Positions 1 to 64,000 of a stretch of DNA of 64,000 nt are shown here, one piece after another. Numbering within the stretch: position 1 is the first letter of the stretch; the number at the start of each line of letters is the position of its first letter. The stretch is from Cenococcum geophilum (lineage: Eukaryota): positions 5,270,001-5,334,000 of the forward strand of contig CP158635.1 in the NCBI GenBank assembly GCA_050273025.1, written 5' to 3'. The notes below the pieces were generated by a model. The model searched no databases, had not been told where the DNA came from, and saw only the letters and a program-made list of their open reading frames with translations. Position numbers and translations under genes: made by a program.

Positions 1-402
1 ACATTTAGTAAAGGGGTAAGGGCCTATTAGACGATATAAAGTTGCCATATAAGCCTTATAAGGCTAGTATTAATTAGCTCTTTACTTTATATAAGTAATA
101 TAAGGGCCTCCCTATCTATACCTACTTCTCTAATATACCCCCCACCTAAGCCTCTATATTAATTACTAGTAAAGCTTTGACCTTCTCCTATTTATCCTAA
201 GAGTAGTTAGTTATATAGGTATATTATATAAAAAGTAGAGTTTACTTATAGTATAGTAATATTACCTAAGAATATCTTATATAGTAAAATGGAAAGTATA
301 TTAGATAATTATATTTTCTAATTCTAAATAAGGACAATATTAGTGGGATTTAAACTTATAATCTATTAAGTTTAAAGTTAGTATATATTTACCTACGCCA
401 CC

Positions 403-785
403 TACGTTAGGAGAAAATTTACCAGCATCTAGCCAATATTTCGCTGCATTTTGCTACATTAAAAAAGACTATAGGCAGCTATATTTATATATTATATATT
501 AATTTTTTTTAAATTACCTATAAATTATATAAGTTATTCTACTTCTAAAAAAAGTTAAAAAAAAAAAGGTTTGAAAATTTTTACTTTTTTTAAAAATAAT
601 TTCGAAGTAGAATAACTTATATAATTTATAAGTAATTTAAAAATAATTATATAATATACTATATCTAATACACTATTTAAAAATAATTATATATATAATA
701 TAAATATAGCTGCCTATAGTCTTTTTTAATGCAGCAAAATGCAGCGAAATGCTAGCTAAATGCTAGTAAATTTTTTCCTGACGTA
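403..785. mobile_element. Foldback MITE (nearly whole-length inverted repeat)
   Basis: Left arm tacgttaggagaaaatttaccagcatctagcc...gctgcattttgctacattaaaaaagactataggcagctatattt matches the reverse complement of the right arm ending ...tttttcctgacgta. Flanks tacgccacc (394-402) and tacgccttt (786-794) may be a decayed 9-bp TSD; a TA TSD is the alternative. Confidence 0.8.
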
Positions 786-2074
786 TACGCCTTTAGTAGT
801 TACCTTTTACCTAAAATTATTTTATTTATATACTCCCCTCCCCTACTTTAGTATTATATAATATATCCCTTATATAACTATAAGAGAGTACTTATAATCT
901 TATAAGCTGCCTAGTCCTTTACGCACTCTAATACCTTAAGTATTTGTAAAGTAGTTCTTATACAATCCCATAGAACGCAACGTTAAACCCCTAAAAATAC
1001 TCTCTTTAGCTTATTACTTATTCTAGGTATTAAAAAAACTTTAATTATAAGCTATAAGAATTATAGAAATCTTATATACTAAAGAGGCTAATTTTACTGT
1101 TAAATAGCTGTTATATAGCTATTAAGCAAAATTAGATTCTTATTAATATAGTTATTAAACTTATCTAGACTCTATAGATAAGTATACTTTAAATAATACT
1201 AAAGATAAGCCTTATAGAAGGCAGAGAGGTTTTCTTTAAACTCTAAAGGCGACTTTTAAGTTTTCTTAGTTGCGTACAATATAGTTAAACCTAAAATTAT
1301 TGCTTTCTTGCAAAATCTCTTCTATTACTTTTATACGCTAAAGAGCTTCTTTTCTCCTTTAACTATGATATAATTATTCTAATCTTTTAAGAAAGTCGGA
1401 TAATACTCTAGATTAAAAACTCGTACTGCTAGATAGTAGGGGGAATTATCTAGTTTCTTAACGCACTTTATAAGCTTTTTCTTAGCATATTAGATTAAGG
1501 AGCTATAAACTTATCTATATAATTACAGCACCTGGTATACTAAACGCGTGTCTACGCGTTTGGTGTACTAACTACCTGTTTATAAAGTACTAACTAATTA
1601 AGGGGATGTTACAGACGCTTTAAGTACAATGTTACGACTACTTAGAGAAGAGTTAGAAGAAGCTAGTTAGCTAATATAAGCACGGTCCAGAATGGAACCG
1701 GTAGAGCTATATAATAAGGAATAGTAACTAAGGTTATATGACGTTATACGCAGTGTACGCAGTGTATAAGAGGAATGTACGTATAATATATACAATACGT
1801 ATATTACGTATAAGAAGGATTTTATAGGAGTACAGTTATATATTTAAGGGCCCTTAGTCCCTACCTAGATAGTTCCTTCCTTATAGTAATTCTTAGAATA
1901 TAATTAAAGTTAATCTATTAGGCAACCACTCCACCAGTTATTATTACGTTGTTAACTCTAATTTACATTACCTATATACCTAGCCTAATAACGAGCCCAC
2001 CGTAGTACTTGCTATAAGGTTTCGTTACACAATTACTACCTAGTTACGGTATTAAATATAGAAAGTCAAACAAT

Positions 2075-5000
2075 ATGCCACTAAAAGCAGCTACTATAAC
2101 GCCATCAACGGCGGCAACTACTTCACGGTTAGGAGGCGACACCAGTATAATAGATACTAACTTACAGCAACCTATAACGGTTAGATAACTACAAGAGATA
2201 GTTAACTAATTAATAACCAATAATGCGGCGCTAGAAGAAAGGGTTAATAGGATAGAAGTAGCGAAGATTAAGTTACTATTAATTAAGAGATACTTAGAAG
2301 AGAGATTAAAGCTTAAGGGATTCCTTATGTAAATGCACTTTAAAGTTACATAAGAAGGGGTAAAGCTACCAATACCTATAGATCGAATAGCCTATACGGG
2401 ACTATTCCTATTAGGAAGAGCACTTAAATAGTTTAAGCCTTACCTTACGGAAGTATAGGTAAATGGGATGACGACCACTAATTAAAAGGTATAGTTTATA
2501 TTCTTAAGCTAGAAAGGATTTATAGAACGACTTATATAAATATTTGGAGACCTAGAGGCAGTAACTACAGTAGAAAAAAAACTCCAAGATATTACATAGC
2601 GAACCTTAGCAATTAAGTACACTATATAGTTCTAGACGTTAGCTACGTAAGTTAAGTAGAATAATAGGGCGCTTATAGCACAGTATAAATAAGGACTTAA
2701 GGCTAAAGTTTAGGACGCAATTATCTTAATAGAAGACGCGGACACCCTACGGGAATTAATAGATTAAGTAATTAAGATTAATAATTAGATCTACTAAAGG
2801 GAACAGGCTAAGAGAGGCCAAAATAGAGTTCTATAGTTATATAAGGCGCAGAGTACGCAATGACTAAAGCTAAGTTAGAGACTATAGTATAGTGTAGAAC
2901 TAATAGACCTAAGCGGTACTAAAGAAGCCTATAAGAGATAAAGTAGAAAACTATAAAAACCTAGAGGTTAAGGATCTTAGTAGCAGAAGACGTTTAGGCG
3001 GACTCTATAACAAAGTTAATGGTTTAAAGATAGAGCTTATATAAATTGCGGGAAATAAGATTATTTCGTAAGGGATTATAAAGATAGTTAGAGTTACTAT
3101 ATAATAAAGGGAACCAGACCAGCAGTAGATGACACACATATATAGAGAAATAATAGTATACTATAAGGAACAAAAGAATATTTAATTAGAAGTTTTACGT
3201 TTTGTTATAATAACGCATGCCAAATTTATAAAGACGCTAAGTACGGCGCAAGCTATTAGCTATAGGAGCTAAAATCCTTAGAGTATAGGGGAACTAACAA
3301 ACTAGTTCGTAGATCGGATATTAAGGACAATAAATTTAACGTAGGCAAAACATTTTATAATAATAAGGCAATAAAGGCAGCTTACTAGGAGTATATAGAC
3401 CTTAGAGATATTATATAAGAGGTAAAGAATAATTCCACTATAGAATAGGGAATATTAGTAGGGATTAAAACCCTACTAGATATAATGTCTATCGCTTTAT
3501 AAAACGTAAGAGAAGTAGGGCGATAAACTACTTCGGCACTTAATAAAGGCAAAAGGCTAAAGGCTTAAGATTCTTAAGATAAGATAAGGTATACCTAAGG
3601 ACCCACAATAGACAAAAACCAATGGAGCAGGGTAGTAGCTTAGTTTAAAAATATATAAATAAGCTTGGGACAGAGTTTCCCACAGGCATAAAACTCTTAA
3701 AATGAGATAAGTAAGATTTAAGACTCTTAAGATAAGATAAGAATACCTAAGCCTAGTTAGACTAAGGTAGGAGCAAAGCTTAAGACAGAAGCCAGCTTAG
3801 GATTAAGAATCCTATGGGACTAAAACTTTAAAACGCGAATAAGGACCATTAATAAGATCAAGAAGTAAGACGACTTTAAGGATCCACTTATAAGACGCAA
3901 AAGAAAAGAAACTATAGAGGAATTTAGAGTAAGAATAACCTTATAGCAAGAACAGAAACTAAATAAGAGATTTAGTGCACTAGGCCGTATAAAGGACAGA
4001 GCACCTATATAAAGAATTATTAATAGGCCTAGAGCAGGCATACTAAAAGCTAAGTAGCTTACTAAACTAGAACAAGAAGAGGATCTAGGGATTTTAACTA
4101 GGTTTAAAGAACGATATATAAAGGGCTGTTATAATATAGTAATAAAGAGATACTTCCTTATAAATAAACCGTATATACTCTAGTAGCTATACTAAAGGTA
4201 GTATAGATAAAGGCACAATAATAAGTGGGAAGATTTCTATATATAGTTAGATAAAAAAGTTATCTAAGACCACCTAATTATAGAAAAGGCTATAAGTTAT
4301 ATTAAAGGAGCCTTAATTATAACGTTAAAAGATCTAGAGGAGTAATTAGAAGACTAGAGAAGCGAGAGGTAAATCTTAGTACCTATAAATAAAGTTATAA
4401 CGCTTAGATTAATAAGGGAAAGGTTTAAACTTAAGAAGGAAGATAAGCTAAGAGTTAACCTAAGATACTAAGCATATTATATATTAGCATGGATTACGTA
4501 TATAGATAATGCGTATAATATGTATAGAGTACCTAAGGATAAAAACCGGAAGTACCTAGTAAGGATATATTAGGCACTAGATAAGGCAAAATATTAAAAC
4601 ACTAAGTATATATATAGTTAGTACCTAGTAGAAGTACAAAGCTAAGGGGATTTAATACTTTAACTAGGAAGATTCCTTATAGAAGAATACCTAGACGGAT
4701 AATAGTAGTAGGAATACCTAGAGAATATATATCTATAGTATATTAAAGATAAAAAGTAAACTAAGTATAAATAGGATTAAGTAGCTAATAGTTAGGAAAA
4801 GTAGAGGCCTATAGGACTAGAGGAAACTAGTAGTAGAGCCTTAGACCCTTAAAGGAATTTAAGGATAATACCTAAATTTATAAGTTAATTGGCAAGATTA
4901 GCAGTTTAAAGCATTAATAGATAGTGGAGTAATAAGGAACTATATCTTACTAGCAGCAGTTAGAAGAATAGGGTTACTATATAGGAAGAAAGAGCACCCT

Positions 5001-8000
5001 TACTTATTAGTGACGATTTTAGGAGATCTAATAGCCTACGGAGGAGGCATTATTAATCTTGAAATAGGACCTATTTAGTTAACTATTAAAGGGAGATAAA
5101 TTAAGATATCTTTTGATATATTACCGTTGGGGAATAATAAGGCAGTATTAGAAATACCTTAGTTATAAAAATATAATCTAAAGATTAATTAGATTACAGG
5201 ACAGGTTAATATTAGAGATACTTAACGCTATAAAATATAATAGTAAATTAAGTTAGTATGGTACTAAGTTAGAGCAATATATAAAGAGATTAAGTAAGGC
5301 TTAAGTTATATACTAAAGAGATACTATAAGTATAGTAAGAAACTATAGTTACTAGAAAGTAAGAAGCTGTTAAAATATATAGTATAGGACTATAAAATAG
5401 AATTAGAACTAGAAATAAATCTAAGGTTCTTTCTAATTTATAAGCTTACTAAAGAAGAAGGTAGAGCACTAAAGGAGTTTATCTAGAAAAACTTACGAAA
5501 GGGATATATTAGACTATTGTAGTTATTAGCGGGTTATCTAGTACTGTTTATACTAAAAAAGAATAGTAAACTAAGACTATATATTAACTATAGATAGTTA
5601 AATAGCATTACTAGGAAGGATAGGTATCCTTTACTTTTAATTAGCGAAATTTAAAATAGAATAGGTAATGTATAAATCTTTATAAAGATAGATCTAAGAT
5701 AGGCATACTACTAGATCCGGATTAAGGAAGGCGATAAATAAAAAGTAGTTTTTAGGTTAAAGAAAGGACTATATAAACTATTAGTTATATAATTTAGGCT
5801 TATAAACGCACTAGTAACGTTTTAAAAGCGTATTAATAATATATTAGGAGAATACTTAAATGAATTTATTATAGTATACCTTAACGATATTATTATTTAC
5901 TTAATAACTAAGGAAGAATATAGAGAATATGTTAAATAGGTCTTAAAAAGACTACAAGAAAAATAAATGCTAGTAGCAATTAAGAAATGTAAGTTCTTTA
6001 CTAGGAAGACTAATTTCGTTAGATTTATTATTAAACTAGGCCAACTTAGTATAAATCTAAAGAAGATTAAGGCTATAATAAATTAGTAAAAACTAGAGAA
6101 TGTTATATAGTTAAGGTTGTTCCTAGGGTTTTGTAATTACTGTAGAAGGTTTATAGCGCAGTGGTTAAAGGATATTAAACCATTTACGCGTTTAATAAAG
6201 AAAGAAGAACTATAGGCATAGGGAGAGAAACAGTGGAAATTATTTAAAGAAGTTAAAAGGTTATTTACCTAGGAGCTAGTTCTTAAAATCTATTAACTAG
6301 GACTAGAGACGGTTATAGAAATAGATATATTAAACTTTATACTAGGGGCGTACTTTATATAAAAATATTAAGATGGATAGCACCTAGTGGTATACTATAG
6401 TTAAAAGATAATACTACTAGAGTTAAACTATAACATCTATAATAAGAAGTTATTAGGTATAGTTATAGCGCTAAAGAAATAGAGAGCATTCTTATAAGGT
6501 ATAAAGAAACCATTTATAGTTAAAACGGATTATAAAAACCTAATAGGATTCCTAATAATAAAGGAACTTAACTAAAGATAGGTTAGATGGGTAGAGATAC
6601 TTATAAAATACTATTTTAAGATTTAGTATACTAAAGGCACAGATAATATGCGAGCAGACGCTCTAAGCAGAAAAGCTAAATTATAGAATAATGAAAAGCT
6701 ATTAGGGGCTTTATTGCGAAAAGATATAGATAGGTTAATTAGATACAATTATCTAAAAATTATAGCGACTTAAGAAAATAATAAACTAGATAGAGTTTAT
6801 AAGTCACTAAAAAGCTTTTAGGTATAAAGGATCTTTAAGGTATAATTAGAAGAATAGTTAAAACATCTAGGGGAAGAAATATTATATAAACATAGAGAGG
6901 TAAAGTATATCCTAAAAAGTATAGTAGAACACTTTATAGAAGATTTCTATAGGGGAATAACTTAAGGACATAATAGAGCTATGGGCTTAGTGTTAAGACT
7001 CTAGGAGGAGTATATTATTAACGGAATCTAGGGCTTAGTACGAAAAGTTATAAAGGAATATCTAGATTACTAGAGAAATAAATTAACGAGGTATAAGCTA
7101 TATAGAGGGCTATAACCTATTAAAATACTAGAGAGACTATAAAAGGTTATATTATTGGACTTTATTATTAAGTTACTAAAGTTAAAAGATCCTATTACCG
7201 GGTAAGATTATAACGCAATTTTAGTAATAGTGGATAAGCTTATAAAGTAGGGATACTTTATAGCATATATAGAAAAAATATTAGCAGAAGATATCGCTAA
7301 AATCTATATTAAGGAAGTATTTATAAAATATAGAGTACTAAGCAAGGTTATATTAGATAGAGATTTAAAATTCATAGTAGTATTTTAGGAGGTATTTTTA
7401 GCGGAATAAGGAGTTAGAGCAGTAACTTTTACTATATATTATCCGCAGATAGATAGTTAAATAGAAAGATTAAATTAGATACTAAAATAGTATCTAAGGT
7501 ATTATATTAATTACGCGTAGAATAATTAGGTATTATTATTACTAATTATATAGTTTATATATAATGCAACACTATAAGAGGGAATAGGTATATTACTATT
7601 TAAGGCGAATTATAGATATAAGCTAAGAATATCGTTGTTACTACGGCAAGTAAAGAAAATAAGTAGTATAGCTAAAGAAAAAATAAAGATATTAATAAAT
7701 CTTTATATAGACCTTATGGAATTAGTAAAGAAAGTATAAGAAAGAATAAAAAGGTACTATAATACTAAGAGATCTAAGGGACTAGATCTTAAGGAGGGAG
7801 ATAAAGTATAGCTACTATATAAAAATTTTAAGAGTAGACGACTAAGTAAGAAGTTAGACTATGTTAAACTAGGACCTTTTGAAATTAAATAAAGGATTTT
7901 ACTGGTTATATTTAAGTTAAACCTACTAGCTAAAATAAAGATTTACCCTATATAGTATATCGCAATGCTAGAGCTAGTATACGGGAATATTAAGCTACTA

Positions 8001-8225
8001 GCTTATAAAGTAGACATGTATAGAGGATAGGAAGAAGATAAATAATAAGTTTTAAAGATTATTAGTTATAAGGACATTAATAATAAAATATAGTATAAGG
8101 TTAAGTAGATAGGCTATAACGAGACTACCTAGAAGCTACTAGAGAATTTAAAGAATTTTATAAAAAAGGTATAAGAGTATCGGAAGAGATTAGGTTAGGT
8201 AGCATTAATAAGAAAAGATTACTAA
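2075..8225 (+). pseudogene. Gypsy A gag and pol (PR-RT-RH-IN-chromodomain), RIP-inactivated
   Basis: ATG at 2075 (MPLKAATIT, ATG shared by copies B and I). CCHC knuckle ~3040-3080, ALIDSG protease at 4911, YLND(D)III RT motif ~5876, integrase IISDRD-like ~7350, chromodomain remnant (..YKVK*IGYNETT*KLLENL) ~8035-8160. Confidence 0.9.
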
Positions 8226-8809
8226 AGAATAAGTCACCTAAGGGGGACCTAAGAGGAGTAGCCGCTAAGCTACTTGGGTCTATTTCTTTCTTAATTCAAA
8301 GAGGATCCGCTTTTTTATTACCAAGTTTCTATAAACCCTATTTTATAAGTTTCTACTCCTTAAAATAGACCTTTTTATAAACTTTTTTAAGATAGAGTAA
8401 CTAAGCAGACGCTGTAATTTGGGCTTTTAAAGCCTTTTACTCTACATTATAAGAATGTTCTAACTTAGTAAGGGCTTAAGATAGTTTACTATCTAGCTAT
8501 ATAGTAGTAGATTAAATATAAGACCCTAAAATAGATCAGTTAAGGAACTAAACAACTATTAAGAGTAATAGGTTGCGTATATTTAGCATTAAAGACGAAG
8601 TAAACGTTATAGGATAAATAAATATTCGCTTTAGTGCACTTTAAATAAAAGGACGGTTATTATAAAGATAGACTTGCTAATATAATATAGACTAACCCCT
8701 TTTTTGAGTAATAAGAATACGGAGATAGTATAATTTTACTAAGAGATAGTATAGCAGTAATAGTATAAGTACGACGTTACGCCTATAAAGAAGAAGGAGT
8801 CTTAGGTAT
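8130..8809 (-). pseudogene. Antisense Zn(II)2Cys6-like/coiled-coil ORF of Gypsy A
   Basis: Homologous to the better-preserved copies at 9608 and 36243. Most Cys codons are converted to TAT/TAC, as expected from RIP. End approximate. Confidence 0.6.
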
Positions 8810-9073
8810 AATAAGTAATAATATTAACCAAATTAATTAGATGGATATTATACCTCTAGTAAATAACTTAGAGATATTTAGAATCTTTAAGGATAAAGAT
8901 AAAGAGGAGGGAGATAGTATTACGGACGCTTTAAGTATAATATTATAACTACTTAGAGAAGAGTTAGAAGAAGCTAGTTAGTTAATATAAGTACGGTCTA
9001 AGATAGAACCGGTAGAGCTATATAACGAGAAATAGTAACTAAGGTTATATAACGTTATATATAGTGTACGTAG

Positions 9074-12000
9074 TATAATGGAACCTTGTAGTAGGAACTA
9101 CGATGGGTTCTATTAATGGGCTAGGTGTGTAGGAAATGTAAAGATAGTAGTTAACAATATAATAATAACTAGTAGAGTAGTTGCCTAATAGATTAACTCC
9201 AATTATATTCTAAGAATTACTATAAGGAAGGAACTATCTAGGTAGGGATTAAGGGTCCTTAAATATATAACTATACTTCTATAAAATCCTTCTTATACGT
9301 AATATACGTCTTATATATAAGGTATATAAGTTCCTCTTGTCCCTTTTATTTAATATATAGCATATTATATAACCTTGGTTACTATTCCTTATTATATAGT
9401 TCTACCGGTTTTATTCTAGACCGTGCCTAAATTAACTAACTAGCTTCTTCTAACTCCTTTCCTAGTAGTTATAATATTATACTTAAAGCGTCCGTAACAC
9501 CATCTCCCTCCTCTTTATCTTTATCCTTAAAGATTTAAAATATCTCTAAGTTGTTTACTAGAGGTGTAATATCCGTCTAATTAATTTGGTTAATATTATT
9601 GCTTATTATACCTAAAGCAATTTCTTCTTTATACGCCCAACGTCGTGCCCGTACTATTACTGCGATATTATCTCTTAGTAAGATTATACCGTCTCCGTGT
9701 TCTTATTATGCGAAAGAGGGGTTAGTTTATATTATGCTAGCGAGTCCTTCTTTATAATAACTGTTTTTTTGCTTAAAGTGCATTAAAGTAAATATTTGTT
9801 TATCCTATAACGTTTGCTCTACCTCTAATGCTAAATATGCGTGATTTATTACTCTTAATAGTTATCTAATTCCTTAATTAATTTATCTTAGGGTCTTGTG
9901 TTTAATCTACTGCTGCGCGGCTAGATAGTAAACTGTCTTAAGCCCTTACTAAGTTAAAATGTTCTTATAATACGGAATAGAAGGCCCTAAATACTTGCAT
10001 CGCGGCGTTTACTTAATTACTTCGCCTTAAGAAGGTTTGTAAGAAGGTCCGTTTTAAGGAGTAGAAGCTTATAGAATAAGGTCTTTAGGAACTAGGTAAT
10101 AAGAGAACTAACTCTCCTCCTATAGTAAAGGGAATAACTTTAAGTAGTTTGGCAGTTGCTCTTCCTAGGTCCCCCTTAGGTAACTTATTCTTTAATACTC
10201 CTTCCTTATTAATATTGCCTAACCTATTTTCTTTTGATACTTTTATACCTTTCCTATAGCGTTTTTTAAATTTTCTAGTAGTTTCTAGGTAGTCTTATTA
10301 TAGCCTATCCACTTTACTTTATACCATATTTTATTATTAACGTCCTTATAACTAATAATCTTTAAAACTTACTATTTGTTCTCTTTTTATCCTCTATATA
10401 TATCTGCTTTATAAACTAGTAGCTTAATATTCCTATATGCTAGCTCTAGCATTGCGATATACTGTCTAGGGTAGATCTTTATCTTAGCTGGTAGGTTTAA
10501 CTTAAATATAACTAGTGAAATTCCCTACGCGATTTTAAAAGGTCCTAGTTTAACGTAGTTTAACTTCTTACTTAGTCGTCGACTCTTAAAATTTTTATAT
10601 AGTAGCCATACTTTATCTCCCTCCTTAAGATCTGGTCCCTTAAATCTCCTAGCATTATAGTATTTTTTTATTCTTTGCTGTACTACCTTAGCTGTTTCCA
10701 TGAGGTCTATATGAAGATTTATTAATATCTCTATTCTTTACTTAGCTATGCTACTTATTTTCTTTACTTAATATAGCGATAATAATGTTCTTAGTTTATA
10801 CCCGTAATTCGCCTTAAATGGTAACGTACCTATTTCTTCTTATAGTGTTATATTATATGTAAACTATATAATTAGTAATAGCGATACCTAATTATTCTAT
10901 GCGTGATTGACGTAATACCTTAGATACTATTTTAGTGTCTAGTTTAATCTTTCTGTTTAACTATTTGTTTGCGGATAATATACGGTAGAAGTTACTACTT
11001 AAACTCCTTATTCCGCTAAGAATACCTCCTAAAATGCTGCTATAAATCTTAGATCTCTATCCGATATAATTTTACTTAGTGCTCTATGTCTTGTAAATAC
11101 TTCTTTAACATAGATTCTAGCGATATCTTCTGCTGAGATTTCTTCTGTATAGGCTATAAAGTATTCCTACTTTGTAAGCTTGTCTATTATTACTAAGATT
11201 GCGTTATAATCTTGTCTGGTGATAGGATCTCTTAACTTTAGTAACTTAATAATAAAGTCCCATAATATGACCTCCTATGGTCTCTTTGGTATTTTAATAG
11301 GTTATAGCCCTCTATACGGCTTATACCTTATTAGTTTATTCCTTTAGTAATTTAAACACTTCTTAGTGACCTTCCTAGCTATCCTTTAGATTCCGTTAAT
11401 AATATACTCCTCCTAAAGTCTTAACACTAAGCCCGTAGCTCTGTTGTGTCCTTAAGTTAGTCCCTTATAGAAGTCTTCTACGAACTCCTCTACTATGCTT
11501 CTTAGGATATACTTTACTTCTTAGTTTTTATATATATCTGTCTATAGATCTTCTAGCTGTGCTTCTAGAATCCTTTATACCTAAAAGCTTTCTGGTATCT
11601 TGTAGACCTTTTCTAACTTATACTCTTAAGTTACTGCAATCTTTAGATAATTGTACCTAATTAATCTATTTATATCTTTTTGCAATAAAGCCCCTAATGG
11701 CTTATTATTATTTTATAGTTTAGTTTTTCTGCTTAAAGCATCTACTCGTGTATTCTCTATACCCTTAGTATACTAAATCTTAAAATGGTATTCTATAAGC
11801 ATCTCTGCCCATCTAACCTATCTGTAATTAAGTTCTTTCGTTATTAGGAACCCTGTTAGGTTCTTATAATCCGTTTTAACTATAAATGGTTTCTTTATAC
11901 CTTATAAAAATACTCTTTATTTCTTTAGTGCTGTAACTATACCTAATAACTCCTTATTATAGATGTTATAGTTTAACTCTAGTGGTGTTATCTTCCAACT

Positions 12001-15000
12001 ATAGTATGCCACTAGATGCTATTTATTTAGATACTTTTATATAAAATATACTCCTAGTATAAAGTCTAATATATCTGTTTCGACTACTATCTCTAACTAT
12101 AGTTAATAGATTTTAAGAACTAGCTCCTGGGTAAACAACTATTTAACTTTCTTAAATAGTTCCTTTTGTTCTTCTCCTTATACCCATAGTTCTTCTTTCT
12201 TCGTTAATTATATAAATGGCTTAATATCCTTTAACTATTAAGCTATAAACCTTCTATAGTAGTTACAGAACCCTAGAAATAACCTTAACTGTGTTATATT
12301 TTCTAGTTCTTACCACTTTATTATAGCCTTAATCTTCTTTAGATCTATACTAAGTTGGCCTAATTTAATAATAAATCTAATAAAATCGGTCTTCCTTATA
12401 AAGAACTCGTATTTCTTAATTGCTACTAGTATCTATTCTTCCTATAGTCTCCTTAAGACCTATTTAACGTATTCCCTATATTCTTCTTTAGTTATTAAGT
12501 AGATAATAATATTATTAAGGTATACTATAATAAATTTATCTAAGTGTTCTCTTAACACATTATTAATTTGCTTCTAAAATGTTACTAGTGCGTTTATAAG
12601 CCTAAATTGTATAACTAATAGTTTATATAGTCCTTTCTTTAACCTAAAGGCTACCTTCTATTTATCGCCTTCCTTAATTCTAATCTAATGGTACGCCTAT
12701 CTTAGATCTATCTTTGTAAAGATTTGCGTATTACTAATCCTATCTTAGATTTTGCTAATTAAGGGTAAAGGATACCTATCCTTCCTAGTAATGCTATTTA
12801 ACTGTCTATAGTTAATATATAACCTTAGTTTTCTATTCTTCTTTAGTACGAATAGTACTAGATATTCCGCTAATAACTGCGATGGTCTAATATATCCTTT
12901 TTATAAGTTTTCTTAAATAAACTCTTTTAATGCTTTACCTTCTTCTTTAGTAAGCTTATAGATTAGAAAAAACCTTAGACTTATTTCTAGTTTTAATTCT
13001 ATTTTATAGTCCCATGCTGTATACTTTAACAGCTTTTTACTTTTAGGTAACTATAGTTTCTTGCCATACTTATAGTATCTCTTTAGTACATAGCTTAGCC
13101 CTTTTTCCGTTTCTTTATAGGTCGCTCCTACTTAGTACTATACTAGCTTAGTTTATTATTATATTTTGCGGCGTTATATATCTCTAATATTGACCTAACC
13201 TATAACCTAATTAATCTTTAGATTATATTCCTATAACTAAGGCATTCCTAATACTGCCTTATTATTCCCTAATAGTAATATATTAAAAGACATTTCGACT
13301 TATTTTCCTTTAATAGTTAGCTAAATAGGTCCTATTTTAAGATTAATAATACCTCCTCCGTAGGCTATTGGATCTCCTGAAATTATTACTAATAGGTAAG
13401 AACGTTCCTTCTATCTGTGTAGTAACCCTATTCTTTTAACTGCTGCTAGCGAGATATGGTTTCTTATTACTCTACTATCTATTAGTGCCTTAAACTGTTA
13501 ATCTTGCTATTTAACTTATAAATTTAGGTATTATCCTTAAATTTCTTTAAGGGTCTAAGGCTTTATTACTAGCTCCCTCTAGTCCCATAGGCCTTTACTT
13601 TTCCTAACTGTTAGCTATTAGATCCTGTTTATACTTAGTCCAACTTAGGCTAATACTTAGTTCGTTTTTTATCTTTAATATACTATAGATAGGTATTCTC
13701 TAGACATTTTTACTATTGTTATCTATCTAGGCATTCTTCCGTAAGGAATCTTCCTGGTTAAAGTGTTAAGTCCCTTTATTCTTAAACTTCTATTAGGTGC
13801 TAACTATGTATATACTTAGCGTTTTAATACTTTACCTTGTCCGTTATCTAATATATCCTTATTAGATACTTTTAATTTTTATCTTTTAGTGCTCTATGCA
13901 TATTGTATGTATTATCCATATATACTATCTATAATAGTATATAATATGCCTGATATTTTAGGTTAACTCTTGGCTTATTCTTGTCCTTAAGTTTAAACCT
14001 TTCTTATGTTGATCTAAGCGTTATAACTTTATTCGCGGGTACTAAGATACACCTCTCGCTTCTTTAGTCCTCTAATTACTCCTTTAGATCCTTTAATATT
14101 ATAATTAAGGCTCCCTTAATATAAGTTATAGCCTTTTCTGTAATTGGGTAGTCTTAGATAACTTTTTCGTCTAACCATATATAGAAATCTTCCTATTTGT
14201 TATTATGTTGTTACCTATACTACTTTTAGTATAGCTGCTTAAGTATATATGGCTTATTTATAAGGAAATATCTTCTTATTACTGCGTTATAACAGCCTTT
14301 AGTGTGTTGTTCCTTAAACTTAGTAGGAATCCCTAGATCCTCTTCTTATTCTAGTTTAGTAAGCCACTTAGCTCTTAGTATACCTACTTTAGGCCTATTA
14401 GTAATCCTTTGTACTAGCGCTTTATCCCTTATATGTCCTAATATACTAAATCTTTTATCTAGTTTCTGTTCTTGCTATAAGGTAATTCTTGTCCTAAATT
14501 CCTCTATGGTTTCTTTTACGTCGCGTCTTATAAGTAGATCCTTAAAGTCTTCGTGCTTCTTAATCTTGGTATTAACTTTTTAATCTTTAGGCTAAATACT
14601 ATGTTCCCCTAGTAAGTCTTCTAGGTCTATATATCTGTCTCCTAGTCTAATCGCTATTTGCGCTATAGATTCTTTAATCTATAAAGAAGCTCTTTGCCTT
14701 TTGCTTATAGGTATTCTAATTCACACTCTAAATTCTTAACCCCTTAGATTCTTTAATCCTAAGCTTACCTTTGTCTTAAGCTTAGCTCCAGCCTTAGTCT
14801 AACTAGGCTTTATTAGTGTCCTCGTCTTATCTTAAGAGTCCTAGATCTTACTTATCTTTTCTTAAAAATCTTATACTGTTAGGAATTCTTATCCCGAGCT
14901 TATTCGTATGTCTTTAAACTAAGCTGCTACTTTACTCCATCGGTTTCTATCCATTATAGGTCTTTAAGCTTACCTCATCTCGTCTTAAGAATCTTAGTCG

Positions 15001-17104
15001 TCTTTTATCTTATTATAAGAATCTTAAGCCTTTAGCCTTTTGCCTTTATTAAGTGGTAAGCTAGCACTAGCAGTCGTCTGCTTGCTTAATCATCTTTAGA
15101 TATTACTTCTTCCGTTTTATAAAGTAATGGATGCCGTATCTAACGGTGTTATAATACCTGTTACTAAACCTTACTCTATGGCGGTCTTAGTCTCTACTTC
15201 TATTGCGTTATTAAGGTTTAGATACCCCTAGTTGGTTCCTTTACTATCCTTATCGCTATTAATTAATAAATACTCTAACTCCATTGTTATTATTACTAGT
15301 CTTTATCCGCATGTTACTATAATATCTTAATCTAGCTTATAGAGTTAATCTTATTCTTTATCTAACTCTATAGTTCCTTTAAGTCCTCTTAACTCTGGCT
15401 CTTATGGCCAATAGCTTACACCATACTTAGCGTCTTTATAAATTTGGTATACGTTATTATAACAAAACGTAAAACTCCTAATTAAACATTCTTTTATTCC
15501 TTATAGTATACTATTATCCCTTTGTACGTATATATCTTCTACTATTAGTCTAGTTCCCTTTATTATATGGTAACTCTGACTATCTTTATAATCCCTTATA
15601 AAGTAACCCTTTTTTCCGCAATTTATGCAAGCTCTATTTTTAAACCATTGCTTTTGTTATGGAGTTCGCTTAAACGTCTTCTGCTAATAAGATCCTTGGT
15701 TTAGCCTATACTCCTTAGTCCTATAATTACTAGATCCTTAACCTCTAGGTTTTTATAGTTATTTTCCCTATCTCTTATAGGTTTTTTTGGTACCACTTAG
15801 GTCTATTAGCTCTGCGCTATACTATAGTTTCTAACTTAGCTTTAGTTGTTGTGTACTTTACGTCTTATATAACTATAAAACTCTATCCTAGCTCTTTTTA
15901 GCCTATTCCCTTTAGAAGATCCTATTATTAATCTTAATCGCTTAATCTATTAATTCCCTTAAGGTGTCCGCATCTTCCATTAGAATAATTACGTCCTAGA
16001 TTTTAGCCTTAAGTCCTTATTTATACTATGCTATAAGCGCCCTATTATTCCACTTAACTTATATTACTAATGTTTGAAACTACGTTGTGTACTTAATTGC
16101 TAAGGTTCGTTATATAATGTCTTAGAGTTTTCTTTCCGCCGTGGTTACTACCTTTAGGTCTCTAAATATTTATATAAGTCATTCTACGAATCCGTTCTAG
16201 CTTAAAAATATAAACCATACCTCTTAGTTCGTAGTTGTTATTCCGTTTACTTATATCTCTATAAGGTAAGGCTTAAACTATTTAAGTGCTCTTCCTATTA
16301 AGAATAACCCTATATACGCTATTTAATCCATAGGTGTTACTAGCTTTGCTCCCTCTTACGCAACTTTAAAATGCATTTACGTAAGGAATCCTTTAAGCTT
16401 TAATCTCTCTCCTAAGAATCTTTTAATTGATAGTAACTTAACCTTTACTACGCCTATCCCATTAATCCTTTACTTAAGTATTGCATTGTTCTCTATTAAC
16501 TGGTTAACTATTTCTTATAATTATCCTACCGTCACAGGTTGTTGCGAGTTAGTGTCCGCTATACTAGTGTTACCCCCTAACCTTAACGTAGTTGCCGCCG
16601 TTAATAGCGTTATAGTGGCTGCTTTTAGTGGCATGTTATTTAACTTCTGTGTTTAATACCGTAACTAGGTAGTAATTATATAATGGAACCTTGTAGTAGG
16701 AACTATAATGGGTTCTGTTAATAGGCTAGGTATATAGGAAATGCAAAAATAGTAGTTAACAACGTAATAATAACTGGTGGAGTAGTTACCTAATAGATTA
16801 ACTCTAATTGTATTCTAAGAATTACTATAAGAAAGGAACTATCTAGGTAGGGACTAAGGGTCCTTAAATACACAACCGTACTCCTATGAAATCCTTCTTA
16901 TACGTGATATACGTCTTATACGTAAGGTATATAAGTTCCTCTCGTCCCTCTTGTTTAATACATAGCATGTCATATAACCTCGGTTACCATTCCTCGTCAC
17001 ATAGTTCTACCGGTTCTATCCTAGACCGTGCCTAAATTAACCAACTAGCTTCTTCCGACTCCTCTCCTAGTAGTCGTAACATCGTACTTAAAGCGTCCGT
17101 AATA
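9074..17104 (-). mobile_element. Ty3/Gypsy chromovirus copy B, inserted in the 3' LTR of copy A
   Basis: 426-bp LTRs at 9074-9499 and 16679-17104. TSD CGTAG (9069-9073) / CGCAG (17105-17109), differing by one C>T. Gag ATG at 16634. Internal sequence is collinear with copy A in reverse. Confidence 0.95.
9608..10290 (+). pseudogene. Antisense Zn(II)2Cys6-like/coiled-coil ORF of Gypsy B
   Basis: Reads (I/M)PKAISSLYAQRRARTI...PSPCSYYAKEGLVYIMLASPSL**LFFCLKCIKVNICLSYNV, then a probable intron, then ...LLRLKKVCKKVRFKE*KLIE*GL*EL. End approximate. Confidence 0.65.
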
Positions 17105-17899
17105 CGCAGTATATAAGAGGAATGTACGTATAACACGTATAACACGTACATTATATATAAGAAGGATTTTATAGGAGTACGGTTATATATTTAAGGACCC
17201 TTAATCCCTACCTAAATAGTTCCTTCCTTATAGTAATTCTTAGAATATAATTAGAGTTAATCTGTTGGGCAACCACTCTACCAGTTATTATTACGTTGTT
17301 AACTTTAATTTGCATTACCTATACACCTAGCCCAATAACGAGCCCACCGTAGTACTTGCTACAAGGTTTTATTATAGGGGAGGGCGCGTTAGTATATAGA
17401 CTACGTAGTCTACCTTAATAGAATTAATAGTTACCATTATCTAAAAGAGCATACGATACTATATGTATTTCGTGCCCCTAGATATAACTTACTTATATTA
17501 TTAAGTTAATACAAACACTAATTAGTAAGCGCGCACAGATTAGCAATTACTTAATACCTCCCCTAAGCGATATATAACAGCGACCACCTATTTATATCCT
17601 AGTACGACCTGCTAAAAGGTTAGAAGTTAGGGATTACGGACTATTACTAACTCTATATACTTATTTAAGTCTTAGTACGGTTTACTAAAAGTTTATAAAC
17701 GTAAATACAAACCTTTACAGCACCTTTTACTCTCCTACAAACTATTAGAGACCTATTAATCGCCTTTATAAACTATTATAAGACCTTTTAAACTATTACA
17801 GACCCGTTAATTAATTTTACGGACCGTTATAAGACCTCCTCCACCCGCTATAAGCTACTACTACCCGTTACAGCTTATATAGATATACTACGCTATATA

Positions 17900-20800
17900 A
17901 TATAGCAGATATAAGTAAGCAAATTAATGAAGGTTAAAAGAAATAGAGTTAGGGAGTTGACCTTACGTCTGTAAACGGCGTTAATAACTATATTAATTTT
18001 AAAATCCTTAAATATGGATACTTTAAGCTTCTAAATGATGATCTATAGGAATAATATAAGGAAGACTTTACGGACTTTATAAAAGCTATCTTTAAGGCTT
18101 GCAACCTTATAGCTACCTATAACCTATAAACCCTCTTATATTACTAAGGTATATAAATTAAAAAGGATAAATAAGTTACTATTACACGGTCTCTGTATAA
18201 TATATTGCATAAGGAGGACTAAACGGAATAGACTAAAGAGTAGATCCTAAATCACATTAAAACTAATAAACTCTTTACCTCTTTTAAACTTAATAGGATT
18301 TCTAGTCTTATAGATAACCTATTTAACTAAATTCGTCTTATAGACTAAAGAGATCTTAGAATTAATTTTATGGGCTAAAGTATACCTAGTACTTAAGTTA
18401 CGGACTATAATACCCCCGTAAACCAAAATACGGACTAAAACCCTTCCGTTGCTTAAGTTATAGATCTATAAACCACCTAAGTAAAGACCTATAGTAAGGA
18501 GCTAGCTAAGCTCTATACTAACAAATCTAAATATAGTGGTAAAAACGATAACTTTAACTTTAAACTAACTATCTTTACGGACCTCTATTAGAAGGCCAAT
18601 ATTCCTAAATAGGAGTTTAGCTAAGCCTACTTTACTATACTACGCGGCCTAGCCCTTAACTACTATTATACTAACCTTAAGAGTAACCCCCTTAGTGTTC
18701 CCTTTAATAAGCTATATAAAGCTATACGCAACTACTTTAAAGGGCTAGAATATAAGTGTGATATCCTTATATAATAAAATGCGATTAAGTTATAGACCGT
18801 AATTAATAAGAATACCAAAAAATTGACTATAGAGTGCCTATAAATTCTTATTAAAGACCTCTGGTATTTATTATTTAATCTATTTAACGTCCGATGCGGT
18901 CCCTATCTAGGTCCATGCAGATAAGTGCCGTTTTGGTTAAGTATAAAAAACCTCTAAGGGAGACGTAAGTGGTAATACAGCATATACCCCTCTAGGTAGC
19001 ATACCCGTAGTACATTAACGGGGGGGAAAATACCGTTAGGTTGCTGTTCTGAGACTTAGTCTCTAATTGCCTATCTTGCCCTATCTGCCGTTTGTACTAT
19101 GCTTCCGTAATTTTATAAATTGTCATAAGATTGCCATAAAGTTGCCGTATGCCTACCCTTTCCGCCCTATATACGTATACACTTCGCCTATGGTCCTCCT
19201 GCTTGCAGCATAAATCCAGTCCTATATAACCTTCCACCCTAAAGAAACAGCGGGATAAACTAGGTGTCTTATCCTAGGGCCCCAACCTAGGTCCCCTACT
19301 GTATCTCCCAGCTAAAAGATATATAGAGGAAGACGAAATACCGAATACCATACGTTTGGTAAATCCAGGCTAAACGGGTAGGGTGGTATGTAAGGCAGGT
19401 GGTTAAGAGGCTCATCACAGACCTCCCACCTACGAGGTGTATCGTTTGATTGCGCGTATATGGTTATACCGTATAGGAGGAAGGGGTTCGCTGGATATAA
19501 TGTAGGTTGCCGTGGTTCGATAGCTTAAAACGTATGTTGAGACGTAGTAGCTGTGTTCTTAAGTCTCCGTTGGGGCTCACCCTCCCAGCAAGAAAATTTT
19601 TCCCGTCGCCACCACGTCGCAGCGCCCGCGATGCACTGCCGTACGTACGTCTCTGCGTTCGCTCTAACAGTCTATTGGCACGATCCTGATGGAACACCAA
19701 TGGTACTGCTAGGTTCCCGGGCTCCACCGCGTGGAGGTACAGAGTCCGATTTCTTGGAGCCCGACCTCTGGTATTTATAGTACGGCCTTAATATTAAGCT
19801 TTAAATAGACGACTTTTTGTATAATAAACTTATTATAGCTTACTAGGAAGTGGAACCCTATAAATACGCCTATTATAAGCCCGTAGATACCTTAACTAGC
19901 TTTATTAATAATTTACGGTCCTCTATTATAATATACAAAGTTTTAAACCTGCTAGGTAGTACTTAAGCCTTTATTACAGACCTATAAAATTTATAAACTA
20001 ACTTAGATACCTACTTTACGGACCGCCGCTACCGCTAGCAGTACCTATACCAACTAAGTCCTACCTGTAACCCCTATAGCAACTCCCGTATAAAAGTATA
20101 CCCCTATAGATAAATTAGCCAGAAGTGCTTTATATATGGTAAAGAAGGATATTAGTTTATAAGGTATACCTAGGAAGAACGTAATAAGTCTAAGAAGAGA
20201 TTTAATAGCTAGATTAACTAATTTATCTTAAACTACAAAGGAAAGGAAGTAGAGGAGTCTCTTAATAAGTTAATGGAAGCCCTTATAATTAATTTTAACT
20301 TAAATATATAGGAACAGGAGACCTTAAAGATGTTCTTAACTACTTTTAAACCTTTTATAGATAGCTAAGCCTTTAATATTACAACCGTATTAGCCGACTA
20401 CTCCTTTATACACTTAATCGCACCTAAAAACCAACCTATAGGTATACCCGTTAGACCCGTTATAGATATTATAGACCGTAAATAGGACCTATTTGCATAT
20501 ATTACTATAGAACGCTATACCCCTAAAGAATTTTATAGTGTTATAATTAATATAGGTGCCTTTAAGAAGTCTATTGTAGGTTATAGATAATACCTTATAT
20601 ATAAGACTACTATAAATAATAATACGGATATTAATACTATGTAAACTGGGGCCGTAAACGTCTAATTTAGCATTAGCTTAACCGCATTAATTAGATTAGT
20701 TGCAGTTAAGACTCCAATTAGCCTAGTTAACTTCCGTATAGTAAAAGCGGATACCCTTTTTCTACTTTACCTTATAGATATAGATAGGTTATAGGTTTAC

Positions 20801-23525
20801 TATAATAATATTATAGACATCTTAATTGGCCCTATAACTGCCCTAGGAAGTAAGTATATTACCCTACTAATTATATAATAATTTAGACACTCGTTCCTTA
20901 TATAGGGAGAGACTTTATAGACCTATATTTAGGAATCTTTTAACTATAACCTATGCTACCTTACTAGTACTAAAATCTACTACCTATACCGCCGTTTCGG
21001 CTACCTATTAGCCGAAAAGCTATATAGAGTCCTTAAACACTCTAAATATAACGACGTTAATAAGAAGGTAATTAACCACCTAACTAAATACTATTCCTTT
21101 TACTAGAAATACGGATATTCCCTAGGCCGATTTAAGTTTACTCTCTATAAGGATCTTAATTTTAACTACTTAGTATACGTAAATATTATATACATTAACA
21201 GTAGCCTAGTATTATATATAATTAACAAGACAACCCACTATTAAGCCGCCCGTTAGTTGTAAAATATATCTATAAAATACACTTAGGTTATTTTATAGAC
21301 CTACTGGATTAATATATACGTTAAACCCCCTAAGTATATTACCTATAACACTAGTAAAAACTTTATTAGTAAAGAATTCCAATAGTACGCTATAGCTATA
21401 GCTATTTTAATAAAAGCCATTCTAGTTAAGGTATACTAGTTTGTTAGGCTTATTAAGCGAGCTTACCTAGCTCTATAAAGAGCTTACTAAATTATTATAG
21501 ACGAGTATAAGAATATCTAAAAGGAACTAGCTTTATAAATGGCCGTAAAAGCCGTTAATAACACTACTATCCCTAACGGACTAGTACCTACCCTCTTAGT
21601 TTATAGAGCCTACCTAAAGATAGGCAAACTGGACCCTCCTACCCCATCTATTATAAATTAAGTAGCTATAATACGGAAGGTAATAGCCGAAATAGTTAAG
21701 TTATAGGCTAAATAAACTATTAATAGCGCTTTATACTACCGTAACGGACCTAATACAACTTTAGTATATAACCTCCCGCTTAACTCTAAAGTCCTTATAT
21801 AGTATAAGAGCGGCAATTAAACTAGACCTTATTATTTACTAGCTATAAAAGACGAAATATACTATATATAACTCTCTATCAGATTAACTAGCTTTAGAAG
21901 CACGTTTATAAACCCCTATTTTTAGTCTAAAAATACCTATAACGTTAAACTAAATAAACTAGAAACACCCTTACCTACTATAGGAAACCCCTTTTACGGA
22001 TTTATAACGTAAAGAGATTAACAGACTATTTAAAAAGGGCATCTTTATAGTTATAATAGAGAGAGACGTTTTATAAGGCGTCCGTATATTTAACTTACAC
22101 TTTATTAATAAGATTAAGCACCCTAGTACTAATAAATCCTTTAAGAAATTAAGGCTTATTATATAAGCTTATAACAACTAAGAAAAGGACTTAGTCCTTA
22201 TATAATTACCTATAATTTAATGAGTTAGTTAATAGATTATACTTATACTTATATTTGGACTATAGTAAACTAAACCTATAGCCCTTTACTTATAGAATAT
22301 TTTGTAAGCCTATATATAGTCTAATATCTACCTAAGTAGAGACATCTATATATAACTACCCTTTAAGCTTAATTTGTAACTAAAAACAAATTTATAGGTT
22401 ATAAAACCCCTTTACAAAGTGCCGGAAGCTAGAAACCACTAATTTAAGATATATTACTAGCATTACATTTGTAAACTTAAGATGGAGCAGTTAATATATA
22501 ACCCCTACCTCCTATATACCCTATTAAATAACCTTAGTATTATTAAACTCTAAATAGATAATACCCTCTTCTTAGCGGACCAAACTTTTGTAAACACTAA
22601 AAAAACTAAACTATAAAAAGCTAAGTTCCTAGTAAAGCTATAAGAGCAGTTAACTAAGTAGACTCCAATTAAGTTTAATAGAGGTTTAATTATATAAAAG
22701 GGCAACTTAATTTAGCTAACCTAAAAACGCCAAGCTTAAAACCTAAGGCTTATTATAGTAAAGCCCACGGACCTTACTAGTTCCTATAAAGAGACCCATA
22801 AAACTATAAATATAAAGGACTAATACGTTATATAGCGTGTAAAAGGCGCCTATATTGCTATAATCTGTTAACCTAAATCTGCTTATAATTTATCCTTTAC
22901 GGCCTAGGTAACAGATCTATAAGAGGAAAATATTAAGCAGCTTAATAAGCGTATTTAGTGGCAAATTAATAATATAATAAGAGGACTTACTTTTATACCA
23001 CTAGACCTAAATTCCCTTAATATACTAGTATTTACGGACGCCTCCTTTATCAATAATAAAAACCTATTATTATAAATTGGCTTTATAATTATACTTACGG
23101 ACCGTAATTAGGACGTAAATATACTATATTAGTTTTTAATTAAATGCAAACAAGTAACCCGTAGTGTATTAGCTTCTAAGCTATATATACTAGCCTATAG
23201 CTTTAATATAAGAGCCGTAATTAAGTTAATAATCTAGAAGATCCTATAATTGGAACAATTACCCCTAGTTCTATGTACCGATTTAAAGTCCCTTTATAAC
23301 TATATAGTTAAACTAGGTATAATATAAAAGAAGAGGCTTATAGTCGACCTAATATGCTTATATTAGGCCTATAAACAACATAAGATTATAGAGGTTAAAT
23401 ATATTAACAGTGGAAATAACTTAGTAAACGCTATAACTAAGGCAAAGCCGTACCAAGCTTTTAAAACCCTAATTAATATAAATAAACTTAATCTAAAGGT
23501 TATAGAATAGGTGGAACGAGACTAA
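17900..23525 (+). pseudogene. Copia C gag-pol, many RIP stops, interrupted at 18871-19762
   Basis: KCFIYGKEGY*FIRY knuckle (C-x2-C-x4-C-x4-H after RIP reversion, ~20120), integrase HHCC remnant (LYRRFGYL), RNase H remnants VFTDASF and LVNAITK. Ends approximate. Confidence 0.85.
18871..19762 (-). mobile_element. Non-LTR retroposon (SINE-like, or a 5'-truncated LINE 3' end), ~0.89 kb
   Basis: 15-16-bp TSD GACCTCTGGTATTTA(T) at 18856 and 19763. The minus-strand 3' end ...ggacgttaaatagattaaataa is A-rich. Higher GC than its flanks. I recognised no RT or endonuclease in the minus-strand frames. Orientation is inferred from the tail. Confidence 0.75.
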
Positions 23526-24104
23526 CGGAGCACTTACGGTTTATTTACAGCCTATCGGAAGGCCGTATAGTTCATTTATAGTCCGTTAGAAGGCCGTAAG
23601 TAGGACTTACGGCCAGCTTAAAGCACCGTTTAGAAGGCAGCCTAAAAGGCACCTTAGGAGGGATTTCCTATATATTTCTTTTGTATTTTATAGTTCTAAT
23701 AAGGCAATTACGGAGGCTATATATAAGTGGGTCTATCTTTAAGTGCCGCTAGTATATAATTATAGCACCTAGTATACCAAACGCATGTCTACGCGTTTAG
23801 TATACTAACTACCTATTTATAAAGTACTGACTAATTAAGGGGAGGGCGCGTTAATATATAGACTACGTAGTCTACCTTAATAGAATTAACAGTTACTATT
23901 ATCTAAAAGAGCATACGATACTATACGTATTTCGTGCCCCTGAATATAACACACTTGTATTATTAAGTTAATACAAACATTATCCTTAGCCTTAGTAGCT
24001 ATTACCTAGTAGAAAAGAATTAGCTAAGGGAATATTAAGAGTATTATATAATATATCAATGCGGTTTATATTATACCCTTAAGAATATTAACTAATTTTA
24101 GAAC

Positions 24105-27100
24105 TGTTAGTTTTATAAGGTGATATTACATAGCTACGGTTTATAGATAGTATAATGATTGTTATTCTTATCTCTTTATAAGGGAGGGCGAGGAGCTTAA
24201 GGCTCCTCGCCACGCTAGTGCCGCGGCGACACGTAACGGCAACTTGCCGCACGTAACGGCAACTTGCCATATATAACGGCAATATGCCTCATATAGTAAC
24301 CACTTGCCTTTATTCCCAACACTAGCAACTTTTCTTTTGTGGTTGCTATCTATATATATACCGCTTAACTAGCGGAACAAATATTAATCCTCCTTACTTA
24401 CTATTGCTATTATAATATAAGTCTCGCTGTCCTAAAATTTGCCTCTTAGCATGTGGTGCTTTCTTGCTTATAAGTTATGGGTAGGTATCTTGTTAGTAGG
24501 GCCGCTAAGGCGCTAGCGGTAAGCGAGCTAATAGTAATTTTCTATCCTAGGGATAGAAAATCCTAATTAGCTAGTTTAAGTTAGGGTCTGTAGAATGTTA
24601 TACTCCTACTCCCTTTTAACCTAACCTTTAACTTATACGCGTAGAGTATTTATGTTAATAAATATCTCTAGTGCCTTATTTAGGTTTGCCTTTATTATCG
24701 CATCTACTAGGTTATTTTAGCTATTAATCTATTAAATCTTAAAGAGTTCTTAACGCTTATAGGATTGCTAAAGTACTATAATATTGATTATAAGGCGCTT
24801 CTCCTTTGTAGTACTAAGCTTAACTAAATACTTATAGAGGGAATATAAGTTAGTGCATACGATTATAGGGATAATAGGAAGTTTAAGTTAATCTATAATT
24901 ATCTTTAAGGTAGTTCTAATTGCAATTACTATATTAACTCCGCTAACTATTCTATATATCTCTAACGCTAGAACGCTTTAAGTGATATACTTGCTCTTAG
25001 TTAAGCTCTAATAGATAAGGTTGCTATAGATTATAAAGTTATTCTCTCTAGTAGATTTGTTCGCGATAATAATTTTATATCCTAACTAGGAGCTAAAATC
25101 TTTGTTATTTATAAACGATCTATTAATAAATATAAAGAGCTTAGTAATAGGAAGATTAATAGGTATATAGAGTAGTCCCCAATCGAGATGGTTTATTTAC
25201 TAAAAAAGACGCTTATTTAGGGTAAGAATATTATCCTTAGTTAGTTTCTAGTGTTAAGCGGCAATAAAGAGATTAAATAAAGCCTTAGGTTAATAGATAG
25301 AAGTAATATAAGCTCCGTAAGTACGTTACTCTATGTATCCTTACTTTAAAGAATTAACGTTAATAACGTTAATCTTCTTGCCTTAACCCTTCTGGCGTAA
25401 GGCAATAGAATCTTTATTTAGGGAGAGGATGCATTTATTAAAGAGTAATAGTGTTATTAAATTAAGCTTTTCTTTTAGCTTTACTATAAGATTTGCCTTT
25501 ACTAGCTTATCTTCTTTAAGAGCTAAGAATTGGTCGTCTCTTAAGATAATTATATTATTAGTTTGCATGCTGATGATTCTAAATGGAGTTCCTATAGTTA
25601 TAATAAGGAAGTAGGGGTCGAATGTAGAAGTAGTTATTAAAAGCTTCTCTTTGTAGTGCTTACTATAGGTAGCCTACTAATAGGTCCCTACCTCTGTAAT
25701 TCTATATAATGGCTTAAGCACAACTATAATTGTATCTTTAGGATATTAGTAGCGAATTTACTCTAGAAGGTATGCTAATATTAAGCGCTAAAGGTACGTC
25801 TCTAATTAGGTATAGGCCTAAGTAATATCTCGCAAATAGACCGCTATTCTATTCTTTATTAGGGAGGGAGCTAGTGCAATAATAACTCACTAACTAGCTC
25901 GTTAAATTATAGGAGATTGCGTAAAAATTATCTCCTTGCTATTGTTGTTATAGCCTTAAATAATAAGCCTTAATTTCTTAAATAGGGCATTAGTAGCTTT
26001 GCCCTTAATCTTATTAACTATCCTTAACTTAAAGATGCGAACTTTATTAAACTTAGTAGGGTTATACTTCTTAAATTTAAAGACTCCTTTTATAATAAGA
26101 CTATCGATCTCCTGCTTATTGGATGCTTAGAAAGGAGCTCTAGGAGTTATAATATAACTTTCCTTTTAGAGCTGTTTTGCGAGCTTAAAGTTAGCCTTCT
26201 CCTTAGCTATTATAAAGGCCATTAATAGCTTAACTCTATTCTTAATAGCGGCAATAAATTACTCTTTAAAATTAATAAGATATTGGCGATTTTATAATCC
26301 CCTTAGGCGACCTCTACCGCGTTATAGTTGCGGCGTATCTACTATAATTATATTAGAATTATGGTTGCCTTCTAGAGCACGTTAATTATGGCTCTCCTTT
26401 AAGGCATTTTCTGTGGCATCCTATAAAGGCTCGGAACTGTTATCTTTATAATAAGGCTTAATAACAGTTAAATGGAATTAAGTGGGTTTATAAGGCATCT
26501 AAATAGTATAAGTCTAACTATCTATTATAATAAGTTAATGTAGGCCTAACTATTCTCCCTTTTTACGCTATACGCGTACCTTAGACTGGAGTGGCAGATT
26601 AAGCGTAGTTAAGGTATTTAGGCCATTTCTTATTTCTAGTGCGTTGTTGACCTAGCGTATAGCGTAGAGACGTTATACCTCCTTAGTTGCCTTATAAATA
26701 GCCTTAGCTTATTACACAACGGAGGGAGATAGTAGAGAATTATTAGTTATTTAAGGGTAGGCGCTAAAGACTAGTGACGTGGATATAAGTCTATCTAAGC
26801 CAGCGGAATTGCTAATGGCTTTAATAGCTATTTATAAGGTAAGTTCTTCGCTAGCGTCCTCTAGTTCTAAAGAGATAATCTTATATACGCGGCGTAATGG
26901 CGCGTAATATCGCTCTACTTTTTTAATACTATTATATGCCTTAATAGGGACTTCCTTAACCTTAATTGCCATTGCCTTTATCTGTTGTTAAAACTCTATA
27001 GATAAGAAGTTCTTTCCTATATTATAAACGATTTAATTAGGGGGTCTTAGGTAGATATTAATCTAGCATAATTATAGAGTATCCTATACGTTCCTAGCTA

Positions 27101-30085
27101 ATATATCCTTTAAGAAACATGCGGCTTAGAAGGAGGTTAAGAAGTTAATAACTTAGAGTACTGGCTTACCGCTAAGATATATAACGTTGACGATAATATA
27201 GAAGTTAAAGTTGTAGTCATCTTTAAGAGTAAACTTAAATCGGCTAGGGGACTTCTGGTTTATTTTGTAGTAATAGTAGTATTTTATAAGATGCTTAATT
27301 GTCTTAACCTTAACTTTATAGCCTACTCGCTAAAAAAACCCTAAGTAATTAATAAACGGATAGGTGGCTAAAATAATGGTATAGTTGGCGTAACTCTAAC
27401 TTAGTTAAGTAGCTCTAAGCAATGCTTTTTTCTGGTTATTAAAGGAGCAACTAAGGGTAACCCTATTTATGTATAACAGGCACCCGATTATCTCCCTATA
27501 TAAGTATATTCTTAAGGTTATTAAGCTTAACACCTAATTTATTTATATCCCTAATATAGAATAGAAATAGGGTATTTGCGGGAATAATATAGAAAGTAAT
27601 ATATCCTAAGGGGGTTTAGACCCTAATCGTGCTGAGAGAGATTATAGTACCTTTATTAAAACGAATTATATGTTAGCCTACCGTTAAATAGTTAATCTAA
27701 ATAGAGCTATTAAGCTACTAAAGGGCTTAAACTTAAGGTTCTCCTACTGTAAATACTCCTATGGCTTTAGTGTCTGGTATAATACTATAGAAGACGTTCG
27801 CCGAGTATTTGTTATTAAAGGAAAACATAGAACTCTCCTTTGGCTTATTAAAGATATCTAACTTTATAATAGAGTGGAGCGTAGATTGGTTATTAAGGAT
27901 AGTAATAGTTTATGTGCCATTTACCTTACTATACTTAGTAAAGTATTGGTTAGGTAAGTAGTCCTTAATTTCTATATCTATAAGGAGCTATTCGGCCTTA
28001 TTAACCTTACCCTTAAGATCTTTTACGCCTTTATATTAAACCAGGAAGCTTTAAAAGTAGGCTATAGTAACCTTATAATTTCCGACGTTTCTTATACTTT
28101 GGCGAAACTTATTATATACCTCCTTTTGTTTATTAAGAGAATGCCTAGTTAACTAGCAATTCGGTTTCTTATAAACGTAGCACTTCTTTTAGCGATTACT
28201 TTGGAATAAACCTCTATAAGGATCTCCATAATTGCCTTATAGTTGGCGTTAATTATACCCTTTACTATATTCCCTACTACGGCTACTATATATTTGGTTA
28301 GTCTAGTTATAATTATATTAGTCGGGAATACTTAGTTAGGTAGGGTTTTCGGTATAGAACTGTTAAGATTCTTATATTTATATTATAGTACCTATAATGG
28401 AGCGTAGCTCGGTATATACTCCTTTAAACGTATCTATAGGTTTATATAGCGCTAGATTGCACTTAGGAATGCTATAGTAGGCTAAGATAACCTAGTTCCT
28501 TAGGCTGTTCTTATTTTAGTAAGTTTCGGTAAGGCTATATTAGATTTTTTAGAGTTTATTAAAGAGTAGTTAAAGGCACTCTAAATGAGTCTTTATTAAG
28601 TTAGAAGCGATAACTCTTTAAAATATAGTCTCCTGTTATTCGGATATATAAAGCTAGTAATTCTTATTAATTTTAAAGTGGGCTCTAATAAGCTAAAGTA
28701 TTATATTAAAGCTATAGTTTCTACCTATAATATAGTTATAATAAAATATCGCTGTCCGTCCCTTTAATATAATAGAGAAAGCGTAATAGTACTAGTGGCC
28801 TTAAATTCTAACTTTATTATAACAGTTATAAAAGATCTATAGTTTTATTCTAAGTATATTGTACAGTTCTCCTTTAAACTTCTTCTCTTTGTCTAAATAT
28901 ACCTTTATTAGATTCGTAACTTCTTATAGTAAAGGCTCGCCGGTTAGCTGGGATAGAGGAGTTAGAGGTAGTAGAGGAGGTAGAGGAAAAGCACCTCTAG
29001 GTAAAAGGGCACCTTTTAGTGGGAGAGCACCTCTAGGTAGGGGATTAGCGTTCTAAGGGTTTTAATATAAATTAAAGTTGCCTTTTAAAGAATATAGGTT
29101 AGTTTTAGGTTTCCGTAGTTAACGTATAATCTTAGCTTCTGTCTATACTGGTTCTTCTATACTAATAATAACGGCCTAAATATTACTAGCAATTAGGTTA
29201 CTGTTCTTAGTAACGTATACCCTATTTCTATAGAGGAAGTCTTAAAAATTCTAAATAATATTAATGTTACTAAGTGCCTAGGTATCAGCAGTCCATCCTA
29301 TAAAATCCTTCCTAAAATACTCCTATAGTTATAAATCGGCGTAGTATCTATTTCGGTAGAATATAATATAGTGTAGGAGAAAGCCGTTAACCCGTTTTGC
29401 GGTATAAGTTATTATATTAAAGGCGAATTTGTCCTAATCTTTATTAATAAGTTTTGCGTATTTAGCTACCTATAGTAATAAAGAGTCTTTTTGGTTATTT
29501 AGAGTAGCTATGTTTTTAGAGGAAGGGATATATTATCGGTATAGGGATTATTGTTTAGTACGCGTTTGTGACAAGAATCTATAATTATAGGGCTTAGGAC
29601 TAGTTCTGGCCTTAAATTATAAGGACTTATAAAGCGTATTATTCTGCGTAATAGACGCAAGAATCTATAATCTGGGAAAGGCTTAGGACTAGTTCTAGCC
29701 TTTTAGATCCTTAGATTTGTAGAAGAGTTCTATTTAAGGTTTAGGACTAGTTCTAACCTTAAAAGACAGCTTCCTTTAGCACGAGTAGTACTGGTATAGT
29801 GGCTTGTCTCTTTTTAGTGGAATACCTAGCTATTCTGTGGTATAACAGTGAAGTTAACTACTAATTAGTGTTAGTTTCATAAGGTGATATTATATAGCTA
29901 TGGTTCGTAGATAGTATAATAATTATTGTTCTTATCTCTTTATAAGGGAGGGCGAGGAGCTTAAGGCTCCTCGCCACGCTAGTGCCGCGGCGATACGTGA
30001 CGGCAACTTGCCGCACGTAACGGCAACTTGCTATACGTGACGGCAATATGCCTTATATGGTGACTACTTACCTTTATTCCCAATA
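24105..30085 (-). mobile_element. Copia (GalEa-like) LTR retrotransposon D, full length, RIP-degraded
   Basis: 217-bp LTRs at 24105-24321 and 29869-30085 with internal 20-bp tandem repeats. TSD AGAAC at 24100-24104 and 30086-30090. ACTAATTAGT at 29860-29869. Knuckle KCYVYKKPNC*LTRH (~28141-28190). RT remnant MQTNNIIIL (QTDD after reversion; ORF 25383-25568). Confidence 0.93.
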
Positions 30086-31579
30086 AGAACCCTCTCTAAT
30101 ATTATATAATCTCCTTAAAGAAATAGAGTTACTTTATAGAAAGACTAAAGGAAATTATAAATCATATAAAGATATATTTATTTACTTATTAAAAGGAGAT
30201 TATCTTTTAAGAAATCGTCCTTATAGTACTTTATGTAGAGTAGCCTAGCCTTTACCTTATCCTCTAAAGCTATATATAGCATAAGAAACTAGCTATTCCA
30301 CTTTATATAATTATTAAAAGGAATTATTTTACTAGCGTATTTAATAAACTATATTATATAGTTATAAAGCTTCTCCATTGGCCCTATAATATTTTTTTTA
30401 AAATATTTTTTACCTCTTTTATACTTTTTATCTAATACTAGCTCTAATTCTTTATCCTTCTTTTTTCTCTTATCTTTTATTTTAACTAGCTATAGTGCTT
30501 ATTATATAACTTCTTCCTCTTCCTCTTCTTCTTTTTTATTCTATTCTTTATCCTCTTTATTATATAAGTTTATAACCCACTTATCCTTCTTTAAACTAAA
30601 TAGAAAGGCCTAAATAATAAGATTAATAACATGTCCTTAATAGCGAATTCTTTAATATATTATAATCTAGTTAATTTTATACTTAAGGATAAGCTATTAG
30701 CTAATTATATAATAAAGAATATTGTTTAATCTAGCATTATTACTAATAATAGCTCTAATATTTGTTTTAATGCTATACTTAATAAGTACCAGACGAAGCG
30801 CCTCCTATTAATCTATACTATTTTAGCTAAATATTATATAAAGGGCGATTAAGGGATTCTAGTATTTATTTTAGATATTAATAAAGCTAGTACAGATTTT
30901 AAGAAGAAAGGTATAATATAGAGAGGTCTAGATGTCTACGGCAAGGTAAATATTTATCTTTATAGATTAAAGTACTCTTTATATAATATCTTAACTTTTA
31001 GTAAAGTGTTTAAAAATCTAGGCTATAATCGTTAAGTAGTATATAGGGATAATTAAGGGTGCTTCTTAATTTAATACTTTTATAAAAGCATAAAACTCTA
31101 GCCATTCTATATATAATAATTAGATCTAGAAGTACTTGCTTTATAGTATTTTAATATACTATACGCTTTAGAACCTTACCCTTAAGATCTTAAACTTCTT
31201 CTTTTATTAAAAGCTTTTAATATAGTTCTAAAAGAGATCTCTCTCCCTAATATTTTACTATTATGCGCTCCTAATTCTCTACTTAGCTCTATTTAATATT
31301 ATATTTTTTAAGATAGTCTTATTGTCGGTATCACCCGGGGGGGTACTGCAATTGCAATATAAGGTAACAGGTTCTTTAATTCATTCGTGTCTATTGCAGA
31401 GGATCATAAGGATCGCGGTGCCTAAATAGGGGGCTGATAAGTCACCGTAAGGATAACTAATCAGAGACATAACCACGTAACCTCTACTTATACAGACACT
31501 AGCGACATTTATAAAAAGGAAAGAAGGTATAAAAGTATAAAGGAGAAGTATATAGGTCAACAGGTGCTCAGGGCAGTAA

Positions 31580-31730
31580 TCGCGAATATCTCAGGTATTG
31601 CGAATATTACGGATATTGCAGACGTTGCGGATATTGTTACGGATATTGCGGATATCGCTACGGATATTGCGAATATCGCTACGGATATTGCGGATATTGC
31701 GGATATCGTAAACATTCGGATATTGCGGTA
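31580..31730. repeat. 9-12-bp tandem repeat (gcggatatt) inside element E
   Basis: Repeated gcggatatt/gcgaatatc/acggatatt units. Confidence 0.85.
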
Positions 31731-32257
31731 GAGACAGGTAGACGCGTATAAGGTGTTACCGGGGTGTCCATAGGGGAAAACAGGTGGAAGGGCTGATAAC
31801 CAAGCATTGTATATCGTTGTTCCTCCTCCTCCTAGGTCTAGTTGCTGTTGTCGGGTAAATTACAATAGGGTATACTGCTATCGGCTAGGTTACCAAGGGT
31901 CGTACTACTACTGCTGGGCAGGCTGTTAGGATACAAATGCAACAGGTGTTTAAGGTATTACAGGGGTATTTATAGAGGGAGCTATAACATTTATGGAGGG
32001 AACCGTGACGTTTGCAGAGGGAGCCGTAACGTTTATAGAAGTAGCTGTAACATTCGTAGGCAAGTGGAGCTCGGTTATAGGAGGAAGGTCATTTAAGACA
32101 GCTGTAACGTTTATAGGCAGGGGGAGCTCGGCCGTAGGAGGAAGGTCATTTAAGACAGCTGGGGCTAAGTTATACTGTCGCTGGGCAGGTTACGGAGGTT
32201 CGTATAAGCTTGGCTGCTGTAGATCCTTAGCTTTAGTTAAGGGAGAGGGTAAAGCTA

Positions 32258-32497
32258 GCGGAGCTTGCACGGGCGGAGCTTGCGCGGATAGGGCTTATAT
32301 AGATAGGGCTTGCGTAGGCGGAGCTTGCGTAGACAGAGATTACACGGACGAAGCTTGTTTGGACGGAGCTTGCGCGGGCGGAGCTTATGTGGACGGAGCT
32401 TGCGTGGACGGAGCTTGTGCGGGCAGAGCTTGTGCGGATAGAGCAGCTTGCTTGGACAGAGCTTGCGCGGACAAGGCTTATGTGGGCGGAGCTTACT
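32258..32497 (-). repeat. 15-bp tandem repeat (about 16 units) encoding QAPPA/QALSA-type pentapeptides in the gag frame of element E
   Basis: Units like ggagcttgcgcgggc. The minus strand translates as QAPST/QALPA/QALSK in the frame that continues from the gag homology. Confidence 0.85.
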
Positions 32498-35400
32498 GGG
32501 GTATAGATGCAACAGGTGGTTGAGGTATCCTAGGGGTGGTGGCAAGTGGGCGTAATTTGAGACGATAGTTGATAGCATACGAATTAAAGGGTCCTTCGTT
32601 GTCGATATATAGCTTAATTTCTGCATCTAACCATTCCGTACGGTCGTCCTCGTAAGCAACGTCATACAGTGCTTGTGGTACTGACTTGCTCTTTTTATTA
32701 AAGACCCATACTCCATTACATCGGAGCAGTTGTTTAAGTCTTTTGATTACAGACCTATCAGCTTCCTTAAATATTTATACCTCAAAATTATCAAAGTCCT
32801 CTTGGTATGAATCCCATAGGGTTTTATCCTTAAAGTTATAGCTAGTATACTTATTAATTTTGAAGTAAATGTAATTGGTAATATCCTCTGCAGTAGTCTC
32901 GCTGGTTAGGGTGATTCCGTTGGCCCAGTTCGGACGTTGGGTTCTTATGTCGAACATAATTGGCTAGCGTAGGTCGTAGTTTAGGTCGTAGTGTAGGTCG
33001 TGGTGTAGGTAGGGGTGTAGGTAGGGGTGCTGCTGACGCTGCTGGGTGTACTGGCGCTCAGTAAAGAGGTCGTACTGGGTATTGATTTGCGTGGTGGACG
33101 CGAACCGAACGAAGCCTTGGTAGGAGTCGGTTCTTCTTAGCAAACGCGACGTGATCGACGGGCCTTAGTAGGAGCGATCGCGTGTTGTCTCTCGTGGTAG
33201 ATTTTGCGTGATGGACGCGAACCGAACGAAGCCTTGGAGGAGTCGGTTCTTTGAGTTCCTAGGGCCTATACAGGAAGGGTTCTCCTTAGCAAACACAACG
33301 TGGTCGACGGGCCTTGGTAGGAGCGATCGCGTGGTGCCTCTCTTCGTAATAACACCTGGCTGATCTGTGATATCAACTAATTAGTGTCGGTATCACCCGG
33401 GGGGGTACTGCAATTGCAATATAAGGTAATAGGTTCTTTGATTCATTCGTGTCTATTGCAGAGGATCGTAAGGATCGCGGTGCCTAAATAGGGGGCTGAT
33501 GAGTCACCGTAAGGATGACTAATCAGAGACATGACCACGTAACCTCTACTCGTACAGACACTTATAATCTAATGGTTAAGAAATAGTATCCTTTTAGGTC
33601 TTAAGGAGGATAGTATTTATAAAAGTAGCGTTTCTTTATATAAGCTTTTTCTTCCTTTATTACCATATAAGTATATTTATAAATTAAGGAGACTTATCTT
33701 AAGGTCTATATTATATAAGTAGTTAGAATTTAACCAGTATTAGCTTCGGTTTTAACGCCGCTTAAAAAAGTAAAAAGTGTATTAACTTTAAAGGAATTAT
33801 TATTATTAAAGTTTTTAGAGTAAATTTTACTAGTACTAACTATATTTATAGCGTTATATAATAGTAACAAAATATTTAGTTTTAGAGTTAAAATTCTGTG
33901 GATGCTAAGCCTTATTTAGATATTATCCAATATCCGGGCTATCCTTGGATAGGATTATTATCCGCCCGACTAGATAGGATAATTTATCCTCCGCAAGCCT
34001 ATATAGTAGCTCCACGTCATATATAGGCCACCCCACTCAAATTTCACAATTTTAAATGCTAATACTACTTATAAAAAAATTATAACTTAACCAATATAGA
34101 TCCAATCGAGCTCGCGTTTTGGGACGTAAAGCTTATAGATTCTCTAGATATTTCTACCGCCGCTAGGAACCGTAGGTGCAACGGAAGTACTTTATCTTAC
34201 CGCTAGAATAAAAAACGGGTACTAAGGAAGATGCCGCGATTAATAAACGTCTACTTACTCCCGGGTAAAAGCGTATGCTTATTAACTATATAAATAAGCT
34301 AACCCTTTATGGGCTTCCTTTTACGAATATAATAGTGCGAAATTTGGCTTCTAGCTTGTTAAAAAGATACCTAGAAGAGTACTAGGTAAGGCGTTTTATT
34401 AAACTGTATAAGAATATAATTAAATTAAGTTATCTACTACTACTTAATAAGGCACGGAAACATGCTAATTGGGCCTTATATTACAGCCTTTACTTTAAGC
34501 TTTTTGGCTAGAAAATAAAGCATTATAATATTCTACTTAAGAATATATATAATATAGATAAAAAGGACTTCCTTATACGCAAACTTAATAAAGGCCGAAG
34601 AATCTATATATAACGTATATTTAAGTTAGGAAGAATACTATTTAATATAGAATATAAATAGAGAGTGGGTTACTATAGTAGTAACTATCTATATAGATAG
34701 AACGGCACTTCCTTCTAGACTTATTTATTAGGCTTATAATAAAGCCTTATAGAAAATACTACGGTAAACTTATTAATAGGCTGGGTATATATATATAACT
34801 AGCAGAGTAAGTTGCCTAATAGATTAACTCTAATTATATTCTAAGATTTACTATAAAGAAGAGAACTATTTAGGTAGGGACTATAGTCCTTTAAATATAG
34901 GGAAGCGGTAGAGGGACACCCCCTAATTAATATGCTGACACCCCCCAATTAATATACGGACACCCCCCATTAATTAAGTTTAGTTCCTTCCTAATTAAGT
35001 TAGAATATCACGTAAATTTAAGTTATTTGCATCTACATCAGTTGCGACCATCGCGCGCCTATACCTAAAACATTACCTCGCATTTGCCCTACCTCTACTG
35101 TAACCGACTATCGGACCTTGCATATTACCCTGTTTTACCTACGTCAGCACTACCCTTATATGTCTCGGATACGTTTAATATAAGTCATGGGCTCCGGAGT
35201 TAGGGGTCTACTTTTATGTATTTATACCACTTAATTTCTATAGATTTACAATTAAGTTACTTGTTTAATTCCTATATACTGCAAAGCTTATAGTTATAAG
35301 CCCGGCCTACCTACCATACTGCATCTAATCTGTATATTTAGCGCTTACTAAGCAATTAATTGCTACCTCATTTAAGAAGTTACTACTTCTTCCACCTTTA

Positions 35401-36242
35401 TAAGTGTTTTAAGCTTCTTCTAGGTACCTCTCTTATACTTATAATTACCTTTATTTACTAAACGGACGGACGATCGAATATTAATTATATTAAATATCGA
35501 TTAAACCAAACCGAATCTAACCGTACGAACCCGACCGTACGAGCCTAACCTCCTTTAACCCAGATATACAACTATTTAACAGAGTCAACCTATCTACTAC
35601 AGTGTAATGACCTTATATGGCGTCCAAGTAAGAGCCTAGCTAGCGTAATAGCCCGAGTATAGAGCTAGAGCGAGATGCTAGAGTATAGAGCTAGAGTAAG
35701 ATACCAGAGCACTATAACGGAGCCTTATAGCAAGAACTACGGTGGACTCGTTAATGGGCTAGGTATGTAGGTATTGCAAGTAAGTTAATAACATAATAAT
35801 AACTGGTAGAGTAGTTGCCTAATAGATTAACTCTAATTGTATTCTAAGAATTACTATAAGGAAGAAACTATCTAGGTAGGGACTAAGGGTCCTTAAATAT
35901 ATAACCGTACTTCTATAAAATCCTCCTTATACGTAATATACGTGTTATACGTATTATATATAGGCGTATACCGCATATACTATATATACTGCGTATAACA
36001 TTATATAACTCGCTTACTATTTCTTATTATATGGTTTTATGGGTTCTATCCTAAACCGTACCTATATTAACTAACTAGCTTCTTCTAACTCTTCTCTAAG
36101 TAGTTATAATATTGTACTTAAAGCGTCCGTAATACTATCTCCCTCCTCTCTATCTTTATCCTTAAAGATACCTAGTATCTCTAAGTTGTTTACTAGAGGT
36201 ATAATATCTATCTAATTAATTTAGTTAATATCGTTACTTATA

Positions 36243-36950
36243 ATGCCTAAAGCCTCTTCTTTCTTATAAGTGTAACGTCGTGCCCGTACTGTTGCTGTAA
36301 TACTATTACTTAGTAAAATAATGCCATCTCTATATTCTCGTTGTTTAAAGGCGGGGTTGGTGTATATCGCGATGGCGAATCCTTTGTTTTAATAACCCTC
36401 TTTTTATTTAGAGTGCACTAAAGCAAACGTTTAATTGTCCTGCGATGTTTGTTCTACTTCTAACGCTAAATATACGCGTTCTATAACTCTTAATAGTCTC
36501 TAAGTTTCTTAAGTAATTTATTATAGGGTCTCGTGTTTAATTTGCTGCTATAAAACTTAATAGTAAACTGTCCATCGCCTTGGCGGAACTTCGTCGTTTA
36601 TGTGATGCTAAGAAGGAGGCTGCTAACGCTTAGTAACGGGCTCTTAATTCTCGTCTTACTGCGTCTACTTAGTTAATTTATCTTAAGAAAGTTCGCGAGA
36701 AGGTTTATTCTAAGGAGTGGAAACTTATAAAATAAGGTTTATAGGAACTTAGTAATAAAAAAACGGATTCCCTTTTAATAGAGAAGGAAATAACTCTAAG
36801 TAGTTCAGCAGTCGCTCTTCCTAGGTTCCCCTTAGGTGACTTATTCTTTGGTGATTCCCCTTTATTAATATTGCCTAACCTTTTCTCTTTTAATACTCCT
36901 GTACCTTTTCTATAGCGTTCTTTAGGTTCTCTAGTAGCTCCTAGGTAGTC
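36243..36950 (+). pseudogene. Antisense Zn(II)2Cys6-like/coiled-coil ORF of Gypsy I (best-preserved copy), probable intron ~36472-36526
   Basis: ATG at 36243: MPKASSFL*V*RRARTVAVILLLSKIMPSLYSRCLKAGLVYIAMANPLF**PSFYLECTKANV*LSCDV. All stops are TAA/TAG, as RIP would produce. Confidence 0.7.
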
Positions 36951-39900
36951 TTATTATAGCCTATCTACCTTACTTTATACTATATTTTATCGTCTATGTC
37001 CTTATAACTAATAATCTTTAAAACTTACTATTTGTTTTCCTCTTGTCCTCTATATATATCTACTTTATAAACCGGTAGCTTAATATTCCCGTATACTAGC
37101 TCTAGTATTATAATATACTATATAGGGTAGATCTTTATTCTAGCTAGTAGATTTAACTTAAATGTAATTAATAAAATTCTTTATATAATTTCGAAAGGTC
37201 CTAGTCTAATATAGTCTAACTTCTTGCTTAGTCGTTAACTCTTAAAATTTTTATATAGTAGCTATACTTTATCTCCCTCTTTAAGATCTGGTCCCTTAGA
37301 TCTCTTAGTATTATAGTACCTTTTTATCCTTTACTATACCACCTTAGCTATTTCCGTAAGGTCTATATAAAGATTTATTAAACTCTTTATTCTTTACTTA
37401 GCTGTGCTACTTGTCTTTTTTACTTATTATAGCGATAATAAGGTCCTTAGCTTATATCTATAATTTGCCTTAAATAGTAACGTGCCCATTCCTTCTTATG
37501 GTGTTATATTATATATAAACTATATAACTAGTAATAGTAATACCCAATTGTTCTATATATAATTAATATAATACCTTAGATACTATTCTAGTGTCTAATT
37601 TAATCTTTCTGTTTAACCGTCTGTTTATAGATAATATACGGTAAAAGTTGCTACTTAAACTCCTTACTCTGCTAAAAACACTTTCTAAAATACTACTATA
37701 AATCTTGGATCTCTATCTAATATAATCTTACTTAGTGCTCTATATCTTATAAACACTTCCTTAATATAGATTCTAGCAATATCTTCCGCTAATATTTCCT
37801 CTAAATATGCTATAAAGTATCCCTACTTTATAAGCTTATTTACTATTACTAAGATTATGTTATAATCTTATCTAATAATAGGATCTCTTAACTTTGGTAA
37901 CTTAATAATAAAGTCCTATAATATAACTTTCTATGGTCTTTCTGGTATTTTAATAGGTTGTAGCTCTCTATATAGCCTATACCTTATTAGTTTATTCCTT
38001 TAGTAATTTAGATATTCTTTTATAACTTGCCTAGCTAGTCCCTAGATTCTATTAATAATATACTCCTCTTAAAGTCTTAACACTAAGCCTGTAGCTCTGT
38101 TGTGTCCTTAAGTTGGTCCTCTATAAAATAACTTAATAAACTCCTTTATAATAGATCTTGGTATATACGTTGCTTTTTAATTTTTATACTGCTCTAAGTC
38201 TAGATTCTCTATTTATATATCTAGGATCTTTTATATCTAATTACTCTCTAGTAATTTATAGATCTCCTCTTCTTATATTACTATAATCTTTAGATAATTA
38301 TACCTAATTAATCTATCTATATCCTTTTGCAATAAAGCCCCTAATAGCTTTTTATTATTTTATAGTTTAGCCTTTCTACTTAGAGTATCCACTTGTGTAT
38401 TTTTTATACCCTTAGTATGCTAAATCTTAAAATAGTATTTTGTAAGTATCTCCGCCTATCTAACCTATCTATAATTAAGTTTTTTTGTTATTAGGAACCC
38501 TATAAGGTTTTTATAATCTGTCTTAACTATAAAGAGTTTCTTTATACCTTATAAGAACGATCTCTATTCCTTTAGTACTGTAACTATACCTAATAACTCT
38601 TTATTATAGATGTTATAGTTTAGTTCCGGTAGTATTATCTTTCGACTATAGTATGCTATTAGGTGCCATCTATCCTTATATTTCTATAGAAAGCACGCTT
38701 TTAGTGTATAGTTTGATGCATCTGTTTTAACCACTATCTCTAACTATAGCTAATAGATTTTAAGAACTGGCTCCTAGGTAAATAACTGTTTAATTTTTTT
38801 AAATAGTCCCTTTTATTTCTCTCCCTATGCCTATAGTTCTTCCTTCTTTATTAATCTTATAAATAGCTTAATGTCCTTTAACTATTAAGCTATAACCCTT
38901 TTGCAGTAGTTGCAGAACCCTAGAAATAACCTTAACTATATTATATTTTCCAGTTCTTGCCAATTCACTATAGCTTTAATCTTCTTTAGATCTATACTAA
39001 GTTAGCCTAGTTTAATAATAAATTTAATAAAATCTGTCTTCCTAGTGAAGAATTCGCATTTTTTAATTACTACTAGCATCTATTCTTCTTATAGTCTCTT
39101 TAAGACCTATTTAATATATTTTCTATATTCTTCCTTACTTATTAAGTAGATAATATTATTATTAAGGTATACTAACAAATTCATCTAAGTGCTCTCTTAA
39201 TATATTATTAATACGCTTCTAAAATATTGCTAGTACGTTTATAAGCCCGAATTGTATAACTAGTAGTTTGTATAGTCCTTCCTTTAACCTAAAGGCTGCC
39301 TTCTATTTATTACTTTCCTTAATTCTGATTTAATGGTACGCCTATCTTAAATCTATCTTTATAAAGATTTGCGCGTTATTAATCCTATCTTAGATTTTGC
39401 TAATTAAGGGTAAAGGATACCTATCCTTCCTAATAATGCTGTTTAACTATTTGTAGTTAATATATAGCCTAAGTTTTCTATTCTTCTTTAGTACGAATAG
39501 TACTAGATATCCTGCTAATAACTATAATAGTCTAATATATCCCTTTTAAAGGTTTTCTTAGATAAACTCTTTAAGTGCCTATAACTCCTTTTCTATTAAC
39601 TTATAGGTTAGGTAGAACCTTAAACTCATTCCTAGTTCTAACTCTATCTTATAGTCCCATACTATATAATCTAATAGCTTTTTACTTTCTAGTAACTATA
39701 GCCTCTTACTATACTTATGGTATCTCTTTAGTATATAACTTAATCCTTAATTAGTCTCCTTATATATTGCTCTAACTTAGTACTATACTAACTTGGTTTA
39801 TTATTATATCTTACGTCATTATATATCTCTAATATTAACTTAACCTATAACCCAATTAATCCTTAAATTATATTCCTATAACTAAGGCATTTCTAATACT

Positions 39901-40243
39901 GCCTTATTATTCCCTAATAGTAATATATTAAAAGACATCTTAACTTATCTCCCCTTAATAGTTATCTAAATTAGTCCTATTTTAAGATTAATAATGCCTC
40001 CTCTATAGGCTATTAGATCTCCTAAAATTATTACTAATAAATAAGGGTGCTCCTTTTGCCTATATGGTAGCCCTATCCTTTTAACTACTATTAGTGAGAT
40101 GTGGTTTTATATTACTTTACTATCTACTAATGCTTTAAACTGTTAATCTTGCCAATTAATTCTTAGATTTAGGTATCGCCCTTAAATTCCCTTAAGGGTC
40201 TAAGGCTCTACTACTAGCTCCCTCTGGTCCTATAGGCCTCTAC

Positions 40244-40250
40244 TTTTCCC
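40244..40250 (-). other. Putative -1 ribosomal frameshift heptamer G GGA AAA at the gag/pol junction
   Basis: In copy I the gag frame reads TTG GGA AAA, and the protease frame is -1 relative to it (frames checked in copies A and B). A and B carry the RIP variant TTA GGA AAA. Confidence 0.65.
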
Positions 40251-43200
40251 AACTATTAGCTATTTAATTCTTATATACTTAACTTACTCTTTAGCCAATA
40301 CTTAGTCCGTTTTTTATCTTTAATATACTATAAACAGGTATTCTCTAGATATTCCTACTATCGTTATCTATTTAGGCATTCTTCTATAAGGAATCTTCCT
40401 GGTTAAAGTATTAAGTCCCCTAACTCCTAAACTTCTACTAGATGCCAGCTATATATATACTTAGCATTTTTATACTATCGCTTATCTGGCGCCCAATATA
40501 TCCTTATAGGGTATTTCCAGTTTTTCTCTTTTAGATTTTTGTGCATTTTATATATATCGTCTATATATGCAATTTATAATAGCGCATAGTATACTACGTG
40601 CTTTGGGTCAACTCTTAACTTATCTTCGTCCTTAAGTTTAAACCTTTGTCGTATTAATCTGAACGTCGCAACTTTATTTATAGGTACTAAGACGCGCTTC
40701 TTACTTCTCTAGTCCTCTAATTGTTCCTCTAGATCCTTTAATATTATAATTAAGGCTCCCTTAATATAATTTATTACTTTTTCCGTAATTAGGTGGTCTT
40801 AGATAACTCTTTTATTTAACTATATATAGAAATCTTCCTACTTATTATTATGTCTTTGCCTATACTACTTTTAATATAGCTGCTAAAGTGTATACAGTTT
40901 GTCCGTAAGGAAGTATCTTCTTATTACTGCGTTATAACAGCCTTTTGTATATCATTCCTCGAACCTAGTTAGAATCCCTAGATCCTCTTTATTTTCCAGT
41001 TTAGTAAGCCACTTGGCTCTCAGTATGCCCGTTTTTAGCCTATTAGTAATTCTTTATATAGGTGCTCTGTCCCTTATATAACCTAGTATACTAGATCCTA
41101 TATCTAGTTTCTTTTCTTGCTATATAAGGATTCTTACTCTAAACTCATCTATGGTTTCTTATTATTTACGTCTTATAATTAAATCCTTAAAGTTCTCTTA
41201 CTTTTTAATCGCTATATTAACTTTTCAATCTTTAGGTTAAACACTATGTTTACCTAGTAAGTCTTCTAGGTCTATATATCTGTCTCCTAATCTAACTACT
41301 GTTTATACTGTAGATTCCCTAATCTATAGCGAAGTCCCTTACTTCTTTCTTATGGGTATCCTTATTTGTACTCCAAATCCTTAACCCCTTGGATTCTTTA
41401 ACCCTAAGCTTACTTCTTTCTTAAGCTGCGCTCTAGCCTTAGTCTAACTAGGCTTTACTAGTGTCCTTATCTCGTCTTAAGAGTTCTAGATCTCACTTGT
41501 CTTGTTTTAAAAGTCTTATACTTTTAGGAAACTTTGTCCTAAGCTTATTTATATATTACTAAACTAAGCTATTACTCTATTCTATCGGTTTTTATCCGTT
41601 ATAGGTCCTTAAGTATACCTCATCTTATCTTAAGAATCTTAGTTATCTCTTATCTCGTCTTAAGAGTCTTAAGCCTTTAGCCTTTTACCTTTATTAAGTA
41701 GTAAGCTAGTACTAGCAGTTATCTGCTTGCTTAATCGTCTCTAGATATTACTCCTTCCGTCTTATAAAGCAATAGATGCCGTATTTAACGGTATTATAAT
41801 ACCCGTTACTAAACCTTACTTTATAGCAATCTTAGTCTCTGCTTCTATTACATTATTAAGGTTTAGATACCCCCAGTTAGTTCCTTTACTGTCCTTATTG
41901 CTGTTAATTAATAAGTACTCCGACTCCATTATTATTATTACTAATCTTTATCTACACGTTGCTGTAATATCTTAATCTAGCTTATAGAGTCGATCTTATT
42001 CTTTATCTAACTCTTTAGTTCCTTTAAGTCCTTTTAACTCTAGCTCTTATAGCTAATAGCTTACACTATACTTAGCGTCTTTATAAATTTAGTATATGTT
42101 ATTATAACAAAACGCAAAACTTCTAATTAAATATTCTTTTGTTCCTTGCAGTATACTATTATCCCTCTATATATATGTATTATATACTGCTAGTCTAATT
42201 CCCTTTACTATATGGTAACTCTAACTACTTCTACAGTCCCTAATAAAATAACCCTGTTTTCCGTAATTTATATAAGCTCTATCTTTAAACCATTACTTTT
42301 ATTATAAAGTCCGCTTAAACATCTTCTACTACTAAGATCCTTGGTTTAGCCTATACTCCCTAGTCCTATAATTACTTAATCCTTAACCTCTAAGTTTCTA
42401 TAGTTTCTTACTCTATCTCTTATAGGTTTCTTTAGTACTACTTAGGTCTATTAGCTCTACGCCATACTATATTTTTTAATTTAGCTTAGGTTGTTACGTA
42501 CTCTATATTTTATACAACTATAAAACTCTATCCTAGCCCTTCTTAGCCTATTCCCTTTAGTAGATCCTATTATTAATCTTTATTGCTTAATCTATTAGTT
42601 CCCTTAAGGTATCCGCATCTTCTATTAGGATAATTACGTCCTAGACTTTAGCCTTAAGTCCCTATTTATACTATACTATAAGCGCCCTATTATTCCACTT
42701 AACTTATATTACTAGCGTTTAGAACTGCGTTATATACTTAATTACTAAAGTTTATTACGTAATATCTTAGAGTTTTCTTTCCGCTATAGTCGTTGCCTCT
42801 AGGTCTCTAAACATCTACGTAAGTCGCTCTACAAATCCGCCCTAGCTTAAGAATATAAACCGTACCTCTTAGTTTGTAGTCGTTATTCTATTTACTTATA
42901 TCTCTATAAGGTAAGGCTTAAACTACTTAAGTACCCTTCCTAATAAGAACAATCCTATATACGCTACTTAATCCATAGGTGTTAGTAGCTTAGCTCCCTC
43001 TTATAAAACCTTAAAGTGCATTTACGTAAGAAATCCTTTAAACTTTAATCTTTTAATTAATAGTAGCTTAATCTTCGCTGCTCCTATCCCATTAATCCTA
43101 TTTTTAAGTATCGCATTATTTTCCGTTAGTTAGTCAACTATCTCTTATAACTGTCCTACTATTACAGGTTATTATAAGTTAGTGTTTGCTATACTAGTAT

Positions 43201-44145
43201 CGTTACCTAATTTTAAAGTAGTTGCCGCCGTTAATAGCGTTATAGTAGCTGCTTTTAGTGGCATGTTATTTAACTTATTAAAACTATAACCGTGGTAGTA
43301 ATTATATAACGGAGCCTTATAGCAGGAACTATAGTAGACTTATTAATGGGCTAGGTATATAGGTATTATAAGTAAGTTAACAACGTAATAACAACTAGTG
43401 GAGTAGTTACCCAACAGATTAACTCTAATTATATTCTAAGAATCACTATAAGGAAGGAACTATCTAGGTAGGGACCAAGGGTCCTTAAATACACAACCGT
43501 ACTCCTATAAAATCCTCCTTGTACGTAATATACGTATTATACATATTATACGTGGGCGTACACCGCGTACACTGCGTATACTGCGTATAACATTATATGA
43601 CTCACTTACCATTCCTCGTCATATGGTTCCACGGGTTCCATCCTGGACCGTGCCTATATTAACTAACTAGCTTCTTCCAACTCTTCTCCAAGTAGTTATA
43701 ACATTGTATTTAAAGCGTCCGTAATAAGCACGGAGCTAGAGTAGAAGCTAGCTTAGATATACTAATAGTAAGAGACAAAGATACTGGGTAGATATAAGGA
43801 AGGCACTAGACCAACGGCAGCTAGAGAACTGTCGCTAAAACTAGACAACCGTTTAAACGACCAGCTAGCGAACACCAGAGCCTTAATATAGGCCTATTAC
43901 CAAATCAAATTAAGGCCTCCTATAGAGACACTAACACTATAACCAGTTGCAGCTATTACGCTATAGACGCCCTTCCGAAACGCTAGCCTATATTAGCACC
44001 AGCCTTATCGGCACCAGTTACGACGACCATAACGTTACCAAATTTAACGTCTTAACGTTACTAGAGTTACCAAGTAACTACCTTAAGATCTACCTTAATT
44101 ACAGATTAAATGACTACCTCAAATGCAGATTAAATTACTATACCT

Positions 44146-44272
44146 CTTTAAATACAGTCTCCTAAGAGGCTAGGAAGGATACCTTTTTGAATATAGTCTC
44201 TTAAGAGGCTAGAGAGGACATATCTTTAAACATAGTCTCCTAAGAGGCTAAGGAGGATATCTCTTTAAATAT
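44146..44272. repeat. 39-bp tandem repeat x3 inside element H
   Basis: Three units of tttaaatacagtctcctaagaggctaggaaggatacctt and variants. Confidence 0.85.
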
Positions 44273-44608
44273 AGCTCTATATCTAGAGATATAAAGCTAA
44301 GGAGATATATTCTAAAACGACCCTTCTTTTTTTACTCCTATTTAATACAGTTTCTACCTTTATTTTTCTTTCTATAGCTTTAACTACACCGTCAAATCTA
44401 GGGGGATGTGTAACCGACTACCGGACCTTATATATTACCCTATTTCACCTGCGTTAGTACTACCCTCATATGTCTTGGATACGTTTGATATAAGTCATAG
44501 GCTCCGGAGTTAGGGGTCTACTTTTATATATTTATACCACTTGATTTCCATAGATTTACAATCAAGTTGCTTGTTTAATTCCCATACACTGCAAAGCTTA
44601 CATCTACC

Positions 44609-46475
44609 ATAGCTTTTAACCCACCCCCCTAGAAGGTATACGACTTTCCGGAGCTTGTAATTAACGATATTAATAAGTTTATAAAAGGCCAAGGCTATAC
44701 AGTTGCGACTTTCCGATCTAAAACTGACAAGTAGACACCACCGACTGTGCGAAAGATATGGCTTTGGTGTACCAAAGGCCGCACCTATGCCGACACCTCC
44801 AGAACGCGCTTTACTGGCTCTCGCATAACAGAATGTCCCTTTAAAGCTACACTAACGCGTACACCAATTGGCTGGGGCTTAGAAGTTAAAGATCCTGCTT
44901 ATAATCACGCAGCAGCTGTTAATCCAATTGCTCTACCGCAACACCGTTAGCGTACTTATAATATAAACAAAACGATTGCTAATATATCGAGCAGTAGTAT
45001 TAGGGCTGGTAAAATACTTACAAATCTGCTAAAGAAGGATATTACAATAAGCATTTAGGATATCTATAACGAACGGAAGGTGCACAAGAAAAGAGCTCTT
45101 AGAGGCCTTACCTCTATTCAAGCGTTAATTAAAGCTCTTAGTAACTATGGTGGCGATAACCCTAAATCAAAATACTACTTCGCGCATAAGGAGGACGATA
45201 GCAATCGCGTTAAGTACTTATTCTTTACTCATCTAAAATTAATTAAGTTCTTCTAAAAGAATCCTAACATTTTACTACTTAACTATACCTACAAAACGAA
45301 CAAGTTTAAGATGCCCTTCCTACATATAGTAGGGGTTAGTAATACTAAGCAGACCTTTAAGCTTGCTTACTACTTTCTACTGGGCAAAACGGAGGTTAAT
45401 TACGGCTTCGCAATTTAACAACTTTATCTCCTCTACCACCGTTATAGTTTAAAGCCCAAAGTCATAATTACGGATAAGGAACAGGCGCTCAAAAATACAC
45501 TGCGTAAGTACTTCCCTAGGGTCCCTCAGCTCCTCTGCCTATAGCACATTGCTAAGAACGTCCTTACGCATATATAAAGTAACTGGGTAATATAAGGAGA
45601 CTTATCTAATAAGGAGAAGGAAGGGATTCAAGAGCATCGCGATAACTTTATAAAGCGCTAGGTAGATTACTACAGCCAAAATATATTAGAGAAATTCACT
45701 ATAGCCTAGGACCAGCTTATAGAGGACTATAATAATCAGAAATAACTCATTAACTACTTTAAAAATAAGTAGTGGCCATATAGGAGAGAGTTCGCCACCT
45801 GCTACACGGATCTGTTTATACATTTCGGAAATCGGTAAGTTAAAAAGTGGTACTATATAGGGTATCTAGACCACCGGCTAACTAAAAGCACTTAGTATTA
45901 CATTATAACTTAAGGGCGCGCACGCCAAATTAAAGCTATTCCTTTAAGTTTCCACCGGCGATCTATTTAACATTATCTTAAATATTAGGAACTTTATTAA
46001 AAACGACGTAAACAAGCATAGAGTAACCCTAGCTTACTACTAAGACAGCCCACCGTATAACGTTCGCGAGCCGGAGTTTAATAATATCCTATCAAAGTAA
46101 CGCCTTAGTGCCTCCGTTACCTTAAGGCCCAACTAAAGCTTACAAAGTCTCCTAATTACCAGCCAATTTGCAGCGGCGTATAGACTGCGGTATACGGCCT
46201 CCCCTACTGCCACATAATCTACCGGTAGCTGCACCGAAGCGCTACCTTAGTGCTAAAGATTCAGCTTACCAAAATTGATATACACTAGTGGTTTAATCGT
46301 CCTCAGTTAAATCTACCTCCCGGCCCACCTATTAATCCTCTACTTCTTATCCAACAGCCTCTAACTGTTAAGCGCCGCCGCGGTCACCCAGCTGGCTTTA
46401 TTCGCGTTAATACATCGACCCGTTACGAGCCATTAGCATTTAAACAGAACAACGAGTATACTACGCGTGGGCGTA

Positions 46476-46509
<34 letters not shown>

Positions 46510-46620
46510 TGGGCGTGGGCGTGGGCGCGGGCGTGCTCGCAAAGGCAGTTCGTAGACATTAAGCAGAGGTAGCAGCACCCAAATAAGTTTGCGCGGCGCC
46601 TTATAGGAGACTACGTAATC
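44609..46620 (+). pseudogene. MULE transposase with FAR1/WRKY-like N-terminus
   Basis: LWCTKG...ITECPFKA...YNH, LLLNYTYKTNKFKMPFLHIVG (DCTYKTN), VIITDKEQALKN, LLCL*HIAKNV and KGAHAKLK. Probable intron GTAAGT...GCTAAC...TAG at ~45835-45895. C-terminal RG repeat. Ends approximate. Confidence 0.88.
46465..46534 (+). repeat. (CGYGGG)n hexamer array encoding poly-(Arg-Gly)
   Basis: About 11 cgcggg/cgtggg units near the end of the MULE transposase. Confidence 0.9.
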
Positions 46621-47628
46621 CAATTAATTAACTCGGGGGTAGGTATGGGGGGTTACAGGTAGTGTAAATAATGGTAGAACTTAAGATACTATTGGAGGTG
46701 CCTCGCCCGATATTGGCGGTGATATTTAGCAGGCTTTTAGAGGCCTAGGAGCTCTGCCCTTTTATAAAAACTTTGCTAAGGGCTCCCTTAGTACATTCTA
46801 ACTTTAATTTAAACTCTATTAGTTATACTATAGTTAAAATTAAGACTTAATTAAGGTACTACAGTCATAAAAGTTATATTTTAACAATTTAATTTTCGCA
46901 ATACAGATGCAAACAACTTAAACCCACGTGATATTCTAACTTAATCAGGAAGGAACTAAACTTAATTAGTGGGGGGTGTCCGTATATCAATTAGGGGGTG
47001 TCCGCATATTAATTAGGGGGTGTCCCTTTACCATTTCCCTAAATATATAATACTGCGCCTAAGAAATATACTAAATACGTTAGTACGTTAGTATGTCAAT
47101 ACGTTATATTCCTATATTCCTATATTTCTACATTCTAAACTTATAACGTAACTAGCCTTATAACTTAGCTACCCCTTATCCTATAGCTTAATTAATTTTA
47201 GCGCCTCCTGTACTATCTTAACTAACCTATTTATATCTCTTCTTGTTGTACTACTATTAATATAAGGTCCGTAATAAGGCTCTTTTTAAAGGCATATAAG
47301 ATAAATATATATTAACGACTATAACCTATAAGAACATACTAATTGCTTATTTGCTATATTACTAAACAACTAGATAAGTAACGAGCTAGCTTATTTACGG
47401 CTAATAAAGATATTTACTCGATATGTAAAGCTAAAGGTAAAGGATATTACCCCTAGAAAGGACCACTAACTTTTAATTATTAATGGGTACGGTTCTTATA
47501 TTAATATAAAGTTTATTAACTACTACCACCATTCCCGTATACTACTATGTATTTTTCCACCTTATTTAACGCATAGATTATAGCCCCTTAATATATCTAT
47601 CTTTTTACCACTCTTAATATACTATTTT

Positions 47629-47896
47629 TGTCACGATGACAATATATTATATACGAACGCTAGATAAACAGGCATTAGATTTGAAGAATTAATAGCTATA
47701 TATAGCTGTCGTAAAGACTTAAGAGGATTGCTAAAGAGCTTAATAGGAATGTAGCCGCGGCTAAATCTATATAGGTATATCGGGGCAGATAAACTATCTG
47801 CTAAATAATACTAAATAAAGAAAGAAAACGAAGGAAGGAATCCTATAACGCTAGCTACGCGTACGGCGTAGCGCATAGAACGGTAGTCCCGTAATA
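47629..47896. mobile_element. Solo LTR J (268 bp) inside the pogo transposase
   Basis: Ends TGTCACG...CGTAATA (RIP form of CGTGACA). TSD ATTTT at 47624-47628 and 47897-47901. Removing it restores the transposase frame (YYF*KLADF). Confidence 0.85.
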
Positions 47897-48880
47897 ATTT
47901 TTAAAAACTCGCCGACTTTCTTATAAAATTATAAGGTTTTATGCGCTTTATAAAGAGAGACTTCTTCCGTATATTCTAGGCTGCAAATAAGAAGGCTATA
48001 TTACCTAAAAATATAACCAATAAATAGAGAAAAACCAACATTTACCCATAGGATCCCAGCGTAGTTTTAAAGCTATTTAGTACCCTAAAGACCAAGTAGC
48101 TATTATCTAGTAAATCTATAAGGTTAATTCTATCTACTGGATACTGGCGGCGTATAGAAAATTAGCTAAGGAAGGTAGTAATAGACTTCTATAATACTAA
48201 GGTAAAGGAATTAGTAGAAGATATATAGGAGCTCTATACCACGAAGGCCCTTCTTAAGAATAAGATTAAGGGGTTATAAGAGTCTCTTAAGATAGAGCAG
48301 AACAAGGAGAAGCGGCAGAAGCCTATATTTTAATAATTACAGTCTATAAGTAAAGGAAAAGCTTAGTTCTAGTCTCCTTTAAAGGTAGAAGCGGTAAGGG
48401 AGATACATAAAGAAAAAGAAGATGCTTTAGCATATAATATCGCCGCTAAAGCAAAGGAGAAGATCTAGAGGTAACTAGTAAAGGAAGAGAAGGAGAGACA
48501 GAGGGAAATAAATAAGAAAATTAGATAGGATAATAAGATTCTTAGGGAGAACGCGGAGTAGGAAAGAAAGCGTTAAGTTTAGGAGGCATATAAGGCTAAG
48601 CAAGAGGAAAAATAGCTCTAAATAGACTTAAAGGCTGCACGGCAGAGGAAGGGCAGTAACTATGTTATATTTGACGTTCCTAACGAGCCTTCTATTAAGG
48701 CTACTCGTACTATAGAAGAGGGAGTGGTAAAATTATTAAGTGGGCGCCCTGAGCGTTAAAGGAGGCCTCCTAAGAAGTTTGATAATTCTGAGATTTACAT
48801 AGAATGAAAGCGCGAACTTTAAATATGGATCTACTGGCTCAACGTCTGTATAGAAATTCGTATACGTTGAGTAGCCTCAT

Positions 48881-49479
48881 TTACCTCAGCGAGCTCAGAC
48901 GTGAATTTGATTGGAGCGGATGTTCCTTCGGCCCGTTAATAAGTTGACTAACATCCACCAAAATCACGTAAGAGCGTTTGGCGAGTTTTGTTAAAAGCAT
49001 AAGTAAAAATCTTAGTTTTAGCAATTTTATAAGGGGATTTCCTCCACAATATAATAAAATAAAGTCTCTAAAAGTTAATATATAAATTTTAGGGGGCTAC
49101 TTTATATATTAAAGTGCTTTAAATTGTATTATCCCCTCCCAAATCTAAGATTAATTTCTTTAAAGTTGAAATTCCTGTTATTAAAAGTATAAGCACTTTT
49201 TATATAGGCCCGTACGGGCCTATATAAAAATATAAAAAGCCTAAAATCTTATAATCTATAGAGCTTAATCTCCTGAGTAATTTAATATAATTTTTACCTT
49301 AAAATATGTTGTGGGGATGTTGATTAATTTTGTTGGGGTTTGTGAGTATTCCTTACTAAAAAAGCTTCTGTTTCCATACAAATCTCGCCAAAGTGCCTCA
49401 GACCAAGAAATCGATCAAATATCCGAAGGAGATTAGCGCGCCAGCGCAATCGATTTCTTAGTCTGAGCTTCTGAGGTAA
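48881..49479. mobile_element. Mutator-type MITE (599 bp)
   Basis: TIRs ttacctcagcgagctcagac / gtctgagcttctgaggtaa. Perfect 9-bp TSD TAGCCTCAT at 48872-48880 and 49480-49488. Confidence 0.85.
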
Positions 49480-51899
49480 TAGCCTCATTTGAAAATACAC
49501 TGTTTAGTAAGGGAGATCCGTGCACGACGTAGCGGTGCGCACGGTCTGACGACAACTTCTATTTTCAACCTTCCAGATTGAGTATGACAAAATCTTCTGT
49601 GTAGTGACAGCATTTTTCTAGAACCTCGCTCAGCTTTTCAATTCAGCTTCAGCCTTGTCGTTTTGTGATACGATCGGTGGTATACCTTTTCGTGTTGCGT
49701 AAGCTTCCTACCACGTAAGGAGTTCCTATTTTCGGAACACGAAACTGAAAGACTCTCCTTCCACAGTGGCTTACGATTTACGGACCTTTGCTTACCAGAT
49801 TTAAACTACCAAGGCGTGGAGCGCTCGTGACCTTTCGGCCTGAATAGATATATCATGTCAGAAATGGCGGTGGGGAAGTTCGGGGTGTGCAGCATGCTGA
49901 TCCTTGATCCTTGTCCGTTGACCGCCGCACCTTCGTATCTTATGTAGGCCTAAGACTAGGCTGACACCACGCACGTTCATTCTTGCTAAACCTATTATCT
50001 AGAAGAAGTTTATACATTCTACGCTAGGAAAGTTAAGAGCGTGCATTACTGTGTGAGCCGGGACGGAGTTCGGATCCCCTTTTCCCTCTGCCGAGCATAT
50101 ACGTCGACCTAGAATGCTATGGCAAGTGGCGGAGCAAAACGTTATTTAAGGCCAGCAATGTGAGTCCTATTTGCATAGATTCATTGTAGGCCTTGAACTG
50201 AACAGTGTATTTCCCGACAAAGGGAGCGCCAGGTTTAATTCGATGGGGAACGATCCGTGAGCGGCCCTCGATGTATCCGATACTAAGCTCGCCAGTAGTC
50301 CAAGTATTAACATAATTCGCCAAGTAATGCGAGTACGGACTTGAGATTTAACCCGAATAGCCTTTATTATTTATTTGCGTGTTATATAAGCTAGACTAAT
50401 AAGTCTATCTAAAGCTACATCATTTCAGGGTCAAACGTAGACGAAGGCGAAGACTGAGTAAGACTGAGTGGTACTTCTGCGCTCTCAAAAAACGTGGCCG
50501 CTCACCCTCCAAGAATAAGAACTCAAGAGAATAAGACAAGTATCAAGGAGGTGGTCTCTCTCCACGAACTTACAACTCACTCCGGGCAAGTATTGGTGCT
50601 GGTCATAGGCGGAGAAGATTAGCAATGGAGGCCTTTATCAAGTAATTTTGACGAAGCTTATCTCTGTGGCTACTCAGATGGTGCAGGACATCACTCCTTC
50701 AAGCTGCTGAAGCGCATCAATTAGATATCTAGATATTGTGCAACGATCAACCTCAAGGTCTGGAGAAGCGGAACCGGCTTCTTGTTCCGTATGGATTTTC
50801 TCTTCATGGGCCGCTGCTGTCCAGTGATACGCGTTGCTGTTTACACGCTTGTCCCCGCTGCGCGGCAAGCCTGAAGACTCGCAGTGCAATTGCAGCATTC
50901 ATTTTCCAAGGTATATTCATCGTAGAAAGTGAAGAGCTTCTTGACTGTATTTGGTAGAGACGGTAGTGTGTGAAGGCTGAATGCGAATGCGGTGACGCCA
51001 ATGAAAGATGGGGATCTACCCTGGGGCAGTCTTAAAATGCTCATGGAGCAGGGAGTCGCTGACAAAAGCAATTGTTGTGCCAGTCGTTAGGAATTCTTCA
51101 CATAAAGGTACACATATTTCGGATAATGTGTCGTCCTTTAAGCAGCTCCTTGAACAGGAGCAAATAATGCAAAAATTAGGCAGAGATGAAGTAGCCGCAG
51201 CAATACTGTTCGGATTATTACGTGCCTTCCATAAAACAGTATTTGTCCTTTCCTATGGCCCAGGATGACCCAAGGATTTTAGCAGGTACCAGTCTAATGT
51301 GAAGAGAATGGATCGATGGGATCTGGGCTTGGATGGCCAAAGAGACGTACAGACACTTCGGAACTGTTTTTCTAAGCTCCTAGGAGCAAGACACCGAAGG
51401 AGCCTTTCCGACTCGAGCGTACTGCGTCCCATTGACACTGTTGTTTATTTGTACTAAGTATTATGCTGGTATAACGATAGATTGATGGTAATAGGCTACC
51501 GTTTCCCGGATATATGCTGAACGTCTCTCATGGCTATACTTATTTGTAAGTGTTTTATAGAGCTCTGCACCTCTGAAGAGTTTAGCTGTCAGAAACTAGT
51601 TAGGAATTAACGTCTGAATGGTAAGTTGCACGTAGTAGATTTGAGAAAAGAGAAAGTGACCAAAAGTTGTGCACGCTGCATATCTATACCCGAATGGACC
51701 ATATGAACCATGAAGATATTACAATTGAGTAAACATGGCTTATGAACTCGAAAAAGCGGTCCGACAGTCACAATAATTATTAGCAGCAAACACCATCGAC
51801 GCCTCATCAAACTCCACTCTGATGCTCACATGTATAGCCTATTATGTCAGCCGCAACCCGAAACCCTCTCCTAAACTTCTGGTGGTAATAGAACCAACG

Positions 51900-53516
51900 T
51901 TACCGCCCCTCTAGCCTCAGCCGATCCAGCGTCCTGCCCTCATCCCTTCGCGCAAGCAAGAACCACGCGCTCGAGACCCAGCACAGCGCAATCCCGACCC
52001 AGCTGTGCACAGGCATCTTGAAGTGGCTCAGCATGACAAGCTGGAATGCGCCACGGGGGATAGTCAAGAAGGTAGCCGTCAGCGGGCTCGTGGCCTTGAT
52101 GAGTAGCAGGGCTGATGTGAAGACGGCCCAGCTGCCGATGCCGCCGCACCACGTCAGGAGCCAGAAGAACGGCACATCGAGGAAGTAGCAGTTGTGGAAG
52201 ATATTGCCAACCTCGCCGGACGCGAGCAGGATCGGAGTCAAGATTAGGATAGATAGGAGCGAGGTGTAGTGCAGAGTTCGCCAGTAGGCACGCGTCTCTT
52301 CGCGGTTGCCGGCCGACTCATCGTTAGATGTAGATGGGTAACCAGTCAGGACATCGCCCTGTGGGACAAGGCCGGAGACCAAGGTGCGGTAGGTTCGAAG
52401 GAGGAGTATGGGGTATAGTGCTACGAAAACAGAGGAGAAAACGCCAGCGACAATGCTCTCCCAGGTGACACGGACACCTGGGCGAATGCTTGCAAGGAGA
52501 AGATTGAGGGTTGCGACAAGCGATGATGAAAGTGTAGAAACGGAGTGGTTTTCCCTCTGGAGATAGGACGATATGATCAGAGACAACGGAACGACGCCAA
52601 TCCTCGCAAGTTGATACATAGGTAGTACAGCATATCTATGATCCTCAGTTTTAGCAAGATCCAACCCAGTTCAAGAATCCTAGAGACAGCCTTACGCGAA
52701 TGAGAGATTGCTCAGCACAACTTTTCCGACATAAACTAATGCCAAGGGCAGAACTTGTCGAGCAACTTTGCTGTCGAATTCGAATATGCCTCCTCCCGCA
52801 ATTCCACCAGTGCCGTTAGAGAGCCATTTCCCAAACTGCAGTATAGGTATTCGATTCTTGCCAGCTGCTCTGAATCCCCCAGGTGGGCTGGCTGGTAGGG
52901 ACGGTGCGACCGCCGCTCCGAATCCAAGTCTGCGAAGAGGACGGGCAATGCCTCGCGTCAGACTAGCGGAGCCAAGAAGAAGTATGTGAGTGATTATAAG
53001 TTGTATGTATGTTGCGGCTAGTGGGTACAGAAATCTGTCATGGTCAACGCTGGAATCGAAGAGGGAAGGCGGTGCTCAGTGCGCACTTATACACTCCAGC
53101 TAAAAGCCCACGGTTAGCAGCGGCCTTAAACTAACTGAGAAGAGCGTGAAAGCCATACTCTGTAATATAAACCTGTTCATCAAGAGCAGACCAAACCCGC
53201 ACCCACCCACCCAGAATACCAATAAGCCCACGTACATTTGCCAGCCCATCCAGGTCCCAAAGAAGAAGTTTCCAAGTCCTCCACTCCTAAAAACCCTCTT
53301 CCATGTGCTCCCTCCACCCCCAATATCCGAGGACACCAGTGGCCGTATTGAAGATGCCGGCTCAAAGTCATCATCCTCATCTTCCGATTGTGCTGCGCTT
53401 CGGGATCGAGGATAGGGGGAAGGAGTCCGCGAGATGTCGATTAATGGAACGCCGGGTTGTAGTTCCGAAAAACTGTTTTTCGAGCTATGGCTGGCTCTCG
53501 AGGTAGGACCCTCCAT
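51900..53516 (-). CDS. Nucleotide-sugar transporter-like membrane protein (TPT/SLC35 family, GDP-fucose-transporter-like), 481 aa; exons 53516-53159, 53099-53087, 53034-52696, 52635-51900
   Basis: Three GT-AG introns join into a 1446-nt open frame. Multiple hydrophobic segments. Motifs KFLYPL..TYIQL, LSNLSFAY..LPMYQLAR and IKATSPLT resemble SLC35C/TPT proteins. Substrate cannot be determined from the sequence. Confidence 0.85.
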
Positions 53517-53791
53517 GTCTGCGGCGCGGTGTTCAACGTCGTCCAGATCGTCGAGCGGGCTCTCGCGGCGATGGAGGTTCACAGATGGATCAGGTCATAG
53601 GCTACGAGCTAACGTAAGGTATTGAAAAGCTGATTTAAAAGGATTGCCGGACTTTGTGAAAGGGCGCATGGGGTTCATTGGGGTTGATAAAACATCATGG
53701 TGGAATCAGAAAATATTGCGGACGGAGATTTGGACAGCCACGCGGCTGATGTGGCTTGGCGCGGGCAGAGTATACTGTATGCAAGTGCCTA

Positions 53792-54151
53792 CGGAGGTCG
53801 CTGTCATAAGTTCTTGCACCTTCCTAATTAGGAAATTAAGCGACTGCGCACGCGCAATCACGGGTGCGCAGCTATCAGCCTACCCCACGTAAATTTAGGC
53901 ACGATCCCGCTACAAATGCGTAATTTTTAGCACTGCTACATAAGCTGTAATACCGGCTGCGTAAATTACAGCACTAATAAATTTTAATAAATTTTAAGTT
54001 ATAATAACTACCTTAATACTATTAATCATACTATAGATTTAACTTAGAATTTATATAAAAATATAAAAATACTTTTTTAATAACATACTAAGAGAGTTAG
54101 TAACTTAACTTCCTAATTAGGAAGGTGCAAAACTTATGACAGAGACCTCCG
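53792..54151. mobile_element. Tc1/mariner-type MITE (360 bp)
   Basis: ~48-bp TIRs cggaggtc(g/t)ctgtcataagtt(c)ttgcaccttcctaattaggaa, flanked by TA at 53790-53791 and 54152-54153. Confidence 0.9.
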
Positions 54152-54473
54152 TAATACAAACACAAATGTACAAACTCATATTAATCACAAAATGAGACAA
54201 ATCGATTCAAGCAATTAAGAAACAAATTGCAATATTCATTGCAGCCGTCTAACGCAGCATTTCCTATACCGAAAAAAAAAACAATTAACACCAAAAATAT
54301 TATACAACTAAGGCTGGGAGTGCATCCACCTGCACAATGACATAGCTAACCGCAGTAATGCTCGCCGTCGTTCCCATACCATCCCGCCCATGAAACCATG
54401 ATTATAACATTAACAATAGAGATCGAAATGTCAGGGTATACATTAAACCAAGCTTCCGCATCTAGATAGTACT

Positions 54474-57422
54474 CTACACACCAGAGTCATGGACCTCGAT
54501 GCCGTTGGCTGTGGCATAGTCGTCCCAGGTAGAGCATGTGTTCTGAAGGGCACACGAATCGGCGACGGTACCAAGGATCTTGGACTTCTGCTCCACGATT
54601 TGCAGAGCGAAACCCATGGACGTATGCCAACCGACGTGGCAATGCATCAACCAGACACCCGGGTTGTCCGTCAGGAAAGCAAGCACAATGAAACCGGCTG
54701 CGGGAAGGAGTGCTGTATCACGGCGAGCAGGATTCTGCAGATTCAACGCAACGGTAGAATCGTAGGAACCAGCACCCGCAGCGAGGATATTGAAATCGTG
54801 ACCGTGAAGATGGATGGGATGTGGGACAGGAATGCCACTTTCGACAATGATGTAGACCCATTGTTTAGCTTCAGGTATATCAAGTATGAGGTTACCACTG
54901 TACGTTGGGGCAGTACCATTCTCAACGAGATGGAACAAAGTTGGATCACCATATTGAGACTCGAATGTAGTTCCCGACAGATACCACTTGAAGAGATTGG
55001 CGCTGTTTGGCGCAACAGTAACACCATAAGTGAACTCAGTGTCATCGTCGGCAGCATTGAGAGCAACAATAGGAACCAAGCTCTCAATGGGCTCATCGAC
55101 ACATCCACCAGTGTAGTTGTATCCAGTAGTTGTTGGGGTAGCTCCTGGACTACCAACGTAGCGAACAATACCCTTGATATCAAGAGCCTGGATGGTAGCA
55201 GCACAGGCATTCTGGTTATCAGAACGCATCCAGTAGTCTCCAATTGGCTGATCAGCTTTGACAATGACATTATAACGTTGACCTGAGCTCGTTAATAAAG
55301 ATTAATTTACTTTCATTAAATGATGCTTACCAATGTTAATGTTAAGAATCTTAGTCTCATAAGGAGTGATCGGGACAAAATCATTAGAAATGACAGTCAT
55401 ACTGTGTCCATCGATGTAGAACTTGTAAGTAGATTGGATAGCGGTGTTAACAATACGCAACAGATATGATTGGCCAGATATGAACTGAGTGTCGAGCACG
55501 AAGCGAGAACCAGTCGAGCTGGTACCATTGCCCCATGTATTTTGACCGTTAATAAGACCGTTGTCCATCTTACGAGGGCCACCGGCGACGGCATCTTGCG
55601 CGGCATCGTACATAGAGTCAACCGTAGCATGAGACCAATCCTGAAGTACGATCATACCAGCGTCAACATCATACGATTGACTGGTAGGACCGTGAATGAT
55701 CATGGGTCCCTGAACACCCATCCAAGCTTGAATGGCGAAATGGGAATGGTACCAGGAAGTTCCGTAGTTGGTGGCAACCCACGTATAGGTCATAGACTCT
55801 CCAGGCGCTATAGGGCACTGAGTGATTGACGGAACACCATCATATTCACTGGTAAGATTCTGGCGAATACCGTGGAAATGGATGCTGGTACCGTTATTTG
55901 TAAGCTTGTTGTTGACAGTCACAACAATAGTGTCACCCCAGTTAGCTTCGATGGCCGGACCAGGCATTTGGCCGTTGACAAGAAGTGCCACCCTCTCAAT
56001 ACCATCAGGCGAAATCGTAGTATTCGTGATATCGAAGGTATAGGTAACAGTTTTGCAAGTCTTGGGGACATTTTCATAGTAATCGGTATTGATATCAAAA
56101 CCACAGAAATTGTTGGGATCAACTCCAGGTTGGCCTTCACAAGGGATGCACAGGGCAGTAGATGTTGGCTTAGTTGTGCAAGAGAATACGCTTGTCGAGT
56201 TGGACGATGTAGTTGTGGTTGCGTTAACGGATGTAGTGCTCACAGAAGTAAAATTCGCACTGGATGTAATTGTTGACGACGAGGCGGATGTGGTCAAATT
56301 CGCACTGGATGTGATTGAGACGGAAGATGTACTTTCAGCACTTGAGCTAGCAGTGGAAGAGGCCGACGTAATGGTAGCAGACACGCTGGCAGATGAGCTG
56401 ACCGAGGTGCTGGTTAAAGATACTGAAGAACTCGAAACGCTGGCAGATGAGCTAACCGAGATGCTAGTTAGAGATACTGAGGAACTCGAAGCACTAGCAG
56501 AGCCGGAAACCTTGGTCGTCGTGCTGGAGACGGTACTCGAGGCTGTCGTGCAATTTGCGATGAGTATTGCGCCATGCACATTAGATACGGAGACAGCCTT
56601 TCCAACTGATTTCTTCAAGTAGCAGGGACCCTGTGGAGTACCTGCGACCCAAGAGACATCAACGCATCCAGGAGTCGCCGCACAGGAAGCCGCGCAAGCT
56701 TCAACGTTTGGAACGTAGAAGCCTCCACCGGGGAGATCACCACCAGCGTGGTCAGTAGAGCACTCAATGAGAAATGCTGCACCACACGAACTAGTATAGA
56801 CGGTGTTGTTGATTGAAGGACAAGTGGTTGATGTTGGGGTTGGTTGCGCATATGATGTGGCTGTGCCAGTCGTGACTGGGTAAACCCTGATAGCACCCCA
56901 AACATTACCGGCGGACACTGGTGAACCGACTTTCGATTTCAAATAACACGGGCCTTGGGGACTTCCTGGTACCCAGGAAACATCAACACATCCAGTTCTC
57001 GCTTCGCAGGCGGCAATACAGCCAGCTAAACCAGAGGTATAGACTGGATTACCGGACATATCTCCATTAACATGATCGAGAAAACACTCGACTTGGTAGG
57101 CATCTCCGCTTGTCGCCGTGAAAATTGTTCCGTTTGAAGATGGACATGAGAGAGCAGTTGCGGTAGCCGTTGGCGAGGCAGTAGAGCTGGATACGCCACG
57201 CTTTTGTTTGCTATCGCACCATCCGTTATCTTCCTGACAACCTGAACCGCAGTGCGCTTTCGTAGAACCGCAGGCGCCGCTGGAGCTGCAGCAGTCGCCA
57301 AATATCGAACCCCAGCACGACACTCCGTTGCCGCACTTTCCATCTTTGCTTGTGTCTTTTCCGGCAATTGCTGGCAGAGCGCCAGCAAGGCACAATGCGA
57401 GAGACCAGTTGACGACCCTCAT
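54474..57422 (-). CDS. Secreted modular laccase/multicopper oxidase (AA1), 966 aa; exons 57422-55331 and 55282-54474
   Basis: All four copper signatures are present: HFHG...DGVPSITQCPI, WYHSH, HPIHLHGH and HCHVGWHTSMGF (axial Phe). C-terminal DSGV is typical of ascomycete laccases. A 48-bp intron GTAAGC...CAG restores IGQRY. N-terminal signal peptide, 8-Cys hevein-like domain, two Cys-rich repeats and a Ser/Thr linker. Confidence 0.95.
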
Positions 57423-60264
57423 AATTAAGTTTCCCCTGATTTGCTTAGGGGCAGGAATAAATGACGAAAAGAGAATTAGATAGATCGGTATCTATAAATG
57501 AGGAACAATAATATAAAAAGTCGAACGAACGATGCTGAACGAATGAAGCTTCGTCGAACGAAAAGGAAAGCTATCCAAACCCGTCCAACTTGCACACTGA
57601 TGGAGGACTAGCAGATGTGGGAGCAGTTACGAGGTATATAAAGATCTCGGGCTCTAGCCCAGGAGCCGCTTGCTCGTGTGCTCTTGGCTTGATAGGGTTT
57701 AGGGCCCCCAATGCCAGGCCATCATCACATTGGGATGACATGTTGGAAGCTCGTGGCCCGAGGCGCTGCTTGGTCCTGAGCGGGTGGAGAATACAGCAGA
57801 TGCAGTAGGCAGAACGGCCAGACTTGCATGAGGCGTTTTCTTTTGGGTGTGCTGCCTTGAGGAGCAGAGCCAGGATTCGTCGATTCGACCAGTGGCATGG
57901 TTCCTGGGTGGAGGCGAAGCTCGGGTACGAATCTGGAAATTGGAAGGGATGAGGGTTGGAGTTGAGGTCAAGACGGCGATGTGCGCCATGCGCGTATCCA
58001 ACGCTTGGCGTGCATCTAGCCTGTGCGCTTGGCTTTTGCTGAGGGGTGTGCTGAGGCTAAGGTTTCCGCCGGGTCCCCGCCGGCATACTAATAAAGATTT
58101 ATGAAAAGAGGCGTCTTAGGCGCGCATCAGCCCTGAACAAATGACCGTCCTATTCCTTTAGAAGCTAACGCAGGAACTAGTTTGTTGTCAAGCCTCAACT
58201 TTGTCTTGACAATACTTTTCGTCGCCAAAGAATGTACACTCTGAGGGCAGATTTATGAGCGACAAGCTGTATGTAGTCAACTGGACGGCCATATAGCCAT
58301 ATCGTTTGTTTTCAGACTCTGCCAGACTGGCAGACTTGCTCAGATAATAGCGGCGAACTCCATCGGTCAATCAATAGCGTCACTACGCATTTGGCGTCAT
58401 CGCTCGAAATTTGACAGTTCTGATAGGCAATGAGGCTGAGACTCATCTTTCGCGATGTAATAACGATCTGCTCAAACATGCAGATGATCAGTTGCTGATT
58501 CAGTCAACGCCTCGTGGGCTGACTATAGGGGTAAGAAGTCGCAGTAAGGCGGGCTGGCGTGAACGAAGGATTGGGCGCCGTGGCGGTGATGCTGTATGGG
58601 GGTCGTGCTTTGACCGCTGAGATGAGCAAGCGTGGGTCCGCGATTTAGAGCCCGTTAGCCTGCTATCTTGATGACCATCAGGCCCACCGCCGTGCCGAAC
58701 TGGCCGCAGAAGGTTTTTTTTATATCAAATTCTCCCGAGTTCCGAGTCTCTTTGTTACGTGCTTTGTTTTCTTAGGAAACATCGGTGGTCATCATTTGAT
58801 TCACGCGGGTTCATCGGAAGTGCTTGTCCTATCTTTCACTTCTAGGAACGCCCAGCGGCCGCGAGAATGCCTCTGGCACCCATCCCGCGTCTTTTTATAG
58901 ATATCGTCTTCTGCCTTCATAAGCTTGGCGGGACACGGAATCCGAGCAGAGCCCACGCTGGTGTTCTTGGCCAAGCTACCAGTCTTGTATATACATCACC
59001 CAAGTCTTGAGAAACCGGATTGAGCAGAACAGTGTTCTTGGACACTTAGCATTTTTTTCTTGGAGGATAGATTTACGAGGTGATGAACCAAACAGCAGTT
59101 GTGCGGTGGAAACGTGTTCAGCCCGCCCTAATGCCATTGCGCATGCCATATCCGTATCTTTATCCCCTTAGCCTCGACTTTGCAATGAATTGCGAAAGGT
59201 CTTCAAGTGAACAACCAAGCGCTCCTCTACTCACGACTCTGTGCTTGGCCCAGTTCACTCCGACCCGCGTCGAAGGTTATCAGCTGAGCGCGAAAACGCA
59301 ATGCGGCCACCCAGGCAACGCAGCCACCCACCTGCATAAATGTATAGAGGCATGGCTTGGACCTTTCGAGCTCTGCACCTATCACTTAGTCCGTTCCCCT
59401 CGAGCACTGTGCCCGCCAACTATGTGCAGTTCGTTCCTATTGCAGGGTTTCTCTGCCATCGTGCATCTCGGTAGAACTGGCACCCTTGCGGCCTGGCTGA
59501 GAGCCACGCCCCTGCTCCGCTCCCACCTGGCGGAAATTTACAGTTTTTGTGTTCAACGGTCTATCAGCTGTGCATGACAACGGAAGCCATTTTCATCCAC
59601 AATAGATAACCAAGTCTCACACTGCCAACGCCATAACGTCTTCTGCTCCGCCAACTGTATCACCCAGTATAAGGCTGCGAGCCGCGAAGTGTGAGCTACG
59701 GGATGTGAGCTGCGGGATGTGAACTGGGCATATACCCTTGTTTCTTGGTCGCATGGAAACTCTCACCGCCGTAGATACCTTTCAGCGCACCCTCGCCGGC
59801 CGGGATAGACGTAATTCCCTTGACACAAGATTCCTTTCGTAGACAGCCTTGCTCTGTGTGGTCTAGGTGACTTCTCCACAAGGGGTGAGTTTTTGATCTG
59901 GTTGAGTTTAATTATCGATTTATTGATTTTCTCCAACGCGGCCAAATCGCGCGAGTGCGAGCTCATCCCGATATTCGGAGGACTTTTTCGACTTAGGTGG
60001 GCCTGGCGGGGAGAACCCTTGGTGCGCTCGCCTATTCGACCCGCAAAGGGGGGGCCAATCAGCCGCTGTGGCTCGATTTGGTTGCGCGCACTTGTTGTGC
60101 ACTTTGTGAACTGACACGACGTCAAGAGAAGCATAAAAATGTGGTTGTGACGCTCTGCCATCCAACCATGTGGTTCTTAATGAAATCCCGTTTTCGTGCG
60201 ACCGTGGATAAACTGAGATAAACTAGGTCCATGCAGGCATACCATCATCAAAATCCGACACCAT

Positions 60265-60300
<36 letters not shown>
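60265..60300. repeat. (CTA)12 microsatellite
   Basis: Perfect trinucleotide run. Confidence 0.95.
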
Positions 60301-61182
60301 TCACTAACATATCCACAAAACGAAGGGTTTTCCGGCAGCTTCACCATTGCATGCTCGACTGTCCACATGCTGATGTGGTTGGTGTCGAATACCAGAGGAC
60401 GGCGCCCCAATAGAAGCTGAGCTTGGGCCATATCCAATCTTATTTCCCAAGACCATTTCAACAAAATTTCCGCGCCCCAACTCTTTCCCGTTAAGCCTAG
60501 ATTCAGGGGCAAGAGAAGCTCAAAACGCGAGCGACCCGACCGCATCGAGGCCTCGAAGTCAAGCTTTGAACAAGACGGATAATCTGCCACGACGCCAATC
60601 AGGGGCACTAATCATTCAATTCAGGGGTTGCGATCTACTGGAAATTACTGCGAGTTTGGTAGAAGATGTGCTAGCCGTATTTACTGCTGGAACCTGTCCA
60701 TTTCAAGCCTCGACTCTCCACAACTTTCCTCTTTTGACGTCTATTCCAGGGAGAGGTAAATACCCGAAAACTAATCATCAGATCATCTCCACCCATCTCT
60801 CCTGCGTTTACCTCGTGGATGTGATAAGGTGACTGAGCCCGCCACGTTTTCGACACTGCAGCAGTTGTACACCAATCCACGTAAGCTCAAGCGCCTTTGC
60901 GATAGCCCCGAGCTCTGCGGAAATTGGGCCTCACAACCGATCAAAACTGGTGTCATTTGATGCTTCCAGTGTAAGCCATCAAACTTCCACAATATAACGT
61001 TAACGTAGATTCTGTGCCAGGTTCCGACACTCCGATTCTCCTATTATGTCTTTGTCGCCCCGATCACGATGAGTATGCTATTCATTTCTAAATCCATTTC
61101 CCGACTCTCAGTTTTCATCTTTGCCATGCCATTCTTGGGCAGGCAAGGAAATTGCTTGTTGTGCGATCTGTCAGAGCTCCAT

Positions 61183-61389
61183 TGTCCCCCCTGTGTGCGT
61201 GCGCAACACAGCAATTTCGCTAATCATCCAGCGTAGATACTGTGCGCTTGCCAAAAGAGATGTGCACCAGCAAGAAAGGTAAAGCCTTCAATTTTTTAAA
61301 CCTTAATTACAAGAGTTAAACTCGAAATCCCCTAGTGCGTACAAAGCGAAATTGCTGTGTGCGTTGCGCGCGTACCCAAGGAGGGACAC
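61183..61389. repeat. Imperfect inverted repeat, possibly a decayed MITE
   Basis: tgtccccc...gcgcaacacagcaatttcgct pairs with agcgaaattgctgtgt..gttgcgc...gagggaca. No clear TSD. Confidence 0.55.
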
Positions 61390-61406
61390 CTGTCAGTACT
61401 TTTGCA

Positions 61407-61735
61407 AGCAGGTCGTTGTCCAAAGTTTTTGCACCTTCCTAATTAAGATATTTAGCCTACCACCCGGTAGAATATTCGCATTTAAAAGCTTTAAATAAGA
61501 GGCGATTATTTAAGGTTGCGAGATCTGCGCGACCGCAGGTTCCTGCCACTAACTCTATGACGTCCTCTAGTTGAGCTGTAACATCTCGTAGCTGCCTTCT
61601 TCCTACTTTTTTAGTAATTGTTTATATAGACCCTAAATGCGAGTTCTAGGCCTTTAGTAATAAATTCTTAATATTCTACCGGTAAGCTAAACTTCCTAAT
61701 TAGGAAGGTGCAAAAACTTTAGACAGCGGCCTGCA
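61407..61735. mobile_element. Tc1/mariner-type MITE related to the one at 53792
   Basis: TIRs gcaggtcgttgtccaaagtttttgcaccttcctaatta / taattaggaaggtgcaaaaactttagacagcggcctgc. TA on the right flank, degraded on the left. Confidence 0.8.
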
Positions 61736-64000
61736 TAGACGAATGGCAGGTACAGTAGACCCCATGTGAATTGCTATGATCATTTCACCGATACTCATGA
61801 GCTTCTGTTATCTCTTAACCCGCCGACGTCCATCGAGTAAAGTGGAACACCAGAACGAGAAGTACGCGTATTGCCTATATTAATTTAATCAATACAATAC
61901 CATCAACCATGCATTCTAATCGTACTTCCAATGATATAGACCATAAATCAGGTCGCTAAAACCCCACCACCAGAGCCGTGGCCGCTGCTCGATTTTACAC
62001 CTCTTTAAGTTTCCGATTTTGACGACCATGGTGCACTAAATCTACCCCCGATCTTGATGGACAGTATTTGGCTATATTGTATGCCATATACCGTTCTACA
62101 GAGAGGACGATTGCCAGTCATCTTATATTAAGCGACTCAACTCTAAGAAATAGTCTATATAGACTGTTTTATATATGTCGATCTGAAGACCAAAAGATAA
62201 AAAGAATGATGACTCTGTCTCATTGCAAGAGGCCCTAGAGCCTCACTATATACACTAGATAGGTGGCAAATTACTGACGTCGACACTGACGCCGATTTGA
62301 AACTGTTACCTCATAGTCTCTTGATCGATATTGGGTAATAGGTAATAGAAAGGTAATAGAAATAGTATGAAGTCATAAGGTGGTAGGCAACTAGAACAGG
62401 AACAGGGTGATCATCAAACTCCGACCTGGATCGACAATATAATATGTAGTGGATCACCAGTCTCATATCCCTAAGCACAGCGATTTGATCCTATTAATCT
62501 AATTAGCTAAATCCTTATCGATAACAGATAGACGCAACTCGGTGGGTTAAGGGATAGTCCTTGCAGTCTACAGCAAGTCTACAGCACGAGGCCTTTGAAT
62601 AGAGTAAATGCATCTCATGTGGCTGGCTTTTGAACCCTGGCATCAAACAGGGCGAAATTCGTTCATGTGATTGGACACAAAGATCTGAGTGATCTTTTCA
62701 AGTAATCAGGGTTCCCGTTGTTTGGGGATTGCTGCACAGCCGGAGCTTTTCGTGTACGCTAGCCCCCAGACAGGGTTCACAGCGTGATAAGCCGTTTCAA
62801 AAGCATCTGCATGCGAGTTGGTGGCACACGTTAATTGTATTCGTATATGCTGTTGGGGAGGCGTCCCCGCATCACAAAAACCGTGCCGCCGAGACGGTGC
62901 CGAATGCTTCGCAGGGCAAATTAATCAACGAGGTTTCATATTGAATTGAATTGATTGCCAAGACTCAATCAATTCAACCAACTGAGAGTTCGCTGGCTTG
63001 GCAACTCAACCAATCTAAAGGCAGTAGGACGTTTGATATACCGATCCGATTGTATATTGGCAGGCCAGGGTAAAAGGGACTCTATATCCATGGCTCGCTC
63101 GCATGATTCTTAATTTAATAACTGTCGAACTGAATCGGACTTACTTATTACCGTCTTACTACTGTCTCAGTTACTTTAGCCTTACGGGCCTACTTCTTAC
63201 TGCTAATCGCACATAACTATAATCTAATATAATTAGAGCTTTGATGGCAGTAGGGTTATAGATAAGGAAGGCGTAATTAATATAGTAGATGGGCAGCTAA
63301 AGCGCCACAGAAGGAAGGAAAGGTATAAATGTGGCAGGAAGGTAAGTTAACACCATACCAAGACTCGCGATAATTGCTGACTCCATACTAGTTAAATTCA
63401 GTTGAAATAGTTGCGAAGATCTTAATATTAAGTCAACTAATTCATGCCATATGTACCAGTTAGACTACATAAGAGATATCATTAAATAGCTCTGATTTCA
63501 GCTTTGGTCCCTTTTCATTAATTCGATCACAATTCTGTATAGAAGCGGTATGCTATTGATATGGCCCTACACTGTAAACTTTTTACATACCGCATGTCTT
63601 CTAGTGTCCAAAGTTTTATTAATTATCTTAGATTCATTGCTTCATATCGTAGGTGTAGGTACACAAAACACGCAGTCTGACCCGAAAGAAGGTTTTGGAT
63701 CCGCGGACATCGCGTCCTGGCATGTTGTCCAAGCCCTCAATTTCTGGCCTGCGGCTCGAATTCTCTCCCGGACTGCCAGACAACGGAGTAAATATCCCCT
63801 TCCAGCCGTGGCAACTGCAGGCTTCATCCTTGAGTGACATTAAAACACTATATGAATACTTCTATATTATAGCGTCAGTTAAGCAAACTATGGGTACAAT
63901 GGTATGTATGCATGTTTTTACGAGAAAAGCCGTGGAGGCCTTTGGCATAGAGGTTCAACGGTATATTTCTATGAATTTGTATCATTCTACGAGACTCCTG

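Follow-up and report, generated by a model that had tools for sequence, protein, structure and literature searches.

We describe an antisense frame in a fungal retrotransposon family that probably represents an accessory gene of one ascomycete Ty3/Gypsy chromodomain lineage. It is located between pol and the 3′ LTR, on the strand complementary to gag-pol, and in the DNA analyzed it has been killed by RIP, the repeat-induced C-to-T mutation process of fungi. Comparison of the damaged copies with less mutated relatives argues that the frame is a real, spliced accessory gene and not an artefact.

An antisense frame in three Ty3/Gypsy copies

The window (the whole 64,000-nt stretch of Cenococcum geophilum DNA analyzed) contains three copies of a Ty3/Gypsy LTR element, at approximately 1609-9077 (+), 9074-17102 (−), and 35713-43726 (−), to which we refer as copies A, B, and I, respectively. 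The three dead copies are set in an AT-rich repeat block, and the finding is an ordinary one for the window itself. Minus-strand read-through translation of copy I matched RVT_1 (3.1e-10) and RT_RNaseH (1.9e-20), both above the Pfam cut-offs. RIP damage limits the test for the remaining pol domains, with SH3_Tf2-1 scoring 19.2 bits in copy I, below its cut-off, and Chromo reaching E = 0.43 at best, in copy B alone of the three; the chromodomain motif at the end of pol was recognized by eye. The features of the element and of the antisense gene are as follows.

35713-36134 (−): 3′ LTR of copy I, 422 nt, with 87% identity to the 5′ LTR at 43305-43726
~36135-36165: polypurine tract of copy I, inside the element and adjoining the 3′ LTR
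36209-36214 (+): AG/GTRTRR motif preceding the ATG, common to 7/7 DNA sequences
36243-36471 (+): exon 1 of copy I, with the ATG, hydrophobic N-terminal part, and six-Cys module; it ends on the T of the Trp codon that the intron splits
36472-36526 (+): intron of copy I, 55 nt, AT...TAG, the donor GT now being AT
36527-36915 (+): exon 2 of copy I, with the GG of the Trp codon, coiled-coil-type helix (motif LKKVREKV.SKEWKL), acidic stretch, hydrophobic C-terminal tail (...NTPVPFL), and stop (36913-36915)
36875-43304 (−): gag-pol region of copy I, with RT, RNase H, integrase SH3, and chromodomain-like end
9608-10259 (+): gene in copy B (exon 1, 9608-9836; intron, 9837-9891; exon 2, 9892-10259)
8158-8809 (−): gene in copy A (exon 1, 8809-8581; intron, 8580-8526; exon 2, 8525-8158)

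All three copies contain the antisense frame in the interval from pol to the 3′ LTR, in identical register. A DNA alignment of the three (910 columns) shows exon 1 without indels and exon 2 with a single in-frame indel of 21 nt, seen as a deletion in copy B relative to copy I. All three copies of the gene are dead. Copy I has 11 in-frame stops and is the only one to keep its ATG, located 109 nt from the LTR edge on the internal side; the start codon is now ATA both in copy B, with 9 in-frame stops, and in copy A, with 13. We attribute this state to RIP because the in-frame stops, the Cys-to-Tyr changes, and the change of the donor from GT to AT match the damage expected of that process.

The preliminary description, made from the window alone, had claimed a homologous antisense frame in all three copies, as the common register and the alignment bear out. 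It had also claimed that this frame overlaps the end of the chromodomain. Here the position stood, in that the antisense stop is opposite the chromodomain-like end of pol, whereas the domain itself was matched by Pfam only at the E value given above. The first stop common to all three copies past the chromodomain-like part is at 36877-36875 in copy I and, if this was the original pol stop, the two genes overlap by ~41 nt.

Relatives, introns, and the coding strand

A profile of exon 1 matched 159 protein clusters (50% identity) at E ≤ 0.001 among 1.84 billion representatives, and one of exon 2 matched 21 homologous ORFs. At the DNA level, the gene is present at 4/4 related loci (L001-L004). 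Family members come from RIP-affected ascomycete genomes and from metagenome contigs, and they include six unmutated full or partial ORFs (P0174, P0175, P0176, P0177, P0180, and P0118), of which P0180 is annotated as a "hypothetical protein." A chance ORF, considered as an explanation of the antisense frame, was rejected given the number of clusters matched by the exon 1 profile.

Intact relatives encode a protein of ~200-215 residues. After a hydrophobic N-terminal helix come six invariant Cys spaced 2-6-13-2-8 and a single ~100-residue helix, in which LEKVREKVRSKE is an invariant basic motif; an acidic stretch then precedes the hydrophobic C-terminal tail. AlphaFold2 gave the helix of P0174 (residues 98-200) a pLDDT above 95. 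The ATG is conserved ~100 nt inside the LTR edge, and the stop is conserved opposite the last helix of the chromodomain-like region of pol. From this ATG onward the frame is open in L001 (GC 48%), where two stops stand directly upstream.

The relatives also bear on splicing. A ~55-nt segment ending in TAG had been proposed from the window to split a Trp codon, with a GT donor supposed where all copies read AT. Both proposals found support. Three unmutated ORFs (P0174, P0176, and P0118) lack the intron and have the frame restored, the first two reading ...AEW/SRV... across the former intron site, and GT donors occur in less mutated relatives. L001, an unmutated metagenome element, has the donor T/GTGCGT and the branch CTGAC; L003 has a GT...AG intron of 133 nt with the donor GTGTAT, in the same phase and at the same T/GG junction as the 55-nt intron. 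In L002, L004, and the three window copies, the RIP-type AT is found at the donor position. Two of the unmutated ORFs, P0180 and P0177, represent genomic DNA that is read through from the 3′ portion of the intron into exon 2.

In the L001 lineage, the conserved AG/GTRTRR motif serves as donor for an additional intron on the 5′ side, and splicing of it removes the first ATG. P0174 and L001 continue to match upstream as far as the LTR, except that P0174 lacks a second segment (58 nt, GT...AG). The P0174 contig (1423 nt, with an ORF of 717 nt) extends from the LTR to sequence antisense to pol and appears to be twice spliced, reaching the 3′ LTR, which fits the antisense transcription from that LTR put forward in the preliminary description. 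We infer from the absent GT...AG segments that the intronless contigs are RNA derived; the three intronless ORFs, one of them also without the second segment, imply a spliced antisense RNA. For the window copy, one raw RNA-seq run and three contig sets contained no joints and gave no depth over 36270-36383 and a depth of at most 1.8 over the remaining exon 1 and the intron. The fragments that aligned belong to related copies (90-99% likeness), mostly in the LTR, and are uninformative on expression of live copies. The absence of a transcript is expected because the window copy is RIP-dead, although it still lends no support.

Which strand codes is indicated by the six Cys columns. Across seven DNA sequences (the three window copies plus L001-L004), 42/42 codons in these columns have the form T-[G/A]-[T/C], and the third base is always a pyrimidine, the class that RIP cannot change. 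Antisense coding alone explains this constraint, because on the sense frame the base falls at the wobble position after mostly four-fold codons. Transversions relative to the four related elements number 15, 14, 17, and 11 at the third codon position of exon 1, whereas each of the first two positions has 4 to 9; in exon 2 their distribution by codon position is ambiguous (3/12/14 and 13/14/21). The exon 1 frame and the pol frame have a common wobble position, and periodicity alone does not fix the strand. Both sense frames of L001 are likewise open across 277 nt.

Two readings would deprive the antisense frame of its role as a gene. That the sense strand codes, as a C-terminal extension of pol, and that wobble sharing produced the antisense frame, we find scarcely credible. 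In a deRIPed three-copy consensus of the 883-nt region that includes the pol end, the sense pol frame does have the fewest stops (11, versus 17-22 in the plus frames), and in L001 the sense frame is open for 164 codons. This L001 frame marks no gene boundary, however, because it continues past the polypurine tract and enters the LTR, while in the window the shared stop lies directly past the chromodomain-like end in all three copies. Sense read-through yielded no Pfam match, the Cys-codon constraint counts against sense coding, and the GT...AG intron is strand specific, such that its loss or change in length (55 or 133 nt, neither a multiple of three) would break a sense frame. It is also very improbable, in our estimate, that the antisense RNA itself is what matters, as a source of dsRNA/siRNA or through transcriptional interference, and that the ORF is incidental. 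Regulatory antisense transcripts are discussed for LTR elements in passages of PMC7264820, and the apparent transcript P0174 spans the LTR and the antisense of pol. Such an RNA would not call for six invariant Cys with a third base held to pyrimidine, a conserved start and stop, an intron phase constant at two intron lengths, or indels that are always multiples of three, one of them of 7 codons. Because the Cys residues, start and stop, intron phase, and indel pattern are all conserved, selection appears to act on the protein.

The six-Cys module and the possible role of the product

The six Cys follow the spacing C-x2-C-x6-C-x13-C-x2-C-x8-C. Of the six Cys codons in the window copies, numbers 1, 2, 4, 5, and 6 each survive at least once, and number 3 reads TAT in 3/3; at this position, L001-L004 carry TGT or TGC. 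The codon columns thus agree with the pattern first described from the window, and the related elements with the suggestion made then that TAT arose by RIP of TGT. In an alignment of 152 sequences, C or Y fills the six columns in 145/149, 147/149, 149/150, 126/133, 127/133, and 117/122 cases. The simplest expectation from this arrangement is that the six Cys would hold two zinc ions in a binuclear, Zn2Cys6-like manner.

Whether the module belongs to a known zinc family is a separate matter. The consensus of Zn(II)2Cys6 domains is C-x2-C-x6-C-x5-12-C-x2-C-x6-8-C, and the order of six invariant Cys, linker, and long helix is the Gal4 layout. From the spacing, the preliminary description had recognized a Gal4-type Zn(II)2Cys6 pattern. 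On the full version of that reading, the product would be a true Zn(II)2Cys6 member, sitting on DNA as a coiled-coil dimer and regulating the element through LTR activation, anti-silencing, or targeting, a reading that we hold to be somewhat unlikely. Zn_clus (PF00172) is the sole Pfam family matched by more than one member (5/41 at E ≤ 10, best 0.073), but every score is under the gathering cut-off of 21 bits, the best being that of P0176 (13.6 bits, E = 0.075), and read-through translations of the RIP-damaged window copies, on both strands, had no Pfam match. PPR1 (1pyi_A) is the top PDB match of P0176 (E = 0.56), with another single-sequence PPR1 match at E = 1.3; yet in the best matches to Zn_clus or PPR1 the first Cys triad aligns with the second half of the pattern. 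Two family-profile searches of PDB sequences returned 0 matches at E ≤ 10, P0118 had no match among these sequences, and for the N-terminal part of L001 and for P0178 the single-sequence PDB search placed C2H2 fingers ahead of, or in place of, PPR1, with similar or better E values. One of the nearest Atlas clusters (score 0.90) bears the automatic name "Zn(2)-C6 fungal-type domain-containing protein," which we treat as a lead only.

Structure prediction and composition likewise do not favor the Gal4-type assignment. The Cys module has a pLDDT of ~50 (48-53) in both AlphaFold2 models, which makes the fold there unreliable, and a complex prediction with two P0174 chains (residues 50-205) and four Zn scored 0.13 versus a mark of 0.32 and gave no answer. 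The middle loop of 13 is one residue over the range of the consensus, and the module is weakly basic, with few basic residues, and contains the hydrophobic stretch LVCVAIAAP; we know of no Zn2Cys6 DNA-binding domain with a stretch of this kind. A scan of 14 ORFs in the window found no Zn2Cys6 gene.

Low charge and a hydrophobic loop would suit a different zinc-binding or disulfide module (DUF3716-like, zinc-ribbon, or treble-clef) in a coiled-coil adaptor for protein or RNA and not DNA, which we entertain as a tentative alternative, somewhat short of an even chance. The likeness of the Cys module to zinc knuckles is generic. P0178 matched DUF3716 (PF12511) at 15.4 bits (E = 0.018, profile positions 3-59 of 59), a family whose proteins, according to passages of PMC8232023, are carried by the IS3EU DNA transposon in Zymoseptoria. 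This match is under the 22-bit gathering score, however, and is the only one in three Pfam scans (1/7, 0/12, and 0/41 proteins). A DUF3716 cluster also ranks fourth in the Atlas for the N-terminal part, but its score of 0.77 is at chance level on the tool's own calibration. An adaptor has no known partner here; candidates include Gag, integrase, genomic RNA, and host silencing factors.

Returning to the accessory gene as we reconstruct it, its mRNA would start in or near the 3′ LTR and run antisense, and, as the genomic RNA corresponds to the opposite strand, its intron could outlive retrotransposition. The long helix, as modeled, may lead the protein to oligomerize. The product may act in the nucleus on the expression, silencing, or integration of the element, which would parallel brtn, the plant aORF-3R genes and, by analogy, HBZ of HTLV-1. 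The fullest version of this scheme, which we regard as quite unlikely, holds that a widespread ascomycete chromovirus lineage brings its own miniature Gal4-like factor, made from a twice-spliced antisense mRNA that starts in the 3′ LTR. Use or skipping of the first ATG by way of the 5′ intron would give a long or a short protein, and binding at its own LTR or nearby chromatin would switch the element on, counter heterochromatin or RIP-linked silencing, or steer integration.

To our knowledge, LTR retrotransposons have few accessory genes, and no function is known for the antisense ones. The present family is large (159 clusters) and shows conservation of the protein, with a domain layout that points to testable activities: zinc binding, oligomerization, and perhaps DNA binding. 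It thereby offers a tractable entry to the possible regulation of a retrotransposon, or of its chromatin, by a gene on its own opposite strand. For annotation, the gene is one that callers miss in RIP-rich genomes and that in unmutated ones receives piecemeal "hypothetical protein" calls, as with P0180.

Comparison with known antisense genes

An antisense gene of fungal Boty-like chromoviruses, brtn, was reportedly described by Zhao et al. (2011, Virology 417:248). As presented in passages of PMC7264820, PMC8365987, PMC4227169, and PMC5987419, brtn lies antisense between pol and the 3′ LTR, and an antisense gene in this slot of a fungal chromovirus is therefore already known, from Botrytis. 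The statement in the preliminary description that canonical Gypsy elements encode only gag and pol fails on this point, since antisense extra ORFs such as brtn had been described (passages of PMC7264820). By description, the two genes share a fungal chromodomain Ty3/Gypsy host element, the slot and strand, and presence across family copies. A Monilinia transcript that matches truncated Pol plus BRTN (passages of PMC5987419, PMC8365987, PMC4227169, and PMC7264820) could be explained by an overlap with the end of pol such as that of the window gene. Two supplementary files of PMC8365987 contain no occurrence of brtn. Our literature search, which misses most subscription journals, found no description of an antisense gene with a Cys6 module and a coiled coil.

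Plants supply a second set of genes in this slot, termed aORF-3R, which passages of PMC7264820 list as gene23 of maize Grande and genes of rice RIRE2, Silene Retand, and Phaseolus PvRetro13. For Grande and Retand, the same source reports antisense transcription of their own, and for Grande a nuclear product; Retand is described as a non-chromovirus lineage (abstract of PMC11963269). The gene described here resembles them in slot, orientation, and conservation within the family. The LTR of copy I extends to 36134, the gene occupies 36243-36915 (+), and pol is on the minus strand, with a like layout in copies A and B; the gene recurs in 3/3 window copies, 4/4 related loci, and the 159 protein clusters. 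The aORF-3R genes differ in having plant hosts, and the passages of PMC7264820 claim no sequence similarity for them and report no Cys6 module.

Gal4/PPR1-type factors resemble the product in having six Cys arranged as two C-x2-C-x6-8-C halves, a linker, and a coiled-coil-type helix, in occurring in ascomycetes, and in returning as weak matches. Unlike them, the present protein stays below thresholds, has a 13-residue hydrophobic loop, is weakly basic, and is encoded by a retrotransposon.

In architecture, a further parallel comes from a human retrovirus. HBZ of HTLV-1 is an antisense, spliced, 3′-LTR-driven coiled-coil regulator. Our gene likewise lies antisense at the 3′ end of its element, has an apparent start in the 3′ LTR and spliced forms with differing starts, and encodes a coiled coil; an antisense promoter in the 3′ LTR of HTLV is mentioned in PMC7264820. 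HBZ differs in carrying a bZIP domain and lacking a Cys module, and the two share no homology, making this an analogy of layout only. If the Gal4-like factor proposed above were real, it would be a fungal counterpart to the HBZ-type antisense regulators of retroviruses.

The host element and its antisense frame

The window is an AT-rich, RIP-type repeat block (27–35% GC) that gives way to GC-rich, gene-bearing DNA at about 50 kb. Repeat analysis identified one LTR element in three copies, A, B and I, all of which carry a frame (plus-sense) antisense to pol, between the pol end and the 3' LTR.

Copies of the LTR element (repeat analysis) and parts of the antisense gene, in window coordinates
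About 1609–9077, plus strand: copy A
9074–9497 and 16679–17102, minus strand: LTRs of copy B
35713–36134 and 43305–43726, minus strand: LTRs of copy I, 422 nt, 87% identical
36243, plus strand: start of the antisense gene in copy I (ATG in I; ATA in B and A)
36471, plus strand: end of exon 1 in copy I, the T of a split codon
36472–36526, plus strand: interrupting segment in copy I, 55 nt, AT...TAG, after which the frame resumes as GG TCT...
36913–36915, plus strand: stop codon in copy I

Translation of copy I on the minus strand across its stop codons gave matches to the Pfam families RVT_1 (3.1e-10) and RT_RNaseH (1.9e-20) and, below threshold, a Tf2-1-type integrase SH3 domain. A chromodomain-like pol end, ...KVRWIGYNKTTW...NLKNAIEKVQEY..., was recognized by eye and scored only E=0.43 in Pfam, in one copy. 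The host element is likely a chromoviral Gypsy, an assignment that copies this damaged do not formally establish.

Copies A and B meet in head-to-head orientation (8920–9497): the 3' LTR of A retains about 155 nt and is cut off at the very position (9074) where B starts with its inverted 3' LTR. A 192-nt direct repeat flanks copy I (35099–35290 and 44409–44600; 90% identical, spacing 9310 nt), which may be nested within another repeat element. Two further direct-repeat pairs, 24105–24319 with 29869–30083 (91% identical, 5764 nt apart) and 31319–31500 with 33381–33562 (95% identical, 2062 nt apart), may be the LTR pairs of other elements. The GC-rich part holds a multicopper oxidase gene (54474–57491, minus strand; Cu-oxidase_3, Cu-oxidase and Cu-oxidase_2), preceded in the same frame by PAN domains.

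Exon 1 DNA of the three copies aligns without indels, and most differences between the copies are transitions (C/T or G/A in 230 columns, other changes in 60), an excess that bears the signature of RIP. The preliminary description of this frame proved accurate codon by codon: the Cys codons are spaced 2-6-13-2-8, the third reads TAT in all three copies, each of the other five is still TGY in one copy or more, and the interrupting segment splits a Trp codon. Conceptual translation yields 205 residues from I and 198 from each of B and A, interrupted by in-frame stops (11 in I, 9 in B, 13 in A). Inside the gene a single indel distinguishes the copies. Its 21 nt (36620–36640) amount to seven codons, a single heptad of the coiled-coil part, which copy I and relatives resembling the ORF P0118 contain and A and B lack.

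Relatives, intron and putative antisense transcript

Searching 1.84 billion representatives with a profile built from the exon 1 translations of the three copies retrieved 159 clusters at E<=0.001; an exon 2 profile retrieved 21 ORFs, almost all with the ending ...NTPIPFL. Most of these are ORF calls on DNA mutated like the window copies. In a 152-sequence alignment the six columns held Cys or Tyr in 145/149, 147/149, 149/150, 126/133, 127/133 and 117/122 sequences; RIP turns TGY (Cys) into TAY (Tyr). Unmutated relatives also exist (P0174, 239 aa; P0176, 152 aa, with the N-terminus MPPKVSK... and close to the window's family; P0118, P0175, P0177 and P0180), and in relatives the third Cys presumed to lie behind TAT is intact. 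Where members differ by indels the frame is kept, as with the seven codons that separate copy I from A and B. A scan of metagenome contigs added four related loci, L001–L004, of which L001 (GC 48%) is an unmutated element whose ORF has all six Cys and two stops before its ATG. L001:1–5413 runs from the antisense-gene region through a polypurine tract and an LTR immediately into gag and protease on pol's strand, with minus-strand ORFs at 1573–4575 and 2–1642; either two tandem elements have one LTR in common here or the assembly has collapsed at the LTR.

Intact members begin with a hydrophobic helix (..ILSLGEIM), followed by the Cys module and the splice-junction Trp. A single helix of about 100 residues (AlphaFold2 residues 98–200, pLDDT >95) carries the invariant motif LEKVREKVRSKE, and the C-terminal part comprises an acidic stretch and a hydrophobic tail, SPLGDLFF...LPN..S.NTP.PF(P/L). 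The final ~13 codons lie opposite the pol end, so the conservation of these codons may belong to pol.

The donor position reads AT in the window copies, L002 and L004; the GT postulated there is present in less mutated relatives, as T|GTGCGT after ...SDAE in L001 (branch CTGAC 14 nt before the contig end) and as GTGTAT in L003. The predicted spliced product was likewise recovered: P0174 and P0176 read ...SDAEW|SRV(V/Q)... at the junction, P0118 too is uninterrupted across it, and P0180 and P0177 are genomic and read through the 3' portion of the intron into exon 2. L003 has a longer intron of 133 nt (L003:1762–1894, GT...CTAAT...TAG), again 1 modulo 3 and with the T|GG split kept. Length thus varies while phase, junction and strand-specific signals stay, which identifies the segment as an intron. 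P0156, P0159 and P0145 belong to a longer-intron lineage like L003, and several ORF calls translate the extra 78 nt as ...GGNTW....

P0174 also lacks a second segment, 58 nt of GT...AG (L001:5093–5150) with a CTGAT branch and the first ATG, and it matches L001 upstream into the LTR. On these grounds it looks like a twice-spliced antisense RNA, starting in the 3' LTR and with alternative start codons, as read from one contig; this suggests a second, 5' intron that would remove the start codon. An AG|GTRTRR donor-like motif occurs in all seven DNA sequences (the three window copies and four loci), at 36209–36214 in the window. Four sequence sets sharing words with the stretch (one raw RNA-seq run and three contig sets) gave no joints and a depth of at most 1.8 over exon 1 and the intron; these sets cover small parts only and are uninformative on live copies, and the pieces recovered from them were related copies, mostly LTR.

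Choice of coding strand

Sense coding, as an extension of pol, would account for the sense pol frame having the fewest stops in a deRIP-style three-copy consensus (11 vs 17–22; 883 nt including the pol end) and for both sense frames being open across 277 nt of L001. Substitution patterns do not separate the strands: exon 1 transversions concentrate at codon position 3 (15, 14, 17 and 11, vs 4–9 at positions 1 and 2), a position at which the exon 1 and pol frames share their wobble, and exon 2 counts by position (3/12/14 and 13/14/21) are ambiguous. Four points decide for the antisense strand and make the pol extension very unlikely. The intron is strand-specific, and a difference of 55 or 133 nt would break the sense frame. 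All 42 of the Cys-column codons end in a pyrimidine, a class RIP cannot alter; read in sense, this base falls at the wobble position of codons that in L001 are mostly four-fold degenerate, which leaves coding for Cys, as opposed to Trp or stop, as the sole explanation of the constraint. The L001 sense frame runs on through the polypurine tract into the LTR, and it is open because the antisense protein contains no Tyr and few His or Gln, not because a gene lies there. Finally, all three window copies share a stop directly after the chromodomain-like end.

The cysteine module and known systems

With exactly six invariant Cys, arranged as two C-x2-C-x6-8-C halves, the simplest predicted chemistry is a binuclear cluster. 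The hydrophobic 13-residue loop and low charge of the module are unlike known Zn2Cys6 DNA-binding domains. The Gal4-type Zn(II)2Cys6 assignment proposed in the preliminary description found no match above threshold. Zn_clus (PF00172) was the sole Pfam family matched by more than one member, at E<=10 in 5 of 41, all below the cut-off (best 13.6 bits vs 21), and the best Zn_clus and PPR1 alignments placed the first Cys triad on the pattern's second half. Family profiles found no match among PDB sequences, nor did one member; other single sequences reached PPR1 at E=0.56 and 1.3, with C2H2 fingers equal or better through a ...G..P..C.EC.K... knuckle. Two AlphaFold2 runs gave a pLDDT of about 50 over the Cys module, where the models are unreliable. 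Atlas provided leads only: Ascomycota clusters of 161–204 aa scored 0.90–0.91, one of them auto-named Zn(2)-C6, and the N-terminal part alone scored 0.77–0.84. One member matched DUF3716 (E=0.018), a domain also described from Zymoseptoria, where a DNA transposon carries proteins that contain it (PMC8232023). True Zn2Cys6 membership is in our view rather unlikely, and putative zinc binding of some kind much more probable; we treat the Gal4-type assignment and a regulatory role as hypotheses.

We conclude that the stretch holds a real accessory gene of a Gypsy lineage, spliced and encoded antisense, in a copy killed by RIP; this kind of gene is already known. The accounts consulted describe antisense extra ORFs between pol and the 3' LTR in plant elements and, in fungi, in Boty-like chromoviruses of Botrytis and Sclerotinia, where the gene is called brtn (PMC7264820, PMC8365987, PMC4227169, PMC5987419). 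Our main additions are the strand test, the finding that the intron keeps its phase at two different lengths, and a hint that a further intron would remove the start codon. The window gene shares with brtn its slot and antisense orientation, a likeness drawn from the described layout and not from sequence.
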